Shown one piece after another: positions 1 through 64,000 of a DNA stretch of 64,000 nucleotides (its first letter is position 1; each line of letters starts with the position of its first letter). Below the pieces are notes generated by a model that had not been told where the DNA came from, made no database searches, and saw only the letters and a program-made list of their open reading frames with translations. Made by a program: the position numbers and the translations under genes. Where the stretch lies: the IMG/VR virus record IMGVR_UViG_3300046517_002304, positions 434,001 to 498,000 of that record. The stretch is one strand, 5' to 3'.

Positions 1-484
1 CAAAAGCACAAATGGGAAAATCAACCCCTGTCGCCACTTCCTTACGATAATAACCATAGCCTACTCCTCCGCCTGTATCTTTTTTTTCAACTGATTCTGA
101 AGAAGTATCTCCGTCATGCATAAGCCGCTTCTTAACAGAAAAATTATAAGGATGCGACATTCTAACAATAAACTTAGCGGCATCCGTACGATGCACTGAT
201 GGGCAAAGAACAACACGTTTATTGCCATACTCATTATTTAATGCAATAACAGGAAGACAAGTTTTCTGACAAATAATGTCAGGCAAATCATTATCTACAG
301 CGCAAGACGCAAGAATACAAGGAGAAAAAATACTTTCTGCCCTTGCTAAAACAGTGTCTAACGCCGGACCAATGTTGGGTATGCGAAAAATTTGATGAGG
401 AATATTCCAAAACGACAAATCATTGGATAAGTACCCAACATCATCGCTCTCTTTATTAGTGGTTATTATAAATACGGGTTTCAC
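1..484 (-). CDS. PurE-fold protein, degenerate; runs off the left edge
   Basis: Not in ORF track. GTG at 484 overlaps the upstream TGA and the frame stays open to the edge: MKPVFIITTNKESD...FWNIPHQI...CILASCAVDNDLPDIICQKTCLPVIAL resembles PurE, but the SAHR motif is missing. Confidence 0.55.
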   Translation of the reverse strand, partial: MKPVFIITTNKESDDVGYLSNDLSFWNIPHQIFRIPNIGPALDTVLARAESIFSPCILASCAVDNDLPDIICQKTCLPVIALNNEYGNKRVVLCPSVHRTDAAKFIVRMSHPYNFSVKKRLMHDGDTSSESVEKKDTGGGVGYGYYRKEVATGVDFPICAF

Positions 485-1395
485 GGCTTCACCAACACCT
501 TCTCGGCACTTTTGTCACAGTATACGAATGTGTTCACCCAACCGGTTTCTTCCTTGCCAACAAACTTTGTATATCCATCTAAAAATCTGGTAATATACTT
601 GTTTGTCTGAGCGGAATAAGTATATGACCTCAATGCGTCTTTATAATTATCTTTCTTCTGATCATACAAAAGACCAGCTCTTACCAATATGGTAAACAAA
701 GATCTCTTCAGGGTATCGGCCCTCCAAAAACCAGATGGATCAATTTCAATAATATTGTACTGATTGGTTTCGTAAAACTTGGTGAACTCTTTTAATCCAA
801 GCTTTACTTCAAGTCTATGGATGAACCTAGCAACCCGACGAGATCTAAGACGGTAATCATTATAATTCTTAGCAGTTCCTTTGCTAATACTTACCGTACA
901 AAAGAACATCTTTTCCGTTTTTGCATGGAATGACTTAGCAAACTCTTCTCTACAATGAAACCACTTAACCGTACTGTTTTTCTCGTTATCAAACACCCCT
1001 AAGTGCTGACCTTGCGGCTCGTAGATAGAAAAGCAACATGCCCGCATTGGGCGAACCATTGGAATAATATACTTCGCCGACAAACTATCATATGTCTTTT
1101 TAATTTCTTCATTTTCCAACGTAGTTTTTGCAAACTCGCAACATTCATCTATAATATTTTGGTAGTTGCTTCTTTTAGCATCAATTCTATCAAACTTCGT
1201 ATAGATAGGCTCCCACTTGTCGCCCTTTTGATTCAAAACTAAGTAAACTGCGGTGTCTGTAGACAAAGGTTTCTTGGCAGCAACTACAGTTAACTTTCGC
1301 GTTGTTAAAAACACCCGTCCAGGCTTTACGAAATGCATCGTAACTTTGCCGGAACAATTATCAGATTTTAATTCGCAACTTCCAAGTAATCTCAT
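481..1395 (-). CDS. hypothetical protein, paralog family B (CR[ED]xF ... FW ... R-S motif)
   Basis: 304 aa ORF; C-terminal half aligns by eye with ORFs at 57596, 58584 and 59209. Confidence 0.8.
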   Translation of the reverse strand: MRLLGSCELKSDNCSGKVTMHFVKPGRVFLTTRKLTVVAAKKPLSTDTAVYLVLNQKGDKWEPIYTKFDRIDAKRSNYQNIIDECCEFAKTTLENEEIKKTYDSLSAKYIIPMVRPMRACCFSIYEPQGQHLGVFDNEKNSTVKWFHCREEFAKSFHAKTEKMFFCTVSISKGTAKNYNDYRLRSRRVARFIHRLEVKLGLKEFTKFYETNQYNIIEIDPSGFWRADTLKRSLFTILVRAGLLYDQKKDNYKDALRSYTYSAQTNKYITRFLDGYTKFVGKEETGWVNTFVYCDKSAEKVLVKP

Positions 1396-1404
1396 GATTA
1401 TCCC

Positions 1405-2148
1405 TTAGACATCAAGGATACGAACAGTACGACCAACGTTAGTTTTAACCTGAATAACTTTATTAATATAAGCATCTTCACGACCGGCGCATAAACTGAG
1501 CACTTCGGTTCTACCTTTAGATACTTCTCTTAAAACGTCATCTAGTTCTTTTGAGAAGAGAGCCTTGTTTTCATCTAACGCTATCTTGCTACATGGAGGG
1601 TAAGATGACAAAGATACAACCTTGCAATCAGATGTGTAATAATTATCAAAATACTCCTTAACACTGACAACTGTATTGTAATATGCATTCTTTGCGTAAA
1701 CCGGGGGATTATCACGAAGCATGGCTAAGGATAAATCATCAATATTATTGTGAGTATAATTACCAGCAGGAATATTATGGGGGAAAATTTCACATCCCAG
1801 TATCATCAGTTTTTCGCCATTATTAAATATGGCCCCAGAATTAGAAACATAATGCAACTTCGGGTATTTAGCACAAACCTTGATTATACTTTGACGCATA
1901 TGGTTAAGCGTGTAAAAAGCAAAATCATTAGCCCCGAGTATAAAATAAATATGGCAAGCTGAAACGCCGTGTATGACACGCAGATAATACTCAACAGAAT
2001 CATGTGCCGCAATATTACCGGCAATACATAAAACATCTAGTTTCTTTGTCTCAGTAGACAAATGGTCCAAAAATGCCTCTAAATTTTCAGAAGAAGCAAC
2101 GTGCAAATTGATGTTCGCTAAAAGTCCAATTTTCATGAACGATCCCAT
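1405..2148 (-). CDS. calcineurin-like metallophosphoesterase-fold protein with degenerate metal motifs
   Basis: IGLLANINLH / LCIAGNIA / FILGANDF occupy the DxH / GD / GNH motif positions. Confidence 0.65.
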   Translation of the reverse strand: MGSFMKIGLLANINLHVASSENLEAFLDHLSTETKKLDVLCIAGNIAAHDSVEYYLRVIHGVSACHIYFILGANDFAFYTLNHMRQSIIKVCAKYPKLHYVSNSGAIFNNGEKLMILGCEIFPHNIPAGNYTHNNIDDLSLAMLRDNPPVYAKNAYYNTVVSVKEYFDNYYTSDCKVVSLSSYPPCSKIALDENKALFSKELDDVLREVSKGRTEVLSLCAGREDAYINKVIQVKTNVGRTVRILDV

Positions 2149-2771
2149 AAAATAGTTTTTTGAATTTGTTTTAAGCCGACATTTGTTTCATAGTTGGAAT
2201 ATATCCAAGCTGGAATAATAGGATACTCCAAAAACGTATCTGGGTCAATATCTAAATTTCTTTCACCATCTAACCGATTTTGCTCATAAAAAATTGATTG
2301 GAAATTTTTGGGCAAAAGATTGACCGCTACGAGCGTTCGTACATAACCATATTCCCAAGGATATTCTATACAAAAACCCTCAAGGCGATCTACGCGGTCA
2401 ATCATCAAATCCCAATTCGCCTGGTTATAGAAAAAAACTTCTAGCGCGCCAGATGAATTTTTGTCAAAAGTCAATCCAAGTCCACGAGGAACAACGTGTG
2501 GGATAAATGCCTTGCTGTGACCATAATAACAATGATGCTCATGTCCTCTAGACGGGCAATCTTTGTGAACTCCCATTAGATAAGAATTAACATGCCGTCT
2601 CGGGAGATTCCTTAAAGTCCCAAACACTGCCATAGGAAATGGGAAGGCGTATCTCTGGCTTACAGGCGCAGCCAGAAAGCGATCATACAACTTCCAAAGA
2701 CCTTTGAGTTTAGGCGACAACCAACGCTCCCTTTTCTTCATTGTCGTCGTCGGATGATTCGTAAACAGCAA
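2133..2771 (-). CDS. gamma-glutamylcyclotransferase (AIG2-like) family protein
   Basis: AVFGTLR motif, LEVFFY, VDRLEG, YVRTLV; true start may be the ATG at 2741. Confidence 0.7.
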   Translation of the reverse strand: MLFTNHPTTTMKKRERWLSPKLKGLWKLYDRFLAAPVSQRYAFPFPMAVFGTLRNLPRRHVNSYLMGVHKDCPSRGHEHHCYYGHSKAFIPHVVPRGLGLTFDKNSSGALEVFFYNQANWDLMIDRVDRLEGFCIEYPWEYGYVRTLVAVNLLPKNFQSIFYEQNRLDGERNLDIDPDTFLEYPIIPAWIYSNYETNVGLKQIQKTILWDRS

Positions 2772-3051
2772 TCACGTCTTCAACTGGAATAAGGAACCGA
2801 TTCTCGCCGTCTTCATACGATGCAGGCATAGATCTAGCTAAACTACAAATAGCCTTTGAATACTTTCTAATGTTTACGTAATCAAAATCATGTTCTACCT
2901 GAGGCGAAACAGCAAGAATTCTACAATTTCTAGTAGGAATTTTAGCGGTATCGGGTAATGCAATTCCACCTTTTGTCATACCTGAATCGGCCTCTTTAAG
3001 CACCAATACTCTCGGGCCGGACGGAACAATAGAAGTTAATTCTTTTTTCAT
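2710..3051 (-). CDS. groES: co-chaperonin GroES-like
   Basis: IVPSGPRVLV...TKGGIALPDTAK...ILAVSP and C-terminal LIPVEDVIAV. Confidence 0.8.
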   Translation of the reverse strand: MKKELTSIVPSGPRVLVLKEADSGMTKGGIALPDTAKIPTRNCRILAVSPQVEHDFDYVNIRKYSKAICSLARSMPASYEDGENRFLIPVEDVIAVYESSDDDNEEKGALVVA

Positions 3052-3056
3052 AGTTT

Positions 3057-3290
3057 TTATCCAAAGGTAAGAGTGGTAATTATATTGTCTTCGTCAAGAC
3101 CAACATTTAATCTACTTGACACAAAGTCACATGTATAAACTGATCCTGGCTTAAGCACCCGCACTTTAGTAGCTTCTTTAATTACGGTTTTAATTCCTTC
3201 TCGCGTAATATCGTTTTCCTCTAAAGGAATCTCTACAAGTCTTCTGCCTAGTAAAACACTAGCCCCTTTTATTGATTGGCTGCTGCTCAT
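3057..3290 (-). CDS. I78-family serine protease inhibitor-like protein
   Basis: RVLKPGSVYTCDFVSSRLNVGLDEDNIITTLTFG pattern. Confidence 0.7.
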   Translation of the reverse strand: MSSSQSIKGASVLLGRRLVEIPLEENDITREGIKTVIKEATKVRVLKPGSVYTCDFVSSRLNVGLDEDNIITTLTFG

Positions 3291-3303
3291 TTTATTCTCC
3301 TTA

Positions 3304-3732
3304 TTAGTCTCTTCGGTTTTTTTCGTACCATTCTCTCAAATTTTCATCTGTAAAAACAAGCCATATATCTTTTTGCCACTTATTAGATGGTCCGATAATA
3401 CATCCGTATGCGTATAGCTCTCGTCCATAAGGCGCTTTTGGATTCTTAAAATACCACACTCCAGATCCTTCCTCAATGCCAGTAAATGCAAATATTTGTC
3501 CTGTTTTCTTATTAAGGCCAGACTTTAATGGATGATATGAGCCAAGGCTGCATGTCCCGGATACCATCACCGTCAAATCAACGCCTAAAGGAATTTTTTT
3601 AATGTCTTCTAAAAATAATTGATTTAAATTCTCTGGCTTTTCCGATTTATGTCTTTCAGTAGGATATTTTAAACCATGTAATTTTCTATCTCTAATGAGT
3701 TTTTCAATGTCGCGCTGGCTCATAGAAATCAC
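3304..3732 (-). CDS. hypothetical protein
   Basis: 142 aa ORF packed in operon. Confidence 0.7.
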   Translation of the reverse strand: MISMSQRDIEKLIRDRKLHGLKYPTERHKSEKPENLNQLFLEDIKKIPLGVDLTVMVSGTCSLGSYHPLKSGLNKKTGQIFAFTGIEEGSGVWYFKNPKAPYGRELYAYGCIIGPSNKWQKDIWLVFTDENLREWYEKNRRD

Positions 3733-3744
3733 AGCCTCAAATTC

Positions 3745-4959
3745 TCAAGCAACTTTTTTAGGCATACAGTGCAATTTTGCACTACCGCAAACAGATTCCT
3801 TGGTAACTACATAATCCATCGGCAAAATGTCAACCATTGTATCCAACAATAAGTTTTCAATAATAGTTTTTAGCGCTCTTGCTCCAGTTTTTTCTGCATG
3901 CGCTTTTTCGGCGATAGCTATAAGCGATTCTTCTGTAAAGTCTAAGCTGGCACCAGATAGCTTAAATATCGCGTCATACTGCTTGCAAAGAGAATTCTTG
4001 GTATCTCGCAAAATACTCACAAGAGCAGAAACGTCTAAGCTGGATAAAACCGTTTTCACTGGAAGTCTACCGACAAACTCTGGAATAAGACCATATTCAA
4101 TTAAGTCTTCATTAATAACGTCGGCTAATATATGTTCATTAAATCCATCGCTACCAAAACCGATTCGTTTTCTATTAGTTCTTTTAGCAACAATCTTATC
4201 AAGGTGAGTAAAAGCGCCGCCACAGATAAAAAGAATATTTGTAGTATCAACTGGAATATATGCTTGCTCAGGATGCTTTCTGCCACCTGCCGGAGGCACA
4301 TTAGCAATAGTGCCTTCCAGCATCTTTAGTAAAGACTGTTGAACTCCTTCTCCAGAAACATCCCTCGTAATTGAAACATTACTACTAGTTTTACTAATTT
4401 TATCTATTTCATCAATAAAGATAATTCCTCTTTGTGCCACTTCTACATTAAAGCTGCAATTATGCAACAATTTAAGAATTAAATTTTCAACGTCCTCTCC
4501 GACATACCCTGCTTGCGTCAGCGTAGTAGCATCGCCAATCGCCAACGGCACCGACAATATTTTTGCTAAGTTCTTAACTAAGGCTGTCTTACCGACGCCG
4601 CTGGGTCCGATCATTAAAACATTTGATTTTTCAATCTCTACATCTGTAGATGTAGAGAAAATTCTTTTATAGTGATTACTAACAGCAACCGATAAAACTT
4701 TTTTAGCATGACTCTGGCCGATGATATAATCGTCTAGTCTTTTAATAATCTCTAATGGTGATGGAATACTTTCCATCGTTTCCTGATTTAGATTTACTAT
4801 TGAGTTTTCTTTAAATATCCTTGTGCAATCTGATACGCAATCCAAACAAATATGGGTGCTTTCATCTTGCCCATGTACTAACTGCTTTGTCGCATTACCA
4901 ACTCCACAGAATGAACATTTTTTGCTGGGCATTTTTCGTCTTCGTGTGCTTTTCGCCAT
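3745..4959 (-). CDS. clpX: ClpX AAA+ unfoldase
   Basis: C4 zinc finger CSFC...CLDC, Walker A GPSGVGKT, Walker [22 protein letters not shown] loop RIGFG. Confidence 0.97.
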
Positions 4960-4970
4960 TTGATAATCTT

Positions 4971-5297
4971 CTAAAAATAAAAAGAATAAAGAAATAATTC
5001 ATACAAACAAACTGCCGACAACAAAACGTTGGCTGTTGGAATAAGCCAAGCGCGGCCAAAAGAAATAATCCAACTTGGCCTGTGCTTTGAATAAAGCACA
5101 TAAACGCTAATGCCGACTACAAACATTGTAAGCAAAAACTTGAAGAAACACAACCCCAAAAACCCAAATTTTACCAGAAAAAACTCAGCAAATACGTTCA
5201 ATTCGTAAAAATTGTTAGGGCAATCAACCACTAGTAGTTTAGTTAGATATAAATCAATACAACTGAGAAAGATAAACAAAACATAATTTCGTATCAT
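4971..5297 (-). CDS. small membrane protein (DUF5658-like)
   Basis: Three hydrophobic segments; DLYLT...ELN...FG..GL..FK pattern. Confidence 0.6.
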
Positions 5298-6415
5298 TGC
5301 ATCAATTTAGTGTTCATTCCTCCAATTTTATCTAAATTATCAAAAAATAGCTTCATGGGAATATCACCACATCCCAAAACAGCTTTCTTACTTGAGAGAC
5401 TCTTATTGGCTATCAGGCTTGTGACTGATGCTGCCGTAAAGCCAGTTGTTTTCTGCATAGCAGTAAAAATGTCATCGTGCTCAACGCAAACACGACGAAC
5501 CCAATGTCCATTTTTATTCACGATACTTGCGCTAATTAAAACTTTATCTTTTCTCGTCTTCGGGCATGCGTTTTTAACCGCTCTACGAAACGTATCTTCA
5601 TCCATTTTACAATCGCCCAACAAAAATTTAATCAGCTTACAATGGCCACCATATCTTATTGTTTTATAATCACACTCTTTAACCCCGCGAGTCATTAGAG
5701 ATGGCAACAAGCCACCGACTCCACCTTTAGTATTAAATGCCTCAAGATATTCTACGGTACAAAAATTTTTAGTGCTTACGTCACATAAAAATTCTATTTG
5801 TTCTATATCCTCTAACGCTGTAACCTTGGTAATTTTTGAATCTTTAATCGCATCGCATTGACCGACATATTCATTATAAAGACCATCCAAACTAAAGACT
5901 TGATTATACTGCAATAAATTGTTCGGATTAATCGGCAATCCGCCTACTCTTAACTTTATTACCGCATTACTTAAGTCTGATACAGTTTGTATACCATTTT
6001 CTAATATTAAACCAACTAATCCAGGTGCCAATCCCAATGAAACAAAGCAAGATTGCTCGCTGTTATAAAATCCACCTTCATTAAAATAACCCTCAATCTC
6101 CTGGTCTACCACTGGATTGCCGCCTAAATCTGTATAGCTACGTTTTAATTCAATACAATTTTTAGCAATATCCTGATTAGCCCAATATGGCGCAGCCGAT
6201 ATTACCGTAGCATCTTTGACCTCAGATAAATCTTCTAAATCTTCAGCAACCCCATCAATACCAATTTGGTTGCAATCAAAGAATGCAATGGCGTCTAGCA
6301 AAGAGCTACTATTAGGTTCTACCATATAAATAGGGTGATTCAATTTAGACAAGCCATAAACAATGGCCCGACCCATTTCACCACCAGCACCGACCACAAT
6401 AACGGGTTTATTCAT
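5294..6415 (-). CDS. saccharopine dehydrogenase / lysine 6-dehydrogenase-like NAD(P) oxidoreductase
   Basis: GAGGEMG Rossmann motif, YTDLGG, GLAPGL, VGGLP, FSLDGLYNEY. Confidence 0.85.
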   Translation of the reverse strand: MNKPVIVVGAGGEMGRAIVYGLSKLNHPIYMVEPNSSSLLDAIAFFDCNQIGIDGVAEDLEDLSEVKDATVISAAPYWANQDIAKNCIELKRSYTDLGGNPVVDQEIEGYFNEGGFYNSEQSCFVSLGLAPGLVGLILENGIQTVSDLSNAVIKLRVGGLPINPNNLLQYNQVFSLDGLYNEYVGQCDAIKDSKITKVTALEDIEQIEFLCDVSTKNFCTVEYLEAFNTKGGVGGLLPSLMTRGVKECDYKTIRYGGHCKLIKFLLGDCKMDEDTFRRAVKNACPKTRKDKVLISASIVNKNGHWVRRVCVEHDDIFTAMQKTTGFTAASVTSLIANKSLSSKKAVLGCGDIPMKLFFDNLDKIGGMNTKLMQ

Positions 6416-6448
6416 TTTATTTCCCTGTCAAATTGATTTTCAAATGAC

Positions 6449-6476
6449 ATTATACCACAAAACAGATAATAATCAA
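6449..6476 (-). promoter_or_regulatory. sigma70-type promoter TTGATT-N16-TATAAT with TGTG extended -10
   Basis: Read on the minus strand upstream of the ORF starting at 6415. Confidence 0.65.
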
Positions 6477-6478
6477 TA

Positions 6479-6510
6479 GAAAAAGCGGCAGGATTTCCTG
6501 CCGCTTTTTC
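6479..6510. terminator. intrinsic terminator (bidirectional)
   Basis: Perfect 14-bp inverted repeat GAAAAAGCGGCAGG-ATTT-CCTGCCGCTTTTTC. Confidence 0.9.
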
Positions 6511-6528
6511 TGGAAAACTTCGGGTTGA

Positions 6529-7014
6529 CTAGGCCGCTTTGTAGAGCTTCTTGCGACCTTCACCGCTCGGAACCGAGACGATTTCCTTGTTCGTGCGCAG
6601 CTTGTGAATGAGCTGGCCGAGAACGGGGGCAAAACTGTCAGACTTCGACTTGTAGCCAGCAGCCGCGACCTTATCACAAGCATCCTCAAGGGTCAGGCCC
6701 TTCGGATTCTTGGCGAGCACCTTCTTGAAGACAACTTCAAGGGTCGGCTTGCCGTTGCGTTCAGGACGGCTTCCGGCGCGACCAGTCGCGGTCTTCTTAC
6801 TTGTGCGAGCCACCTTGGTGGTCGCGCCGTTCAGTGCTTCAACAGCCGCAATGGCAGTCTCAAGCAACTGCTGTCGCTTCGTGAGCGAAGCCGATTCAGC
6901 GACAAGCTGACTCAACGACAAGAGGCCCTTGGGACTCTTGGCAGGCTTGCTGACCTTCTTGGCGGGGGTTTTGACAACCTTCTTGACGGACTTCTTCGCG
7001 GTCTTCTTAGCCAT
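6529..7014 (-). CDS. Lys/Ala-rich nucleoid-associated-like DNA-binding protein with C-terminal winged-HTH-like domain
   Basis: Likely start ATG 7014 (MAKKTAKKSVKK) after AGGAAA; basic tail, coiled coil, basic linker, helical domain; GC about 55-60% in counted lines. Confidence 0.7.
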   Translation of the reverse strand: MAKKTAKKSVKKVVKTPAKKVSKPAKSPKGLLSLSQLVAESASLTKRQQLLETAIAAVEALNGATTKVARTSKKTATGRAGSRPERNGKPTLEVVFKKVLAKNPKGLTLEDACDKVAAAGYKSKSDSFAPVLGQLIHKLRTNKEIVSVPSGEGRKKLYKAA

Positions 7015-7129
7015 GGTTCTGTGTTTCCTGTTAAGTCCCTGTCCACTCTTAGGAAAGGCATAGAGTAAGTAAAAAAGCTGGGACATGCTTTTTCTTTTTC
7101 TCTATCCTACTTGCTGCGTCTCTGTCTTA

Positions 7130-7163
7130 ACTATACGACAAAAATTATAAAAGGGAAGTAAAA
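7130..7163 (-). promoter_or_regulatory. promoter class TTTTACTTCC-N18-TATAGT (copy 1)
   Basis: Same 10-mer and 18-nt spacing at 10383-10416 and 42899-42932. Confidence 0.7.
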
Positions 7164-7213
7164 TCTTCTAAAATAATGAAAAAATAGCAAAATATCGCAC
7201 GCTATATTATCTT

Positions 7214-8386
7214 GTGTACAAATCATACAAGATAGAGCTAGCCCCAAACAACAAGCAAAAGACACGATTCTATCAATGTGCCGGTACAGCTAGATTCATA
7301 TTTAACTGGGGATTATTTAAGATTTCATCCGCTTACAGCAAAGATAAAACAAAAATAACGACATTTGAATTAAGTAATCAACTAACTCAACTCAAAAAAA
7401 CAAAAGAATATATTTGGTTAAAAGAAATTTCTTCTTGGGTACCGATTTATGCCTTGCAAAATCTTAATTCGGCATTCAAAAATTTTTTCCGAAATTGCAA
7501 GCAAAATAAAAAGGGCAAAAAAGGCTTCCCTAAGTTTAAACAAAAAGGCAAAGCCTTAAATAACTTTACCGTGAGCGATGTGTTCTACGGCCCAAAACAC
7601 GTTAAGCTACCAAGGATAGGTAAAATACGACTCAAGGAACATGGTTACATTCCAGCTAACTCTAAAGTCGTCAATGCAACAATAACTGAACATGCGGGAC
7701 GATGGTTCATATCAATGCTAATAAATGAACCAGAGCCAAATTTTCAAGGTGCCAAAGACAAATACTCGCAAGTAGGCGTTGATCTAGGAATTAAAACACT
7801 TGCTGTAATTAGTGACGGACAAGAATTTCAGAGTCCTAAGCCACTTAAAAAGCACACTAAAAAACTCAAAAAACTACAACGAAAACACGCTAGATGTAAA
7901 GGAGTCAAAAACAGAGAAAAAGCAAGAAAAAAACTGGCAAAATGCCATTATCGCGTAACATGTATTCGCAAGGATACATTGCATAAAATTACTACACACT
8001 TAACGAAAACCAAGTCAAGAATAGTAATTGAAGATTTAAACGTTTCGGGAATGATGAAAAATCATAAGTTGTCAAGAGCAATCTCAGATTTAGGCTTCTA
8101 TGAATTTCGCAGACAGCTTGAGTATAAAGGAAGATGGTATAATTGTGAAATTATACTGGCCGATAGATTTTTTCCATCTAGTAAAACTTGTCCGTGTTGC
8201 AACGATATTTATAAGGACTTAACACTTGATCAAAGAGAATGGAATTGTGCCAACTGTAATACCCTGAACCTAAGAGATTCAGCCGCAGCAAAAAACCTAG
8301 AAGTCTATCCTGAAAAACACGCACACAAATATAATAAACAAAGTACCGTGAGTTCCACGGAAGCTGACAAAGTGTCTACGACTTAG
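7214..8386 (+). CDS. tnpB: RNA-guided endonuclease TnpB
   Basis: N-terminal HTH YKIELAPN; RuvC-I GVDLG, RuvC-II IVIEDL, zinc finger CPCC...CANC, RuvC-III RDSAAAKNL. Confidence 0.95.
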   Translation: MYKSYKIELAPNNKQKTRFYQCAGTARFIFNWGLFKISSAYSKDKTKITTFELSNQLTQLKKTKEYIWLKEISSWVPIYALQNLNSAFKNFFRNCKQNKKGKKGFPKFKQKGKALNNFTVSDVFYGPKHVKLPRIGKIRLKEHGYIPANSKVVNATITEHAGRWFISMLINEPEPNFQGAKDKYSQVGVDLGIKTLAVISDGQEFQSPKPLKKHTKKLKKLQRKHARCKGVKNREKARKKLAKCHYRVTCIRKDTLHKITTHLTKTKSRIVIEDLNVSGMMKNHKLSRAISDLGFYEFRRQLEYKGRWYNCEIILADRFFPSSKTCPCCNDIYKDLTLDQREWNCANCNTLNLRDSAAAKNLEVYPEKHAHKYNKQSTVSSTEADKVSTT

Positions 8387-8426
8387 GAAAAGAAAGCTCT
8401 GGCTTACAATGGGTAAGCGAAACTGG
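7214..8426 (+). mobile_element. solo tnpB element (IS200/IS605/IS607-derived, no tnpA)
   Basis: tnpB ORF followed by hairpins typical of the right end/omega-RNA; right end tentatively at GTAAGCGAAACTGG (8426); left end not identifiable. Confidence 0.6.
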
Positions 8427-8446
8427 CTTTTATGATTAAGTAATTA
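8344..8446 (+). ncRNA. putative TnpB omega/reRNA 3' scaffold plus guide
   Basis: Hairpins CCGTG-AGTTC-CACGG (8346-8360) and GCTTAC-AATGG-GTAAGC (8402-8418) overlap and follow the tnpB 3' end; boundaries inferred. Confidence 0.45.
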
Positions 8447-8821
8447 AGCAGGTAAAGTACCGTCACTCTTAAGGAGCGATAATTTTTGCAAAACTTCTTT
8501 TCGCATGATTTTGACGCTTGTCGGAGCATCAATCCCAATTCGCGTTGAATCCCGAGAAACTCTGACACATGTAATGCCAACATCTATATCAGCACCACCA
8601 TCATCAAGCTTTAGCTGTACGCTATCTTTAGGATTCAGCGTAAATTCATGCCATCCACCTTCTGATATTTCGAAATCAGGGAAGATAACTTGAGGGTGAG
8701 CGCTAATACCCAAATGAGCTTGGCCATTCCTAGCGGAAAAACAAATCAACGTAACGTCCGCAATATTAGCGCCTGTAGACAACTTGATCTCTTCTCCGGC
8801 TTTCCTCGTCAAAACCAACAT
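8444..8821 (-). CDS. csrA: CsrA/RsmA-family translational regulator, tandem two-domain form
   Basis: Starts MLVLTRKAGEEI, ends RIGIDAPTSVKIMRKEV; 125 aa, about two CsrA units. Confidence 0.85.
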   Translation of the reverse strand: MLVLTRKAGEEIKLSTGANIADVTLICFSARNGQAHLGISAHPQVIFPDFEISEGGWHEFTLNPKDSVQLKLDDGGADIDVGITCVRVSRDSTRIGIDAPTSVKIMRKEVLQKLSLLKSDGTLPA

Positions 8822-8844
8822 GGCTTTTCCCTTTCCTTGGATTA

Positions 8845-9987
8845 TTATCGGAATTTTTTGTCGGCAACTGACGGAATCGCTTCATGGTCTTCTAAGTCAG
8901 ATTCTCTCAGAACAAGCTGAAGAAGGCTAAGCATAACAAAATAGTCGCGCTTCAAAGTCTTTTGTTTCACACCCTTAATTTTCGTTTCAAGGTCAGAACG
9001 AATATCTCTGATCTGCTTGGTGGAAAGAGGACGACCCTTTCCAGTTCTTGCGCCAAGTGTTTCATTTACTTCACCGATTACATCTGCCGTAATCGTCTTG
9101 TTGCCACTGGCCTTATTTAACGCCGCCATTCTCTCTTTGGCAGTGCTTAAGTCTGACGATGTGCTTTTCAGAACCTCCGTAGACTTCTTGAGGATACCGC
9201 TTGCCTCTGCTTTTCGGGAAAGCGGAGCACGTTTAACCATCACCTCTGCTACTTCAACATCAGTTTGAGCCTGCTCAACCTTTTCCTTCAGAGTCTCCAC
9301 TTGATCTATGGCGCTTTGAAGCCTGTTGGCATAATCCTTCTCCACCAAATTTCGAGCAAAGTCTATTACTGATTTAATCTTAGAAGAATTTGTCTTCAAC
9401 AACTGCAAGGCAGAACTACGGTTAATTATTCCAGAATTAAGAGCCTCCAATGCATACCTCGGTAAATTACCGATGCTGATTGTTTGAGAAACCCAACTGG
9501 GCGATGTGTCAAATATTCCAGCGATCTGGTCCCGAGTAAATGCCTTTTCGCCTTTTTCATTTGTCTCATTATCCAATCGCATACAAGCTTCAATACGTTC
9601 TATCTCTGTTAAGTCTACTCTCTCCAAATTATCGGAGTAAGCAATTCCAAGTGCGGTCATATCATCGCACTCAAAACACTTAACGTCTACGTTCGCAAAA
9701 ACCTCTTTCGCGGGCAACTTCTTCTGATGCTGCTGAGAATAACACGACTCTCCATCTTCTAGAAGCTTATAAATAGATCGTAAGCGACGTTCCCCACCAA
9801 GAAGCAGGTATTCGTTGTTTAATTTTCTAACGATGAGAGGATAAAGCAACCCTTGTGCGCAAATACTAGTTCTTAACGACTTCATCCTTTCGCTATTAAA
9901 AACAGTTCTCGCATTCTGCAAACTACCTCTATTAATAATCTTGATTTCGCCAACCGACAACTTCAGATGTTTAACGCTGCTTTCCAT
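8845..9987 (-). CDS. ParB/Srx-domain protein with HTH and long coiled coil
   Basis: GLLYPLIVR, LLGGERRLRS, DNLERVDLTEIE, SWVSQTISI. Confidence 0.85.
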   Translation of the reverse strand: MESSVKHLKLSVGEIKIINRGSLQNARTVFNSERMKSLRTSICAQGLLYPLIVRKLNNEYLLLGGERRLRSIYKLLEDGESCYSQQHQKKLPAKEVFANVDVKCFECDDMTALGIAYSDNLERVDLTEIERIEACMRLDNETNEKGEKAFTRDQIAGIFDTSPSWVSQTISIGNLPRYALEALNSGIINRSSALQLLKTNSSKIKSVIDFARNLVEKDYANRLQSAIDQVETLKEKVEQAQTDVEVAEVMVKRAPLSRKAEASGILKKSTEVLKSTSSDLSTAKERMAALNKASGNKTITADVIGEVNETLGARTGKGRPLSTKQIRDIRSDLETKIKGVKQKTLKRDYFVMLSLLQLVLRESDLEDHEAIPSVADKKFR

Positions 9988-10032
9988 CTTTGTTCCTTTC
10001 CATGGGCCAGAAATTTCAATCTGAACGATTCA

Positions 10033-10359
10033 TTAATGGTCTAAATCATAAGCAGAATAACCAAATCCACCCGTAGCCTGTCCAGAATTCATGTGGCTAG
10101 AATGACTGCCTGAATGACTGCCTGGATGAATACCAGTAATCCCAACTCCTCCAACTGCGCCATGCGTCCCCTGCAACGGATACTTAGGAGTAGGCACTGT
10201 AGCAACTTCTTTTTTCGGAAGAGTCGGCTGATGCTTCGGATCAGTCGGAAAAATAACTTTGCCACAACCAGAACAAACAACCCCAACATCAAGATTAATT
10301 TTATATCCGGTAACATCTTTACGGTGCGTTTGACAGTTAGGACAAAAAATTGCTTGCAT
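10033..10359 (-). CDS. zinc-ribbon protein with Gly/His/Ser-rich tail
   Basis: CPNC...CSGC; likely start ATG 10359. Confidence 0.65.
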   Translation of the reverse strand: MQAIFCPNCQTHRKDVTGYKINLDVGVVCSGCGKVIFPTDPKHQPTLPKKEVATVPTPKYPLQGTHGAVGGVGITGIHPGSHSGSHSSHMNSGQATGGFGYSAYDLDH

Positions 10360-10382
10360 ATTTCGTTCGTTTCCTGTGAAGA

Positions 10383-10416
10383 ACAATAGGCCAAAATGCG
10401 ACAAAAGGAAGTAAAA
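10383..10416 (-). promoter_or_regulatory. promoter class TTTTACTTCC-N18-TATTGT (copy 2)
   Basis: Exact motif and spacing; heads the Zn-ribbon/parB/csrA operon. Confidence 0.7.
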
Positions 10417-10454
10417 AATGGAAATTTTGTGAAAATCACCATAATTTACACTGT

Positions 10455-10808
10455 ATGAGCGATTTTACAACATGTCCATATAGAAGTCAAGGCCAAAATG
10501 GCGATATTGTCTGTAATCTGGCGGCTTCAATTATCAAAAGCTCTGATAACTCCCTTTGCGTCATAAACGACACTGTATGCCAAGCATGCTATGAGACAAA
10601 TGAAATTCCTAACGAAAAAAAAATAAATACAATAGTAGCAAGAGTACTCCAAGTGGCGGCTGGTCAAATCATCAAAAGAAATGAACCACCAGATGAAGTG
10701 CAAAGAGCAAATGACTTACTGCAATACATAAAAGATCAACTGCCAGAAAAATGCAACTGCGGGAACAAGCGAAAAACCATTATTAGAAAAATAGGAAAAA
10801 TACGATGA
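10455..10808 (+). CDS. Cys-rich hypothetical protein
   Basis: 117 aa; CPY...C...C...CxxC...CNC. Confidence 0.75.
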   Translation: MSDFTTCPYRSQGQNGDIVCNLAASIIKSSDNSLCVINDTVCQACYETNEIPNEKKINTIVARVLQVAAGQIIKRNEPPDEVQRANDLLQYIKDQLPEKCNCGNKRKTIIRKIGKIR

Positions 10809-11044
10809 GCGAATTTGATTTTGTTATTGCGCAGGCTAAAGGAAATTGCGGCGGGTCTGTTCTTTATAAATGTACCTTAAGCCAAGTGGACGGTAGCACT
10901 AATTGGCAACAAATTTCAGGTAGTTGCTCGGGCACATGTATACAAGTAGGTAAAAGTTGCGGGCAACAAAATATCAGCGTATTAGACAACTGCACTAATA
11001 ATAACGTGGGCCAAGAGGGTAGCGTCGGATGTATCTGTTCCTAA
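10805..11044 (+). CDS. small Cys-rich protein (8 Cys in 79 aa)
   Basis: ATGA overlap with the upstream stop; G/S/N/Q/C-rich. Confidence 0.7.
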   Translation: MSEFDFVIAQAKGNCGGSVLYKCTLSQVDGSTNWQQISGSCSGTCIQVGKSCGQQNISVLDNCTNNNVGQEGSVGCICS

Positions 11045-11045
11045 G

Positions 11046-12170
11046 ATGTTAAAACAAAATAAAAATATATCAGAGTTAATTAATGACTACACAAAAATAT
11101 GCGATACTCTACTTTATACTTCACCAGAGCAAATACAAAAAACGACCAGCCATCTCCAACAAAGTATAAGTAGGCATTTTGGCTACACCGGTAAAATCCA
11201 CACAAAAGACGACTTATCTATAAAGAACGATTGGCTTAATAAGAGCAGGCCGCACTTTCCGGCCAAGACATCTGGAACAACATCCGGCCAATCATTCAAC
11301 TACTTGATTGACTCACAATTTTATCAATTCGTAGAGTTTAATTGCCGCTATCAAAAAATAATAGACGAATTCAAGGTTAATTGCCAAAACATCCTGTTCT
11401 TACTAAAAACACAAACAGGCAAAAAACAAAACATAAAAAATAAAAACAACGCTCCATCCCTAAACTCTCATGGAACAACAGGAACATATACTCATTACCT
11501 AGAATGGTCAAATAACCTAGTAGATGATATGGATATCATCACAAAATATCTTGATGACAATAAAATTGATGTCGTGCTAACGGACGGATCTGTAGTAAAT
11601 GTTCTAGCCAGGTATATTAAGAAACACAATCTAAAAAATAAAATATGCACACTTTTATCCAGCACAAACGAAAAGTTAAATTCAGAAGATGCCAACTTTC
11701 TTTTATCTAACGGAAATATCAATTACTGGTGCGACCACATGAGATGCTGGGATGGCGGCGCGGCATTTATGACTTGTCCTTTTTACACGCGCCATTTGTT
11801 AGAGAATTTATCTTACGTTTCCTCAAAAGATGAAAAACTAATATCTACTGATTACTTCAACCTAGCATCACCGTTTATAGACTACTGGAATGGAGATTAC
11901 TGTAGTCTGGACGATAATTATCAATTATGCGCTTGCGGAAGATGGTATAGAAACTTTGAACTATCAAGATGCAGGGATTGGTCAGTTCACGGAATAACAA
12001 GTACAGAAATCAAAAATAGAATACAAGCACTAAAAATACATGGCATTAGACAAGTGAGATGTGACGACCGAAATATTACAATTATATCACATCAACCAAT
12101 AAGCGCTAATAATCAACAAAAAATATTAGAACAACTAACGAACTTCACGATTAACTTTGTTAATGAGTGA
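11046..12170 (+). CDS. ANL-superfamily adenylate-forming enzyme (phenylacetate-CoA ligase/CapK-like)
   Basis: KTSGTTSG P-loop, LISTDYFNLASPFIDYWNGD, CACGR. Confidence 0.8.
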   Translation: MLKQNKNISELINDYTKICDTLLYTSPEQIQKTTSHLQQSISRHFGYTGKIHTKDDLSIKNDWLNKSRPHFPAKTSGTTSGQSFNYLIDSQFYQFVEFNCRYQKIIDEFKVNCQNILFLLKTQTGKKQNIKNKNNAPSLNSHGTTGTYTHYLEWSNNLVDDMDIITKYLDDNKIDVVLTDGSVVNVLARYIKKHNLKNKICTLLSSTNEKLNSEDANFLLSNGNINYWCDHMRCWDGGAAFMTCPFYTRHLLENLSYVSSKDEKLISTDYFNLASPFIDYWNGDYCSLDDNYQLCACGRWYRNFELSRCRDWSVHGITSTEIKNRIQALKIHGIRQVRCDDRNITIISHQPISANNQQKILEQLTNFTINFVNE

Positions 12171-12824
12171 GTAGTATACCTTTTTCAAATCTTCAAGCTT
12201 TGTCACGAAATGAATATTATCATTACCGTTATAACGGTTCCAAGTAACCGGTGGCCCAATAACTATAGTTGGTGTATCAGTCATAGCCGCTAGATGAGCG
12301 GTTCCGGTATCAGTGCTTATATTCAATTTGGCGGATGCCAACCATTTAAACTTTTCACAAATACTATCGCTACATTTATTGTGTAAATTATCAACCTGAC
12401 TTATTTCATAAGACGAAAGATTAATCAGTTTTTCACCAGACAACATTTGAAAAATATCACGCAAAACACTTTTATGCAATCTTCTAGAAAGATTATGCTC
12501 AAATATAGTCTCACCTGTGCTAATTAACGATACTGTGATATAATCCTTTTTCTTAAAGTTATCAAGTAAATTTGACTTGACATATGGCAAATAATCTGTG
12601 TGCCACCAATGAGAGCGAACGGAGATAGGCTTATCACAACTCTCCACTAAGGTAATGTCATTCTCAAACAACGACAATATCATAGAAATGGTGCACCTAT
12701 ATTCTGGAAGCCAATGAGTCATAAAGCGTTTGTCTGTGGACTGACAATACTGAATTGTACTAATAAAATCTCCCAGCCCAGGATCTTTAGGAGTATAGCA
12801 CGGCTCTATCATAACATCAAACAA
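12135..12824 (-). CDS. GT9-like glycosyltransferase
   Basis: ISTDTGTAHLAAMTDTPTIVI. Confidence 0.75.
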   Translation of the reverse strand: MFDVMIEPCYTPKDPGLGDFISTIQYCQSTDKRFMTHWLPEYRCTISMILSLFENDITLVESCDKPISVRSHWWHTDYLPYVKSNLLDNFKKKDYITVSLISTGETIFEHNLSRRLHKSVLRDIFQMLSGEKLINLSSYEISQVDNLHNKCSDSICEKFKWLASAKLNISTDTGTAHLAAMTDTPTIVIGPPVTWNRYNGNDNIHFVTKLEDLKKVYYSLINKVNREVR

Positions 12825-13522
12825 CCATAATTCGTATACTGATTATAAGCTTTATCATGACCCTTATTAATCCCACAAAAATGAGTGGCAAACTGAGATG
12901 GGTTGTATTCGGGGTACGAAATAGAAACCGAAGCTTGTGATATTTGTATATAATTATTAGTATTTAAAATAATGGTAGCCAAAACTCCTTGATCGTCATT
13001 CCAATGCCGCCAAAAATTACCTGACTCTCTACTCAAAACATCACTAATAGCCTGTTGCAAATCAAATCCAGGCGGGTATCCTACAATGCCTGAGTTTAAT
13101 CTCATCCCTTTCGGGACATACTGATCAAATTTGCCAAGATTTCTTTTTCTACCATCACAAACTAAAAACTTACTGTCGGCAAGAAACTCATCAATTTCGG
13201 GTAATTTCTTAAACCATAAAATATCATTATCTAAAATTATCTCATGTGTATCCATTCGCATTCGTGGTGGATATAACTTCCACTTACTGTCAGAAGGAGG
13301 GTATTTAATCTCATTATTATAAGAAACATTATGAAGTGGCACCCCCAAAGATGCTATCTCATTTACCTGAGATTCATCTAAGCTATTATGAGCAATTACA
13401 TAGTCAAAGGTATCAGTATAAATATTAGTAAATGAATTAACCGCTTCTTTAAGTGTCCTAAAACCAAGCGCGTGAACCTGTCCTATAGTCCAACGAACCA
13501 AAGGCTTCATTGTTTCCGTCAT
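12809..13522 (-). CDS. GT-A fold nucleotide-sugar transferase-like protein
   Basis: ILDNDILW (DxD), LNSGIVG, DDQG. Confidence 0.65.
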   Translation of the reverse strand: MTETMKPLVRWTIGQVHALGFRTLKEAVNSFTNIYTDTFDYVIAHNSLDESQVNEIASLGVPLHNVSYNNEIKYPPSDSKWKLYPPRMRMDTHEIILDNDILWFKKLPEIDEFLADSKFLVCDGRKRNLGKFDQYVPKGMRLNSGIVGYPPGFDLQQAISDVLSRESGNFWRHWNDDQGVLATIILNTNNYIQISQASVSISYPEYNPSQFATHFCGINKGHDKAYNQYTNYGCLML

Positions 13523-14343
13523 AGAAATTTCCTTGTGTCTAGTTCTCTAAAAATATCTACCAGGTCTTGCGGGAATAAATGCAAGCTATTTCTTACTTCA
13601 TGCAGCAAAATACTACTTTCTCTGTCAATCGGCAGCTTACATTTCTTAAAATATTTGACAGCATTAATAGCGGTCATAATTTTAAAATTGTCAACTTTCT
13701 GCCCTTTCCAATAAACATTCTTATGATGATATAAATGAAGTTCGTCGTCGTCCAAATATACTTGCTCATATCCCTTGCTTATTATATTATGAGTTTGATA
13801 ATTATCTGTAAATCCATACCCAGAAAAGGTTTCATCCATTCCATCGGTCGCCAGGTAATCGTTCTTATAAAAAACTGTATTCCCAGAAAACAAATTTTTA
13901 CTTCTACCTACGTTTGCAATAGAGCGATAATCCTGCACTTTGTCAATATGATTAGATTCAATTTCATAATCAGAATAAGGCTTGGCCAAATCATACAAAT
14001 ACTTAGTTGTTATAAACTGCTTAGGACGAAGCCCGTTCACGCATTTATGGAAATAACCATGAGGAAGAATGCGATCAGAGTCTAGTAATACAATGACGCT
14101 ACCGGAGGCATTTTGTACTCCATAATTACAGAACTTGGCCTTATTATACGTTAAATCGCCAAAATTGTAAACACTATTTACGGCAAATTTAGTGTCAATT
14201 TTCTCGCAATTATCGTGGCACAGCAAAAAAAGCTCACTACCTAAAAGATCAGGTTCCCGATTTTCCAGGAACCTGATAGATTGGCACAAATTATCTAACC
14301 GAGAAGAATGAAAGTAAATAACAAATGAAACTGTGTTTTGCAT
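13519..14343 (-). CDS. GT2/galactosyltransferase-like glycosyltransferase
   Basis: LLDSDRIL, GMDETFSGYGFTD. Confidence 0.8.
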   Translation of the reverse strand: MQNTVSFVIYFHSSRLDNLCQSIRFLENREPDLLGSELFLLCHDNCEKIDTKFAVNSVYNFGDLTYNKAKFCNYGVQNASGSVIVLLDSDRILPHGYFHKCVNGLRPKQFITTKYLYDLAKPYSDYEIESNHIDKVQDYRSIANVGRSKNLFSGNTVFYKNDYLATDGMDETFSGYGFTDNYQTHNIISKGYEQVYLDDDELHLYHHKNVYWKGQKVDNFKIMTAINAVKYFKKCKLPIDRESSILLHEVRNSLHLFPQDLVDIFRELDTRKFL

Positions 14344-14372
14344 CTGCTCATTCCACTCAATAACCTATTTTT

Positions 14373-14519
14373 TTATAGACTCTGCTGGCATACATTGATA
14401 GCAGGGAGATAAGCGAACGAAAAAGTGCTGCAAAACAAGTTGTTTTTAGGGCAATTTGCGTAGAAAATCTTCCAATTTACCTGTGTTTGTGAAGCATCAC
14501 CGTGTTTACAATTAATCAT
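14373..14519 (-). CDS. 48-aa Cys-containing peptide
   Basis: Below the ORF-track cutoff; AGGAG 7 nt before ATG; MINCKHGDASQTQVNWKIFYANCPKNNLFCSTFSFAYLPAINVCQQSL. Confidence 0.5.
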   Translation of the reverse strand: MINCKHGDASQTQVNWKIFYANCPKNNLFCSTFSFAYLPAINVCQQSL

Positions 14520-14610
14520 TTTAAGTCTCCTGAGCTGACATCAATATATATTCACTTTATCTAGGTAAATTTTAAAACGTCAAAACAGCCGCCTTATATC
14601 ACATATATCG

Positions 14611-16113
14611 TCAAATAATGTCACTCTTTTTATAATATTTCTTATACATGCTAACCAAGTCATTTTTAATCTGGCCTTCGGGAATATCCGACCAAGATAA
14701 GCTGCACATATCTACAACAGAATTACACTTGGTATTCTTATAATAATTTAAACTATTCTTCCCTATCAGCTTAATAAAGCTTACTACGTTGTTTTCTACA
14801 CAAAACCTAATATACGGCTTTTCTTCTTTTACGGACTCTATCATCTGATTCCAATGCACATAATAATATGCTGCACGAAGCAATGGGTCAGAAATATCCC
14901 GTAATTCAGGCAGATATTTTAAAATGTATTTTTCGTAATCACTCTCAAAATCCTTAAAGTACCCGATACCATTCACAAAAGAATTAATCACATTTATCGG
15001 ATGCCTCACTAAATGCACTACTCTTGCTTCACCGAGAAATTCATCACGCAAATATGGCGCTGCCATATAACTAGCTTCGGCATCTAATGGAATAGTAGGA
15101 TCTTTAATCTGCTTTATACCAGCCCATTCTGATGATCCGCTGTTATATCCATAATTTTTATAAGTGCATCCTTTATTAATGAATATTCTTTCATGACCAC
15201 AAGAAACGCCAACACTATTAAGCAAGCCGGTAAAATATGCAGTTCCGCTCCTGCCAGTTCCGCATACAATGTACTGTAGCTTCTTATCTGGAGGATTAAT
15301 TTCAACGCCTTCAATCACCTTATCCGACCAAGACAAATACTTCTCTCTCATCTTCTTGTATTTAATTCTCACTGAACAATCAGAAATAACCTTAAGCGGA
15401 TGAACAACAGATGCATTGGTCGCAAGGTCTGTTATTTCAATGTTCGGACGAAACCTCATTAGGTATCTTGTGTTAGACCAAACATCCTTCCGCCATGCAC
15501 CAATCTCAAATACGTTTCCGCCAAAATGCTTAACAAGAGTGGGGTAAAGAGTTTCCTCAAAAGCATATCCTCTATAATCTGGAAATTTACCTTTCTCAAA
15601 TGTAGATGTAGCTTCCAAAAATCTATTAAAAAAATTAGTGTCAATTAACTTTTTAATAAACTTTCCAGAATAAAAAACACAACACCCAAGCATCGTAGAG
15701 TATTTCTCTATTTTTTCACCTATAATTTTATCTAATACCGGCAAGTCTCCACTATGATGCCTAATATCACAAGCCAGACAAGATATGCCGGTCTTATTTT
15801 TTAAATCATCTAAAAAACTACTAGAAGTAAAAAGACAATCATATTCAACATAAATGTACCAATCATAATCTGGAAATAATTCGTATATCTTCTGAAGTCC
15901 AAAAGAAACACTACGATAAGGAGATTTATGAAAATTATGAAAAAGACCCCTAATAACCTTTGTATTACCCCAGTGTATGAAGGAAAACTTATTCCATCCA
16001 GCATCATCTATCATTATAGCAACATCGTCCGAAACCCATGTCCGAATAGACTCTAGTGTATCCAAAACAAGGTTGGGATAATCATGACAATTTAATAATA
16101 CGGCAATTTTCAT
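14611..16113 (-). CDS. GT-A-like domain fused to a sulfotransferase-like domain
   Basis: N-terminal YVEYDCLF; C-terminal VCGTGRSGT (PAPS loop) and HLVRHPINVINSF. Confidence 0.7.
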   Translation of the reverse strand: MKIAVLLNCHDYPNLVLDTLESIRTWVSDDVAIMIDDAGWNKFSFIHWGNTKVIRGLFHNFHKSPYRSVSFGLQKIYELFPDYDWYIYVEYDCLFTSSSFLDDLKNKTGISCLACDIRHHSGDLPVLDKIIGEKIEKYSTMLGCCVFYSGKFIKKLIDTNFFNRFLEATSTFEKGKFPDYRGYAFEETLYPTLVKHFGGNVFEIGAWRKDVWSNTRYLMRFRPNIEITDLATNASVVHPLKVISDCSVRIKYKKMREKYLSWSDKVIEGVEINPPDKKLQYIVCGTGRSGTAYFTGLLNSVGVSCGHERIFINKGCTYKNYGYNSGSSEWAGIKQIKDPTIPLDAEASYMAAPYLRDEFLGEARVVHLVRHPINVINSFVNGIGYFKDFESDYEKYILKYLPELRDISDPLLRAAYYYVHWNQMIESVKEEKPYIRFCVENNVVSFIKLIGKNSLNYYKNTKCNSVVDMCSLSWSDIPEGQIKNDLVSMYKKYYKKSDII

Positions 16114-17010
16114 TTAATGCCTTAAAACAAACTCGCAAAACCTTTGCTCTATCTGAAATATCGGCAATCTGCGGCCAGAGCTTAAGTCGTCATCTGGGGA
16201 TAATAACCACCTTTGCTTAATTCTATTGGCAATAATAGGGGTTTGAAAAAATGGCTCTACGTGGTCTTTCACTATCTTTTCATTCACTCTCCGCAACCCA
16301 GCCATATCAAACATTTTATAATATTCACCAAGAGGATGTATGATTTTTCTGGTATAAGTAAGCTTATATCCCATTTTTTCTATTTCATCGTCAGTAAAAA
16401 CAAGATGAATATACGCCTTATTAATTTGTTGATACAAATGAGAGCCATGCTTAGAGCACCACGGATGACATACTACGTAAATCTTACCAGAATCGGCTAA
16501 GATAGATTTAATGCTTTGCATCATACTATACGGCGAAAGAGAGTGATCTATAACATCATATAAAAAAATAACATCATACTTGCGACTTGATATACTTTGG
16601 AAATCACCGGTCAAAAACAAATTATCATTTTTAGCCCGCTTATCCCATCCAGAAGAAGAAATATCATATCCATAAGACGCCTTAACTCCCCAGTCTAGCG
16701 CTCTTTCACAAATATGCGCCTCTCCGCACCCGAAGTCAAGGAATACCTTATCTTTTAATTCGATAGATGCCTCGGCCAAAATAGCATCGGCTCTACTAAA
16801 TTTATCATCTTCGGAATTAGAGTCACATATAAAAGACGGATCAACCGCTGCTGGCCAAGCATCACTATGGAGCATTTTTACAAGACTTTGATATTCAATT
16901 TCTCGTAAAAACGAAGATATGTCGCTTATTTTTATATTGTCATCCAGTATTATGTCTGGATCTAAGGACGACAGCAACGGCCAAGTGTTATTAAGTTCTG
17001 ATATTCTCAC
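16114..17010 (-). CDS. class I SAM-dependent methyltransferase
   Basis: FLDFGCGEA, YDVIFLYDVIDH. Confidence 0.85.
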   Translation of the reverse strand: MRISELNNTWPLLSSLDPDIILDDNIKISDISSFLREIEYQSLVKMLHSDAWPAAVDPSFICDSNSEDDKFSRADAILAEASIELKDKVFLDFGCGEAHICERALDWGVKASYGYDISSSGWDKRAKNDNLFLTGDFQSISSRKYDVIFLYDVIDHSLSPYSMMQSIKSILADSGKIYVVCHPWCSKHGSHLYQQINKAYIHLVFTDDEIEKMGYKLTYTRKIIHPLGEYYKMFDMAGLRRVNEKIVKDHVEPFFQTPIIANRIKQRWLLSPDDDLSSGRRLPIFQIEQRFCEFVLRH

Positions 17011-17020
17011 ACACTATTTA

Positions 17021-17932
17021 TCATTCATTCCGAAAACTATACCATACACCGTAGTTATAGAATAAACTAAACTCACCTCTACAGGGAATTCGCGCCCATT
17101 CAACGTCTGCTGTTTTAATCTGCTGAATAGTGTTAACTTGATCAAAGCCATATATTCTATAGTATTTAAGCGATTTGGTAGCAACATCAAGTCTAGTAAA
17201 TCCGCCTAATGGCAAAATATCACCAAACATTTTCTTTCCAGCAAACATCAAGCATTGATAAAAATCTGGAATAAACGGAAAATTCCTTCTTCCGTTCAGC
17301 TTATCCACACGGATCAAATGATATGACGATTTTATCTTGTGGACTTCTTTATCTTTATCAAGCGCACCCATTTTAGCTGGCACCCAATCGGGCGCAGGGA
17401 TATGTTTTTTGTTCTTATCTATGAGAACAACCGACGCACAGGAAGCAAGGCTGCTATGTGCAATTTTTTCTATCTCAATTACGCTTACGGTATGAGGGAT
17501 ATCTGATATAGGAATCTTACTGCAATAACGACCATCCATGTATTCTTCAAGATAATCAACTGGACTATCATGGTCCTCACAACAATTATATTTAAAATGA
17601 CGCAGTGTCTCTGGGCCACCGTTATCATCACCGTAATAATGGCTTCCTACAATCTTACTTCTGTAATTATCAGACTTTCCATTTAGCCACTTCCCGCCGC
17701 GCCACAAAATACAATCTTCTTCACCATAATCAAGGACAAAATCTTTTATGCATGACCGCCAATTCACATCGTCTAGCGTGCTGTATTCATAGTACTTCTT
17801 AATATCCCCCCTATAGCAAACTAAATAACTCAAATCATAAAGATCTATATTAGCCGGCATATTATAGCCGCAATCTATGAATTCAAATACCGTATCTTCA
17901 CTCAGTTTTTGGGCTTTGCGTCTTCTAGACAT
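17021..17932 (-). CDS. hypothetical protein
   Basis: 303 aa ORF in operon. Confidence 0.75.
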   Translation of the reverse strand: MSRRRKAQKLSEDTVFEFIDCGYNMPANIDLYDLSYLVCYRGDIKKYYEYSTLDDVNWRSCIKDFVLDYGEEDCILWRGGKWLNGKSDNYRSKIVGSHYYGDDNGGPETLRHFKYNCCEDHDSPVDYLEEYMDGRYCSKIPISDIPHTVSVIEIEKIAHSSLASCASVVLIDKNKKHIPAPDWVPAKMGALDKDKEVHKIKSSYHLIRVDKLNGRRNFPFIPDFYQCLMFAGKKMFGDILPLGGFTRLDVATKSLKYYRIYGFDQVNTIQQIKTADVEWARIPCRGEFSLFYNYGVWYSFRNE

Positions 17933-17934
17933 TG

Positions 17935-20811
17935 TTAATTTTCTAAGAACGCTTTTATTCGGACGATCTTACCAGTGCTAGACATAAAAATTAACCAATC
18001 GTCTGCTGTAGCAGGCGCTAAGGATGTGTTAACTCTAAACACAAAAGTCCTCTTGGTTTCTGTAAAATATACACCCAGTAAATTAAGCCAATACGGCATT
18101 ACTATAGGGTGTAAATTCATCTGATCATCAAAAGACATACGATATTCCTGATTACTACACAGAGTAACATTAGAAATATCCGTATAATTATTCAACTCCA
18201 CCACTTCTAAGTCACTAGACTCAGGCATATTTACTTCTAACTGATCGGCAAAATATTCCGCATATAAATATAACTTTTTAACATATCTCTGTCTTGTTTT
18301 AACTAATGTTCCTCCCACCACTCTTTCTTGTGGCACTATATCGCTTCTAAAAATTATTTCACCGATAGGAAGATTCAAAACACCATAATAATCATGGTAT
18401 AGCTCTGTCATTTCATTAAACAGCGGCTGGTACTTTTTAGGCGATGCTAATGTAAAGCTACGAACGGCTGACGAAGGAAGTAAGTCTTCTGGCCACCATG
18501 GATTTAATCTGTCAACACCAGATGCATCCTTTAATTTATCCCAAACTTCATCGGGAATAGGATACTGCTTAAGACTAATGTTCCATTTACCATTTGCAAA
18601 ACTTAAATCCAAACTATCTTCTTTTATGGTAGGCAAATTAATAGTCAAAGATGAATCCCAATCAAGAGATATGCCAGCCTCATGTTTTAAATTAGATGCT
18701 ATAACGTCCTTGTTTTCTATGGTTTTACAAATGCCTATCTGAGGGAATTTAGCCGCATTTGCACCATCGGCTACATCTAGATAATTAGACACTAACCCAT
18801 TTTTATTAAATGACACCGTTTCGTCAATCGCACTGTTGTTAATCAAATGAACGGCAACGTACTTAGTCTTCAATCCCTTATTAAATTTAATTCCACCAAG
18901 GAATATAGGCCATTCATTACTAATAGGTAGATAGCTTGGATTTAAACTAAACTCAAATTCTTGCACAAACCTAGAATCGCTCTTATATGCGATCAAGCTA
19001 GTCTGAAGAATAAATGTTTTATCCTGTACAACATTGCAGACCCACATACTAGGGCCTTCACTTACAGCATCATCCATCACCAAACGGATTTTCTCATCCC
19101 GCGTCATCCTAACCGGAGTAACGACAGCAACAGGATTCACATGAATGACATTACCTGTTCTGGCAGATGAAGTTGAGGATGTTGCGGAGCAGGTAGTGCT
19201 CTTCGTGTTTTTTTTTACGTCTATGGGAACCGGATGATTATAAATAGCCGGAGTAGACACAGCGGTCTTCGCAGACGTAGTGGTATATTCTGCCCTAATA
19301 TCGGACAACTTCTTAATTAAGAACTTATCATCTTTGCTTATTTTATTAATCTTAACATCAGCAAGATAATCGGTATGAACATGATTACCATATGAGCTGC
19401 TACCAGTTTGATCTGAATTATAATACCCGCTTGTACGAGGCGCCCTATTTTTATAAGAGCTTCTTTTAAAAGCATTTATAGAAACTTCAATCTCACGTTG
19501 AAAAGTAGTCCCATTAAATTCACAACTTAAAATTACTTTACCGAAAATTGACCGATATGTCACTTTGCCGTGAGTATTAACATATACTCGGAATCTACTA
19601 ATTTTATATTTATTTGTGTTGTCAACTGAAAGGTCGCAAAAATTATCTGGCAAAGAAGATATGGTAAAACTACTAGGAAATCCAACGGAATGAATAGACG
19701 TTAACTGAGAGCTAGCAGTCCATTTTAACCCAATTTCCTTAACCTCAGGAAACCAAAGGCTCGGATCAGAAATTTCAATAGTAAAATCTAAATATGGCTC
19801 ATAAATCTCAATAGAATCACGACTATTCGGATTTACCAGAACTCTAGTTTCACTATCCCAATATTTGGTAGTCAAAGCATTCTTAGTAAAGTCCTTGATG
19901 CATATCTTATTCTGCTCAACGCTGCTTTTTGAGAATTTCAGCGGAACCATCAGTTGGAGAAACCCGGAATCTTTAATCATGATGTCTTGCCCATCAAGAC
20001 AACGTTTTTCATTACCGGTGAACTCAATTGTTCCGCCATGGTAAACATCATCGCAAATTTTGTCAATTTTAAATCCATGTTTCGGCTTTACCTGAAAGAA
20101 ATACTGACACTCATTTTTAGGTACAGACTTATCTGAACCATCTAGAGAAAGCATTCTTCCTTTTAATAAAGGTAAATTGTTTGTCAAATAATTGATCAAC
20201 ACAGTAGGGCCAGCTTCCGTGCTGCCATTTGAATGTGAAATCACAATTCTTCCGGCATCCTGCAAGTCAAAGTTCTCAGACTCTTTATTAATATTATAGC
20301 AATATTCGGCACTGTCAATAGCAGAATCAAACAATACTACGTGTAAAATACTATTAATTGGCACTTTGACAATAGAGTTTTTTGGGTTGATCACCGTGGT
20401 TATATGACGACTCTTCTCGTTAGACGACAACAAATATATCTGACTGCGAACATAAGTGCCTGCGGTATTAACCCATATTTCTCCCAAAAATAAAGACGAA
20501 TGCAGCGCCCAAGAAGACAAATCATACTTTTGATTTACATGATACTGTACGCTAACCTCCTCTTTGCCATTAACAACTTTGGCCTTGGAATGCTCTATTC
20601 TATCTAAATATAAAAAATCACTATCAATAATTACCCTATCTTCTTCAGCAATACCTTTAATCTCTGACAAACTAAAATAAAAATCTTGTCTCGGATGAAG
20701 AACAATAGAGTAGCCGTCACCTACCGATGGATCTTTGACTCTAACTGGGTTCATGTGCCGGTTCACTCTCGGCCATTTTTTACCTGGTAAGGCTACGGTT
20801 TTCATCGGCAA
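17935..20811 (-). CDS. large hypothetical protein (958 aa)
   Basis: Long ORF with central S/T-rich linker; no family recognised. Confidence 0.8.
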   Translation of the reverse strand: MPMKTVALPGKKWPRVNRHMNPVRVKDPSVGDGYSIVLHPRQDFYFSLSEIKGIAEEDRVIIDSDFLYLDRIEHSKAKVVNGKEEVSVQYHVNQKYDLSSWALHSSLFLGEIWVNTAGTYVRSQIYLLSSNEKSRHITTVINPKNSIVKVPINSILHVVLFDSAIDSAEYCYNINKESENFDLQDAGRIVISHSNGSTEAGPTVLINYLTNNLPLLKGRMLSLDGSDKSVPKNECQYFFQVKPKHGFKIDKICDDVYHGGTIEFTGNEKRCLDGQDIMIKDSGFLQLMVPLKFSKSSVEQNKICIKDFTKNALTTKYWDSETRVLVNPNSRDSIEIYEPYLDFTIEISDPSLWFPEVKEIGLKWTASSQLTSIHSVGFPSSFTISSLPDNFCDLSVDNTNKYKISRFRVYVNTHGKVTYRSIFGKVILSCEFNGTTFQREIEVSINAFKRSSYKNRAPRTSGYYNSDQTGSSSYGNHVHTDYLADVKINKISKDDKFLIKKLSDIRAEYTTTSAKTAVSTPAIYNHPVPIDVKKNTKSTTCSATSSTSSARTGNVIHVNPVAVVTPVRMTRDEKIRLVMDDAVSEGPSMWVCNVVQDKTFILQTSLIAYKSDSRFVQEFEFSLNPSYLPISNEWPIFLGGIKFNKGLKTKYVAVHLINNSAIDETVSFNKNGLVSNYLDVADGANAAKFPQIGICKTIENKDVIASNLKHEAGISLDWDSSLTINLPTIKEDSLDLSFANGKWNISLKQYPIPDEVWDKLKDASGVDRLNPWWPEDLLPSSAVRSFTLASPKKYQPLFNEMTELYHDYYGVLNLPIGEIIFRSDIVPQERVVGGTLVKTRQRYVKKLYLYAEYFADQLEVNMPESSDLEVVELNNYTDISNVTLCSNQEYRMSFDDQMNLHPIVMPYWLNLLGVYFTETKRTFVFRVNTSLAPATADDWLIFMSSTGKIVRIKAFLEN

Positions 20812-21875
20812 TGTTTTCTACCGCTTACCATTATATGGTCATCTTCAAAAGAAATATAAACCCACATTTTTCTTTTATGCAAGTTTAAGTTTAAAGCACC
20901 GTCTGATAAAGTAGTGATAATACCATCTGCGGATGTAATTTTAAAATGAGATAAGGACTTGCCGCGTAATTCTAGAACCAAACGATCTAAGCTGGCTGTA
21001 TATACGTAAGTATGTGAAGCGCCTTTATGATAAGAGCATTTTAAATAACCTGTTCCATCATCAACCGGAAAGGTAAGTATAGTTGACCCTGGACGATCAT
21101 CCAAATTTCCGTCCACAAATACTGCCGACCCAGGAGCGCTGGATTCGTTCAGGCACTTGTAAAGTGAATGTCTAAGCTGTACGTCGGCCTTTGTTAAATG
21201 AGAATGAGATTCTGATTTAAAAAATGAAAAAGACTTGTCATTCACAGAATGCTCCAACGTAGTAATCAGATGAAGCTTCTGCATATGACTACTCGGAATA
21301 AAAATTCTTTTGGGGTTATCGTTAATAAACACTACGGCATTATTTAACAAACCTTTAGCGCCATGCTCGTCTCGGGCTATATTAAATGTAATAATGTCAT
21401 TCTTTTTATAAGTACGACCTTCATAATGAATCGGGGCATCAAATGGTGATATAATATGCAAGTGGCCACTCAAAAAACTATCCTGAAAAAATATCAAAAA
21501 TCTTTGTTCTGAATAAGATTGATTGCCTCTTTTAAAGTAGGCTCTCGTCGCCTGATTCTTAATAAAAATACCTTCCGACCAGGTCAAAGAATCCCACCAA
21601 TCAGAGCGATCTATCGGAACATGAGAAGTGGATTTCAAAAATATTTCAAGGCACTTTCGGCCATTTATAATAATAAAAGACTGATCATTCGGACAATCAA
21701 TACCCATATATCCTGATGAATCTTCATCGTAAACAAAGTATGATGAAGATTCACTGGACTTTTTAATTTCCGATAAAGTCGTACATTCTACGCCATTAGG
21801 TAGCGGTTCTCTAATTTTTGTAAGAGAAACGACGCACGAAAGCTTCGGACCATAATCACATGTTCCTGACCACAT
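20802..21875 (-). CDS. hypothetical protein
   Basis: 357 aa ORF. Confidence 0.75.
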   Translation of the reverse strand: MWSGTCDYGPKLSCVVSLTKIREPLPNGVECTTLSEIKKSSESSSYFVYDEDSSGYMGIDCPNDQSFIIINGRKCLEIFLKSTSHVPIDRSDWWDSLTWSEGIFIKNQATRAYFKRGNQSYSEQRFLIFFQDSFLSGHLHIISPFDAPIHYEGRTYKKNDIITFNIARDEHGAKGLLNNAVVFINDNPKRIFIPSSHMQKLHLITTLEHSVNDKSFSFFKSESHSHLTKADVQLRHSLYKCLNESSAPGSAVFVDGNLDDRPGSTILTFPVDDGTGYLKCSYHKGASHTYVYTASLDRLVLELRGKSLSHFKITSADGIITTLSDGALNLNLHKRKMWVYISFEDDHIMVSGRKHCR

Positions 21876-21905
21876 GAATCAACACTTTCAGTTAGTCCGT
21901 GGTTA

Positions 21906-22499
21906 CTAAAACCAAGTCTTAATCCAACTACAATAGTTGTCTGGCGAAACATATTTTTTAACCTGCTTCCATGATTCGTTTAGTGCTGTCCTATCGCCCA
22001 TCTGCAAAAATGTTTTCTCAAATTTATCAGCAGCGTGAACCCGATCCTCAATATCTGTTGCCGGATTAACCACATCATAATACGTAGGCAAAACAGTATC
22101 TTTATGGGACTCAATAAAATGAGAGCACCACATATAAACAAACATTTCTACAGCAGCGACCCGAGCCTCTGCTAACCCAAATACCGGCAAGTATTGATTT
22201 TTCCGATAGGCATCAATTTTTGCCTTGATGGTCGGCTGATAATTATCAAAATTCATAGGGGTGTGCTGCGTATTATACGCCCCCTTATGATTATTATAGC
22301 CATTGTAATTAGGCGTATATTCCAATAACAAGCTATCGCTTGGATGGTTGTTCTGCGGCTGTTCTTGTATGCCAAGAATAGCCCACTTCGGCTTAACATC
22401 ACGTTTTTCCGAACGAAGAATCAAATATCCTTCTTTGACATACTTAACAACCGGACATTTCAACAAATGCCTTTTGAAATATTCTTCTTGCAGATTCAT
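21906..22499 (-). CDS. hypothetical protein
   Basis: 197 aa ORF. Confidence 0.75.
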   Translation of the reverse strand: MNLQEEYFKRHLLKCPVVKYVKEGYLILRSEKRDVKPKWAILGIQEQPQNNHPSDSLLLEYTPNYNGYNNHKGAYNTQHTPMNFDNYQPTIKAKIDAYRKNQYLPVFGLAEARVAAVEMFVYMWCSHFIESHKDTVLPTYYDVVNPATDIEDRVHAADKFEKTFLQMGDRTALNESWKQVKKYVSPDNYCSWIKTWF

Positions 22500-22547
22500 G
22501 GTTTTAGCACCTTGAGACTGATGTTATTGATTACGCAGATTACAATT

Positions 22548-23369
22548 TTAATACAAAGGGGAGTAAATGTCAAGATAGTATTTCTTTGGAGTTTTGCCAG
22601 ACTTCATATCGTGCGATAAATCAAATACATACTTCTCAAACTGATGATTGAACTCTTCGTATGAAGAAAAACCGTAATATTCCTTCACTACTTGTAGTGG
22701 CCCCATCGCACAAAAAGACTCCATGTCTTTCGCTGGAAATTCTTTTTTCAGAAAAAGACACAACATTGTGCTTTGCACTCTATTCCATTTGTCAATATTT
22801 TTAGAATTAACATCTTGCTGAAGAATTTCATCCGCCGTGCAATGCTCATCTTTCAACATGTCCTCTGCCTGCATAAGAGTTTCATATATGTCTGATTCGC
22901 TTCCATTCAAAACAGAAATGCCAGTAATCATCCACTTAGGAAACTTTATCTTATTCGCTATTTCATATTCACGCAAACATGCTTCCGTCAATTTTTCTGA
23001 TAAATCTGAGTCTCTCCAATCGCCATCTACGCAAGTCCAAATAACAGAAATATCTTTTCCATCATGTATTAACGAAGCGCGATAAACTGACTTGTCAAGG
23101 TTAAAAAACTTCTTATATAGATCCTTATTGTCAATACAAATAACCATACACTTTCTTGAGAATTTAATATCATCAAATCCCCATCGCTTAAATATAGACT
23201 CTTTCATAAACTCTACGTGCTGAGACAAATACTCAGATTTGCCTTCGTGGTTTGATAAGATTTCAAAATTATTCGTCTCATTAGAATAAAGCTTAACCTT
23301 CTGATCGCCAATTTCTACATGAGTATCTGCCGCAACAAACAAAAGTGCGAAAGCAAGCAAGTTATACAT
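22548..23369 (-). CDS. secreted protein, possibly a degenerate gluzincin-like fold
   Basis: Signal-like N-terminus; SEKLTEACL...PKWMITGIS resembles HExxH...PxWxxEG without the ligands. Confidence 0.4.
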   Translation of the reverse strand: MYNLLAFALLFVAADTHVEIGDQKVKLYSNETNNFEILSNHEGKSEYLSQHVEFMKESIFKRWGFDDIKFSRKCMVICIDNKDLYKKFFNLDKSVYRASLIHDGKDISVIWTCVDGDWRDSDLSEKLTEACLREYEIANKIKFPKWMITGISVLNGSESDIYETLMQAEDMLKDEHCTADEILQQDVNSKNIDKWNRVQSTMLCLFLKKEFPAKDMESFCAMGPLQVVKEYYGFSSYEEFNHQFEKYVFDLSHDMKSGKTPKKYYLDIYSPLY

Positions 23370-24009
23370 TTACGCTACTCTCCTTAAAAAAAGATTGATT
23401 TGTTCTAAAAAAGTGAATTGACCTTGGACTAGATACATCAAAAATATCATGCTGAGAATCAGCATAAACATTTTTAATAATATCTCTAGCCTCAGATGCA
23501 ATCTGTGAAATACGTGAATCACAAACACCAATTTTACTCCCGATTTCCTTCATAGATAATCCCAAAACATAATATGAGTATATGATCTTCTGTTGAATTG
23601 GTGTTAGATGCTTCATAATTTTCTTATATGAATCATCATTGTCCACTCTAGAAATTCCATCATCTTTTGCTATTAAATTCTCGCTTATGGGTGAAGACTG
23701 ATGAAAATTAATGCTGTAGGTTGGGACATCAAGCGACCAAGATGTTATTCTATGTCTTTTTCTACTTCCGCTATACTTCCGTAAAAAATCATTGATTTCG
23801 CCATGTATTCTATACCGAGCATACATGGCGAAAACGCCTTTGGTTTCATCAAACTTAGTTGCTGCATCAATTAATCCCATATATGCAGCAGATTTTAATT
23901 CCGATAATTGTATCCCTCTAACACACCCAGACTTTCTTTTTTTAGCAATTTTATCCGCAAGGTGCTTGTACTCCACAACTAATTTGTTTCTTTCTTCAAT
24001 ACTTCTCAT
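23362..24009 (-). CDS. RNA polymerase sigma factor, FliA/WhiG-like
   Basis: Region 2 ELKSAAYMGLIDAATKFD...YARYRIHGEINDFLR; region 4 LSMKEIGSKIGVCDSRISQI. Confidence 0.9.
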   Translation of the reverse strand: MRSIEERNKLVVEYKHLADKIAKKRKSGCVRGIQLSELKSAAYMGLIDAATKFDETKGVFAMYARYRIHGEINDFLRKYSGSRKRHRITSWSLDVPTYSINFHQSSPISENLIAKDDGISRVDNDDSYKKIMKHLTPIQQKIIYSYYVLGLSMKEIGSKIGVCDSRISQIASEARDIIKNVYADSQHDIFDVSSPRSIHFFRTNQSFFKESSVNV

Positions 24010-24029
24010 AATAATAAATTTTCAAATCA

Positions 24030-25073
24030 TTAAATTAAATCTCCAAGAGTCTTTTTTGCCTCGTCAATTAATGACAAATTAGTTGAGTACTTCAAAATTC
24101 TTCTTAGAAACCATATCTTCGTAGCCCGAAGATGTTTACTTAGTATATAAAACTGATCACTTCCTTGCAACCCCAATATTTCAAGGGTTTTAGTCAAATT
24201 TGCCGGAGACACATCTAATTTGTCTGCCACCTCCTTGTATTCAGGCGCATACTTTTTAAATCGCTCCATAGATGCCGCTAATAATTCTGTATCATCATAA
24301 TCATAGCCATATTTCGTAATGTCCGGTCTCTTTTTCTCATTATTCTTAACCTCTGCCCGCTTAGAAATTGCAACAAAGTTAATAAACAAACGAATCCAGT
24401 GCTTTACCGTATAATGGTTAAGCGTACTCTCTGGCAAACGCAATTCTACAGTCCTAATATCACCACCCTGAACGTAATTGCAGAAATTCAACGAAACCCT
24501 TCTATCATGTTCGGCGGCTGTGTGTGTCCCCAATCTACTTTGTAATTCTGTGCTTGATAAGTAATCTAGTTTGCCAAGTTTAATTTTTTTACGCATTGAC
24601 ACACAATATATGTTTTCTCTGCGATGTTCAGGAACTGCCTCATAAACTATCGGCTCAATCCTCAGCCAATTAGCCAAAAGTTGCGTTGCCATTTTAAATG
24701 AATAATCACGAATATCTGCATGAATATGAAGTCCACAATTTTTATTAACCTGAGCGCCAGCTACTCTCAAGGCATTTACAGCGCGACCCACTGCACATAA
24801 GTCTTTATACCCGCTGGCGACAAATGACGCGACTTCAAAACCACCAGTATCTTTTTTATATCCTAAATCTCCACAAGTAGAGTCTGTCTTAACATGCCAA
24901 TAACTGTTATTTCTTGTGTGGCCCCATCCACTAACCACAACCTCACGAACAGGATCAGTCTTTTTGATCGCGTTCTTAATGATTGCTTGGCTAATAGCAG
25001 AGTTCATTTCAATTTCAACGCCAAAATGTTTTTTTGACGTAAAACCGACATAACGAATTTTGGGAGTGGTCAT
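24030..25073 (-). CDS. putative amidoligase (COOH-NH2 ligase, Amidoligase_2-like)
   Basis: FGVEIE, WHVKTDST, FEVAS, CGLHIH, TVELR. Confidence 0.85.
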   Translation of the reverse strand: MTTPKIRYVGFTSKKHFGVEIEMNSAISQAIIKNAIKKTDPVREVVVSGWGHTRNNSYWHVKTDSTCGDLGYKKDTGGFEVASFVASGYKDLCAVGRAVNALRVAGAQVNKNCGLHIHADIRDYSFKMATQLLANWLRIEPIVYEAVPEHRRENIYCVSMRKKIKLGKLDYLSSTELQSRLGTHTAAEHDRRVSLNFCNYVQGGDIRTVELRLPESTLNHYTVKHWIRLFINFVAISKRAEVKNNEKKRPDITKYGYDYDDTELLAASMERFKKYAPEYKEVADKLDVSPANLTKTLEILGLQGSDQFYILSKHLRATKIWFLRRILKYSTNLSLIDEAKKTLGDLI

Positions 25074-25147
25074 TCAGCACCTAAGGTCCATACGCCAATT
25101 CTACCACAATTTCAAAGTACCGCAAGCGGATTTTTTACTGCAAAAAA

Positions 25148-28100
25148 TCAAGAACAGTCAGAAACCGCAAAAAATTGGGCCGTAACATCAGTCAAGGTAT
25201 TGCAATTTACGCTTTGCGTTTTGGTAAAATCACTAAGAAAAACAGGGTTGCTGTACATTTTTACGCTTGCGATGTTCGTTATTATACCAGCTTTTTTCAA
25301 CTTTGAACAGACCTCTTCCAAAGAACGCGCCGGAATTGTCATGACTTGACGAGACAAGCAGGATGCAGTGCTGTCACTAAGCGGAGGGCATGTTTGAGTA
25401 GAACAATTTGTTTCCACAGTATAAAACATCATTGACCCTTGCCCAATGCTCCATGACAAAACAAGCGTCGTAGAAAGATTGGCGTTCACATTCCAGCTTA
25501 TTGGAAGACTGATAACATACGTAACTTGTCCGCCGGTAGATCCGCCACCGAATATTAGGCCGCCGGTTCCAGTATATGAATGTGATAAAACAATACAATC
25601 GGCTTGTCCACCGAAGATAAGACCGCCAGTACCAAAATATATCCTTGTCTCAACATCAGCATCAGCGCTACCACTAAATATCAATCCGCCTGTTCCGATG
25701 TAAGAAAGTTGGAAGCTGGCATCACTACTACCACTAAATATCAATCCGCCAGATGTGTTGATCCACGTAAGAATATGGTTCACTATTCCTGTACCGCCCA
25801 GCATAAGACCGCCAGAGCCGTCTACAACAAAGTTAGGAATATAATACCCTGATGGGAAAGACGCATGATAATCAAATGCAATTTCATCGGGATCTGAATA
25901 ATCACTATAAACTATGACTTCATCAATTAAATTATTAAACCGATTTCCGCTGCCTGTTGACGGACCATCAATATACCTTGTGCCATTATTCTTAGCACCA
26001 ATACTAATCGCATCGTGCGACCCAACATTATCTGCAAGACCGCCATGAATGCCAAATAAAACGCCGTTCAAATACCCGGCGATAACATGTCCGGCAGCGT
26101 GGAACGATAATGCAGCATGATATCTTTGATGTGATTGTAAAATTGGGGAACTAAAGACATAGTGGAATCCCCAAGCCGGACTGCCGGAATCAGCCGTCAT
26201 GTTCCAAACAATCATGACAATTACATAAGAATCTAAATATATCCCAAACCCGCGAGTAATATCACCTTCTTCATAAAGAGTTCGGCGAGTAACAACATCG
26301 GCGCCGGTCCTAAACCAAAGTTCGATAGTTCTCTGAGTATATGGAGTACTGCTATTTATCGCGACATTATCCGGCGATAAAAGATAACTACTAGTTCCAC
26401 CAAACAGAACAGAAGCATTACTAGGATCAGACAAAATTAAACTTGTCTGATTTAAAGTAAAGTCACCATGGTAAGTCCCATTCATCGCAGAACCAAGCGA
26501 GCCTGAGTTTACCGCAGTTGTCCCAGATGGATCGTCCAACCTATACCACACTAACGGATTTCTTGACGTAATAGCATTAGCAAATGACGGAAACGTGTTA
26601 AAGAATATCCCGCCAGATGGATAAAAATTCATTACGGGATAAGAATGAGCGCTGCCCCCAAAATTTAAACCACCACTGCCAAAAAATGGCGTAATAACAA
26701 ATCCGTTTGCGCCTATAAATGAATTGGCTCTTATGGCACACGTAGCAATGTGATTTACCATCGGCATCGCACCAATACTGGCTACACAAAGTAATGGAGC
26801 TGCGGCAGGACCATAAACAAAACTAAAATTTATCGGTTTGCTAGTTCTATTTATTAAATTAGGATATGACGCCAAGCTATTTGTATAGCTGGCAAGTACC
26901 GTGTTCGCTGGTAAAGCACGATTATAAATCCTAACATCATCTAAGTACCCTGTAACAAATGATGTGATCTGGTTATAAGATCCGATAACCAAAGGTTGCC
27001 CGGAGTCAGATCCATGTGTACCAGTCCCGTCTGTCGCCCCGGAATAAGATACTTCCACACCATTATAATAAACATGAATATTAGATGCTGCGCTTCCCCC
27101 GCGCCATGTAACCACAACATGAGTCCAAGATCCAAACGGTGGAGGTGCACAACTTCTGGTGCAGTCTGTTCCATTAAATACAACAGCAACAAGTAGAGAC
27201 GGAATGTTTACTTGGATGTATAGACCAGCGCTAGCGTTATTGTCGGTCTTATAAATAACCGTACCACTAGAAACTCCCATTATCCAAAAACTAACAGTAA
27301 ATGGCCCAGTACCGATTAATTCATTGGGTGGACCAACTGCCCCCTGTGATGCTCCTCCGAAAAATAAAATGCTACCAAAGCCACCCTTGCGGGATGTGGG
27401 GCGATACCCCCCAAGAAAACGTTGTTGCAGATTTGCAAATAATGCATGATGCTTGCCGACTATATCATACCAATATAAGCCTTGGCTGGTTACCGGCGAT
27501 GCCAAATACCACGCAGTCAGCCCCTGCGCTAACGGATGTTTAAAGTTAACTTGTCTGGCAAAGTTAGTGTTGTTAATCGTAATAGGAAAAGTGCGACTGG
27601 CGTTTTGCGCAAACCCGGCTCTTTGTAGAGTATTGCCGCCTTCTACATGATCTACTCTTGCATTTAAAATAGCAGATGAACTATTGGCTACTCTGCATAT
27701 CTGGCCCTCAATTATTACACAATCGCCTCTGCATACAATATGAGTAGTTGCTATATGGGCCACTCTGGCGTTGGGCGTAGCGATATTAGAGACAACCGTT
27801 AAGTGAGCAGTGCCAACACGTTGACCGGGACTGAATGCTATAATTGTGGAATTACATATTACGGCACAGGCGCTCTTAATAGTATTCTTGGCCCGGGGAT
27901 TTAGGCTAACGCTATTTAATACTACACATGTTGCTACGTGAGCCACTTTAGATCCAGCAGTGCCAATACTTGACGAACAAATAATAGATGTATTGTTGTT
28001 AGATGCTACGTGTCCGCTAGCCCCAATGAATGAATTACAAACTATCGTCCAATTACCGGGGGCAACTATAGTATTAAAATTTATATATTTATTAGCCCTA

Positions 28101-30085
28101 TTGATAAGTCCAGGGTATGATGTAATGCTATTCTGGTAAAGTAAGTTGGTTTCGCCACGAGATAGTTCTCGGTTATAGATCCTAATGTCGTCCATATAAC
28201 CAGTTAAATTCTGAGTTGACTGGTTATACGAACCTATAACTAACGGAGATCCAGCATCAGTTAATCGCGTTCCGTTTCCATCAGATGTAGTTTGATATGC
28301 TTGTTCTACACCATTATAATAAATGTGAATGCCAGAAGCTAAACTAGACCCATTCCATGTTAAAGTTATATGTACCCAAGCATTAACTGGAGGTACTGGA
28401 GAAGACCTGATACAATCATTGTTTTGAAAAGTAATATTCAGCGCAAGTCCGCCGCTATTATAATCTATAAACCATCCCGATTGAACATCATTATCTGTTT
28501 TATACAAAAGAGTTGTGGCGGTTGATATTGAAATATACGTCCAAAAACTAACCGTGAACGCACCGGTACCAGTTAAAGCAGTTCTAGGGCCAAGTATATA
28601 AGATGTTCTGCTGCCCGTAAAATGAAAACTACCAAAACCACCTCTGTGACTAAGGACATTAAATCCATCGCCTTGGGCAGCAAACATATTTGTCAACACA
28701 CCATTATTACTGCGCGTAGTCAAATCATATACTATGGTAGATCGACTCTTCTGCGGTAGAGCCATATACCACAAAACTAATCCCTTAGACAAACAATTAC
28801 CGCTATTAACCGGATAGCTAAAATTAATATTATTAGAATCAGTCGGAAAACTCTTTCTATACTTTTGAACAAACCCAGCATTTTGCGTAACTATTCTAAG
28901 TCCAGAAAAATGAGACACCCTACAATTAGGTGTAGATATACTGGAATTACAAATAACAGCGACGGAATCAATGTGGGCTACTTTAGCGCTAGCCCCAATG
29001 TTACTATTACATTTTACTGCACAAGTCGCAACATGTGTAACTCTACAATTAGGCGTCGTAATGCTAGAGCTACACTTAACATCACAAATACCAAAAACAA
29101 AGTTTTGTAATGCAAAGTAAGGTATAAGAGAAGGCTGAGAATAAAGTTCGTCAGGGTACCGCCAAAGTTCAAAAACCTGTCCTGCCGTAAAAGGTTCGGC
29201 GTAAAGACGGAAGTCACGTATCGGTCCTACGAAGTCATGGCTTGCACTAGCTCCGCTAGTGGCAACCTGCCCACCGATGGTAATAGCCTGATTAGCACAA
29301 GATAATACTCCAGCAGCGTTTGCGCTGCTGGAGTTACTCGTAGCAATTAATTGTCCATTAATATAAAAAGACTGAGGTCGTGGTGATGGAAATCCTGTAA
29401 ACTTACTTACAACACAAGCATGTATCCATTCGCCAGGATTATCATCAATCCTAATAACAAAGTCATTACCGGCATAAATGTTATCGATCCAGTGTAATTC
29501 ACGAGTATGAGGATCGTACCAGAGGTACCATCCTTGAATTGTCGCTGGCCCACTATCATGAGGAACATGATTGCCAACAATAACATAGGTAAAACCAATA
29601 GAAGCTTGGTCCGGCGGTATCATAAACCAAATTGACATTGTCCAGCCGACTGATTCTGAATTTACAATTTGCGGAATAGAGCACTGGGTAGGTACAGTAA
29701 TATAATTACTGACGGCGGTCATATTAAACACCATACCGAAATATGTGTCATATATCCACTGACCAGTTAGATGACCTGTCAACGAGCCGTTAAAGTGGTT
29801 TGGTCCTACGTCCCTAACTGGCCAGCCGCCGGAAGTGCTGGTCCCGTTGGAATCTCCAGAACCATCGTTCAACGGCATGGCCAACACAAGTGTTGGCGTG
29901 AACTGTGAACTACCTTCGTTAATGCCAGGACACCAGCGTCCTCCCCACTCTACGTTTGTAATACAAGGACGAACATCGGGGACTGAGCCAGAGAACGACT
30001 GGATAGAAACTAGCTGACCGTCCGTACTGGCCGTGAAAGTAGGATTAATAGTAGAAAATGTGGGCAAAGTACGGACTAGGGCCAT
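25148..30085 (-). CDS. large LamG/concanavalin-A multi-domain virion protein (fibre/adhesin-like)
   Basis: 1645 aa with four LamG-like blocks (IRDFRLY, MDDIRIYNR, LDDVRIYNR, IDEVIVY) and C-terminal GGLxFxG repeats; TAAATA 4 nt before ATG. Confidence 0.8.
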   Translation of the reverse strand: MALVRTLPTFSTINPTFTASTDGQLVSIQSFSGSVPDVRPCITNVEWGGRWCPGINEGSSQFTPTLVLAMPLNDGSGDSNGTSTSGGWPVRDVGPNHFNGSLTGHLTGQWIYDTYFGMVFNMTAVSNYITVPTQCSIPQIVNSESVGWTMSIWFMIPPDQASIGFTYVIVGNHVPHDSGPATIQGWYLWYDPHTRELHWIDNIYAGNDFVIRIDDNPGEWIHACVVSKFTGFPSPRPQSFYINGQLIATSNSSSANAAGVLSCANQAITIGGQVATSGASASHDFVGPIRDFRLYAEPFTAGQVFELWRYPDELYSQPSLIPYFALQNFVFGICDVKCSSSITTPNCRVTHVATCAVKCNSNIGASAKVAHIDSVAVICNSSISTPNCRVSHFSGLRIVTQNAGFVQKYRKSFPTDSNNINFSYPVNSGNCLSKGLVLWYMALPQKSRSTIVYDLTTRSNNGVLTNMFAAQGDGFNVLSHRGGFGSFHFTGSRTSYILGPRTALTGTGAFTVSFWTYISISTATTLLYKTDNDVQSGWFIDYNSGGLALNITFQNNDCIRSSPVPPVNAWVHITLTWNGSSLASGIHIYYNGVEQAYQTTSDGNGTRLTDAGSPLVIGSYNQSTQNLTGYMDDIRIYNRELSRGETNLLYQNSITSYPGLINRANKYINFNTIVAPGNWTIVCNSFIGASGHVASNNNTSIICSSSIGTAGSKVAHVATCVVLNSVSLNPRAKNTIKSACAVICNSTIIAFSPGQRVGTAHLTVVSNIATPNARVAHIATTHIVCRGDCVIIEGQICRVANSSSAILNARVDHVEGGNTLQRAGFAQNASRTFPITINNTNFARQVNFKHPLAQGLTAWYLASPVTSQGLYWYDIVGKHHALFANLQQRFLGGYRPTSRKGGFGSILFFGGASQGAVGPPNELIGTGPFTVSFWIMGVSSGTVIYKTDNNASAGLYIQVNIPSLLVAVVFNGTDCTRSCAPPPFGSWTHVVVTWRGGSAASNIHVYYNGVEVSYSGATDGTGTHGSDSGQPLVIGSYNQITSFVTGYLDDVRIYNRALPANTVLASYTNSLASYPNLINRTSKPINFSFVYGPAAAPLLCVASIGAMPMVNHIATCAIRANSFIGANGFVITPFFGSGGLNFGGSAHSYPVMNFYPSGGIFFNTFPSFANAITSRNPLVWYRLDDPSGTTAVNSGSLGSAMNGTYHGDFTLNQTSLILSDPSNASVLFGGTSSYLLSPDNVAINSSTPYTQRTIELWFRTGADVVTRRTLYEEGDITRGFGIYLDSYVIVMIVWNMTADSGSPAWGFHYVFSSPILQSHQRYHAALSFHAAGHVIAGYLNGVLFGIHGGLADNVGSHDAISIGAKNNGTRYIDGPSTGSGNRFNNLIDEVIVYSDYSDPDEIAFDYHASFPSGYYIPNFVVDGSGGLMLGGTGIVNHILTWINTSGGLIFSGSSDASFQLSYIGTGGLIFSGSADADVETRIYFGTGGLIFGGQADCIVLSHSYTGTGGLIFGGGSTGGQVTYVISLPISWNVNANLSTTLVLSWSIGQGSMMFYTVETNCSTQTCPPLSDSTASCLSRQVMTIPARSLEEVCSKLKKAGIITNIASVKMYSNPVFLSDFTKTQSVNCNTLTDVTAQFFAVSDCS
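25668..25750. repeat. 23-bp direct repeat x2 (CTACCACTAAATATCAATCCGCC), 60-nt period
   Basis: Copies at 25668-25690 and 25728-25750 encode the GGLIFSGS peptide repeat. Confidence 0.85.
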
Positions 30086-30113
30086 ATATTATTTAGAGAA
30101 TCTCAACTATATT

Positions 30114-30965
30114 ATGGGCATGCCGCCAGATATAGCTCCAATAAGAAATAAAACAGCAAAAGATAAACCATGGGAAGGCAATATAAGTAAGAAACCATGG
30201 GATTATCAGGTGAGCGCCACGATAGCAGTATTAGACGCTGTAGAGCCACTAAAACTCGCCGTCCAGTTACTACAACTACAAACAATCAAGCCTTATATCA
30301 TTTTAGTAGATACTGGGAGTACGCCAGAAAACTACAAGGAAATAGAACAACTAAGATCTGAAAACATAGAAGTCCATTCTTTAAAACTAAATGCAGTAGA
30401 GCACCCCTCAGACTTTGTGGCGATGGCATGTGATTTAGCCGGGTCGGTATGTAGAACAAAGTATATGCTATGGACACATGCCGATTGTTTCTTAACACGA
30501 AGAGATGTAATAGAAGAATTACTTGAATTATGCGACACAGAAAATCCGGTTGTCGGCTACCGATTATCGCCTAGAGCACACGACAACTGGAAAGATATGT
30601 TCGGCCATACGCTGACTATGACTGAAATGAGCAAGTACTTAGAATACAGAATAATGTGGAATTTAAAACAATTCTGTAATTTTTATGGCTTCCCAAATCA
30701 CAAGCCAGATGAATCGCGGCCCAATTTACCAGACACAGAATATTTTGCTAATTTAATATACCAAGACTGTGGGGTTAAAGCCACACTAATCGGCGACGAA
30801 GAAAACTTCAAGAGAAATATAACAGATCATTTTGACCATTGTAGATCTTTTGCATCAGGCATGCTGTACGCGCCGGAATACTATAAAATATGCCAAACAT
30901 GGATGAATGATGCCATGAAAGATGCGAGAGCTAGAATTAAAGAGTGGGGAAAAGATGGATTGTAG
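30114..30965 (+). CDS. GT2-like glycosyltransferase
   Basis: IILVDTGS, WTHADCFL; start moved to ATG 30114 to avoid overlapping the divergent gene. Confidence 0.7.
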   Translation: MGMPPDIAPIRNKTAKDKPWEGNISKKPWDYQVSATIAVLDAVEPLKLAVQLLQLQTIKPYIILVDTGSTPENYKEIEQLRSENIEVHSLKLNAVEHPSDFVAMACDLAGSVCRTKYMLWTHADCFLTRRDVIEELLELCDTENPVVGYRLSPRAHDNWKDMFGHTLTMTEMSKYLEYRIMWNLKQFCNFYGFPNHKPDESRPNLPDTEYFANLIYQDCGVKATLIGDEENFKRNITDHFDHCRSFASGMLYAPEYYKICQTWMNDAMKDARARIKEWGKDGL

Positions 30966-30981
30966 AATGTTTTAGTATATT

Positions 30982-31665
30982 CTACATCTCTAATCTTGTT
31001 AATATTCTACTGATAATTTCATGACGAACAATATCTTCTGGTCCAAGTCTGATAACGCTTATTAAATCTAGGCCCTCTAATTTAGATGCCAATGATTCTA
31101 AAGCGCCCTGTTTAAATTTAGGAAGATCAGACTGGACCGTGTCTCCAGTAATCACCATCTTAGAACCCTCGCCGAACCGAGTTAACAACATTTTAATCTG
31201 TTCAAGTGTAGCATTCTGGCATTCATCCGCGATAATAAATGCATTTTTAAATGTACGACCACGCATATAATTAAGAGGCAATATTTCAATCTGCTCTATT
31301 TCAGAAACATCACGCCTTGACGAGTTTTTAATTTCATCAAATAATGGGTGCATATAAGGCTCTATTTTTTCCAGGGCTGACCCAGGAAGATATCCGAGAC
31401 TTCCGCCGGCTTCAACAACTGGCCTTGTCAATATAATTTTATCAACAAACTTATTGTGAAGATGCTCGGCGGCCGTCGCGGCTGCAATAAAAGTTTTGCC
31501 GGTTCCAGCACCACCAAGAACAAATGTAATTAAATTAGCGTTAATAGCATCAATTAATAAAGCTTGATTTTTAGTCCTAGGAATTAATTTTCTAGGAGGC
31601 AAAGGCTGATTTTCAGGTTTCCCTTTCCCCGACGACGCTTTTGCACGTTTGCGATTTGCCATCAA
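30982..31665 (-). CDS. phoH: PhoH-like ATPase
   Basis: GGAGTGKT, LGYLPG, YMRGRTF, ADECQN, LTRFGEGSKMVITGD. Confidence 0.95.
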   Translation of the reverse strand: MMANRKRAKASSGKGKPENQPLPPRKLIPRTKNQALLIDAINANLITFVLGGAGTGKTFIAAATAAEHLHNKFVDKIILTRPVVEAGGSLGYLPGSALEKIEPYMHPLFDEIKNSSRRDVSEIEQIEILPLNYMRGRTFKNAFIIADECQNATLEQIKMLLTRFGEGSKMVITGDTVQSDLPKFKQGALESLASKLEGLDLISVIRLGPEDIVRHEIISRILTRLEM

Positions 31666-31692
31666 GTATATTTATCGTTATCAATATCAAAA

Positions 31693-31722
31693 AAAAATAG
31701 CCGTCATTTGACGGCTATTTTT
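31693..31722. terminator. intrinsic terminator
   Basis: AAAAATAGCCGTCA-TT-TGACGGCTATTTTT, with a longer T-run on the minus strand. Confidence 0.9.
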
Positions 31723-31968
31723 AGCGAAAGACTTCGTAAACTTAAGCCGTTAGGCTTGCGGAAGAGAAGAATCACATAATATTGGATTCCTAGAATGAAA
31801 TAAAACTTTGCGAAGATTTAACCTGTGATGAATCAAATCTAGTTTTAGATCATTCCGAAAGGCAATAAAGCATACGCTAAAAACAATTTAATCAAAATCC
31901 TACCGCAACTATCTTGCTCTTTAACGTAAGCAAACTTCCCAACAACAACGATTGGTCTCGCTTATTAA
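31693..31968 (-). ncRNA. candidate structured non-coding RNA (~275 nt), rod-like fold, possibly 6S-like
   Basis: Own promoter and terminator; ATG-initiated frames are at most 7 codons; 5' and 3' ends are complementary. Confidence 0.55.
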
Positions 31969-31974
31969 TTGTGT

Positions 31975-32002
31975 ATTTTACCAGAAAAATCAATAATGTC
32001 AA
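31975..32002 (-). promoter_or_regulatory. strong sigma70-type promoter TTGACA-N16-TAAAAT with extended -10 TG
   Basis: Consensus -35 overlaps the upstream stop codon; points into the ORF-less region. Confidence 0.75.
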
Positions 32003-32754
32003 GACGACTTTACCAAAGACGATATCTCTGGCATTTTACGCATCTGAGCAGGAATTTCTAGTGCGGCTTGCTCAGCAAATCTTTCATACAAAGAAACATC
32101 TAGTCCCGAAATATGATAATGATGAACAATGGATGCTTTCACGGCACGCGGCTTATACCCCTTACCCGTCGCAGAAAGAGTGAATAAGAAAGATGCTCCA
32201 ATGTGTGGTAGCGCTTCATTGAACGGCCCAACCTCGTCCCAGCACTTCCTGGTGACCATCAGGCACCAATCCTGCAAATAGTCAATCTTCTGATCCTGCA
32301 TTACATAATGATGCATCTGTGTTCCTACAATACCAGAATCCGATGAATCAGATACGCCAATCAATAAATCAAGCCAAGCAGGATTGAGAACGCTAGTATC
32401 GGCATGCATAAAAACTAAATACGCCGAATTCTTATCCGCTGCTTTTGCGCCTTGATTAGCAGCTTTGGTCCAGTAAAGGTTCTTCTCATTTCTGATTATC
32501 TTAATTCTACCATCATCTAATGTATCAAGGTAATCCTTAGAATCTTTGCTGGTTGACCCATTATCTACGACAATAATTTCATAATTATTATTCACGCTAC
32601 AAATAGAAATCGTTTGTAGGCACACACTAAGATACTCAGGCTTATCATTATGAACTACGATAATAGAAACTTGCTCGTCGGTTGCATCGCCAGTTAAATC
32701 AATTACTAAATCAGGTCTAGCACCTTCAAGTGGGTTATGTGGTTTATTTGCCAT
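31999..32754 (-). CDS. GT2 glycosyltransferase
   Basis: VSIIVV, IIVVDNGS, NQGA, FMHADT. Confidence 0.9.
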   Translation of the reverse strand: MANKPHNPLEGARPDLVIDLTGDATDEQVSIIVVHNDKPEYLSVCLQTISICSVNNNYEIIVVDNGSTSKDSKDYLDTLDDGRIKIIRNEKNLYWTKAANQGAKAADKNSAYLVFMHADTSVLNPAWLDLLIGVSDSSDSGIVGTQMHHYVMQDQKIDYLQDWCLMVTRKCWDEVGPFNEALPHIGASFLFTLSATGKGYKPRAVKASIVHHYHISGLDVSLYERFAEQAALEIPAQMRKMPEISSLVKSS

Positions 32755-32784
32755 TTTTATAACATTCCTTCAAAACTATTATAG

Positions 32785-32994
32785 TCAATCAATCTCTATT
32801 TTGTATACTCCCACTTCACAAGCACAAGAAATAGAACCGGCACCAGGCACATCTATCTTTTGTCTCGGATTAACTGCAAGAGCCTTGGCATATTCTTCTG
32901 CCTTAGCCTTATCCGAAAAGCCTTTTTCTGACTTAATAAAAATCATTTCACCATACTCTTGGCGAGCTACCGTCATCACTACCCATGCCGTCAT
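32785..32994 (-). CDS. hypothetical protein
   Basis: 69 aa ORF, ATGA-coupled. Confidence 0.65.
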   Translation of the reverse strand: MTAWVVMTVARQEYGEMIFIKSEKGFSDKAKAEEYAKALAVNPRQKIDVPGAGSISCACEVGVYKIEID

Positions 32995-33209
32995 GAATTT
33001 TTACTCCTTATATTTTGAATTTTATTATTTAATCCTTGCATAAAACCACTCAAAGCACTATCTGGACAAGCGGCCATATCTTTAAACAAAGTATTATATG
33101 TCTTTTCGTCTAAATTCAATGATTTCAGATAAGATATAGAGCAATCCCTACTTACCCCTATATTTTGAGCATCTATTTGCTGATTATAATTTATGGCAAT
33201 TCTTGACAT
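32991..33209 (-). CDS. hypothetical protein
   Basis: 72 aa ORF. Confidence 0.6.
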   Translation of the reverse strand: MSRIAINYNQQIDAQNIGVSRDCSISYLKSLNLDEKTYNTLFKDMAACPDSALSGFMQGLNNKIQNIRSKNS

Positions 33210-33227
33210 TTATCTAAATATAGTAGT

Positions 33228-33509
33228 ATGAACTTTTTGGAATTCTTATATCATCATGGATCGGGCGTAAGCCTAGCTCTGCCAACCGATATTATCATCG
33301 GCAAAATTACCGGAATATCGTATAAGACTAATCCTATACAACTAACGGTGCAAAAAAAGGACGGCGGAAGTATTACCGCATCCTTTAAAGACAGATTTGT
33401 ATATGACTATATGGTCAGAAAGCAAAACCCAGAAGTGGGCAAAAATATAGAAATGCATCTGGGACCAGATAAAGTAATCAAATCAATAAAGATTACTTCT
33501 TCTCGCTAA
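33228..33509 (+). CDS. small OB-fold-like late protein
   Basis: 93 aa beta-rich ORF; starts MNFLEFL; TAAATA 7 nt upstream. Confidence 0.6.
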   Translation: MNFLEFLYHHGSGVSLALPTDIIIGKITGISYKTNPIQLTVQKKDGGSITASFKDRFVYDYMVRKQNPEVGKNIEMHLGPDKVIKSIKITSSR

Positions 33510-33726
33510 GAAATTTTTTCCAAGCATCTTGTCCGGGTCCGTATGGAGAACGATACCCGTCAGACATATGATGAGAGACTCCCTTAATTAATCCATCATG
33601 ATTAGAGAGCTTGTCTGCCAACTTAGCAACAACAAAATCAGACAAAGAAAACTGTGAAAAGCGAACGCAATATAGGATTACGGATAGAACTAAGATAACG
33701 GCTATTTTTTTAATCATACTTTTCAT
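33493..33726 (-). CDS. small membrane-anchored protein
   Basis: N-terminal hydrophobic helix. Confidence 0.6.
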   Translation of the reverse strand: MKSMIKKIAVILVLSVILYCVRFSQFSLSDFVVAKLADKLSNHDGLIKGVSHHMSDGYRSPYGPGQDAWKKFLSEKK

Positions 33727-34784
33727 GCTCCAATAGTAAATTCAGTAACACTTTCTCTGAATATATCTATTGTTTTGCACGATAAGTTATTATTCTGCGT
33801 TAAGAAATCCTTGTAATTATCATTTATCTCATCTGGCAAGCATAATTTAACCCTTACGATGAATTGGCCTGCATTACAATCACATATCACAAACTCTTTT
33901 CCATGCGAAGTAAAAGCAGGAATAGCCAAATTATGTAATTTTCCGTTAATATGAGGAACGTCTATGCTGCCGCCCAACACAGCCAAATGATATGAAATCG
34001 GCAAATCGCAAATAACATTTTGTTCTTCTCTATAAAAAAGCGGATGATTGGCAACATTAATAGTACAATATATGTCTCCATACTGACCATACGACCAACA
34101 GTTGCCAGCTCCAGCTAAGACAAACTGAGAATGATTATTGGTTCCAGCCGGTATTTTAACCTGGAAAGTTTCAGTATTAGATTTCAGGCAACTTCCCGAA
34201 CATGACTGACATTTCTCTTTAATTGTTCTTCTCGCGCCGCCACAAGCCGCGCAGGATGTAGATACTACAAACGGGCCTTGCCTGGTAGTAGACGAACCAG
34301 TGCCATTACAAACAATACATGTATTAAATGAATTTCCTAAATGGGAACCATTCCCCTTACAATCTTGACAAGCATTATGTCTGTTGACTATGATATGCTT
34401 ATCACAACCAAAAGTAGCTTCCAAAAAACTAATTTCCATATCATATGCGATATGGGGATCTACATTATAAGTTTGTTGGCGATGATTATGGTTAAAGAAT
34501 CCATTAAAGAATCCTCCAGCCATATCTGCGCCGAATGGATTACCGTATCCAGAAACACCATCTCTCTTATCCACGCGGCCATACATATCAAACTGACGCT
34601 TAGATTCAGCATCGCCTAATATGTCATATGCTTCACTCACATCCTTGAAATTATCGGAAGCACCGGTATCCTTATTGGAGTCGGGATGATATTTTTTAGC
34701 AAGCTTTTTATAAGCTTTTTTTATTTCGTCTGCCGATGCGTTCGGATCAACATCTAATACTTCATAAGGATTTAAATTAGGCAT
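33723..34784 (-). CDS. dnaJ: DnaJ co-chaperone
   Basis: J domain with HPD, four CxxCxG(xG)-type zinc repeats, C-terminal AVLGGSIDVP. Confidence 0.95.
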   Translation of the reverse strand: MPNLNPYEVLDVDPNASADEIKKAYKKLAKKYHPDSNKDTGASDNFKDVSEAYDILGDAESKRQFDMYGRVDKRDGVSGYGNPFGADMAGGFFNGFFNHNHRQQTYNVDPHIAYDMEISFLEATFGCDKHIIVNRHNACQDCKGNGSHLGNSFNTCIVCNGTGSSTTRQGPFVVSTSCAACGGARRTIKEKCQSCSGSCLKSNTETFQVKIPAGTNNHSQFVLAGAGNCWSYGQYGDIYCTINVANHPLFYREEQNVICDLPISYHLAVLGGSIDVPHINGKLHNLAIPAFTSHGKEFVICDCNAGQFIVRVKLCLPDEINDNYKDFLTQNNNLSCKTIDIFRESVTEFTIGA

Positions 34785-34805
34785 ACAATATAATAGCGAA
34801 AGCTA

Positions 34806-35108
34806 TTACTTCTTATCAAACGATATACCAACAAGATTGCCGTCATCTACGAAATCAATCGTAGTTCCCTTGACCTTTTCTTTGGACTCTTGGTCGCATA
34901 TAAACTTTAATCCACCGTGCTCACAAACTAAATCACCAGAATCCTTTTCCGATGTAATTTGAAACGTATACTGAAAATCATCATCGTCAGAAATAACGCC
35001 TATTCTAACAAAAATATCAGCCCCACCCTTTTTGGCATCTGCCCAAATTGGCGAAGAGTCAATAGCCTTTTTAATTTCCGTAGACGCCTTATCTGTAATC
35101 GTTAGCAT
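34806..35108 (-). CDS. IscA/HesB-fold protein lacking the Fe-S cysteines
   Basis: MLTITDKA...VRIGV...GLKFICDQES...GTTIDFVD; GCSG replaced by SDDDD, CGCG tail absent. Confidence 0.75.
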   Translation of the reverse strand: MLTITDKASTEIKKAIDSSPIWADAKKGGADIFVRIGVISDDDDFQYTFQITSEKDSGDLVCEHGGLKFICDQESKEKVKGTTIDFVDDGNLVGISFDKK

Positions 35109-35133
35109 GTTTTTTTCCTTACCTTAATTAATT

Positions 35134-36348
35134 TCAGCACCAGTAGCACAAGAAGAAGCACTCACCGTTTCGTTCACCGAGAACGACAGGAGTTATAAAT
35201 TCTGATTTAGTCAAATGCTGGTCAAGTGCAACAGAGGCAGGGTTAATTTCACTCTTTTCCTTGCTCTGGTGCCAATTTACCGCTACTTCTTTTCCGTCAA
35301 TCATCAAGAGCCATTTTTCAGATTTTTTATCATGACAAAACTCACGAGCATCAAGATGAAAGCTCGGACAAACAACCCAGTAATGATCAAAAATTGCTTT
35401 GCCGCCGGTCGCCGGGTAATGCTCAACTAACTTAAGAAGCTTCTCAACGCGAGGAGGCATAGGGGCATCAAAGGAATAAAGAGGATACTTATTAGGCTGA
35501 TACTTTAAATTAGGTAAACCATAAGTATCAGCAATTTTCCAGAAAGCCAATTTGGCAGGAACCAAATCTCTAGAAACCTGTATGCAACGAGCGCCACTTT
35601 CCCATCTGAGGCCCATAGATTTAGCTAAGATCATTGCCGCGTCTACCATTTTTAATCTTACGAACCCATAATATTGTTCGGATACTCTTTTCTTTGTGTA
35701 ATCCATTTTAGTAGAAATCGCTCTACTAAAGGCTGCTGCCTGCACATCATCAAATGCACTAAGCATTTTCTCTTGCGCGGCCAGTTCATCTACGTAATCA
35801 TATCCACAATAATATGATTTAAAGGAATCAGGATGTACAGAGCATGGAGTCGCTTCCAAAACTCCGGCAAACGGAATACTATTTGGCTTTTTGATCTGCC
35901 TGGCTTTAATCCGCTCTTTATCGCTCTTTAAAATTCTAACTGGGGGACGAGAAATTTCGTGACAAAAGTTCTTAGAAACTTCTTTAAACTTAGTAAACTG
36001 ACTACGAATTAATTCTGATAATTCAGCGGTATTGTGGTCCCTAATATAAGCCGCAGATCCAATGGCTTCGCAAATCAAGGAAAACTTCTTGCGAGTTATG
36101 CCATGCTGACTAATAAAAGTAGCTAAATGTGGGTGGTCAACATCCACTCTCTGACAGAATGAATTGATGCTTCTGCCAAACTTGCCCAAAACCAACTGGC
36201 AATCTTCTTCCTCTTGCCTAGCAATCCACTCCATCTTGCCGCTAATTTCGCGGTCTATAACGGTAGTGTCGCCATGTTTATTCTTAGCAATCTTGCCAGC
36301 GTCGGCTAAAATTGCTTCCTGAAATTCATCAACTTCTCTAACCGCCAT
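35134..36348 (-). CDS. hypothetical protein (404 aa)
   Basis: Long ORF; no family recognised. Confidence 0.8.
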   Translation of the reverse strand: MAVREVDEFQEAILADAGKIAKNKHGDTTVIDREISGKMEWIARQEEEDCQLVLGKFGRSINSFCQRVDVDHPHLATFISQHGITRKKFSLICEAIGSAAYIRDHNTAELSELIRSQFTKFKEVSKNFCHEISRPPVRILKSDKERIKARQIKKPNSIPFAGVLEATPCSVHPDSFKSYYCGYDYVDELAAQEKMLSAFDDVQAAAFSRAISTKMDYTKKRVSEQYYGFVRLKMVDAAMILAKSMGLRWESGARCIQVSRDLVPAKLAFWKIADTYGLPNLKYQPNKYPLYSFDAPMPPRVEKLLKLVEHYPATGGKAIFDHYWVVCPSFHLDAREFCHDKKSEKWLLMIDGKEVAVNWHQSKEKSEINPASVALDQHLTKSEFITPVVLGERNGECFFLCYWC

Positions 36349-36928
36349 TAGGCACCTTATTTTCGCTTGTTAAGGATTTAGGTGAGGGAGTAATCGCCTT
36401 CTTAGGCGAAAGTTTCGCTATAATAGAACGTTCACTAAACGCAGGCTTACTCGTAACTTCAGATACATCAGAAACGGCAGCTATTACAGAATTAATAATT
36501 TCAAACCACCTGTCTTTATGTGGTTGTATTTTTCTCTTCTTGGCTCTGACCTTCAACTGAACATGAAAGCCTTTGGCAAGAAATTCTCTTAGTTTATTAA
36601 TCTGAACATCTAAGTCATGTTGTTCAATATTAGGCGAAAACAATAACTCTTTTTCCGAAACAGAAACTTGACTTTTCCGTTTCTGCTTTTCCTTAAGACA
36701 CTGTTCGTATTTAAACTTTCCATAATCTGCAACAATGCATATTGATACATTATCCTGTTTCGTAATTTCAATTAAGTCCAATCCGAAACCTTTTGCATAT
36801 GTCAAAGCATCTTGCTTTGACATAACGCCTATCTGCTCCCCGTCTTTAACAACACGGATCTTAAATGCGTAAATAGAATGGTTAATGTTGTTAGTCGCGT
36901 TTTTTGCAGAAAAATCTGAATTTCTCAA
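36338..36928 (-). CDS. infC: translation initiation factor IF-3
   Basis: QIGVMSKQDAL...GLDLIEI...DYGKFKYEQ...KELLFSPNIEQHDL; likely TTG start at 36928, 7 nt after AAGGA. Confidence 0.9.
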   Translation of the reverse strand: MRNSDFSAKNATNNINHSIYAFKIRVVKDGEQIGVMSKQDALTYAKGFGLDLIEITKQDNVSICIVADYGKFKYEQCLKEKQKRKSQVSVSEKELLFSPNIEQHDLDVQINKLREFLAKGFHVQLKVRAKKRKIQPHKDRWFEIINSVIAAVSDVSEVTSKPAFSERSIIAKLSPKKAITPSPKSLTSENKVPNGG

Positions 36929-36938
36929 AGATTGTTCC

Positions 36939-37226
36939 TTAGAAGTACCCTTCTCGCTCAAGTTCCACGAACCTGAATTCACCAGAATTCATCATATCAG
37001 TAGCGATGGAAAGAGTCAATGCGGATTCTACGTAAATTTCAAAAATACCAGGCTGAAAAAAACTTCTAATAGTACAATTTGGAGCAAACGATTTTACTAA
37101 GTACGATCCATAATCTTGCTCCACTCCAAGCTTTGTGCAGACATAAAGCTTCCCTGGTCTAAACTTAACCTCGCGACCGTTCCAAGTAGTCGTTTCACTT
37201 TTTCTGAAAAAACCATCACTCTTCAT
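36939..37226 (-). CDS. possible stand-alone subtilase pro-domain-like (I9-type) protein
   Basis: FRPGKLYVCTKLGV...FEIYV...SGEFRFVE pattern. Confidence 0.4.
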   Translation of the reverse strand: MKSDGFFRKSETTTWNGREVKFRPGKLYVCTKLGVEQDYGSYLVKSFAPNCTIRSFFQPGIFEIYVESALTLSIATDMMNSGEFRFVELEREGYF

Positions 37227-37241
37227 AAAGACCTAACTTTC

Positions 37242-38864
37242 TTAAATAATTTTTTGCAACTTAGATGTCATACGCTCTAGTGTAGCAGAACGATCTTTTT
37301 TGTCAAGAACAACATTGATAATATACAAATCTTTACTCAATAAAGCTTCAGAGAAGGCAGAGTCTAATTCTGTTTCGGTGTTAACAAGCCGCCCGACACC
37401 ACGACCAATAATCTGAGGCAACAAGTGGTACTGCCAATTAGGAATATCGTTAAAACTACCGTCAATCAAAAATCGCTCTACCGTATAGCCGCCGTTATTC
37501 AGCACAACAATAATAGGATTTAGCTTATTGCTAGCTATCGTTGATATTTCCATTCCAGTCATCTGAAATGCTCCATCGCCAACCAATACAATCGGTCTAA
37601 CATCCGGTTTAGCAATCTGAACACCCAGGGCAGCAGGAATAGAGAATCCCATGGATGTATAAAATGCCTGTGATAAAAAGTTGTTACTGTGATGAACAAC
37701 TAGCTCATTAGAGCCGAATAAGCTGTCGCCTATGTCTGCAATTATTGCCATATTCTTGTCTAAAACAGCATTAATTTTTTCAAATAATCTCTTGACCGTA
37801 ATTTTCTCATTCTTAGGAGAAAAAACTGCTCTTGTCTTCATTTCGCCAACAATCGGAATTCGATCAGAAGAAATATTAGACTTAATTAACCCATTAACAA
37901 AATCTTGGAAAAGAACATTTTCATAGTAATGATTTCGCACTCCCATTTTTTCAGTAGTGCAAAATATCGTTCTATCTTTACGAAGAACAGATGGCTTAAA
38001 TCCAAAGTTAATGTCAGTAATCATCACGCCCAACATAATTAAGCAATCTGATTCCTCAACCTTTTGCTTAACTTCTGGGCTACTAGCATCCCCACAATAA
38101 ACACCTATAGATATCGGATGATTTTCATTTGTCAAACTCTTACTCAACATAGTTGTAGCAATGGGAATATTATACTTTCTAGCAAACTTGGTAATGACTT
38201 CGCCCATACCAAATCTAGCTAATTCAATGCCCGCCAAAATTACAGGGTTTTTACTTGAGTTGATCCAATTAATAGATTCCTGCAAAGCTTCCGCTAAATT
38301 TATCTTATCACTCTCTGTAGCTTTAGGAGAGCCGACCGTAAATGCATCATAGCTAATAGTTGTGTCCACCATATCTCTGGGGACTTCAATATAAACAGGT
38401 TGCTTATGCTGCTTCATGGCCAGAAGCACCCGATCAATTTCATAAGCCGCCATTACCGGATTATCTAATACACAAGAAGCGCAGGTCACATGTTTAAAAA
38501 TCTCAAACTGAGTATCATAAGAACCAACAGCATGATGCAGCGTCATTCCGCCGGCTCTCTCCTTTTTCCCGGGAGAACCGCTAATAACAACAACCGGAGA
38601 TTTTTCTGCGAAAGCGCCCCCGATAGAATTTAATAGTTTAAACCCACCGACGCAATAAGTGGTGCATACACAGCCAATACCGTTAACTCTGGCATATGCG
38701 TCAGCGGCGAACCCAGCGCACTGTTCGTCAGTAGTGCCGATTACAGGAAGAGATTTAGAAAACTGATTATACAAATTAAGAACGAAATCGCCAGGAACTC
38801 CAAAAATATGCTTTACACCACACTCTTTAAGACGAGAAATCAAAAATTGTGCAACTGTTGGCAT
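37242..38864 (-). CDS. TPP-dependent 2-keto-acid decarboxylase (indolepyruvate/phenylpyruvate/pyruvate decarboxylase family)
   Basis: FGVPGDF, DEQCAGFAADAYAR, LHH, GDGAFQMTGME...NNGGY TPP motif. Confidence 0.92.
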   Translation of the reverse strand: MPTVAQFLISRLKECGVKHIFGVPGDFVLNLYNQFSKSLPVIGTTDEQCAGFAADAYARVNGIGCVCTTYCVGGFKLLNSIGGAFAEKSPVVVISGSPGKKERAGGMTLHHAVGSYDTQFEIFKHVTCASCVLDNPVMAAYEIDRVLLAMKQHKQPVYIEVPRDMVDTTISYDAFTVGSPKATESDKINLAEALQESINWINSSKNPVILAGIELARFGMGEVITKFARKYNIPIATTMLSKSLTNENHPISIGVYCGDASSPEVKQKVEESDCLIMLGVMITDINFGFKPSVLRKDRTIFCTTEKMGVRNHYYENVLFQDFVNGLIKSNISSDRIPIVGEMKTRAVFSPKNEKITVKRLFEKINAVLDKNMAIIADIGDSLFGSNELVVHHSNNFLSQAFYTSMGFSIPAALGVQIAKPDVRPIVLVGDGAFQMTGMEISTIASNKLNPIIVVLNNGGYTVERFLIDGSFNDIPNWQYHLLPQIIGRGVGRLVNTETELDSAFSEALLSKDLYIINVVLDKKDRSATLERMTSKLQKII

Positions 38865-38875
38865 TATACTCTCTC

Positions 38876-39676
38876 CTATGTAAGAGATTCCGATGTTGGT
38901 GATTGTTGAACCTTGATGACAAAACTGCCATCTGTAGGAAACCTACGAACCCATTCCACGCCTTCGCCAATAAAACATCCATATTCACTAGGAGTAAAAC
39001 TAGTAAAGCTTGGTGTTGAAATTGATAATGAATTTACCATACTCATAGATGTCGTCATCTTTAATAACTTAAACTCAAAATTAAAACACCCAGGAACACA
39101 AGTATCATTAGAGAGCCATTCATAAACAAGTTGGCTTTTAGTTAAAACATTAGTAGAAACTGTTCCATCAACCTGAAGCTGATCTTCGTAAGTTAACTCC
39201 GTCTGAGCAACAGAATTCAAAACCCTAAATATTTTTAAACAAGTGCCCTTTTTATAATCGCCAACTGGTGTACCATTATACCCTCTAAGAACTTGCACCA
39301 ACTTAAGATTTTCGTCAAACCCAGTAATTAGCATCTGCTCTGGATTACGAACTCTACTCACAACTATAATATCGCCAACCAACGCCTGCTGAAAACCAAT
39401 ACCGTCTGCTAAAGCAAAATAAGTGTCTGTAGACGTAATAGCTGATTTAAGCTTCGCATTCGCCCACATACTCGCTTCTAATACAAGTCCAGTTAAATCT
39501 ATCGGACCATTACAATCTGAAATAGCAACTTTAAACGGAGGCTTGGTGTCATGCTGTTTGATCTGGAAATCTGGGCAACTTCCATCACAATTAAACTCAT
39601 CGGGACACCCGCCATTACAATTAGTTGAACTAGCAAAACTGTTTAAATTACTTGAATTACTTTGAGAGCATGTCAT
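38876..39676 (-). CDS. BppU-N-like virion/baseplate protein
   Basis: FQIKQHDTKPPF...GPIDLTG; TATATA 5 nt before ATG. Confidence 0.55.
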   Translation of the reverse strand: MTCSQSNSSNLNSFASSTNCNGGCPDEFNCDGSCPDFQIKQHDTKPPFKVAISDCNGPIDLTGLVLEASMWANAKLKSAITSTDTYFALADGIGFQQALVGDIIVVSRVRNPEQMLITGFDENLKLVQVLRGYNGTPVGDYKKGTCLKIFRVLNSVAQTELTYEDQLQVDGTVSTNVLTKSQLVYEWLSNDTCVPGCFNFEFKLLKMTTSMSMVNSLSISTPSFTSFTPSEYGCFIGEGVEWVRRFPTDGSFVIKVQQSPTSESLT

Positions 39677-39699
39677 ACCATTATATATCTTGCACTAAA

Positions 39700-40245
39700 T
39701 CAAGAAAATAATTCTGGCACTTGCAACTCCATAATCCCTATCTTATCTTTAACCCAATGAAGGTTGCCGCCATATCTCTCTATTTTAACGCTATGATAAG
39801 ATTTGCTTAAAAACTCAAAAGTTTTTTTATAGTCTTTAGGCAGACCATAAGGCTTTTTAGGTGCATATACAATCCGCCGAATGCCACGATCAAGTATGTT
39901 TACCACCGAGTCAGGATGAGGAATAGTAGTAATATACAAACTAAACGCAAAAAAATTAGTTTCCTTATCAGAAAGCGCTCTTAAAACCTTGATTTCAGCA
40001 GGAACGATAAAATCATAAATTTTTGGATTGTCCCAAGACAATTTAAACGGATTGGCAGCATAAGTTGGGACATCACCTATCGGATAGGTGAAAGCCATAG
40101 CTCTTATTTCTTCCTTATCCGCTAAAACAGCTCCAGACTGGCAATAAGGATCTACCGATGCCCATGACGCAATTACAGCGTGCATCATCATCCGATGATC
40201 TAATGCGACAATATCCCTGGCATTCTTTTCCTGAAACTGAAACAT
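39700..40245 (-). CDS. dCMP-deaminase-fold protein lacking zinc ligands
   Basis: SVDPYCQSGAVL, VPAE (for HAE), LYITTIPHPDS (for PCxxC), GIRRIVY. Confidence 0.75.
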   Translation of the reverse strand: MFQFQEKNARDIVALDHRMMMHAVIASWASVDPYCQSGAVLADKEEIRAMAFTYPIGDVPTYAANPFKLSWDNPKIYDFIVPAEIKVLRALSDKETNFFAFSLYITTIPHPDSVVNILDRGIRRIVYAPKKPYGLPKDYKKTFEFLSKSYHSVKIERYGGNLHWVKDKIGIMELQVPELFS

Positions 40246-41411
40246 TATTCCGTCTTCAGCAGGTAAGACTTAGTTTCTTCCGTAAGCTCTTTAAGCCACT
40301 TAACATAGGGCGTTCCACCAGTACCGGTAGGATTATCACACTTTTTCTGGATATAGTCAACAGCATACCCAAAGTGAATTTCCCGAAATCGGCATAACTG
40401 AAGAATGATGTTATTATAAGTAGCTCTTACATACTTGTCAAGTTTATTATTAATAATTCCATCTCTGATATTAACCGATGATCCTTCAAGGTGCGAAACA
40501 AACCCACGGTGATTCCTGGGCATATACTTTCTCATATCATCAAGATGATGAGTCAAAATAGACTGCTGATGCTTAACTCCGAAAGCTGCCAATACAGCAG
40601 GAACAATAGAACTTTGAGCACCCGTTTCGCCTCTAAAAGACTGCTCTTTTGCACCACTAAAGAACGAACAGCTCGGAACATTTTCATACACTACATTTTC
40701 AAAACCAAAAATATAAGGTCTAACCTTACGGAAATAAACATCTGGGCTACACTTTTCTGGCATCCTTTCTAAAACCGTATTAATCCCTTTAAAAGAACTG
40801 CATATAACCTCTAGATTCTCGGCAAAGAAATCATCATTTGGCGCTTTACCGCTATCAAGAAACTCCGTTAAATTATAAATGCTTTTCAGCAATCTCCCTG
40901 CCCTAGCTTCAATTTCAACATGAACTAGAATAAACCAATCTTCATCATAAATATTATTAAATTTTTGAATTAACTGAATATTACCAAGCGATATATCAGA
41001 ATTCTTATCGATTCTCTTCCAGTTGTTCAATGCATAATCAGCATACGACAAAATCGGCGGTCTACCAACAATCTCTGACAAAGCACAAAGAGGACGAGCA
41101 ATCGCACTAGGGATATGCTTAACAACTCCAGCTTGGCCGTGCACATAAGCAGATGCAAAATAAGCATAAATCATCCTAAGTCGGTTTAAAACACCGCGCT
41201 CTTTATGCTCTTTAAGAGCCGAATAAGAGATATCGTATATCGGCAAGGTGTCTAGGGTAATTCTTACCTTACTGGACTGAACATGAGAAGGTAATTCATA
41301 GGCCACCTTATCCAAATAACTAAACCCAGAACCACTGGGCAATCGCTCAATCGGGTCTGGGCTAGCAAGAAATCCTCTGTCTTCATGAACGGTGGGATAA
41401 AATTCAGTCAT
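40245..41411 (-). CDS. indoleamine 2,3-dioxygenase family heme enzyme
   Basis: RPPILSYADY, DEDWFILVHVEIE, VRPYIFGF, FRGETGAQSS, proximal His in FREIH, GTGGTP. Confidence 0.92.
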   Translation of the reverse strand: MTEFYPTVHEDRGFLASPDPIERLPSGSGFSYLDKVAYELPSHVQSSKVRITLDTLPIYDISYSALKEHKERGVLNRLRMIYAYFASAYVHGQAGVVKHIPSAIARPLCALSEIVGRPPILSYADYALNNWKRIDKNSDISLGNIQLIQKFNNIYDEDWFILVHVEIEARAGRLLKSIYNLTEFLDSGKAPNDDFFAENLEVICSSFKGINTVLERMPEKCSPDVYFRKVRPYIFGFENVVYENVPSCSFFSGAKEQSFRGETGAQSSIVPAVLAAFGVKHQQSILTHHLDDMRKYMPRNHRGFVSHLEGSSVNIRDGIINNKLDKYVRATYNNIILQLCRFREIHFGYAVDYIQKKCDNPTGTGGTPYVKWLKELTEETKSYLLKTE

Positions 41412-41800
41412 TGTGATTTAGACCTTAAAAAAGAAGGCGGGGAATTTGCGAGTGAAACTATACCGTCCATAGCAATATACTTTATTTTTTTTCTTTTGCC
41501 GATATACCGAGAAATAGGCCACAAATTGTCAAATTCTACCCAATAATAGCTATCATCGGCATACTTCAACAACTTTACAGCGCCGGAATCACCCTGATAA
41601 AAATCTGGGGCTAAAATCGCCATCTTATTAAAAAATACTTTATAACAAGACCCTTTGCACCAACTATAAACAAAAGCACCAAAATTCTCAGCATTAACGC
41701 CGTCAATAATTTCTTGCGACCAAAACCCTATATTATGCTTATGAAAAACCTGAAACGGGCGCATCGGGAGTGCTACTGGCATTTTACTTTCTCTGACCAA
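41408..41800 (-). CDS. hypothetical protein
   Basis: 130 aa ORF. Confidence 0.65.
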   Translation of the reverse strand: MVRESKMPVALPMRPFQVFHKHNIGFWSQEIIDGVNAENFGAFVYSWCKGSCYKVFFNKMAILAPDFYQGDSGAVKLLKYADDSYYWVEFDNLWPISRYIGKRKKIKYIAMDGIVSLANSPPSFLRSKSQ

Positions 41801-42360
41801 GCATAGTGGGTGCCCTTTTTACAAATAAGATTGATGCTGTTCGGGTTCTTATTAGAAATAAACCAACTACATTCTTCAAGACTACAATTTCGGTGCTTTC
41901 CTGTTGATACTTGAATTTTTTCTTTTATCCTACTAACCTGTTCTGGATATTTCTCCAACGCATCGCAATAATCAATACGCTTGTCAAAAGCGAACAACTT
42001 TTGTTCACTGAATAATCTAATTTTGGCTGAATGTAAATCGCTAAGAACTTCAAAGTCACAATTCAATTTAGCACTCTTCATAATTCTATCTAAATACTCA
42101 ATTTTGTCAATAGCTTTATAGAAAAACGTGGCGTACGTTGTTTCACCAGTAAAATCTCTAAAACAAGTCAGCAATTCGTACTTTTGATTTTTATAATCAC
42201 TGTAAAATGGCTGCAATAGGCATAAAAAAACCAAAATGCGCGATTCTTTCTCGCCTAAATAAATCTCCATCCACTTTTTATCTTCGGGCAGGAAGTCATA
42301 ATGAAGTGAGTTTTTGGAGTAAATTCTTAAAAATACTAAGTCTTTTTCACTAACACGCAT
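41773..42360 (-). CDS. hypothetical protein
   Basis: 195 aa ORF. Confidence 0.7.
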   Translation of the reverse strand: MRVSEKDLVFLRIYSKNSLHYDFLPEDKKWMEIYLGEKESRILVFLCLLQPFYSDYKNQKYELLTCFRDFTGETTYATFFYKAIDKIEYLDRIMKSAKLNCDFEVLSDLHSAKIRLFSEQKLFAFDKRIDYCDALEKYPEQVSRIKEKIQVSTGKHRNCSLEECSWFISNKNPNSINLICKKGTHYAWSEKVKCQ

Positions 42361-42886
42361 CGGCCAGTTCTGGTGTTTTCTTTGTTTCTTTAACCTTAAC
42401 CATTAATGCAGTCCAATCTAACGGAATTCCAACAACAACATCCAAATAAATCAAAAGTATTCCGCCGATTCTATTTTGAGGAATCCGCTTTGCCTCACAT
42501 TCCAGCATCAATTTACGAAGGAGTACCATATCATAGTATTTCCCATCACTAAAAAGCTCTCCACACAGCCTAAAATCAGGATTTTTATCAGCCATCAACT
42601 TAATGGCCTCATAAAACAAATCCACGGCCGTCACAAACTCAATCTGTTCAATAATATCAATTTTTTCTTGGGAAATCAACGCTCGCTGCGGAATAGCTCC
42701 GCCGCAATGCCATTTACGCCCTTCAAAAAAGTGCAAAATACATTCCTTCGCATGTTCATCAATTTCCGCCATTAAGTCAATTACGTTTTGCTCAGCGTCT
42801 GTCCATTCATCATCAAAATCGTCATAATCGTCGTCGTTAAAAACAGGGCTTTCGGAAATCGGCATTTTGTTCTCCGTGATGTTCAA
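42350..42886 (-). CDS. hypothetical protein with acidic N-terminus
   Basis: 178 aa ORF, first gene after promoter copy 3. Confidence 0.7.
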   Translation of the reverse strand: MNITENKMPISESPVFNDDDYDDFDDEWTDAEQNVIDLMAEIDEHAKECILHFFEGRKWHCGGAIPQRALISQEKIDIIEQIEFVTAVDLFYEAIKLMADKNPDFRLCGELFSDGKYYDMVLLRKLMLECEAKRIPQNRIGGILLIYLDVVVGIPLDWTALMVKVKETKKTPELADAC

Positions 42887-42898
42887 ATCGTTTACTTA

Positions 42899-42932
42899 AC
42901 AATACTCCAAAAATTTCAAAAAGGAAGTAAAA
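42899..42932 (-). promoter_or_regulatory. promoter class TTTTACTTCC-N18-TATTGT (copy 3)
   Basis: Exact motif and spacing. Confidence 0.7.
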
Positions 42933-42946
42933 TCCATAAATATTTT

Positions 42947-43417
42947 ATGAAATACCTACTTGCTGCATTTGTGTGTCTATTCGTTGCCGGTTGCAATGTG
43001 TCCCCATTTTCTCCTAATACCAAACAAGAGGTACAAAATCAAGGGGGAAGTATCGATGAAATAAAAAACAATACCAATGGTATTATGTCAGAAATTGGAA
43101 CGATGAAACAAAAATTGGATATTCACGCCAGTAAAATAGGCGAAATCCAAGAGGGGATTGCAAACCTAAAAGTAAAAATAGGAGGGAATGAAAATAACGG
43201 AACACAAATACTGTCCGGTGACGGTGCTCTTTTATCCATATTTGCCATAGCAGTGATAGGAATGCTTCTTTTCTACTTCTACAAGGAAAAGAAAATCACT
43301 AAGATATTGGCTACAGAAATCAAAAACAGAAACGATGTATCTTTACACGAAGGGGTGATTCGCGCAGCATCATACACAATGGTTGAAAAAGATGTTTATA
43401 ATTTATTGTATAAGTAG
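42947..43417 (+). CDS. lipoprotein with C-proximal transmembrane helix (u-spanin-like architecture)
   Basis: Start moved to ATG 42947: MKYLLAAFVCLFVAG-C lipobox, coiled coil, TM GALLSIFAIAVIGMLLFYF; TAAATA 4 nt before ATG. Confidence 0.6.
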   Translation: MKYLLAAFVCLFVAGCNVSPFSPNTKQEVQNQGGSIDEIKNNTNGIMSEIGTMKQKLDIHASKIGEIQEGIANLKVKIGGNENNGTQILSGDGALLSIFAIAVIGMLLFYFYKEKKITKILATEIKNRNDVSLHEGVIRAASYTMVEKDVYNLLYK

Positions 43418-43507
43418 ACCATTTAACATAGGCGAAAATACGCCGGTAAGCCAAATTACAACAATCAACGAAATAAGAGCGAAAAACCAAATTTTATCTT
43501 TTTTCAT
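43403..43507 (-). CDS. 34-aa membrane peptide
   Basis: MKKDKIWFFALISLIVVIWLTGVFSPMLNGLLIQ; GGAG upstream; below the track cutoff. Confidence 0.55.
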   Translation of the reverse strand: MKKDKIWFFALISLIVVIWLTGVFSPMLNGLLIQ

Positions 43508-43516
43508 AATCCACTC

Positions 43517-43618
43517 CTAGTTAATACGATATAAAATTAAAACACCCACAGCCAATGCTGTAAAAACCAAAACTGCTAAAAAAGCAGCCCCCTTCCAATC
43601 ATCGTCTGGCGATTCCAT
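43517..43618 (-). CDS. 33-aa membrane peptide
   Basis: MESPDDDWKGAAFLAVLVFTALAVGVLILYRIN; AGGAG upstream. Confidence 0.6.
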   Translation of the reverse strand: MESPDDDWKGAAFLAVLVFTALAVGVLILYRIN

Positions 43619-43629
43619 TATCAATCTCC

Positions 43630-43770
43630 TTAGTATCGTTCATCTTCGTAGTCGTCGTAAGAATCTTCTTCGCACCATCCACAGGTGCACCAATATAATT
43701 CATCGCCATTATAATCATACTTGCTAGTGGCAGTAATCTGACAGTTTTTACCACAATTAGGGCAAATCAT
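43630..43770 (-). CDS. 46-aa zinc-ribbon peptide
   Basis: MICPNCGK...WCTCGWC with acidic tail; ATGA-coupled. Confidence 0.6.
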   Translation of the reverse strand: MICPNCGKNCQITATSKYDYNGDELYWCTCGWCEEDSYDDYEDERY

Positions 43771-44072
43771 ATAATCTCATCTCCAGAAAACATCGGGAAA
43801 TAACCAGTCATATTAAACTTGGCTCTGTGTTTTTTAAGATCCAAATTCATTTCTTCTTGGCGGTCTTTTGCATACTGTAACGCTAATTCTACCTTATTTT
43901 TAGAAAGGCGAGCAGTATATTGTTCTCTACATAATTCTTGAACGTTCATCCCAGCCCTATGATTAAACCAAATATGCCATACTGGAACCTCAATAATATG
44001 CGGAATACCATTATTGGATTCAACTTTTATAACCATCTGGCCAGAATCATTTTTTTCTAAGAACTGGGCCAT
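43767..44072 (-). CDS. DUF433-like HTH protein
   Basis: GIPHII..VPVWHI...AGMNVQEL...LSKNKVELALQY. Confidence 0.6.
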   Translation of the reverse strand: MAQFLEKNDSGQMVIKVESNNGIPHIIEVPVWHIWFNHRAGMNVQELCREQYTARLSKNKVELALQYAKDRQEEMNLDLKKHRAKFNMTGYFPMFSGDEII

Positions 44073-44077
44073 TTTGC

Positions 44078-44263
44078 TTACTTCCTATTAGCTGATTTTA
44101 TAGTAATAGCAGAACATTCTTCGTCGTACCAATGCCTCTCATTAGGACAACCACAATGCCAACCTTCTATAATTCCGTCATACCAAAATGGCTTGCAGCC
44201 ATTAGATTTTGCAATTTTATAAATCAATTTATCGTGTTTGGTTTCTTCGGGCATTACTGACAA
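44078..44263 (-). CDS. hypothetical Cys-containing protein
   Basis: 61 aa ORF in tightly packed run. Confidence 0.6.
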   Translation of the reverse strand: MSVMPEETKHDKLIYKIAKSNGCKPFWYDGIIEGWHCGCPNERHWYDEECSAITIKSANRK

Positions 44264-44517
44264 TCCTCGCTAGAATTTTGCATATCCTTAACTGCACTTG
44301 CAACATCATCTAAAGATAACCCATATACATCCCAAAGACTTTCCTCTAATGTAACTAATCGCTCTAATCTTTCGCTCACACATCCAGTATGATGATATTT
44401 AACAACCCCAGGTTCATCTGAATGGCATAATGGAATGGGCCACAAATTAGGGTTTCCATGAAGACTATTACATGGCTCTCCGCAATAATAGCATGGCTCT
44501 TTATGTCCTTCGCTCAT
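44254..44517 (-). CDS. hypothetical zinc-finger protein
   Basis: CYYC...HxxC. Confidence 0.65.
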   Translation of the reverse strand: MSEGHKEPCYYCGEPCNSLHGNPNLWPIPLCHSDEPGVVKYHHTGCVSERLERLVTLEESLWDVYGLSLDDVASAVKDMQNSSEDCQ

Positions 44518-44807
44518 TATTTCACCTTAACATAATTGTTATCATCAGAGCAAACGGACAAATAATGAATTTCATACTTTCCGTTTTTTCTCTTAAATTT
44601 AACCTTATACCAAGGAGTTCCATGTTCATCAATTTCATCAATTAAAACAGGTTTGCCTCTAGCAATAATTTTATTGAACACTCTTACAGTATCTTTGTGA
44701 ATACAATATCCTGGCGTACCATGTAGAACTGGCAAAGATACAATCTTAATTGTATCGCCGATTTTTAACTTTTTATTCATTACAACATCGCTCCACAAAA
44801 TGGACAA
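44517..44807 (-). CDS. hypothetical SH3-like protein
   Basis: LKIGDTIKI pattern; 96 aa. Confidence 0.6.
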   Translation of the reverse strand: MSILWSDVVMNKKLKIGDTIKIVSLPVLHGTPGYCIHKDTVRVFNKIIARGKPVLIDEIDEHGTPWYKVKFKRKNGKYEIHYLSVCSDDNNYVKVK

Positions 44808-45001
44808 TATTTAATTTTAATAAAACTACTTCCACCATCTAAAACAGGCATGCCCCAACGATGCTTGCCATGCCACTCAATCCTTACCTCATACTGACAC
44901 GCGCTCGTAGCTCTTGCGAATCTTTCACAACAAGCAATCCAGCCGCGTTTAGGGGCCTGCGGAATACCTTCAAGGCATTTACTGCCATCAGGATGCTTCA
45001 T
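44780..45001 (-). CDS. hypothetical zinc-binding protein
   Basis: CC...YCPFCG. Confidence 0.65.
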   Translation of the reverse strand: MKHPDGSKCLEGIPQAPKRGWIACCERFARATSACQYEVRIEWHGKHRWGMPVLDGGSSFIKIKYCPFCGAML

Positions 45002-45004
45002 AAA

Positions 45005-45313
45005 TCACCCAAGTATGTTCCAGTTAGAGATAAACAAGAAGTTACCATTGTAGCCATAGACATCACCGCTGCACTCAATTTTATGACCAACTAACTGACG
45101 CAATATATCATCATGAAACGGACTTCCGCCTGGACGACGCATCTCAATATCTCTGTTGTCAAGGTATCTACTATTTTTGATATTAGCCAAAAAAACAGCA
45201 TCGCGCTCGGACTTACTGCCAATATCAACCTTTTTAAGAACAACATCTCCGCGGTACTGCATCACTGATGATGTCCATACCTCATCGGGATAATAATTAC
45301 GGCTTCTTGACAT
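45005..45313 (-). CDS. hypothetical protein
   Basis: Likely start at internal ATG 45313 (MSRSRNYY). Confidence 0.6.
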   Translation of the reverse strand: MSRSRNYYPDEVWTSSVMQYRGDVVLKKVDIGSKSERDAVFLANIKNSRYLDNRDIEMRRPGGSPFHDDILRQLVGHKIECSGDVYGYNGNFLFISNWNILG

Positions 45314-45584
45314 TTTGATCATACCCCTGCTTAACAGTTTTGAGATATGGGTACCCGGGACAGTTTCCGCCGTCGCCACAAGGCACACCAAGCATTGAAA
45401 TGTCTTGGCCGTTTTTCTTGTTCTTGGCTGTGAAATCTTTTACCTTAGCATCAATAGATGCTTTTTGACCTGTTAGTTTTAAACAAACGCAGGTCGTGTA
45501 ATTAATTTCGTCCAAGTACCTACAGGTCTTCGCCCCGCCGTAACGGAGACAGACATTCTTAAGCTGTTTTTCGCTAAGAGCCAT
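45297..45584 (-). CDS. hypothetical Cys-rich protein
   Basis: 95 aa ORF with several Cys. Confidence 0.7.
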   Translation of the reverse strand: MALSEKQLKNVCLRYGGAKTCRYLDEINYTTCVCLKLTGQKASIDAKVKDFTAKNKKNGQDISMLGVPCGDGGNCPGYPYLKTVKQGYDQNVKKP

Positions 45585-45586
45585 GC

Positions 45587-46084
45587 TTAATTCCTTGCTT
45601 TTGCAGGGGAACCAATTTTGTCAATTGTAATTCCAAAACTATGATCAATCTCATGGGCATAAACAGCCGCAAAATCTGAGACTACCATATCAACATCTTT
45701 CAACACAATTTCATTTTTAGCAATAATTTGCTTACCAATCACTCGGATGCTTTTATGACGAGAAACGACGTAAAACTTCAAGTTACCACTGGCATCTTTC
45801 AAAGATAAACATCCTTCATAAGATTCATACACTTCTTCGCCCACTGGCTCGTACCTACAGTTTACCCAATGCGAAAAGCCATGTAAATAGTTTTCTGAAG
45901 AAAGACTGTTTTTTATCACAAAAAGATTAAGCGGAATGCCAACTTGTGTTGCGGATAATCCAACGCCCTGCTCTTTTACGCACAAAACACTTAGCGCTGT
46001 AGCCAGCTTAAAAGCATCAACCAACTTGGTTTCATCAACAGCTTCAGCTAACGGAATTTTATCAGGAGCAACCAGCTTATACAT
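45587..46084 (-). CDS. def: peptide deformylase
   Basis: GVGLSATQVG, EGCLS, HEIDH all present. Confidence 0.9.
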   Translation of the reverse strand: MYKLVAPDKIPLAEAVDETKLVDAFKLATALSVLCVKEQGVGLSATQVGIPLNLFVIKNSLSSENYLHGFSHWVNCRYEPVGEEVYESYEGCLSLKDASGNLKFYVVSRHKSIRVIGKQIIAKNEIVLKDVDMVVSDFAAVYAHEIDHSFGITIDKIGSPAKARN

Positions 46085-46466
46085 TTTTGCTTCCTAACTT
46101 GCCAACAATCTTGTCTACTCGCTCTTTAAACCAAGTGGTTAAAGCAGCAACATTCATTCCCTTTGGGATATTCAAGATCACAGTATGCATTTTATCATTT
46201 GGCAAAACTTTGTCAAGTAGATTTGCCAAAAATAATTCAATAGCAACACCTTCTTTTTCAGCCGCAACCTTCAACTTCTGAATAACTGCATCGGCTAAAA
46301 CCAATCCGTTATTCACAGCCGGGGGCAATCCGTCCATTCCACTACTGCCAACAGCCCAATTCTCCATAATGGTTTTAGCCATCACAGATGCAGGAACTGC
46401 TTCGCCAGCCTGTGCTTTAATAGCATCAAATACTGAATCCTCTACTTTAAACCTTAACTCTTTCAT
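46077..46466 (-). CDS. possible ribbon-helix-helix DNA-binding protein
   Basis: LRFKVEDSVFDAIKAQA and LVLADAVIQKLKVAAEKEG repeats. Confidence 0.4.
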   Translation of the reverse strand: MKELRFKVEDSVFDAIKAQAGEAVPASVMAKTIMENWAVGSSGMDGLPPAVNNGLVLADAVIQKLKVAAEKEGVAIELFLANLLDKVLPNDKMHTVILNIPKGMNVAALTTWFKERVDKIVGKLGSKNV

Positions 46467-46708
46467 AATCGGTCCTTTTGCTTGTGCTGTGCGCGGTTTC
46501 TTTCGATCTTATCACGTTGCCGACGTTTTTCAGATGGCTTGCAGTATCGTTCATACTTATCAATTTGATCCTTCACGCCGCCTGTCTCTGAATAGAGAGT
46601 ACGAAACATCTTCATCATCTTGTCCAAGTTACGCTTCTGTTCTTCATAAGAAGCGTTCGGACTTAACCGACTAGTAATTTTAATGTTAACCACACTCATA
46701 ATTTTCAC
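46463..46708 (-). CDS. rpsU: ribosomal protein bS21-like
   Basis: NLDKMMKMFR...G...Y.KPSEKRR basic pattern. Confidence 0.65.
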   Translation of the reverse strand: MKIMSVVNIKITSRLSPNASYEEQKRNLDKMMKMFRTLYSETGGVKDQIDKYERYCKPSEKRRQRDKIERNRAQHKQKDRL

Positions 46709-47844
46709 ACCTTTTCATTATTGACCTTAATAAAATTTAGACCAATCTTTCTGGTCTTTCTCTTGCGTACATTGTCGTACACTAATATATCGTCCGTCTC
46801 AACGGCAGACTTGAGATTATTTCGGTCAATAGTCGGAAGAAACTGCTTTAGCTTAATCAGAACTTGTATTAGAGCATAATTCCAATCAATTTCAATAGCA
46901 TTATTGAATAAAAATGCATATTTTTTCTGGATTCCTACGGCACATAAGTCATCTAACTCATACTCTTTTGTACCAAAATACCTTTGGCGTATATCCGCAC
47001 ATAAATATGGAGCGCGAGCCATAATGGCAAACTTTGATAGACCTGAACAGATGTCTAGCACGCAACTGCTGGCGCGCATAGCCGAAAGCACAGATAAAGA
47101 GTTCGCCTCCGTCACATAAGCGCACTTGTCGGTAAAAATACTAGACACATCGTATGCCGATGAACTAAGCCAAACTACTGGAAAAACTCCTTCGGCAATA
47201 AGAGAATTAATTAGTGTGTGCCAAAGATGAATGCTTACAGATGCGATTTCTTCACGCCCATTACGCCATATCTTAATCTGCGGAGATGGACAAATAAAAA
47301 CACTATAATTAAACTTAGATATCTTTTTAGCCAACTCCAAAGATGGTGAAGGAATAGAAGGCAAAAAGTAATTAATTTCCTTATAATCATCAAAGAATTT
47401 TTGTGTAAGTCCATTATTGTAATAAATCGCAAACATAGATCCATTAATTACTTCGCCAGGAAAATATCGTAATAGATTAGACTCATACACAGAAAGTGAT
47501 GAAGAGTTATTCTTAAACCCATCTGCCTTTTTGAAAATCTCAGAAGCTGAAACAGAATCGGTTAATTGCCAGTATTCATTCACGCCAGCATATGGAAATA
47601 AACTAGAATTCCCTGGGTGTGAACAAAGTATAACATACCTTGGCCTACGAATCTTCTTAATATAATTCTTTAGCAATAACGACGACAAAATAAAGGTCGC
47701 TTTGCAATCACCGAAAAAGAATATTACCAATATGTCGCTAAGATTCGTTGGTATCTGCGACTCTTCATATTTTACTCTAGTAAACCCGGTGCGCTCTGCT
47801 GCTCTAGAAAGAAACTCGGCTGGATTAAAAATTTCAGATGTCAT
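46705..47844 (-). CDS. GT-B (GT9-like) glycosyltransferase-like protein
   Basis: CSGLSKFAIMARAP resembles the GT9 C-terminal motif. Confidence 0.5.
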   Translation of the reverse strand: MTSEIFNPAEFLSRAAERTGFTRVKYEESQIPTNLSDILVIFFFGDCKATFILSSLLLKNYIKKIRRPRYVILCSHPGNSSLFPYAGVNEYWQLTDSVSASEIFKKADGFKNNSSSLSVYESNLLRYFPGEVINGSMFAIYYNNGLTQKFFDDYKEINYFLPSIPSPSLELAKKISKFNYSVFICPSPQIKIWRNGREEIASVSIHLWHTLINSLIAEGVFPVVWLSSSAYDVSSIFTDKCAYVTEANSLSVLSAMRASSCVLDICSGLSKFAIMARAPYLCADIRQRYFGTKEYELDDLCAVGIQKKYAFLFNNAIEIDWNYALIQVLIKLKQFLPTIDRNNLKSAVETDDILVYDNVRKRKTRKIGLNFIKVNNEKV

Positions 47845-48959
47845 TTTGGAATTAAGAATTCATTTTGCTTGAGTAGAAACTTAATATAGTCCGGATTTTC
47901 TACTTGTCCTATAATCGGAGCAAAATTATTTTGTTCAATCTCTTGGAGCGCTTGAAGGACTAGCTCTATACATTTATCCTGTGCATAATAAGCATTCCAA
48001 AAATGCGAGATAATAATCTTACGCTTGTTATCTTTATCGGCCAAGAACATTCTATAGCCTTCTTGTCCACTAGCCGTTTTAGACAGGACTTGCTGATCTG
48101 ATTCTGTAATAATGTGTGGCGTGCCCGACATCGCAGCTATTCTATGCGATGCAGTAAAAAATTGCACAGTTGCCTTAACCTGACTAGTTAAGGCAAAAGT
48201 ACATTCTATATCTTTAGACTCAGGTGTTTTAGTAAAATCAATTACATCGCCAGGAGGACACGGCAAGCTCGTTTCATCTCCGGTCCATATCACATTATAG
48301 CCTTTATCTTTTATAGATTTAATTAAATTTCCATAAAACTCAGGACTTAGGTTTCTACCATAACAAGCACGATTCCTACCGGTGACAATCACGCTATTTG
48401 ACTTGATGTACTTTCTAATAGAATCCATCTTATCTTGAGAAGGTGTCGGAGGAAAAACTGTATCTAATTTAACATCGGGTATCTTCGGATATATTTCCGT
48501 AAGAGCAATCTTTCCTAGTTCATTAGCACCAATGACCGTTCCATGATAATCTAATAAAACTTCTAAGCGTTTTAAGTTCTTGCTGTTGTGATGAAATGCA
48601 CGAGTATATTCTTTTAAATATCCATGCTCTGGAAAAATCTCTATTATTTCATCTACCAAATGTTTGTATAAATAAGAAGTTCCTGGCCAAGTCAAAACAG
48701 TAGAATATTTCCCAGCATAACGGTCCCGCATCAAAAAACTGATACAGGCTATTCCAGCGATTGTGTTAGATCCGAATTCGCCCATTAAACTAAATATTAC
48801 ACAATTACGCCTGCCTGGTTTAGGGCGATTATTACACTTTATAATCTTGAAATTCATGCTGCCCAGCATTTTTTCTACTGGTGTGGGCAATCTTGAACCA
48901 ACATTGTATATCTTGCCATCAACTATCGTATGTGGATATATTTTGGTCTGGAACATCAC
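47841..48959 (-). CDS. GT-B (GT9-like) glycosyltransferase-like protein
   Basis: GYNVIWTG, TASHRIAAMSGTPHII. Confidence 0.55.
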   Translation of the reverse strand: MMFQTKIYPHTIVDGKIYNVGSRLPTPVEKMLGSMNFKIIKCNNRPKPGRRNCVIFSLMGEFGSNTIAGIACISFLMRDRYAGKYSTVLTWPGTSYLYKHLVDEIIEIFPEHGYLKEYTRAFHHNSKNLKRLEVLLDYHGTVIGANELGKIALTEIYPKIPDVKLDTVFPPTPSQDKMDSIRKYIKSNSVIVTGRNRACYGRNLSPEFYGNLIKSIKDKGYNVIWTGDETSLPCPPGDVIDFTKTPESKDIECTFALTSQVKATVQFFTASHRIAAMSGTPHIITESDQQVLSKTASGQEGYRMFLADKDNKRKIIISHFWNAYYAQDKCIELVLQALQEIEQNNFAPIIGQVENPDYIKFLLKQNEFLIPK

Positions 48960-48990
48960 AAATTAACCTAGTAATTCGTCCACAGAACTT

Positions 48991-49416
48991 CTAGCCATCT
49001 AAACAGCAATCCTTTATTTCAACTACAAATAAACCCTTCGTTTGCTCAATTTCGGGAGGATCGTATCCATCCATTTTAGCACTGCCTTCTCGTAAATAAT
49101 TTCCAATTTTATCTTTAAAGTTATTTTTGTTCGTTGTTCCGTATTGCCAGCCATTTCGGAACTTTACATTCTCATGGAGCCAATCATAAAAGTGGGCATC
49201 TGGAATATTAATATTGTCAACAAATGTTCCCGTATAATCCATTTTTTCTTTTACACACTTTGCAATATGCTTGCCTGCTTGATCTATAAAATTTGTAGCA
49301 TCTTCTTTCGATGCAAATGATGCTACAAAATCAATATATTCAATATATGAAAAGTCATCCGCCACAGGTGAGGGATAATAAGAACAATTCGGTCTAACTA
49401 CAGCAAAACAACTCAT
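48991..49416 (-). CDS. hypothetical protein
   Basis: 141 aa ORF. Confidence 0.65.
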   Translation of the reverse strand: MSCFAVVRPNCSYYPSPVADDFSYIEYIDFVASFASKEDATNFIDQAGKHIAKCVKEKMDYTGTFVDNINIPDAHFYDWLHENVKFRNGWQYGTTNKNNFKDKIGNYLREGSAKMDGYDPPEIEQTKGLFVVEIKDCCLDG

Positions 49417-49724
49417 TGAATCTTCTCCATTTCCTTAATCTGCTTGTACATGTTATATCTTTTAAACCCATCGAAAGTAGTATTCCTACGAATATCGGAA
49501 TACTTGTCACTCCAAACAATTCCATATCTTATCTGCGCAATCCCACTAGCCATGCATCCATCATAATCATCTGGAATATAAACATAATCATCGCTAGCAA
49601 AAACATAACCTGCGTCTAAAACGATCTGCTTCTCCTCAAGAGATAAGGGGCGATTCATGTATTCATTAAATTCTTTAATCTCTTGTTCTGTAGGCATAAC
49701 CTGCACATTACTCTCAATTTTCAT
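49413..49724 (-). CDS. hypothetical protein
   Basis: 103 aa ORF. Confidence 0.65.
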   Translation of the reverse strand: MKIESNVQVMPTEQEIKEFNEYMNRPLSLEEKQIVLDAGYVFASDDYVYIPDDYDGCMASGIAQIRYGIVWSDKYSDIRRNTTFDGFKRYNMYKQIKEMEKIQ

Positions 49725-50130
49725 AAATCAAATTTTTTTCTTTTAAAAATGAAACAATGCTAAAATGATTGTTATCTTCAAGTGCATTACTTGCCACCTT
49801 GCCATAAACATCCACCAAAATACCATCTTTTGATTTAGAATGCACAAACAAATTAGCACTGCTACAACTCTGAAGCACATCTGCCATAGCGTCACGGCCA
49901 CCTTCTTTGACCTTTAAATATAACTTTACAAAGTACGACTTTCCATCAATCATAACAGACAAATCGTTATCAGATAAAATATTAAGATTTTCCAGCGGGT
50001 ATTCTTTGCCAACATCCAATGAAGACATAACTGTAGCTGTCGGCGTATGAAAGTAATTCTTAATTCTCTCTCTTCCAAGCCATAACACTAATAAAAGCAA
50101 CGCCGCTAATGCCATGAGTTCAATTTTCAT
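49714..50130 (-). CDS. membrane-anchored protein, possibly a degenerate thermonuclease (SNase) fold
   Basis: N-terminal TM; ILSDNDLSV..DGK..VKL...GRDA...ILVDVY...SIVSFL follows SNase spacing without DGDT/DxPE. Confidence 0.4.
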   Translation of the reverse strand: MKIELMALAALLLLVLWLGRERIKNYFHTPTATVMSSLDVGKEYPLENLNILSDNDLSVMIDGKSYFVKLYLKVKEGGRDAMADVLQSCSSANLFVHSKSKDGILVDVYGKVASNALEDNNHFSIVSFLKEKNLIYEN

Positions 50131-50657
50131 GCCTGCTTCTCCTCATGCTCATCAATAGCCTGCTTAATCTGAAGCAAGTCTTCATACCAAAGACCGTACC
50201 GAGAAATTGACTTGGAGAATACAGAGATATCAAGTTGCGCAACTTCCCAGCATACGCTTCCATCATCATTGTACTTAATGTTTGTAGAGTATTTTGTACA
50301 ACCGCGTTCATCCTTTACTTTTACCTGCTTACCGTTCTCCTCTATTGTCTCGGGAAGATACTTCGGACTTATCCTTGATAAATTAAGATCTAAAAGTGCT
50401 TCGCGCTGAGCGTCATTGCATATATCAAGCCAGGCATCAGATGAAATAACAATCGCCATTTCATACTGTTCGCCAATCCATATCTTGGATAGCGGCGAAA
50501 ACTTAGATACCTTACCCCAATTAAATTTATTTCTTATAAACGGCTTAGCATCACAAAAAGCCAGCGCAATCGTGGCCAACTCAAGATTTGGGTGATTCTT
50601 TAATTTAACTTCCTGAAGCTTAGCTGCTTCAACTGGACCGGCTTTCCAAATTAACAT
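50127..50657 (-). CDS. phage metallopeptidase-like protein with HExxH lost
   Basis: IVISSDAW...QREALLDLNLSRI where DHELxH is expected. Confidence 0.55.
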   Translation of the reverse strand: MLIWKAGPVEAAKLQEVKLKNHPNLELATIALAFCDAKPFIRNKFNWGKVSKFSPLSKIWIGEQYEMAIVISSDAWLDICNDAQREALLDLNLSRISPKYLPETIEENGKQVKVKDERGCTKYSTNIKYNDDGSVCWEVAQLDISVFSKSISRYGLWYEDLLQIKQAIDEHEEKQA

Positions 50658-50718
50658 ATATCTCTCCTAATTGTTTTAGATAATATGTTATCGGTAGAAT
50701 AAAGAAAGGAGTTTAACC

Positions 50719-51183
50719 CTAAACTCTATCGCCCATTAAATCATCACTCAAGAAATCAATCTTGGCGCGCATTTCATCAAGGAGCTTTTTAACTTCGGCT
50801 GCACTTTCCTTAGTTAAATTAGAATTTAAGGCAAATATTCCATTAGTAGAGATGTGATGTAATCTTTCAAGTACCTCAACAGAAACCTTAAGATTATGCA
50901 ACGCATCTAACTTTGGACCAAAAGAAAAATCGGGAGTCGCCTTATTATCGCCGTCATTTCCAAGCGTATATGTATCAACTGGATTATCGGCCATTCCTTT
51001 AGGCTTAAAAGAAAGCCTATGAACCTTCTCTTCTGGACTATACTGATCTTTGTCATAGTAATCAACAGACTGATTGCCGAAAGCATCATTGGCTCTCTGT
51101 GTGCCATTCATTAGCTCTGCCTCCTGCTCTTCTTTAGACAGTGCCGCAGAATAAGCCTCAATCAATTCTCTCATAGATTCCAT
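50719..51183 (-). CDS. acidic hypothetical protein (late)
   Basis: TAAATA at 51202-51207 and GGAGG RBS upstream. Confidence 0.7.
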   Translation of the reverse strand: MESMRELIEAYSAALSKEEQEAELMNGTQRANDAFGNQSVDYYDKDQYSPEEKVHRLSFKPKGMADNPVDTYTLGNDGDNKATPDFSFGPKLDALHNLKVSVEVLERLHHISTNGIFALNSNLTKESAAEVKKLLDEMRAKIDFLSDDLMGDRV

Positions 51184-51238
51184 ATAGATTTTCCTCCATA
51201 TTATTTATGCCGCCCACAACAAAAACCGATAAACTAAC

Positions 51239-53689
51239 ATGGAAGATTGTAAGCGACTAGTACTTCTGTGCCAAGAAGCACTAAAAACAAAAGGCATAGA
51301 CGACACAATACACAATAACCGCCTCAGGTGGGAACTCAAGGAATTACAGGTCAAAAATGACTGCGGATATTTCCTGAACATCCATGATAAAGGCGTTAAA
51401 AACCAACCTAACCATAAAAATGTATTAGTTCCCTATTTGCTTGATATCTGTAATGAATTTGATATTACCAAGCTTCCAGAATTCCTAATGGGAGAAATGC
51501 CAGATATTGACGTTGACTACCTCCCAGAAATACAACAATATCTCAAAAATGATTATGTTCCCAAAGCGTTCGGAGCAGAATACGTTTGCAATATAGGAAG
51601 CCACAATACGCTTGGCGTAAAATCTGCGCTTATCGACACAGTAAGAATTTATAGCAAAGATAGAGACGAAATTCTTAAGATTACAACTAAACTCCAAGAC
51701 AAGAATGACGAAGGCAAGCCTATTTCCTTTGAAGAAGCGATTAACTCTAATTCCGACTTAAAGAAGTATTTGGCCGAAAATCCAGAAATTAAAGAAGCAG
51801 CGGGAAAGCTGGTCGGTAAAACTAGAAGCTTTGGGCAACATGCGGCTGGTGTTATCATATCCAGCGTACCTTTAAAAACCCTAGTGCCACTTATTTCCGG
51901 CAAAGATGGGATGCAATGTAGCGCATGGGGCGAAGGACAGCATAGCCTAGATTTAAGTACAGTAGGATTAATTAAATTTGACTTTCTAGGAAGCGAATCC
52001 TTAAACAAAGTCATGCAATGCCTTAAGCTTATAAAAGAAAGACATGGTATTGAAAAAGTATGTGCGGCACCAGGTGGAGACAACTGGTCAGACATTTCTT
52101 ATCTTAACGATCCAAAATGCCTAGAAATGGCTAGTAAAGGCGATCTCAAAACTATTTTCCAGTTTGATTCCGACGTTGCGCGTAAAATGTGCAAAGATGG
52201 TGGCGTTGATAGATTTGAAGATTTGGTAGCCTATACGTCATTAAACCGCCCAGGATGCTTGGAAATGGGTACAGATGTGGAATTCATCAAGCGCAAAAAG
52301 GGCGCTTCATATGAGGTCCACCCGCTTCTAGAGCCTATCCTAAGAGATACTTACGCGCTAATGTTATATCAGGAGCAACTCTTCCGTATTCTTAACGTGG
52401 TGGGCAAAATTCCAGAACATCAATGCATGGAGGTTCAAAAAGCAGTATCTAAGAAAAAAGTAGATAAGTTCGCAAAATATAAAGAAATGTTCGTAGAAAA
52501 TGGCCAAAAAGTATTAAACCAATCAAAAGAAGAACTAGAAAAACTTTGGGCATTAATTGAAGCGTTCGCCAAGTACTCCTTCAACCTCGCGCACGCCTGT
52601 AGCTATACCTATGTTTCTTCCAGAATGTTATGGTTAAAATGCCACTACCCACTTGAATGGTATGCGGCCTGTATGTCGTCTTTAAAAACAGCCGATTCTA
52701 AGCTACAAGAGTATCGTTACGATGGTGTTAAGCATGATATAGTTTTTAACCGTCTTGACATTAACAAATCCAAGAGTAATTTTGCTATCGCAGAAGACAA
52801 CTCAATCTACTATGCTTTCTCTAAGATTAAGGGAATCGGTGATGATATTGCGGATAGAATTACATCATTGCAACCCTATGCTGATTTAAAGGATTTTCTA
52901 CATAAGTTCGGAGTTCTTTCTAATACACTAAAGCCGCTTATAGCACTAAGAATATTCGGCGATGACACAGTTTCTCTATGGAAGGAATATGAAAGATTTA
53001 AAGATGGCATTGACCAGAAAATAGAAGATTTAAACACTAAGCACGCTGAAACAATAAACAAGCACGCTTCGGAATTAATGTCTCTGCTTCCAGAACAATT
53101 GATGGATATCAATTCAATAAGTGAAATAGACAAATTAGAAAACATTATAGATGCTAAAATCTATAAGAAGTTATTAAAAATTAAAGAAAAAAACGGCAAA
53201 ACGATTGAGACATTTAATAAGAAACTAGCCAAACTTGAGAATTATGAAGTTAAAATTGAGCCTGAATACGAAAAGCTACTCCTAGACAAAGATGCAGCGG
53301 AAATCGCATTTTACGGATTTCCTTGGGACAGCCCATTATCCAAATACGTATCGGCAGAAGAACATCACTTTGACTGGATGGATGCTAACGGATTAGAAGT
53401 AGCGCCCATTAATGTAAGAATTACAAACATACAAGAAAAACAGGGAAAAGTTAAGTTTTATCAATTAACGGTTCAGGATATTTTAGGTGCGGAAAAGAAA
53501 GCAAACATATGGAACTCTGACTATAATATCTGGAAGGAATTGTTAGTAGTTGGTGCGCTAATAAGAATACAGTTAAAGGCTCCAAATGGCGGTTTTCCAA
53601 CTTATACGATGACATCGGAACGATTTAAAAAATATGTACGTGGAGTTAACGATTTTAGAATAGTGAATTTAGCAGGAGAAGTAAAATGA
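51239..53689 (+). CDS. dnaE: DNA polymerase III alpha subunit (C family) lacking the N-terminal PHP domain
   Basis: PDIDVDY, GQHAAGVII, KFDFLG, IFQF, LYQEQ, YSFNLAHA, C-terminal OB-like region; 816 aa. Confidence 0.93.
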   Translation: MEDCKRLVLLCQEALKTKGIDDTIHNNRLRWELKELQVKNDCGYFLNIHDKGVKNQPNHKNVLVPYLLDICNEFDITKLPEFLMGEMPDIDVDYLPEIQQYLKNDYVPKAFGAEYVCNIGSHNTLGVKSALIDTVRIYSKDRDEILKITTKLQDKNDEGKPISFEEAINSNSDLKKYLAENPEIKEAAGKLVGKTRSFGQHAAGVIISSVPLKTLVPLISGKDGMQCSAWGEGQHSLDLSTVGLIKFDFLGSESLNKVMQCLKLIKERHGIEKVCAAPGGDNWSDISYLNDPKCLEMASKGDLKTIFQFDSDVARKMCKDGGVDRFEDLVAYTSLNRPGCLEMGTDVEFIKRKKGASYEVHPLLEPILRDTYALMLYQEQLFRILNVVGKIPEHQCMEVQKAVSKKKVDKFAKYKEMFVENGQKVLNQSKEELEKLWALIEAFAKYSFNLAHACSYTYVSSRMLWLKCHYPLEWYAACMSSLKTADSKLQEYRYDGVKHDIVFNRLDINKSKSNFAIAEDNSIYYAFSKIKGIGDDIADRITSLQPYADLKDFLHKFGVLSNTLKPLIALRIFGDDTVSLWKEYERFKDGIDQKIEDLNTKHAETINKHASELMSLLPEQLMDINSISEIDKLENIIDAKIYKKLLKIKEKNGKTIETFNKKLAKLENYEVKIEPEYEKLLLDKDAAEIAFYGFPWDSPLSKYVSAEEHHFDWMDANGLEVAPINVRITNIQEKQGKVKFYQLTVQDILGAEKKANIWNSDYNIWKELLVVGALIRIQLKAPNGGFPTYTMTSERFKKYVRGVNDFRIVNLAGEVK

Positions 53690-54048
53690 ATGTAATGTTA
53701 TTTGTGTTAGGAACAATTGGAGCTTCGTTTATTCTAGTAGACAGCACTTTATTTGCTCCAATTAGAAGCAAGCTAGAAAAATATGAATACCTATATTCTA
53801 TGGTTACTTGCTATCAATGCAACTCTTTCTGGCTCGGAATGCTATTTGGATTCTTTTTAATTTCCAGTAATTTGTTTAGCGTATTTGCTTGTGGTTGCGC
53901 TGCAAGTTTTCTTAGCATCTTTGCGGCAGCTTTTATCAATGTATTTGAATCGTTTACTAGCAGAATGCAATCGCTTGGATCTCCCTTCCCGCAAAACGTT
54001 CCATGCGTTAACTGCGGCAAGAAACAAACAGAAGAAGCGTCTAAATAA
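53686..54048 (+). CDS. DUF1360-like membrane protein
   Basis: TCYQCNSFWLG plus TM helices. Confidence 0.6.
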   Translation: MNVMLFVLGTIGASFILVDSTLFAPIRSKLEKYEYLYSMVTCYQCNSFWLGMLFGFFLISSNLFSVFACGCAASFLSIFAAAFINVFESFTSRMQSLGSPFPQNVPCVNCGKKQTEEASK

Positions 54049-54051
54049 CAT

Positions 54052-54732
54052 ATGACGTGCAGAAAATACGTACGCGGATCATACCCCACTAAAGGGAAGT
54101 GTTCGCCTTGTGGCGTTTCATTGTGTAATTCTAAATTGCTACAATGCTGCGGTAAAATCTGTCCGCCTCCAGCGTGCCCGCAAATAGAAAATCAATATGG
54201 CATCGGCTGCTGCGCAATCATTGTAGATGGCGCAAGAACTATGAATTACTCTATAGAATCATCGTGTCCATGCCTAGATGGACTTACCGGCACATTTCAA
54301 GCTCTGGGGAATGGGGGTGAGGTAACATCTTGGGGAGAGGATGGCCATCACCTCGCTAGCCCTCAGTGCGACTGTCGGGAAGGCGGATGCCTAGGACTTC
54401 CAGATACATTCAATAAATCTACATTCAGCATGACGATCAGGTGCGACAGTGGTGGATTTTCGCTACTGGCGCAAACTTTCGGCGGGAACAACCGAATGTG
54501 CGAAGGCGGCTCCTGGGTATGCCAAATGTCTGCAAATGCATCATGGGTGTGCTGCGATACATCCATGCCGTTACCACTAGAGCCAATAGGCATTGACGGA
54601 CAAGCATGCGATAGTTTTTCTTACACCTTTGAGGGATTTATGATGAAGCCTGATTCTTTTTTTAATAGAAATACATGTGGCTGTCCATGTGCTCAAGGAT
54701 CTTCTATATCCGTTACAGTTACAAATATATAA
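54052..54732 (+). CDS. very Cys-rich late protein
   Basis: More than 20 Cys including CC pairs; TAAATA-N4-ATG. Confidence 0.75.
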   Translation: MTCRKYVRGSYPTKGKCSPCGVSLCNSKLLQCCGKICPPPACPQIENQYGIGCCAIIVDGARTMNYSIESSCPCLDGLTGTFQALGNGGEVTSWGEDGHHLASPQCDCREGGCLGLPDTFNKSTFSMTIRCDSGGFSLLAQTFGGNNRMCEGGSWVCQMSANASWVCCDTSMPLPLEPIGIDGQACDSFSYTFEGFMMKPDSFFNRNTCGCPCAQGSSISVTVTNI

Positions 54733-54735
54733 AAT

Positions 54736-55260
54736 ATGACAAGATGTAACACGCCAGGCAATCAAAAGTCCTGTTATGTAATAATAGGATTTACAAGTAA
54801 CATCAAACTAGAGGCCGGAAGCCCAAATACATTTGACCTCCATTGCGTAAATCAATTCTACTCAATCGGCGATCAAACAATAACTGAAAATGATATCATA
54901 AAAAAATATTACTGTAGTGATGGTAGTGACGGACATCTACCCTGCAATGTATCATCGGAATGGGCGAATTGTAGCGTACAAGGTGTAACAGTATATCTCA
55001 ATATCGGAGGACCATACTTAACGCCGCCGGTTGATGTGCATGATGGAGACAATATAACAGTGATAGTCACCTTTCCCGGAGATGCACCAATAAACCCCCC
55101 CCTGTCCTTAGGAAGATTTCCTGACGGCATTGAGTGCGTACAGTCTATGCCTATGTTCGTCTTTAGCTACTATAAGCCTAGCCAAAACAAGATAGTTATA
55201 AACAGACAGGCATTAATTAGACAAATTAAAGCCGACCAAAAACGTAGAAATATCCGATAG
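54736..55260 (+). CDS. hypothetical late protein
   Basis: TATATA-N4-ATG; 174 aa. Confidence 0.7.
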   Translation: MTRCNTPGNQKSCYVIIGFTSNIKLEAGSPNTFDLHCVNQFYSIGDQTITENDIIKKYYCSDGSDGHLPCNVSSEWANCSVQGVTVYLNIGGPYLTPPVDVHDGDNITVIVTFPGDAPINPPLSLGRFPDGIECVQSMPMFVFSYYKPSQNKIVINRQALIRQIKADQKRRNIR

Positions 55261-55323
55261 TCTTAAAATATACCTTTTCCACAATATATAATACGTACAG
55301 TAATTTAATAGGATAATCTAAAA

Positions 55324-56196
55324 ATGAGTCTAAAATCATTCGAAGAGTTTGTAAAAAATAAAGGTGGAGTTCCTTACGTGTTTTCGGAAAAGATTCCACC
55401 AAAGTCAATTTCTGCTGATTCAGAAGGCGATGAAGAAGGCATGGGATTGCTTGGAAGTCCTCAGATGATGGACAAAGAACAACCCCCACTAACGCGGGTT
55501 GAGAAAAAGGACATGGCCGATCCAGAGTATACGAAGAATGGCGAAAAACTAAAGACTCAAAAAGAAGGCGTTGAACTAGTTGAGCATCGTGGCGAAAGCG
55601 ATGATTTATCAATGTCAAGTATTGATGGCGGAAAATTTTCGCCATCAATTAGCGAAGTTGCTTCATATACGGCTAAGTTAATTAAGAAGCACCCTCATAC
55701 AGCAGAGCACTTTGTTAGAAACCTAAAGAAGCACGGCAGTTTTGAGGGATTTATCGCTGAGGCCGTTGAGCACCCAGAAACATTCGCGTGTCTAGCAAAT
55801 CACATCGGGCATGACGAACATGGTCCCCGCCATTCAAAAAAGATGGTCAAGGCCCTAATGGCGCATCACACTGCAAAACATGCTATTAAAGAAAGCGTTG
55901 ATGGTCCTCGTGGTGGCGATTTCGGTGGCGGAATGCCTTCGGCTCCTCCAGCACCAATGGGAGTTGCGCCAATGCCAGTTAATTCAGATCCTACCGGGCT
56001 TTCACCAACGACCGGAATGAGTGGGATGGGTGGAAGCGGGAACCTGAGTACAAGCCAAGCGCCGCCGGCCGTTCAGATGCCTGCTCCATCCGAGTCAGCA
56101 CACAAGGGCGAAGGGTACCACAACCTGGTATCAGAAATGAGCAAGGAGCCGGAAATGCACGATGCGATGCGTGAATGTTGCGGCATGGGATACTAA
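55324..56196 (+). CDS. probable internal head protein
   Basis: Starts MSLKSFEEFV (capsid-targeting-like); I-K-E|S site; low-complexity G/P/M tail. Confidence 0.5.
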   Translation: MSLKSFEEFVKNKGGVPYVFSEKIPPKSISADSEGDEEGMGLLGSPQMMDKEQPPLTRVEKKDMADPEYTKNGEKLKTQKEGVELVEHRGESDDLSMSSIDGGKFSPSISEVASYTAKLIKKHPHTAEHFVRNLKKHGSFEGFIAEAVEHPETFACLANHIGHDEHGPRHSKKMVKALMAHHTAKHAIKESVDGPRGGDFGGGMPSAPPAPMGVAPMPVNSDPTGLSPTTGMSGMGGSGNLSTSQAPPAVQMPAPSESAHKGEGYHNLVSEMSKEPEMHDAMRECCGMGY

Positions 56197-56210
56197 CTTA
56201 GTCATAAGTT

Positions 56211-56239
56211 AAAAAAAGCCGCTTTAAGCGGCTTTTTTT
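56211..56239. terminator. bidirectional intrinsic terminator
   Basis: AAAAAAAGCCGCTT-T-AAGCGGCTTTTTTT between convergent genes. Confidence 0.92.
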
Positions 56240-56245
56240 ATTCGA

Positions 56246-56788
56246 TCAATCCCCATTACCCTTTTTGTAAATTTTCTTGATCTGGGATAAATCTTCCTTA
56301 GACGGCTTGCTACCACGATACTTCTGATATAATGGCTGCGCCTTGCACTTATGCTTCCAAAACTTCTCAGTAGCAATCTGTATTTCACATATCATGCCAC
56401 CAATTACAATATCTACATGCACAGTTCCATAATAGCCAAACTCATACTCATTAGGACTATCATTATGGGCGACCTTCTTAACAATGAAATGCTTCTTGAT
56501 ATTATCAACAATTTTAGATATTTGATTTTTGGTATCTACAAGAATCGCGGCCCTTAATATGTCAAATACCTTAGATGGAGACTTATTCCTTTTCTTGGTT
56601 TTATTATTAAACGACTTCTCGCTTTTAATATCTATGACAATCTTATGTCCATCAGCAGAATGCTTGAGTAGCGTAGCAAATTTTGGCTTCAATTCTAAAG
56701 CCATTTTCTTTGCTTTATCATAAGTTTGAAAATCCTGCTTTTTAGCAATCGGCTGAGGATTTTTCTCTATCCATTCTTTAAAGTCCAT
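56246..56788 (-). CDS. RelA/SpoT-fold nucleotidyltransferase (small alarmone synthetase-like)
   Basis: IKSEKSFNNK, DILRAAI, GYYGTVH, CEIQIAT; TAAATA-N4-ATG; starts MDFKEWIE. Confidence 0.75.
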   Translation of the reverse strand: MDFKEWIEKNPQPIAKKQDFQTYDKAKKMALELKPKFATLLKHSADGHKIVIDIKSEKSFNNKTKKRNKSPSKVFDILRAAILVDTKNQISKIVDNIKKHFIVKKVAHNDSPNEYEFGYYGTVHVDIVIGGMICEIQIATEKFWKHKCKAQPLYQKYRGSKPSKEDLSQIKKIYKKGNGD

Positions 56789-56802
56789 ACATTATTTATG
56801 AA

Positions 56803-56997
56803 CTAGGATTTCTTCTTTTTCTTTTTACGATGTTCGGCCCTATCACCAGCACTACCAATCGGCCAACCTTCCATTGAAACTCCGGCAACACCTGCCGAGC
56901 CAGCAATATTAAAACCGAGTTTCTGCAACCTGCTTTTTGGCACGGTCCCTACAATAATTGCCCCGCCTTCTTTTAGCCATTCTTGAAACGTTTTCAT
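56803..56997 (-). CDS. small internal-protein-like peptide with T4 CTS-like N-terminus
   Basis: MKTFQEWLKE; basic tail RKKKKKKS; TATATA-N4-ATG. Confidence 0.65.
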   Translation of the reverse strand: MKTFQEWLKEGGAIIVGTVPKSRLQKLGFNIAGSAGVAGVSMEGWPIGSAGDRAEHRKKKKKKS

Positions 56998-57008
56998 ATA
57001 TTATATAA

Positions 57009-57039
57009 CAAAAGCGGCCTAGGAAATTCCTAGGCCGCT
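57009..57039 (-). terminator. intrinsic terminator
   Basis: AGCGGCCTAGGAA-T-TTCCTAGGCCGCT followed by TTTGTT. Confidence 0.85.
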
Positions 57040-57100
57040 CACTATCCAAAAAGGAGACTTGGCTCCTGACAGAAATTATATACCAACTACGCTTTAATAA

Positions 57101-57595
57101 TTAAAAGCCGCCAACTATTTCATGCACTTCATCAACACTAATTCCTAACACTTTAGAAGCATTTTTAATCTTCTTATGAAGAAGGGTATAATTAGCCTTC
57201 ATTCGCTTTACGTGCTCTTTCAACTGAGGGTGATCGGTATTATATAAAGCGTCCTCTCCCGCGTCCCAAACATCAGCATATGCATCGGCAACATCAATTT
57301 CACCAGAGCTAAAATAAGCACAAGCCAAAGATACATTATACACAATCGGGTGTTGAACTGTGACCTGTATATCGGTACTAGCCGTAACCGAAATAAGAGA
57401 CTTTATTTCTCGTATAAGAGGATGTCCCGCTAGTTTGTTTTGTTCATCATACTGAATATGGTAAATTTTCTGATTAATCTTGCTCTGCAACGCCTGCAAA
57501 GCTTTTAAATCATTAACGCTATCTATATCAACGCCTTTTTTAGCGCCCTTGATTTTAGTTTTAATAGCTTTAACTTTAGTTTTCATATTTTTCAT
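57101..57595 (-). CDS. hypothetical protein, paralog family A
   Basis: Aligns with 58126..58587 (IDSVND/VEKIND; HPQLKE/HPVIKQ; LGISVDEVHEIV/FGISEGDVWDIV). Confidence 0.8.
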   Translation of the reverse strand: MKNMKTKVKAIKTKIKGAKKGVDIDSVNDLKALQALQSKINQKIYHIQYDEQNKLAGHPLIREIKSLISVTASTDIQVTVQHPIVYNVSLACAYFSSGEIDVADAYADVWDAGEDALYNTDHPQLKEHVKRMKANYTLLHKKIKNASKVLGISVDEVHEIVGGF

Positions 57596-58147
57596 TTAAT
57601 CGCCTATTAATTGTTCAAGATCATGCATTCTAAGATTTGATACAAAGCCACATCTATCATTATAATGGTATCTTGTATTCACGCAACCAGATGCAAACCG
57701 ATTAATAAACTTACGCTTTTTACCAAACGGCCAAACTCTATATTTTAACAAATAACTTAATACCGACCATCGCATAGAACTACCGCGCCAAAACTCGCCA
57801 GGCTCAATGCAAAAGGTGTGCTGGTTGGTAGTACAGTAAATCACAGCAGGGTTTTTTAACTTTAACTTGGCTTCAATATCGGACACGACCTTAATGCGTC
57901 CTGGATTATTTGTCGTAATAAAAAATGCTTTAAACTTTCCACTTCGGAAGTAATGTAAGTAACCCTGAAAAGAATCCCGACATGACATAGGATTCCATCC
58001 ATTGGCCGAATAAACACTAGGAAGATAAAAACTAAAAGATGAGTCTACCGGAAACGGAACTCCTTCTGGAAGTTCCGGCAAACTTTCTATGTAATTACGA
58101 GAAAACATGGCATCTCTCATTGTCCTCATAAATTGACTATGTCCCAA
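57596..58147 (-). CDS. hypothetical protein, paralog family B
   Basis: CRDSF, FWRGSSMRWS, RFASGCVNT. Confidence 0.8.
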   Translation of the reverse strand: MGHSQFMRTMRDAMFSRNYIESLPELPEGVPFPVDSSFSFYLPSVYSANGWNPMSCRDSFQGYLHYFRSGKFKAFFITTNNPGRIKVVSDIEAKLKLKNPAVIYCTTNQHTFCIEPGEFWRGSSMRWSVLSYLLKYRVWPFGKKRKFINRFASGCVNTRYHYNDRCGFVSNLRMHDLEQLIGD

Positions 58148-58587
58148 ACATCGCCCTCTGATATGCCGAATTCTTTCGCAGTCTTTAATACTTTTTCTCT
58201 AATCTGTTTTTGAATTATTCTAATATCCTTAATCCTTTGTTTTATTACAGGATGATTGCCACCCTGTATTTTATTCTCTTCTACAGCAGGATAATAATCC
58301 CCTTTAAGTTCCACGTAGTCTACTGCAATTTCGCTGCCTTGATCGTATGAATCTACGATTAGAGAAACTCTAAATTCCAGTGCTTTTTTAGAGGGCACAG
58401 TAACATCAAACTCACACCTTCCATTAATCTGCTGTGCCAATAAACGAATTTCTTTTACCAATGAAAAGCTTGAAAGCTTATTCTTCTTAGCACGATCCTG
58501 ACTATCAATCTTAGATATTTTATTATCAATACTTTCTCTAAGCTTAGTCAAAACCTTACGATCATTAATTTTTTCAACATCAATCAT
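58126..58587 (-). CDS. hypothetical protein, paralog family A
   Basis: See 57101..57595. Confidence 0.8.
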   Translation of the reverse strand: MIDVEKINDRKVLTKLRESIDNKISKIDSQDRAKKNKLSSFSLVKEIRLLAQQINGRCEFDVTVPSKKALEFRVSLIVDSYDQGSEIAVDYVELKGDYYPAVEENKIQGGNHPVIKQRIKDIRIIQKQIREKVLKTAKEFGISEGDVWDIVNL

Positions 58588-59204
58588 ATCGCATCTCCCA
58601 TAATTTTCTTGAGTTCTTTACGATTCACAAAGCATTTATCAACTTGCTTCGGAGTTAAATTATAAAAATGATCACACCAGCCAGTAAATTTAGGCGCATC
58701 ATAATAACTATAACCATTATTATGCCTAAAAGTCTGATAGCGTACATAATGATTGCCGTTTAAAAACTTATTAACGGCAACCCTCGTATTGCGCGATGAA
58801 AAATACTCTGACCTACGTATCGTAGAAACAACGTTGGCCCTATAGCTTCTACCGGCTCTTATTAAAGCTGTCAGTAAAGAAAACCTAACTCTCTTCATCC
58901 AAAAACCGGTCAGCTTAATACAAACAATATTCTTTCCGTCAGTTCTATATCCATTACACCGAAATCTTTTGGGTACCTTAGACTTAATCTGAAAATCTTT
59001 CAAAAATTTTATAATATTTCCTAAGTGAGCGCCACTCTTACACTGATAAAACAATCTTCTCGGATACGGATTATAGCGAAACGTATCATCCACAGATTCA
59101 CGACAATACTCCCAATACTGGTAATTGTCGTTTACTAAATAAAATGAATCTTTATATTCTCCATAAATATCATCGTTAGATGGAGCTTTAATCAATCTTT
59201 TCAT
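58584..59204 (-). CDS. hypothetical protein, paralog family B
   Basis: CRES, FWMKRVRFSLLTALIRAG, KFLNG, TGWCDHF. Confidence 0.8.
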   Translation of the reverse strand: MKRLIKAPSNDDIYGEYKDSFYLVNDNYQYWEYCRESVDDTFRYNPYPRRLFYQCKSGAHLGNIIKFLKDFQIKSKVPKRFRCNGYRTDGKNIVCIKLTGFWMKRVRFSLLTALIRAGRSYRANVVSTIRRSEYFSSRNTRVAVNKFLNGNHYVRYQTFRHNNGYSYYDAPKFTGWCDHFYNLTPKQVDKCFVNRKELKKIMGDAI

Positions 59205-59208
59205 TAAG

Positions 59209-59748
59209 TCACCTACAGATTAACTTGGAAACATCAGGAAGTAATTTTAAATTTTCAAAAATACCAAAATCAGGATTGTAATGAATCGCCGTGTTCACAC
59301 AGCCTGATTTAAACTTTGCTAAAAATTCTTTTTTCAAATCAGTATCAAAGTATGGGCCAACATACCCCCGAGCCTTAAATACAGAACTAAAAACAGAAAG
59401 CCTCATCGGACTAGCAAGCCAAAATTTGCTCATTTCAATATAAGTGATACGTTTCTCATCAGTAGGAAAAAAATTAGTGCGATCTAAAGTATCAATATTT
59501 AATTCTTGTTCAATATCTTGAACCGGCTGAATATGCATTTTAGATGCACCCTCTGGTGCTCTCAAATAAAGAATGTGTCTTTTATCTTCGCTAATTTTCA
59601 AAATTCTGCTCTGAAATACGTCCCTGCAAAGATACCACGCTTTATCTGTAAAGCTGAGAAAGTCAGCTATTAAAAATGGATACGACGAGAAATCATAATT
59701 AGCATGTGTTGGGGGTATCTTTACACTAGATTTAAATGGCCAAAACAT
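59209..59748 (-). CDS. hypothetical protein, paralog family B
   Basis: CRDVF, FWLASPMRLS, KFKSGCVNT; start moved to ATG 59748. Confidence 0.8.
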   Translation of the reverse strand: MFWPFKSSVKIPPTHANYDFSSYPFLIADFLSFTDKAWYLCRDVFQSRILKISEDKRHILYLRAPEGASKMHIQPVQDIEQELNIDTLDRTNFFPTDEKRITYIEMSKFWLASPMRLSVFSSVFKARGYVGPYFDTDLKKEFLAKFKSGCVNTAIHYNPDFGIFENLKLLPDVSKLICR

Positions 59749-59749
59749 A

Positions 59750-59983
59750 TTAGACCTCTTTATAACCTTTTGCCGTTTTCTCTTTAACCATCTTAGACAC
59801 ATGCTTAATGGCATCGTCGTTACTTGAGAATTCCTTAATACTAAAACTGCCAGCAGCGCCTATCTTGCCATACTTAAAAAATACTACGTCTTCTTCACAA
59901 AAAACGCTCCAGAACTTATTAGACCGCCCCTTCGTAAATTCAAACCTACGAAAGACTTCTTTAACGCCATCTAGTTTTTTCAT
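59750..59983 (-). CDS. stand-alone WGR-domain protein
   Basis: SNKFWSV...YGKIG...KEF...KEKTAKGY; start ATG 59983. Confidence 0.85.
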   Translation of the reverse strand: MKKLDGVKEVFRRFEFTKGRSNKFWSVFCEEDVVFFKYGKIGAAGSFSIKEFSSNDDAIKHVSKMVKEKTAKGYKEV

Positions 59984-60009
59984 AATTGTACTTTTAGAAA
60001 GGAAGGCCA

Positions 60010-60038
60010 AATATACCACATTTTGTCAAGCCGGTCAA
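60010..60038 (-). promoter_or_regulatory. sigma70-type promoter TTGACC-N17-TATATT with TGTG extension
   Basis: Upstream of the WGR/paralog operon. Confidence 0.7.
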
Positions 60039-60072
60039 TCTCTCCTAAGCAGAATTTTTGTGGTAAAGCCGC

Positions 60073-60552
60073 CTATTGTGATACAAAAACAGCACACCAA
60101 TAATACATGCTATTATCGCCGCAGGCAACACCTATTCCAATATGAGAATAATCTCCTAGCATATTTTTTCTATGACCAGAAGAATTTTCCCACATAGTAA
60201 TTACTGCTTCGGGGTCATACCAAGATTCGTCGGCGATATTTTCACCTATCGCACTAAAAGACTTTCCGACTTTCTCTACTCTGTCCCATGGCTCTTCGCC
60301 ATTATCATTTTTGTGAGAAAGCTTGCCTGCACGCGCCATCCAGTCAGCATGTCGTTGAGCAACAGAACAAATAATAGCATCCTTAGTTAAATCAGCTTTC
60401 CCATTATTAAAACGAAAAGCATTAACGTAATGGAGCAGCTTATCTGTTTTTTCATCATAGGCTGACACCGCAGTATTAAACGGCGTCTGATGATGGCAAC
60501 TTACCGCGCAACATAAGAAAAGAATAATAACGATTTTTTGGAACATTTTCAA
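60073..60552 (-). CDS. CAP (SCP) domain lipoprotein
   Basis: AQRHADWMA...LSH...GENIA...WENSSGHRKNML...IGIG; Cys-containing signal peptide. Confidence 0.9.
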   Translation of the reverse strand: MKMFQKIVIILFLCCAVSCHHQTPFNTAVSAYDEKTDKLLHYVNAFRFNNGKADLTKDAIICSVAQRHADWMARAGKLSHKNDNGEEPWDRVEKVGKSFSAIGENIADESWYDPEAVITMWENSSGHRKNMLGDYSHIGIGVACGDNSMYYWCAVFVSQ

Positions 60553-60555
60553 TCC

Positions 60556-60762
60556 CTATAAATGGCTAATGTCTGCATCATGCTGCCTTGGCAGATTCTT
60601 AGCATCATTTTCATCCATGATGATAAGCTCGGGAACCCCATCTTGCCAAACAGTAATGCCAATTACGTTGTCTAAGTTAGAGCACTTGACGCAGGTCTTG
60701 GTACTAGGAAGAGCTTCAAGGCGCTCTTTAGGAATCTTCTTACCGCAGGTTTCGCACAACAT
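60556..60762 (-). CDS. TraR/DksA C4-type zinc-finger protein
   Basis: CETCGKKIPKERLEALPSTKTCVKC. Confidence 0.85.
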   Translation of the reverse strand: MLCETCGKKIPKERLEALPSTKTCVKCSNLDNVIGITVWQDGVPELIIMDENDAKNLPRQHDADISHL

Positions 60763-60785
60763 AATCTGTATCTAGAATAGTAGTC

Positions 60786-60980
60786 CTAGTTTTTAAAATC
60801 ACTACGACTAAAAATTATAATAGGAAACGCTATAAAAAAATACAAAGATGCTGCGGCACAAACCCATATTGCCCTACCGTCTAATACATTCAACCAGCAC
60901 ATAGCTTGCAAAAGCCAAGCCCCAATGTAGTCAAAAGAAAACCAAGTTTTCTTAAAGTACTTAAAGTACTGGCGAAACAT
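60786..60980 (-). CDS. small membrane protein
   Basis: Two hydrophobic helices. Confidence 0.55.
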   Translation of the reverse strand: MFRQYFKYFKKTWFSFDYIGAWLLQAMCWLNVLDGRAIWVCAAASLYFFIAFPIIIFSRSDFKN

Positions 60981-60982
60981 GA

Positions 60983-61234
60983 TTATCGTCCGAATCGGAA
61001 CCCGAAGCCAAAATATGGCTGGTAGTATGGCTGATTATAGTAATAAGGGTTATTATAATAATACGGCTGGTTGTAATAGGGGCGATTGTAGTATGGGTTC
61101 CCATAATACTGGCGACCATATGGGCGATTATAATTGTTATTCGGCCCACCTACACCAACTCCAAGTCCCCATCCCGCATCACTTACGGCGGGAGCACACA
61201 AAAATAAAGCAACAGCAATCAATAGTTTTTTCAT
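60983..61234 (-). CDS. secreted Tyr/Pro/Asn-repeat peptide
   Basis: Signal peptide, GWGLGVGVGG, (N/Q)PYY repeats, FGFGFRF end; start ATG 61234 after GGAG. Confidence 0.7.
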   Translation of the reverse strand: MKKLLIAVALFLCAPAVSDAGWGLGVGVGGPNNNYNRPYGRQYYGNPYYNRPYYNQPYYYNNPYYYNQPYYQPYFGFGFRFGR

Positions 61235-61255
61235 GATTTTTTTCTCCAATTATAT

Positions 61256-61540
61256 TTATATTTCCGAACGAACATCTTCAACAAGCATCACGTACTCTTG
61301 TGCTTTTTTCAGTACTTTCAGACAAAGACTTTTGACAATGCTATCATAATTATTCCGCAAAGTGCCAACCTCAAACCTGTTATAAACTAAATAACCGCCA
61401 TTATTAGTATCAATAATACCTATATTCCATAGGCCCATATCGTATATTCCAACGGATAATCCCCGGCGTGAAAACTGGTAGCCATTCAGGCTCTTCCTTG
61501 CGAAACCTTTTTCCATCAAATAAGCCATATCATCTTCCAT
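61256..61540 (-). CDS. hypothetical protein
   Basis: 94 aa; weakly similar to 62013..62339 (YL...GF.K). Confidence 0.65.
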   Translation of the reverse strand: MEDDMAYLMEKGFARKSLNGYQFSRRGLSVGIYDMGLWNIGIIDTNNGGYLVYNRFEVGTLRNNYDSIVKSLCLKVLKKAQEYVMLVEDVRSEI

Positions 61541-61543
61541 ACT

Positions 61544-61903
61544 TCACCATCCCATAGTTCTTTTAGCGCCATCACGATATTCTTTGGTCAAATGATTTAA
61601 CTGAAATAAAGTACGATTTGCGTTGAATTGCTTAAGCACTTTATTATCGTGAGACGCCATCATCTTGTCACTAATCGCATCAACGCCTTCAAGGCCAGAG
61701 TCTATATTTCGCATGTCTACCATAATTCTATACTCAGAAGAATTACGCCACTCTTGAATTGACTTAAACTTTTTTCCGTCAACAATGAATCCAGAAGTGC
61801 TTCTTTTCTCAAAAAGGCCAGGGCGAGGTGGATGAGGAATCTTATCCGCAGCCATAACCAAAGTAGAACTCCACACCAACACCGCAAACGTAAAAATACG
61901 CAT
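61544..61903 (-). CDS. secreted hypothetical protein
   Basis: Signal-like N-terminus; AGGAG RBS. Confidence 0.7.
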   Translation of the reverse strand: MRIFTFAVLVWSSTLVMAADKIPHPPRPGLFEKRSTSGFIVDGKKFKSIQEWRNSSEYRIMVDMRNIDSGLEGVDAISDKMMASHDNKVLKQFNANRTLFQLNHLTKEYRDGAKRTMGW

Positions 61904-61918
61904 GATCTTTCTCCTGTA

Positions 61919-62020
61919 TTAGAAAAAATAGTTCCAGTGCTTTTTAACCCATCGGTAAGCAAATGGAAAGCCAATGATGCAAGCCAAAATAACAAACAAT
62001 TGAAGTATTAAATCAAACAT
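61919..62020 (-). CDS. 33-aa membrane peptide
   Basis: MFDLILQLFVILACIIGFPFAYRWVKKHWNYFF; GGAG upstream. Confidence 0.55.
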   Translation of the reverse strand: MFDLILQLFVILACIIGFPFAYRWVKKHWNYFF

Positions 62021-62339
62021 TTTTTAACTCCTCCCGCCAATCATTCAAGCCACAAATAATTTCATAATATTCCAAAATTGATTTTCTTAAACTATTTTCT
62101 AGTTGTTCCTCAAGCTGGCCCAGGGGAACATAGAAGGCAAATTTTCCGCCAACAGCAATAGTCCAATTACCATAACCAGTATTGGTAATTTTTATTTTAC
62201 TGTTTTCATATGTTTCAGCAGGTGTTTGGAATGAAAATAAGCTAACAGAATGGCTATTGACCGAAAACGGAGAGTTAAGATTAGCCTTAACCGCAATTTT
62301 TTCAAATCCAATGCTTAATAAATAATCATAGTCACTCAT
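62013..62339 (-). CDS. hypothetical protein
   Basis: 108 aa ORF. Confidence 0.65.
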   Translation of the reverse strand: MSDYDYLLSIGFEKIAVKANLNSPFSVNSHSVSLFSFQTPAETYENSKIKITNTGYGNWTIAVGGKFAFYVPLGQLEEQLENSLRKSILEYYEIICGLNDWREELKNV

Positions 62340-62623
62340 TGCTTGTACTCATCTAAATCGCCATTTTTAACAATACACTTATCCTCATACGGAGCCACTA
62401 GTCTACGATTAAACTCTAAGCCAGCAGCATTGAATACTTCCTGTGCTCGGCTAAGATTAGCGTATCGCCAGCCGGCATCTGGCTTCATTGAAGCCGCAAC
62501 AATTCTAGTAATCGTATAATTACAATTACCCTCTAAGCTATCTGGATAAGACTTCAATAAAGTAATTAGCTCATCAATTTTAGGATTTAATACTGATCGA
62601 ATATCAATAGGAACGTACGGCAT
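62336..62623 (-). CDS. conserved-type phage hypothetical protein
   Basis: MPY...GNCNYTIT...EFNRRLVAPYED..IVKNGD pattern typical of a small phage family. Confidence 0.7.
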   Translation of the reverse strand: MPYVPIDIRSVLNPKIDELITLLKSYPDSLEGNCNYTITRIVAASMKPDAGWRYANLSRAQEVFNAAGLEFNRRLVAPYEDKCIVKNGDLDEYKQ

Positions 62624-62649
62624 AATAACTACCTTTAATAAAAAACTAA

Positions 62650-62871
62650 TTAATCAACTGTAAAGCTTGCAATAACATCATTATCAAAACGAACTTCTAC
62701 ATCCACATATTCACCACCAGCATGACTTACTTGCTGAAAAGTAAGTCTTTGTTTTAAAACCTGCTTTACCAATTCGGTAAAGCACTCCATTTGTTTCACA
62801 GACTGATTGCTACCCGGCAACCAAGTGCAGTTATTGCCAAACAAACCCGCCAACGCTTGTTCTGTTTTCAT
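62650..62871 (-). CDS. hypothetical protein
   Basis: 73 aa ORF. Confidence 0.6.
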   Translation of the reverse strand: MKTEQALAGLFGNNCTWLPGSNQSVKQMECFTELVKQVLKQRLTFQQVSHAGGEYVDVEVRFDNDVIASFTVD

Positions 62872-62903
62872 GACTTGTTCCTAGATTATGGATACTTTTA
62901 CCA

Positions 62904-62932
62904 ATTTTACTAGAAAAAACCCAACAATGCAA
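62904..62932 (-). promoter_or_regulatory. sigma70-type promoter TTGCAT-N17-TAAAAT
   Basis: Upstream of the small-ORF run. Confidence 0.6.
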
Positions 62933-62934
62933 TA

Positions 62935-64000
62935 TCAATTTTTGGGTTTTGAGAATTTTGTTAAAAACTCATTAACTGTTTGATCAAAAACATTTTTAGT
63001 TTTTTTAGTGAAGGCGCATGGCAATGAAACCTGTTTAATCGCTTCCACAATCTTCTGGTCACTTTTAGCCAAAACATCCTTCAACTTATCAAAGAAGACA
63101 CTAGAGTTTGCTTTAGTGATTTTCTTCATTCCACTAAAATTCTCCTGCCATATCTTTTGAGTAATTTGCTTATTCTCCTCATACTTTTCTTTATACTCGG
63201 CATTTATCTGATTAACTTTATCAATAGAATCTTGCGCTAAAGATTTAGTCCAGTTCCATGCCTGTAATGCAGGAATGGTACAAATAAACTTCATCATCTG
63301 ATCTTCTAGCTCATACATTTCGTCCGGGCCATCGCCAGCAAAAAAATCTTCTATCTGCTTAGAGTTCATGCCTTTGAGAAATTCTTCTTCTAACGTTTCG
63401 CTGATTAATTCAAAAACATCAAAATCATATGTGATATGGCGCACTTCGCGGCCTGGTTCATGAACATCAAAAGACTCGCCAGTATAACAACTATAAAGCC
63501 ACTCGCCCAAAAACTCAAAACTCAAAAGACGATCTGATTTTCCAGTATTAACAAACTCTAGTTCGCCAGAACAATCCCACTCTGGATCTTTATCATAATT
63601 AACATTAAAAGTTGGTCCTTCTAATACCCACTCGGAATACATCTGACAAATAACAAGAGCAATTTTCTTTCTTAGAGAACATCTAACTTTTAGAAAATCA
63701 AACTTATCTCTATTTTTTGCGTACCAAGTAGATTCATTAAATATAACTTCTTTATACTTAACTTCCTCCGAATGCATCAATTCATGTTCTGAAAATTGTT
63801 CCTGCAATATATCAGACGTTCGCTCTGGATAATCGTACTCCAACAAAGCCTGGTTTAAAAAACTATCGGCATAAAATTTCTCCCCACAAGTGTCGCAAGT
63901 AGAGAATATATTAAATAAATTATGATCATCTAATTCTGCCGGAAGCCTATGGCCATGATGAATTTCTTTAGAAAGATACTCTACAAACTCTTCTTTACGC
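62935..64000 (-). CDS. hypothetical acidic protein, truncated by the right edge
   Basis: Frame of track ORF 62935..63846 stays open to the window end (RKEEFVEYLSKEIHHGH...CDTC...). Confidence 0.75.
   Translation of the reverse strand, partial: RKEEFVEYLSKEIHHGHRLPAELDDHNLFNIFSTCDTCGEKFYADSFLNQALLEYDYPERTSDILQEQFSEHELMHSEEVKYKEVIFNESTWYAKNRDKFDFLKVRCSLRKKIALVICQMYSEWVLEGPTFNVNYDKDPEWDCSGELEFVNTGKSDRLLSFEFLGEWLYSCYTGESFDVHEPGREVRHITYDFDVFELISETLEEEFLKGMNSKQIEDFFAGDGPDEMYELEDQMMKFICTIPALQAWNWTKSLAQDSIDKVNQINAEYKEKYEENKQITQKIWQENFSGMKKITKANSSVFFDKLKDVLAKSDQKIVEAIKQVSLPCAFTKKTKNVFDQTVNEFLTKFSKPKN

What the first reader, a model, noticed from the sequence alone, without database searches (positions are those of the whole stretch)
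31693..32002. ORF-less transcription unit folding as a 6S-RNA-like rod
Seen: a consensus promoter (TTGACA-N16-TAAAAT, extended -10) and a strong terminator enclose about 275 nt with no ATG frame above 7 codons, in an otherwise gap-free genome. By-eye pairing gives a closing stem (AGCGA-GAC at 31962-31955 with GTC-TT-TCGCT at 31732-31723, extended by TCGT/ACGA). Next is an open central region with small hairpins on both strands (TTGCTT/GAGCAA; AAGCC-TAAC-GGCTT). A second long-range stem (TTGCGG-T-AG 31908-31900 with CT-T-CCGCAA 31764-31756) and an apical hairpin (GAAT-GATCTA/TAGATT-TG-ATTC) follow. Known: 6S RNA has this stem-bubble-stem layout and sequesters sigma70 holoenzyme. Inference: a phage-made RNAP decoy shutting down sigma70 transcription in favour of phage sigma/late promoters, or a new ncRNA class.
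Basis: partly seen in the sequence, partly recalled or inferred. Interest (0 to 1): 0.8.

Follow-up and report, generated by a model that had tools for sequence, protein, structure and literature searches.

The report
Structured phage RNA gene beside phoH
A 511-kb phage has a real RNA gene with its own promoter and terminator and no protein, just upstream of phoH; related phages keep it with compensating base-pair changes, but its branched fold is not 6S-like, so it is an uncatalogued small RNA of unknown role.

Summary
The observation largely holds. On the minus strand, the best sigma70-type promoter of the region (TTGACA-16-TAAAAT with TG, 32002-31975) and a 13-bp/U9 terminator (31722-31693) enclose about 280 nt. 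The longest ATG frame is 7 codons, and every frame has TAA stops. The unit lies between a GT2 glycosyltransferase gene and phoH in a 511-kb phage contig.

It is conserved. Two related Logan contigs (L087, L136) carry a gap of similar size directly upstream of phoH. An ENA contig (L085) holds the 3' part. A JGI contig has a 345-nt gap but no retrievable DNA. L087 and L136 share a multi-stem fold with 26 compensatory pairs.

The window copy shares:
- the closing stem, with a different sequence;
- the junction motifs AUCGUUG and GCAAGCC-hairpin-RCGAA;
- the promoter and terminator positions.

Its interior is not recognised by a covariance model (5 bits).

The 6S reading is not supported. No Rfam 6S hit appears even at E<=10. 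The family fold is branched.

No antiterminator is predicted, and no tandem repeats were found. Best reading: a stand-alone protein-binding RNA, possibly partnered with PhoH. Function is inferred, not shown.

The parts
31997..32002 (-). -35 hexamer TTGACA; overlaps the TGA stop codon of the upstream glycosyltransferase gene
   Evidence: The same hexamer sits at the same place in L087.
31975..31983 (-). Extended -10 element, TGG-TAAAAT. The transcription start is predicted at about 31970-31967.
   Evidence: L087 has TGC-TAAAAT. The start site is inferred from spacing, not measured.
31955..31962 (-). P1 5' strand (AGCGAGAC) of the closing stem
   Evidence: Pair probabilities 0.62-0.99. P1 is kept with different sequence in L087 and L136.
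31946..31952 (-). Conserved AUCGUUG. UCGU (31951-31948) is the P2 5' strand. UUG begins P3.
   Evidence: Identical heptamer at the same relative place in L087 and L136. P2 probability 0.80-0.94.
31792..31856 (-). Long interior hairpin (GGAAUGA...UCAUUCU) of about 24 bp.
   Evidence: Probability 0.85-1.00 at its base. Present in both the MFE and centroid structures.
31767..31791 (-). Second interior hairpin (AGGAAUC...GAUUCUU)
   Evidence: MFE and centroid structures. No comparative support.
31744..31759 (-). Conserved GCAAGCC (31759-31753) followed by the 3' hairpin AAGCC-UAAC-GGCUU (31757-31744). This is P9 of the family.
   Evidence: The GCC/GGC hairpin is invariant in L087 and L136 and present in L085.
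31723..31737 (-). ACGA (31737-31734, P2 3' strand; part of the RCGAA motif) and GUCUUUCGCU (31732-31723, P1 3' strand)
31685..31722 (-). Intrinsic terminator: 13-bp stem, 4-nt loop, U-run
   Evidence: The hairpin forms with P about 0.97 and has no upstream competitor. Equivalent terminators exist in L087, L136 and L085.
30982..31662 (-). phoH (226 aa, PhoH domain only, no PIN). The gene lies directly downstream.
   Evidence: Pfam PF02562, E 2e-68. phoH follows the RNA in every locus found.
31999..32754 (-). GT2 glycosyltransferase gene directly upstream. This is context only, not part of the unit.
   Evidence: Pfam PF00535. 79% identical in L087. It is replaced by an unrelated 148-aa ORF in L136.

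Best explanation
This is a separately transcribed gene for a structured non-coding RNA. It is about 245 nt plus a terminator hairpin, roughly 280 nt in all. It belongs to a small uncatalogued RNA family that sits directly upstream of phoH in a narrow clade of huge phages.

Shown:
- a consensus sigma70-type promoter and an intrinsic terminator;
- no coding capacity;
- conservation of the unit in relatives;
- a closing stem (P1-P2) that pairs the two ends of the RNA and leads into a sequence-conserved three-way junction (AUCGUUG on the 5' side, GCAAGCC-hairpin-RCGAA on the 3' side);
- distal arms that vary in sequence and length, and that keep their pairing between L087 and L136.

Inferred: host RNA polymerase makes the RNA in quantity, probably early in infection, and the paired ends plus the terminator hairpin make it stable. 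It acts in trans as a protein-binding RNA, with the conserved junction as the binding platform and the variable arms as lineage-specific modules. The most plausible partner is the product of the adjacent gene, PhoH. PhoH is an SF1-helicase-like ATPase whose relatives act on RNA. The RNA would then be its cofactor, regulator or substrate.

My confidence that it is a real structured ncRNA gene is about 0.8. My confidence that PhoH is the partner is about 0.25-0.3.
For: - Promoter, terminator and absence of ORFs.
- The same phage in three further samples has an identical element.
- L087 has GT at 79% and PhoH at 52% identity. Its gap is 338 nt. It has the same TTGACA-16-TAAAAT+TG promoter and a 14-bp terminator at the same positions.
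- L136 has a 357-nt gap upstream of phoH although the upstream gene is different.
- L085 holds the 3' part plus a terminator.
- A JGI contig with GT at 86% identity has a 345-nt gap.
- A model built from L087 alone finds L136 at E 1.2e-12.
- Between L087 and L136, 93.5% of cells are paired and 26 pairs changed on both sides. Shuffles give 13.5 +/- 2.6 and slid controls give 2-4.
- P1 and the 3' hairpin are also recovered on a structure-blind MAFFT alignment.
- The fold holds 12 and 5 G-U pairs, so it is specific to the promoter strand.
- Folding z-scores are -3.45, -3.77 and -2.20.
- The 3' junction motif occurs only in these elements in 923 kb of both strands.
- PhoH as an RNA-related ATPase in jumbo phages: PMC7824862.
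- Structured ncRNAs next to PhoH2 genes, with lineage-specific architectures: preprint 10.64898/2026.10.21.760802.
- The phoH link persists when the upstream neighbour changes.
Against: - The window copy is not recognised as a whole by models built from L087 and L136. It scores 5 bits, below chance hits, and only P1, P2, the start of P3 and the 3' hairpin align.
- Its global sequence similarity to them is marginal: z 1.85 and 2.04.
- Its interior fold has no comparative support, because the one close relative has no retrievable DNA.
- Only three full copies and one partial copy exist, and the covariation counts were made on a model-fitted alignment.
- The phoH link may be inherited synteny, and most loci were found through phoH, which is an ascertainment bias.
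- Many related PhoH genes have no such gap. A 595-kb relative, LR756511.1, has GT and phoH but no element. PhoH therefore does not need this RNA.
- There is no expression data.
Confidence: 0.4

Rival explanations
1. A stand-alone trans-acting phage RNA whose target has nothing to do with PhoH. Examples are a base-pairing regulator of host or phage mRNAs, or a decoy or sponge for a host protein or defence system. Its place before phoH would be just an operon boundary that tolerates a promoter and a terminator.
For: - It has its own strong promoter and terminator.
- PhoH relatives commonly lack the RNA.
- In L085 another small unit separates the RNA from phoH.
Against: - There is no indication of any target.
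- Its size and conserved multi-stem core are unlike typical seed-based sRNAs.
- Every known copy lies directly upstream of phoH, even where the upstream neighbour differs.
Confidence: 0.27
2. A cis-acting 5' leader of phoH. The structured RNA would sense a ligand or protein and decide whether RNA polymerase reads through the terminator into phoH.
For: - The layout is promoter - structured RNA - terminator - phoH, 23-40 nt later.
- The window copy has no convincing promoter between the terminator and the ATG.
- The RNA always precedes phoH.
Against: - No alternative pairing competes with the terminator in any of the three copies. P(terminator) is about 0.97, pairing to upstream sequence is at most 0.02, and the hairpin persists when P1 is forced open.
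- No known riboswitch or leader family matches.
- L087 has a TGaTATAAT extended -10 right after the terminator.
- L085 has a TTGACA promoter-like site after it. phoH therefore seems to have its own promoter there.
- The RNA has no excess complementarity to the phoH start region.
Confidence: 0.12
3. A 6S-RNA-like decoy that mimics an open promoter and sequesters host sigma70 holoenzyme.
For: - Closing stem formed by the paired 5' and 3' ends.
- High-expression signals.
- A phage would profit from shutting down host transcription.
- 6S RNAs are diverse in sequence.
Against: - No 6S model matches the window copy, L087 or L136, even at E<=10.
- The family fold is branched and its branches are supported by compensatory changes.
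- The interior between the closing stem and the long hairpin is about 144 nt with sub-hairpins, not a bubble of about 30 nt.
- The body is 240-270 nt, against about 180-200 nt for 6S RNA (own knowledge; 180 nt in PMC8545117).
- The conserved nucleotides sit in a three-way junction next to the closing stem, not in a central bubble.
Confidence: 0.05
4. Non-functional spacer or decayed gene that happens to keep a promoter and a terminator.
For: The sequence of the window copy's interior is poorly conserved.
Against: - Gap size, promoter, terminator and junction motifs are retained across lineages whose PhoH is only 52% identical.
- 26 compensatory pairs separate L087 and L136.
- The genome is otherwise tightly packed.
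Confidence: 0.05
5. A small protein or recoded gene.
For: Non-ATG frames of 23-36 codons exist.
Against: - All six frames in all three copies hold several TAA stops.
- The longest ATG frame is 7 codons.
- No frame is conserved, and nhmmer sees no similarity between copies.
- The neighbouring genes read normally in the standard code.
Confidence: 0.02

Closest known systems
PhoH2-associated structured ncRNAs (COMPASS cluster 1,412,455 and sister clusters; preprint 10.64898/2026.10.21.760802)
   Same: - A long (there 357-nt) multi-stem RNA without Rfam annotation lies directly beside a PhoH-family gene.
- Different PhoH lineages carry different RNA architectures.
- The function is untested.
   Different: - Those RNAs are bacterial (Bacteroidota-enriched) and lie beside PIN-PhoH fusion proteins.
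- Here the gene is a phage PhoH of 226 aa with no PIN domain.
- Homology could not be tested because no sequences are available to the tools.
- Most relatives of this phage PhoH lack the RNA.
6S RNA (Rfam RF00013 and related models)
   Same: - Abundant-looking stand-alone RNA.
- The 5' and 3' ends pair in a closing stem.
- The promoter is sigma70-type.
   Different: - No model match.
- Branched rather than rod-shaped.
- Longer than 6S.
- The conserved core is a three-way junction, not a central bubble.
Type III toxin-antitoxin loci (ToxIN layout; own knowledge)
   Same: The gene order is promoter - RNA - intrinsic terminator - protein gene. That order makes RNA in excess over its protein partner.
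   Different: - The RNA is not a tandem repeat array.
- The protein is an ATPase, not an endoribonuclease.
- phoH may have its own promoter in L087 and L085.
Y RNA with Ro/Rsr (own knowledge)
   Same: - The ends pair in a stem that carries the conserved protein-binding site.
- The distal part is variable.
- The RNA gene lies next to the gene of its protein partner.
   Different: - No match to the YrlA/Y RNA models in Rfam.
- No rsr gene here.
- This RNA is larger.
Transcription-attenuating riboswitches and leaders
   Same: Promoter, structured RNA closed by a P1 helix, terminator, then the gene.
   Different: - No antiterminator is predicted.
- No known aptamer matches.

Membership tests
6S RNA | Match to the Rfam 6S covariance models | tested here: not met
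   No hit at gathering score in the 64-kb window. No 6S hit at E<=10 in the window element, L087 or L136.
6S RNA | Unbranched rod: closing stem, large central bubble, terminal stem | tested here: not met
The family fold has 2 branch points and arms P5/6, P7/8 and P9, which are kept by compensatory changes.
6S RNA | Length of about 180-200 nt | tested here: not met
   The bodies are 242, 238 and 271 nt without the terminator.
6S RNA | Binds sigma70 holoenzyme and templates product RNAs | not testable with these tools
   Needs biochemistry.
PhoH-family-associated structured ncRNA (preprint 10.64898/2026.10.21.760802) | Lies directly beside a PhoH-family gene | tested here: met
   The RNA ends 23-40 nt before the phoH ATG in the window, L087 and L136 and about 115 nt before it in L085.
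PhoH-family-associated structured ncRNA (preprint 10.64898/2026.10.21.760802) | The partner protein is PhoH2 (PIN + PhoH) | tested here: not met
   Only the PhoH domain is present, residues 27-223 of 227.
PhoH-family-associated structured ncRNA (preprint 10.64898/2026.10.21.760802) | Conserved multi-stem fold with covariation | tested here: met
   Met between L087 and L136. For the window copy only P1, P2 and P9 are shared.
PhoH-family-associated structured ncRNA (preprint 10.64898/2026.10.21.760802) | Sequence or structure homology to a published cluster | not testable with these tools
   The cluster sequences are not held by the tools.
Riboswitch / attenuator leader | Mutually exclusive terminator and antiterminator | tested here: not met
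   The terminator 5' arm pairs downstream with P about 0.97 and upstream with P at most 0.02. The hairpin stays when P1 is forced open.
Riboswitch / attenuator leader | Known aptamer or leader class | tested here: not met
   Only terminator-like sub-threshold hits.
Riboswitch / attenuator leader | No promoter between the element and the regulated gene | tested here: inconclusive
   None is convincing in the window. L087 has TGaTATAAT and L085 has TTGACA-16-GATATT.
Type III antitoxin RNA | Tandem direct repeats processed by the toxin | tested here: not met
   No repeat families in the window element. Only trivial 11-23-nt pairs in L087 and L136.
tRNA / tmRNA | Recognised by ARAGORN or Rfam | tested here: not met
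   0 genes in the window. No Rfam hit.

The most novel reading that the evidence does not exclude
The RNA is a dedicated partner of phage PhoH: a cofactor, specificity module or regulator. PhoH is one of the most widespread phage 'auxiliary' genes and still has no known function. A natural RNA ligand encoded next to it, in the same way as bacterial PhoH2 genes carry lineage-specific RNAs, would show that the PhoH family works as RNA-protein machines. It would also give the first direct assay for phage PhoH.
Probability: 0.25. Interest if true: 0.85.

Novelty: new variant of a known kind. Interest (0 to 1): 0.6.

Why it matters
Huge phages are known for their proteins, tRNAs and CRISPR arrays. 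Very few of their stand-alone structured RNAs have been described. This one is a clean case: it has its own consensus promoter and terminator, it cannot encode a protein, and it is conserved with compensatory changes. It matches none of the 4227 Rfam families.

It lies directly upstream of phoH in every copy found. A 2026 preprint independently reports structured RNAs beside bacterial PhoH2 genes. Together these make a concrete, cheap experiment possible on the long-open question of what phage PhoH does. If there is no link with PhoH, it is still a new phage RNA family, with a defined conserved junction to probe.

Tried and rejected
- **Rfam.** Searched at gathering score and at E<=10 on the window, L087 and L136. 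Only terminator-like sub-threshold hits appeared. ARAGORN found nothing.
- **GenBank phages.** No DNA match. The best GT relative, LR756511.1, lacks the element.
- **nhmmer between copies.** No similarity, even between the window and L087.
- **MAFFT.** It misaligned the 5' ends. I therefore built a model from L087 alone, then from L087 and L136. These join L087 and L136 firmly but do not recover the window copy: 5 bits.
- **GT relatives.** 47 metagenome loci with GT relatives at 25-67% identity, most of them about 50-60%, hold no element. The 314-nt 'gap' in L088 reads as an open frame.
- **PhoH relatives.** P0005, P0007 and P0241-P0244 have no gap.
- **IMG/VR motif scan.** None passed the full signature.
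- **Upstream-gap statistic.** I computed whether phoH genes in general have long ORF-free upstream regions. I reject it as unreliable, because many of those gaps hold a ~150-aa ORF that my crude gene caller dropped.
- **Other negative results.** Antiterminator search, complementarity to the phoH start region and tandem repeats.
- **Missing DNA.** The closest relative, a JGI 3300047160 contig with GT at 86% identity, could not be fetched.

Full report
**Where the window comes from.** The window is part of IMGVR_UViG_3300046517_002304, a 511,233-bp phage contig. Almost all genes run on the minus strand and are tightly packed. The finding lies between a GT2 glycosyltransferase gene (31999-32754, minus) and phoH (30982-31662, minus; PhoH domain only, E 2e-68). 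DnaJ, a TPP enzyme, an amidoligase and a 1645-aa Laminin_G_3 protein are nearby. No GenBank phage matches the DNA. The closest annotated relative of the GT is the 595-kb uncultured phage LR756511.1, at 54% identity.

**Check of the observation.**
- The promoter is real as a sequence feature: TTGACA, 16 nt, TAAAAT, with TG before the -10, at 32002-31975 on the minus strand. It scores 11 of 12 and is the best site in 3 kb.
- The -35 hexamer overlaps the GT stop codon.
- The terminator at 31722-31693 has 13 pairs, a 4-nt loop and a T-run.
- Between them there is no gene. The longest ATG frame is 7 codons. All six frames have several TAA stops, so stop-codon recoding cannot help.
- The closing stem is at exactly the coordinates given and is strongly predicted (0.62-0.99). 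UCGU/ACGA is 0.80-0.94.
- The AAGCC/GGCUU hairpin is plausible, at 0.47-0.71.
- The other three by-eye helices are not supported. UUGCUU/GAGCAA is 0.05-0.06. UUGCGG/CCGCAA is at most 0.06. The apical hairpin is 0.00 and is replaced by a longer hairpin at 31856-31792 with probability 0.85-1.00.
- The body without the terminator folds only modestly better than shuffles: z -2.20, 8/200. With the terminator z is -4.66.

**Relatives.**
- The same phage occurs in three further samples with an identical element.
- A Logan contig, L087, has the same gene order. Its GT is 79% and its PhoH 52% identical. Its gap between GT and phoH is 338 nt.
- The L087 gap opens with the same promoter call (TTGACA-16-TAAAAT with TG, the best in 2 kb) and closes with a 14-bp terminator.
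- L136 has a PhoH 78% identical to that of L087. It has a 357-nt gap ending in a 14-bp terminator directly upstream of phoH, although the upstream gene is an unrelated 148-aa ORF.
- L085 has a PhoH 61% identical to the window's. It starts inside the element and holds its 3' part and a 19-bp terminator.
- A JGI contig with GT at 86% identity has a 345-nt gap, but its DNA could not be fetched.
- More distant relatives lack the element. These are 47 metagenome loci with GT relatives at 25-67% identity (most about 50-60%), six further PhoH lineages and LR756511.1.

**Structure of the family.** L087 and L136 fold into the same architecture.
- P1 pairs the first 9 nt with the 9 nt just before the terminator.
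- P2 (UCGU/GCGA) and P3 continue the rod.
- Two interior arms follow: P5 capped by P6, and a long P7 capped by P8.
- A small hairpin P9 (GCCA/UGGC) branches off between the 3' strands of P3 and P2.

A covariance model made from L087 alone finds L136 over its full length at E 1.2e-12. On that alignment 93.5% of cells are paired and 26 pairs changed on both sides. Shuffles give 13.5 +/- 2.6, and sliding the partners by 1-3 columns gives 2-4. This alignment is fitted to the model. However, RNAalifold on a structure-blind MAFFT alignment also recovers P1, with two compensatory pairs, and P9. The fold holds 12 and 5 G-U pairs, which would be mismatches on the other strand. The structure therefore belongs to the RNA made from the promoter strand. 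The bodies fold better than shuffles: z -3.45 and -3.77.

**How the window copy fits.**
- It shares P1 with a wholly different sequence (AGCGAGA/UUUCGCU against AGUUCAACA/UGUUGAGCU) and P2 (UCGU/ACGA).
- It shares the heptamer AUCGUUG 3-5 nt after P1, and the string GCAAGCC - hairpin - GGC - RCGAA just before the P1 3' strand.
- That 3' string occurs nowhere else in 923 kb of both strands of fetched DNA.
- Its interior is not recognisably the same. Models built from L087, or from L087 and L136, give the whole element only 5 bits and treat the centre as an insertion.
- Global similarity is marginal: z 1.85 and 2.04.

I therefore regard it as a divergent member of the same family. The grounds are synteny, promoter and terminator position, and the junction core. 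Its interior fold remains unverified.

**What it is not.**
- It is not a known RNA. Nothing in the window reaches an Rfam gathering score, and only terminator-like sub-threshold hits appear in any of the three copies. There is no tRNA or tmRNA.
- It is not 6S-like by any feature I could test. There is no model match, the fold is branched, the body is 240-270 nt, and the conserved nucleotides sit in a three-way junction beside the closing stem rather than in a central bubble.
- It is not a predicted riboswitch. The terminator forms with probability about 0.97 and has no competing upstream partner, even when P1 is forced open.
- L087 has a TGaTATAAT box and L085 a TTGACA site after the terminator, so phoH seems to have its own promoter there.
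- There are no tandem repeats, so it is not a type III antitoxin array.
- It has no excess complementarity to the phoH start region.

**Most likely mechanism.** Shown: a separate transcription unit for a structured RNA with paired ends, a conserved junction and variable arms. Inferred: it is made by host sigma70 polymerase and is stable, and it acts in trans by binding a protein at the junction.

The only lead to a partner is position. Every copy lies directly upstream of phoH, also where the other neighbour differs. PhoH proteins are SF1-helicase-like ATPases. Relatives act on RNA (PMC7824862) or interact with the rRNA-maturation RNase YbeY (PMC5101352). A 2026 preprint reports lineage-specific structured RNAs beside bacterial PhoH2 genes (10.64898/2026.10.21.760802). 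The order promoter - RNA - terminator - protein gene is also the one type III toxin-antitoxin loci use to make RNA in excess over protein (own knowledge).

Against a strict partnership: most related PhoH genes have no such RNA, most of my loci were found through phoH, and only four lineages are known.

**Verdict.** The feature is real and conserved. The function is open. The PhoH link is a testable lead, not a result.

Noticed in passing
L085:166-275: A second mini-unit lies between the RNA's terminator and phoH. It has a TTGACA-16-GATATT promoter-like site (166-193) followed by a hairpin of about 55 nt with a U-run (about 201-255), just before the ATG at 276. It could be a short leader or a second small RNA.
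   Followed up: partly
L087:5968-5990: The T-run plus TGaTATAAT right after the RNA terminator resembles the RNA's own promoter (74% over 23 nt). It is probably phoH's own extended -10 promoter, which re-uses the terminator's T-run.
   Followed up: partly
L120:1232-3119: The phoH similarity comes in two pieces (1346-1531 and 2765-3118) inside one 629-aa ORF. This suggests a large insertion in that PhoH, possibly an intein.
   Followed up: no
L087:9092-10300: A 402-aa ORF with NUMOD4 and HNH_3 domains, like a homing endonuclease, sits in the block that is otherwise syntenic with the window. The window has no counterpart.
   Followed up: no
window 25148-30085 (minus): A 1645-aa protein with four Laminin_G_3 (concanavalin-like lectin) repeats. 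Its counterpart in L087 is 2687 aa. It is probably a fibre or adhesin.
   Followed up: no
window, gene starts at 31662, 30085, 56788, 34784 and 39676 (minus): Many genes have a GGAG-type ribosome-binding site. These five, phoH included, instead have A/T-rich TAnAnT-like boxes 1-6 nt before the ATG. This may mean leaderless or SD-independent starts at the heads of operons.
   Followed up: partly
window 46189-46216 (minus): This is the only other exact TTGACA-16-TAAAAT match in the 64 kb. It also has TG before the -10. It lies inside the ORF 46077-46466 and about 100 nt upstream of the gene that starts at 46084.
   Followed up: no
window 14344-14610 (minus): The other sizeable apparent gap holds a small ORF with a good ribosome-binding site (caGGAGacttaaaATG, from about 14518). 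It is therefore probably a short protein gene, not an RNA.
   Followed up: partly
window 30033-30965 (plus): A 310-aa ORF on the opposite strand (283 aa as called in public data) has a weak GT2 match. It is wedged between phoH and the 1645-aa gene and overlaps the latter's start by about 50 nt.
   Followed up: no

Follow-up and report, generated by a model that had tools for sequence, protein, structure and literature searches.

Layout of the three-gene locus

The window analysed here, a 64,000-nucleotide (nt) stretch of DNA, belongs to the 511,233-bp genome of a T4-related phage from soil and rhizosphere samples. It contains three adjacent genes whose products begin MSLKSFEEFV, MDFKEWIEKN and MKTFQEWLKE, all of which we find as open reading frames (ORFs) where an earlier note, made from the sequence by eye, had placed them. 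The boxes that the note described 4 nt 5′ of the ATG of the latter two genes are likewise there, ATAAATA before the gene for the 180-residue protein and TTATATA before that for the 64-residue protein. The features are as follows.

55324–56196, plus strand: gene for a 290-residue protein, start MSLKSFEEFV (ORF)
56210–56240, both strands: bidirectional hairpin terminator between convergent genes (−17.8 kcal/mol on each strand; z −4.7 and −5.5)
56246–56788, minus strand: gene for the enzyme, 180 residues, pI 9.7 (ORF; Pfam RelA_SpoT; phrog_37685 at 5e-24; AF2 model)
56249–56728, minus strand: catalytic domain of the enzyme, residues 21–180
56762–56788, minus strand: codons 1–9 of the enzyme, MDFKEWIEK, a capsid-targeting-like N-terminal helix
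56793–56799, minus strand: ATAAATA box of the enzyme gene, with 4 nt between it and the ATG (sequence)
56803–56997, minus strand: gene for a 64-residue basic protein, pI 10.4, start MKTFQEWLKE, with a C-terminal lysine run (ORF)
57002–57008, minus strand: TTATATA box of the 64-residue gene, likewise spaced 4 nt from the ATG (sequence; on the class B list)
57012–57040, minus strand: hairpin terminator of 13 bp at the end of the upstream gene (terminator scan; −26.1 kcal/mol, z −6.8)

The gene for the 290-residue protein lies on the strand opposite to the other two and converges on them across the hairpin at 56210–56240, and the terminator at 57012–57040 isolates the 64-residue and enzyme genes as a two-gene unit. 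Within this unit, the ATAAATA box of the enzyme gene is located inside the 14-nt gap that follows the stop codon of the 64-residue gene. NCBIfam and PADLOC scans of all three genes returned no family, and a nucleotide search of a phage collection with the locus returned nothing near-identical.

The 64-residue protein is identical at six of its first ten residues to MKTYQEFIAE of T4 (T4 record), with conservative replacements at three more. Its targeting and processing motif is complete and T4-like (ending L8-K-E10), and we regard the protein as a candidate small internal head protein. The 290-residue protein has aromatic residues at positions 6 and 9; its middle part is helical and rich in His, its tail rich in Gly, Pro and Met. 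It is a weaker cargo candidate: no box ends 4 nt 5′ of its start codon, and no family in Pfam, PHROG, NCBIfam or PADLOC matches it.

Fold, motifs and probable acceptor of the 180-residue protein

The middle protein had been assigned a RelA/SpoT fold, an assignment that family and structure comparisons both bear out. It matches Pfam RelA_SpoT (PF04607) at 31.6 bits, above the cut-off of 27, and is the sole match (32 bits) when the phage's own genome is scanned with that family. In the AF2 model (pLDDT 93.9), residues 21–180 superpose on RelQ with a Z score of 15.4 and an r.m.s.d. of 2.4 Å over 156 residues; the scores for Tas1 and CapRel are 13.4 and 12.7, respectively, and the top matches of Foldseek and VIA-align are all small alarmone synthetases. 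A search of solved structures with the single enzyme sequence gave nothing, whereas a profile of the family gave alignments to YwaC (5e-5), Tas1 (1e-3) and Rel, the E-values for YwaC and Tas1 both being weak.

All four synthetase motifs can be located in the enzyme, with Syn1, Syn2 and Syn4 in the atypical form reported earlier (Asp in place of the first Arg of RxK, DILRA and EIQIAT). Syn1 reads D53-I-K55-x3-S59-x3-K63, Syn2 D76-I-L-R79-A-A, Syn3 G118-Y119-Y-G-T-V-H124 and Syn4 E135-I-Q137-I-A-T. The canonical forms RxKxxxSxxxK (Syn1), DxxGxR (Syn2) and EIQIRT (Syn4) are absent from the enzyme, as are three canonical substrate-binding arginines, one each from RxK, DxxGxR and EIQIRT. The Lys and Ser residues of Syn1 (K55, S59 and K63) are kept, and the residues invariant in the family are K55, K63, D76, R79, G118, Y119, G121, E135 and Q137. 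These include the Mg-binding D76, the catalytic E135 and the G-loop Y119, each invariant in an alignment of 44 homologues that excludes the phiM12 row. In synthetases, the Syn2 Asp binds Mg, the Syn4 Glu is catalytic and the G-loop Tyr stacks on the acceptor (PMC7229694). The sequence and the model together suggest that the 180-residue protein is an active-looking, divergent pyrophosphokinase of the small alarmone synthetase type.

The missing arginines of RxK, DxxGxR and EIQIRT could also be read as signs of a basic internal head protein with a RelA/SpoT fold but no catalysis, its role being structural or DNA-binding. Basicity is reported for the internal proteins of T4 (PMC9026906) and is pronounced in the enzyme as well (pI 9.7). 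However, D76, E135, Y119 and the Lys and Ser of Syn1 are unchanged in 44 diverged homologues, Syn2 has gained a new invariant Arg (Arg79), and Tas1, which is very active, shares the Syn1 and Syn2 deviations. We consider a dead enzyme highly unlikely.

Comparison with characterized synthetases bears on the acceptor of the predicted enzyme. The housekeeping enzymes RelQ and RelP are its best structural matches (Z 14–15), and YwaC is the best match of the profile, but identity is only about 15% and no NCBIfam family matches the enzyme. In RelQ, two arginines reportedly sandwich the adenine of ATP; both are replaced in the enzyme. Tas1, by contrast, likewise lacks the first Syn1 Arg (PIKS) and has an Arg three residues after the Syn2 Asp (DLARNT), as the enzyme does, and Apk2 toxins carry RYT at the Syn2 site (PMC12226406). 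The enzyme therefore has one feature of (p)ppApp synthetases, the Arg at D+3 in Syn2 together with the lost Syn1 Arg, but not their Syn3 G-x-N and Syn4 Y-H signatures: in its family, Syn3 has the [ST]-x-H of (p)ppGpp synthetases rather than the G-x-N of Apk2, and Syn4 is I-A/V-M rather than Y-H. Because Syn1 and Syn2 are nearer to Tas1 and Apk2 than to RelQ, we favour an adenosine acceptor, either ADP/ATP, with (p)ppApp as the product, or A76 at the end of tRNA; taken together, these two seem reasonably probable from the motifs. A GDP/GTP acceptor, which would yield (p)ppGpp, seems rather unlikely.

The tRNA-pyrophosphorylating toxSASs (FaRel2, PhRel, PhRel2 and CapRel) have the fold, the G-loop Tyr and the Mg-binding Asp in common with the enzyme; like it they are basic, and phage-encoded members exist. 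In contrast to them, the enzyme has neither a conserved adjacent antitoxin nor a fused sensor domain. Those toxSASs that modify tRNA have no diagnostic sequence signature. Genes for RNA-end enzymes (CCA-adding enzyme, Pth2, Rnl1 and an RNA phosphodiesterase/ligase) lie near homologues of the enzyme. We rejected the phage's own tRNA set as a means of escape from tRNA modification because the genome has only four tRNA genes.

Several subfamilies of small alarmone synthetases are toxins with an adjacent antitoxin (PMC7229694), and the two-gene unit, with terminators at both ends, could be such an arrangement: the enzyme would be the toxin of a phage toxin–antitoxin or superinfection-exclusion pair like Phrann gp29/gp30 (PhRel), and the 64-residue protein its antitoxin. 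The wider family does not repeat this pairing, however. A homologue of the 64-residue protein stands beside enzyme homologues in none of the five other loci examined, the neighbours differ at every locus, and homologues of neither neighbour adjoin enzyme homologues. Each of the two genes has a separate box, the supposed antitoxin itself carries a full T4-like tag, and a PADLOC match is absent. We hold a toxin–antitoxin pair to be very improbable. As for the immunity genes expected beside (p)ppApp synthetases, none (IapK, Aph1 or SAH) adjoins the enzyme gene, the neighbours of which encode the family-less 64- and 290-residue proteins.

The N-terminal motif, the upstream box and the head genes

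In T4 IPIII, targeting depends on residues 4 and 7, where aromatics matter, and processing on residues 8 (Leu or Ile) and 10 (Glu); with Asp at position 10, the protein is still targeted but no longer processed (PMC9026906). Together with IPII and Alt, IPIII thus exemplifies a short N-terminal signal with aromatics three apart and then L/I-x-E, as in the tagged set described below (PMC9026906). The earlier note had called the N terminus of the enzyme capsid-targeting-like, and for the targeting residues this is so: F3 and W6 are three apart, precede I7 and are equivalent to the aromatics at 4 and 7 of MKTYQEFIAE, as are F4 and W7 of the 64-residue protein. The likeness does not extend to the I/L-x-E processing site, as the enzyme reads I7-E8-K9 and has no [LIVM]-x-E in its first 30 residues. 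Its tag is also one residue shorter than that of T4 (F3/W6 as against 4/7), which counts against the targeting reading. The tag lies outside the catalytic domain, the structural alignment beginning at residue 21, and a helix is predicted for residues 3–9. Judged from sequence and model, this nine-residue amphipathic helix in front of the catalytic domain seems comparable in kind with the capsid-targeting sequence of T4.

Carriage by other means has a precedent. Tas1 (a type VI effector) and MuF-Apk2 have a PAAR or MuF carrier domain, and the enzyme has neither: only 20 residues precede its catalytic domain, and there is no N-terminal MuF (SPP1 gp7-like) domain. MuF proteins are presumed to reside in phage heads (PMC12226406), and in MuF-Apk2 a head protein of phages is thus already linked to an enzyme of this sort.

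The motif recurs throughout the genome. About 40 of some 930 genes start with a motif of the type M-x(1-2)-F-x-x-[FW]-[LI]-x-E, near the T4 sequence MKTYQEFIAE (of 48 candidates on a curated list, about 40 look convincing on inspection). A strict pattern is found at 19 N-termini genome-wide against 2.8 expected, so that the N terminus noticed as common to neighbouring genes occurs far above chance; a loose pattern is found at 7.4% of N-termini as against 2.4% of internal Met residues. Within the list of 48, [LIVM]-x-E is present in 21 and the box in 20. The ten largest tagged proteins match no Pfam family and have only four weak PHROG matches. T4 has a handful of tagged genes, compared with about 40 in this 511-kb soil phage. 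In a codon analysis, the information of the motif resides in positions 1–2 and synonymous codons vary. Selection therefore acts on the amino-acid sequence, and on the strength of this analysis we rejected a DNA-level explanation.

The same motif marks homologues of the enzyme. A word-indexed protein search found one relative only, and an exhaustive profile search recovered the family. The motif begins at least 66 of 150 representative homologues; L-x-E is included in 40 of these starts (MKTFKEFITE is one), and many are nearly identical to the T4 targeting sequence, so that the motif is a trait of the family across phages. The family is carried by four cultured phage lineages, and an S77 protease is present in all four.

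Head genes of the T4 type accompany the motif in the genome studied here. An S77 prohead protease (1.4e-25) and a gp23-type capsid gene (4.8e-87) are present, and the protease gene, a helical scaffold-like gene and the capsid gene are arranged as in T4; within the capsid protein, an L-N-E site precedes the conserved IPLVRR segment by 22 residues. The set of components expected for T4-style cargo, a gp21-type protease, a scaffold core and a gp23-type capsid protein, is therefore there, and a capsid-targeting sequence would have matching machinery. By its gene content, the phage has T4-type head morphogenesis.

The sequence NTAAATA ends exactly 4 nt 5′ of a start codon in 31 cases genome-wide, compared with 0–7 at every other spacing, and this 4-nt spacing is not due to chance. 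The motif and a TAAATA-type box at −4 are associated (odds ratio 9.3, p 7.6e-11). The box is present before large structural-type genes, and the major capsid gene has none at −4. Of the homologues, P0003 has the same box 4 nt 5′ of its ATG, and P0017, a neighbour of T4 gp2 and T4 baseplate genes, has an ATAAATA box 6 nt 5′ of its ATG. A T4 gp55 query found no homologue in the genome, and thus no T4-type late sigma factor; the ‘late’ label of the box consequently derives from its similarity to TATAAATA and from the large structural-type genes that it precedes.

Because the tag and the −4 box co-occur, a link with leaderless translation is conceivable. Such a link would fit an enzyme that acts only inside the infected cell, late and unpackaged, where it may slow host metabolism or time lysis, the N-terminal helix serving another purpose (chaperone or protease binding, a degron or an aid to leaderless translation). 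Packaging of the enzyme is so far a prediction, and T4 gp61.1, a small hypothetical protein whose gene lies beside the primase gene and not among the head genes, also starts MKTFKEFI (T4 record), so that sequence alone is no proof of head targeting. Furthermore, an EW[IV]EK segment persists internally in fusion proteins and may therefore have a role in the enzyme domain itself, and on the P0122 contig the gene is found among nucleotide-metabolism genes typical of early regions. Yet the motif is conserved at the amino-acid level with third codon positions free, many box genes are untagged and many tagged genes lack a box, and the pattern fits the mapped T4 targeting residues, including L/I-x-E for the protease encoded here. 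We hold a purely intracellular role to be unlikely, although well within reason.

Proposed mechanism and linked enzymes

The explanation that best accommodates the whole, and that we think somewhat probable from sequence and from analogy with T4, would be a pyrophosphokinase made late, packed in the head and ejected to act in a new host. The virion probably contains the enzyme and delivers it along with the DNA, as the injected effector that the earlier note had proposed; every in-silico-testable part of that proposal held. Transcription would start late from the ATAAATA box 4 nt 5′ of the ATG, probably giving a leaderless mRNA. By analogy with T4 IPIII and Alt, the N-terminal helix would bring the enzyme into the scaffold core of the T4-type prohead together with about 40 other tagged proteins; the enzyme would stay in the filled head, be ejected with the DNA and, in the new host, transfer pyrophosphate from ATP to a 3′-OH. 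In T4, the ADP-ribosyltransferase Alt acts on the host as soon as it has been injected (PMC9026906), the same role as proposed here. The cargo domain differs, as T4 has no cargo of the RelA/SpoT pyrophosphokinase type.

Other genes may act on the product of the enzyme. Its close relatives P0002, P0003 and P0006–P0009 are fusions of a NIF/HAD phosphatase and the enzyme, and the phage has its own separate NIF gene, located at 3635–4108 of the genome (G000), which is tagged (start MFKTWLE). An HD_4 SpoT-type hydrolase is encoded at 382613–383188 of the genome (G000), in a class A (putative early) region about 107 kb from the enzyme gene; MazG is absent from the genome. Stand-alone phage SAHs neutralise all toxSASs tested (PMC7229694). 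The hydrolase and the NIF/HAD phosphatase are the likely means by which the product of the enzyme would be reversed or processed.

More broadly, we tentatively propose, as a generalization that may well not hold in full, that T4-superfamily phages, from isolates of about 140 kb to the 511-kb soil phage, commonly use the T4 capsid-targeting signal to load and inject a dedicated family of RelA/SpoT-type pyrophosphokinases as an alarmone or RNA-end-modifying takeover effector. An antidote or a second step would be supplied by the SpoT-type hydrolase and by the NIF/HAD phosphatase, which some lineages have as a fusion with the enzyme. In this phage, about 40 cargo proteins, roughly 4% of its genes, would bear the signal and make up a large, mostly unannotated injected proteome readable from sequence.

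Injected phage proteins act before any phage gene expression, and we know of few such proteins outside T4, P1, N4 and the phiKZ group. Should the tag function as in T4, injected cargo would be predictable from sequence in uncultivated T4-related phages. To our knowledge, alarmone-type or tRNA-end pyrophosphorylation has so far been seen as a bacterial stress signal, a toxin or an anti-phage weapon; on the same condition, it would also be an offensive tool of phages. The recurrent NIF/HAD fusion and the co-occurring SpoT-type hydrolase would then point to a two-enzyme chemistry of which we know no description. Orthologues of the enzyme are encoded by the cultured phages Sinorhizobium phiM12 (gp230) and Paraglaciecola GD virus 1 (gp92), and Desulfovibrio phage 7757 is another cultured relative that carries the family; these three make the predictions directly testable.

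Enzyme fold, motifs and genomic unit

The 511,233-bp virus record (G000; window at G000:434001–498000) has direct terminal repeats, a GC content of 39% and the standard code, and is also present in metagenomes from soil and rhizosphere. The earlier note had described three adjacent genes with N-termini like the T4 capsid-targeting sequence, two of them with late-type boxes 4 nt before ATG, and the ORFs and boxes are all present as described.

Features of the three-gene locus (window coordinates)
55324–56196, plus strand: 290-aa ORF starting MSLKSFEEFV
56210–56240, both strands: bidirectional hairpin, on which the 290-aa gene and the 180-/64-aa genes converge
56246–56788, minus strand: 180-aa ORF starting MDFKEWIEKN (the enzyme)
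56793–56799, minus strand: ATAAATA box, exactly 4 nt before the ATG of the enzyme gene
56803–56997, minus strand: 64-aa ORF starting MKTFQEWLKE
57002–57008, minus strand: TTATATA box, exactly 4 nt before the ATG of the 64-aa gene
57012–57040: 13-bp hairpin ending the gene upstream of the 64-aa gene

The flanking hairpins therefore set off the 180- and 64-aa genes as a small separate unit. That these two genes form a toxin–antitoxin pair is unlikely, because at the loci examined no homologue of the 64-aa protein lies beside any other family member.

The RelA/SpoT fold proposed for the 180-aa protein was borne out. It scores above the Pfam RelA_SpoT cut-off (31.6 versus 27 bits), as the single such gene in the genome, and a structure model built from 44 relatives (pLDDT 93.9) has as its best matches only small alarmone synthetases (SASs) or their toxin relatives: RelQ (Z 15.4), RelP (Z 14.5), Tas1 (Z 13.4) and CapRel (Z 12.7). 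Every match covers residues 21–180, which leaves the first 20 as an appendage. An exhaustive profile search returned 250 representative relatives at E ≤1e-3, and NCBIfam and PADLOC gave no family match. Residues K55, K63, D76, R79, G118, Y119, G121, E135 and Q137 are invariant in the family and include the Mg-binding Asp, the catalytic Glu and the G-loop Tyr, substitution of which inactivates toxic SASs (toxSASs) (PMC7229694). Given this invariance of the catalytic residues, a catalytically dead enzyme is unlikely.

The atypical motifs seen previously are real and common to the entire family: the synthetase motif Syn1 lacks its first Arg (D-I-K-S), Syn2 reads D-[IV]-L-R-G/A-A in place of D-x-x-G-x-R, and Syn4 lacks its Arg. 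A profile alignment shows the same Syn1 and Syn2 deviations in Tas1, a (p)ppApp synthetase (P-I-K-S and D-L-A-R-N-T), and R-Y-T stands at this Syn2 position in the (p)ppApp synthetases of the phage MuF-Apk2 type (PMC12226406). Syn3, [ST]-x-H, matches the guanosine type, and tRNA-modifying toxSASs have no sequence signature; more than one acceptor therefore fits the sequence, and we lean towards an adenosine, either a nucleotide or tRNA A76. Enzymes acting on RNA ends are encoded in the neighbourhood of homologues: phiM12 has a CCA-adding enzyme and Pth2, the contig of homologue P0122 has Rnl1, and Paraglaciecola GD virus 1 has an RNA phosphodiesterase/ligase. This keeps a tRNA or RNA 3′-end target in play.

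N-terminal tags, upstream boxes and head genes

The strict tag pattern aromatic-x-[EDQ]-aromatic-aliphatic, beginning at residues 2–6, occurs at 19 gene starts versus the 2.8 that its frequency in the rest of the proteome predicts, and a loose pattern at 7.4% of N-termini versus 2.4% after internal Met. Curation gave 48 candidates (about 40 convincing by eye) with the consensus M-[KRNQ]-x(0-1)-F-x-[EQK]-[FW]-[LI]-x-E, 21 of which have [LIVM]-x-E within residues 9–13. In T4 IPIII (MKTYQEFIAE), residues 4 and 7 serve targeting and residues 8 and 10 processing, and Asp at position 10 stops cutting with targeting retained (PMC9026906); the G000 pattern reproduces these mapped residues. Against the sequence taken directly from the T4 record, MKTFQEWLKE of the 64-aa protein is identical at 6 of 10 positions and conservative at 3 more. 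The enzyme keeps both aromatic residues (F3, W6) and the aliphatic one (I7) and has I-E-K in place of I-x-E, so that it may stay uncut, if packaged. Information in the tag codons lies in positions 1 and 2, and synonymous codons are used freely (TTT and TTC, five for Leu and three for Ile); selection therefore acts on the peptide, not on DNA or mRNA. Tagged genes cluster at 41–86 kb, beside the head module at 142–165 kb, at 222–250 kb and at 489–491 kb (this locus). The ten largest tagged proteins have no Pfam family match, which could reflect rapidly evolving cargo and by itself shows nothing. T4 gp61.1 (L030, the T4 record, 18966–19130), a hypothetical protein of 54 aa whose gene adjoins that for primase, has an N-terminus (MKTFKEFI) that closely resembles the capsid-targeting sequence.

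Judging by its genes, the phage assembles its head as T4 does. It encodes an S77 (gp21-type) prohead protease (1.4e-25; phrog_207), adjoined at the T4 gene 22 position by a helical, Glu/Lys-rich protein of 303 aa that matches no family, and then a gp23-type major capsid protein (4.8e-87; phrog_138), in which an L-N-E site lies 22 residues upstream of the conserved IPLVRR segment, presumably about where T4 gp23 is cut after L-T-E. Beside the head module, outside the window, tandem paralogues of 477 and 468 aa (G000:153771–155204 and 155201–156607) both start MRF(R/S)..(L/I)ESFGSFNYRVP and match phrog_20946, of unknown function; they are candidates for major tagged cargo or core proteins.

A spacing of exactly 4 nt between the end of NTAAATA and a start codon occurs 31 times, versus 0–7 times for any other spacing, and about 57 genes carry TAAATA, TATATA or TATAAT at 3–5 nt. 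Among these are ORFs of 2580, 1028 and 738 aa, the latter two from a paralogue set with nearly identical N-termini, and the 1645-aa protein with four Laminin_G_3 domains in the window. Tag and box are associated (odds ratio 9.3, p 7.6e-11). The T4 late promoter is TATAAATA, a few bases before the transcript start; this and the fixed 4-nt spacing suggest that box genes give late, leaderless mRNAs. T4 gp55 as query found no homologue in the genome, and the major capsid gene has no box at −4. The fixed spacing in about 57 genes (in the window, for example, at 30086–30100, 54733–54735, 56793–56799 and 57002–57008) suggests leaderless translation of an entire class of genes; ordinary AAGGAG ribosome-binding sites precede other genes.

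Beyond the fold, the motifs and the statistics, we infer that the enzyme is made late, packaged and delivered with the DNA. The main alternative, a purely intracellular late enzyme whose tag has some other function, seems to us improbable, if still deserving serious weight.

Tag, box and linked enzymes across the family

An aromatic-xx-aromatic-aliphatic start is found in at least 66 of 150 representative homologues, 40 of them with L-x-E (for example, MKTFKEFITE, MKSFKEFITE and MLSFSEFIQE), typically 40–70 residues from the catalytic domain. From these N-termini, the tag is a property of the enzyme family, beyond G000 alone. Cultured carriers are the Sinorhizobium phiM12 group, Desulfovibrio phage 7757/SRB7757, Variovorax V45v66 and Paraglaciecola GD virus 1; an S77 protease is present in each of the four (one record each searched), and a related motif opens three of their enzymes (MSLLKEFREY, MIEFKQYVLME and MIGFSEYLEE). 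Homologue P0017 adjoins T4 gp2, tail-tube and T4 baseplate genes. ATAAATA lies 4 nt from the ATG of P0003, 6 nt from that of P0017, and about 30 nt from those of P0042 and the phiM12 homologue.

The closest relatives (44–54% identity) are fusions to a NIF (HAD-type) phosphatase whose N-terminus carries the tag, and their junction is marked by an internal relic, N-E-W-V-E-K-N-P-Q-P; G000 has a separate NIF gene (G000:3635–4108), itself starting MFKTWLE. A SpoT-type HD_4 hydrolase gene (G000:382613–383188) lies within the putative early block at 263–408 kb. Stand-alone phage small alarmone hydrolases neutralised every toxSAS tested (PMC7229694). A transient on–off pair would result if the synthetase arrived with the DNA and the hydrolase were made early; host toxSAS defences are an equally possible target of the hydrolase.

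Head cargo with capsid-targeting sequences (T4 IPs, Alt), toxic or secreted alarmone synthetases (Tas1, FaRel, CapRel) and a MuF head protein fused to a (p)ppApp synthetase are already known. Full-text literature searches returned no paper linking a capsid-targeting sequence with an alarmone synthetase. What is new is that the two are combined, how widely this occurs among T4-superfamily phages, the fusions to NIF and how many genes are tagged in this huge phage, rather than the category.

Long-form homologues (P0014–P0151) carry past the tag a second acidic-aromatic motif (for example, I-L-F-D-x-x-F or I-F-E-N-x-x-W), missing from the short-form G000 enzyme, which may be a propeptide or inhibitory segment. 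GD virus 1 (record L037, 54516–56055) has two RelA/SpoT-annotated genes, gp92 and gp94, with a single small gene between them and RNA-repair-type genes alongside.

Putative early block, and other genes of the window

A different box, TAGTTATCC(A/G)TAA, is common to 57 small minus-strand genes at G000:263000–408000, outside the window, and most often ends 10 nt before ATG (30 of the 57). It probably marks an early promoter class, again with fixed start-codon spacing, and we take the block to be a putative early region; it holds all four tRNA genes of the 511 kb (two tRNA-Met, Arg-TCT and Leu-TAA).

In the window of this rhizosphere phage, an indoleamine 2,3-dioxygenase homologue (40245–41411, minus strand; Pfam IDO 9e-71) lies close to a three-domain thiamine-pyrophosphate enzyme (37242–38864, minus strand), possibly as auxiliary genes of tryptophan or indole metabolism. 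An Amidoligase_2 protein (24030–25073, minus strand) adjoins the Laminin_G_3 protein (25148–30085, minus strand), which is probably a fibre or adhesin and has a late-type box. Neither Pfam nor PHROG matched two adjacent Cys-rich proteins of 226 and 174 aa (54052–54732 and 54736–55260, plus strand), both preceded by a late-type box, or an alternating paralogue run at 57101–59814 (minus strand), in which a 164-aa protein resembles a 153-aa one and proteins of 183, 206 and 201 aa have a common ...GCVNT..HYN... segment. Read by eye, an 816-aa ORF (51239–53689, plus strand) resembles the C-terminal part of a DnaE-type polymerase, which, if true, one would not usually expect alongside T4-type head genes in a phage.
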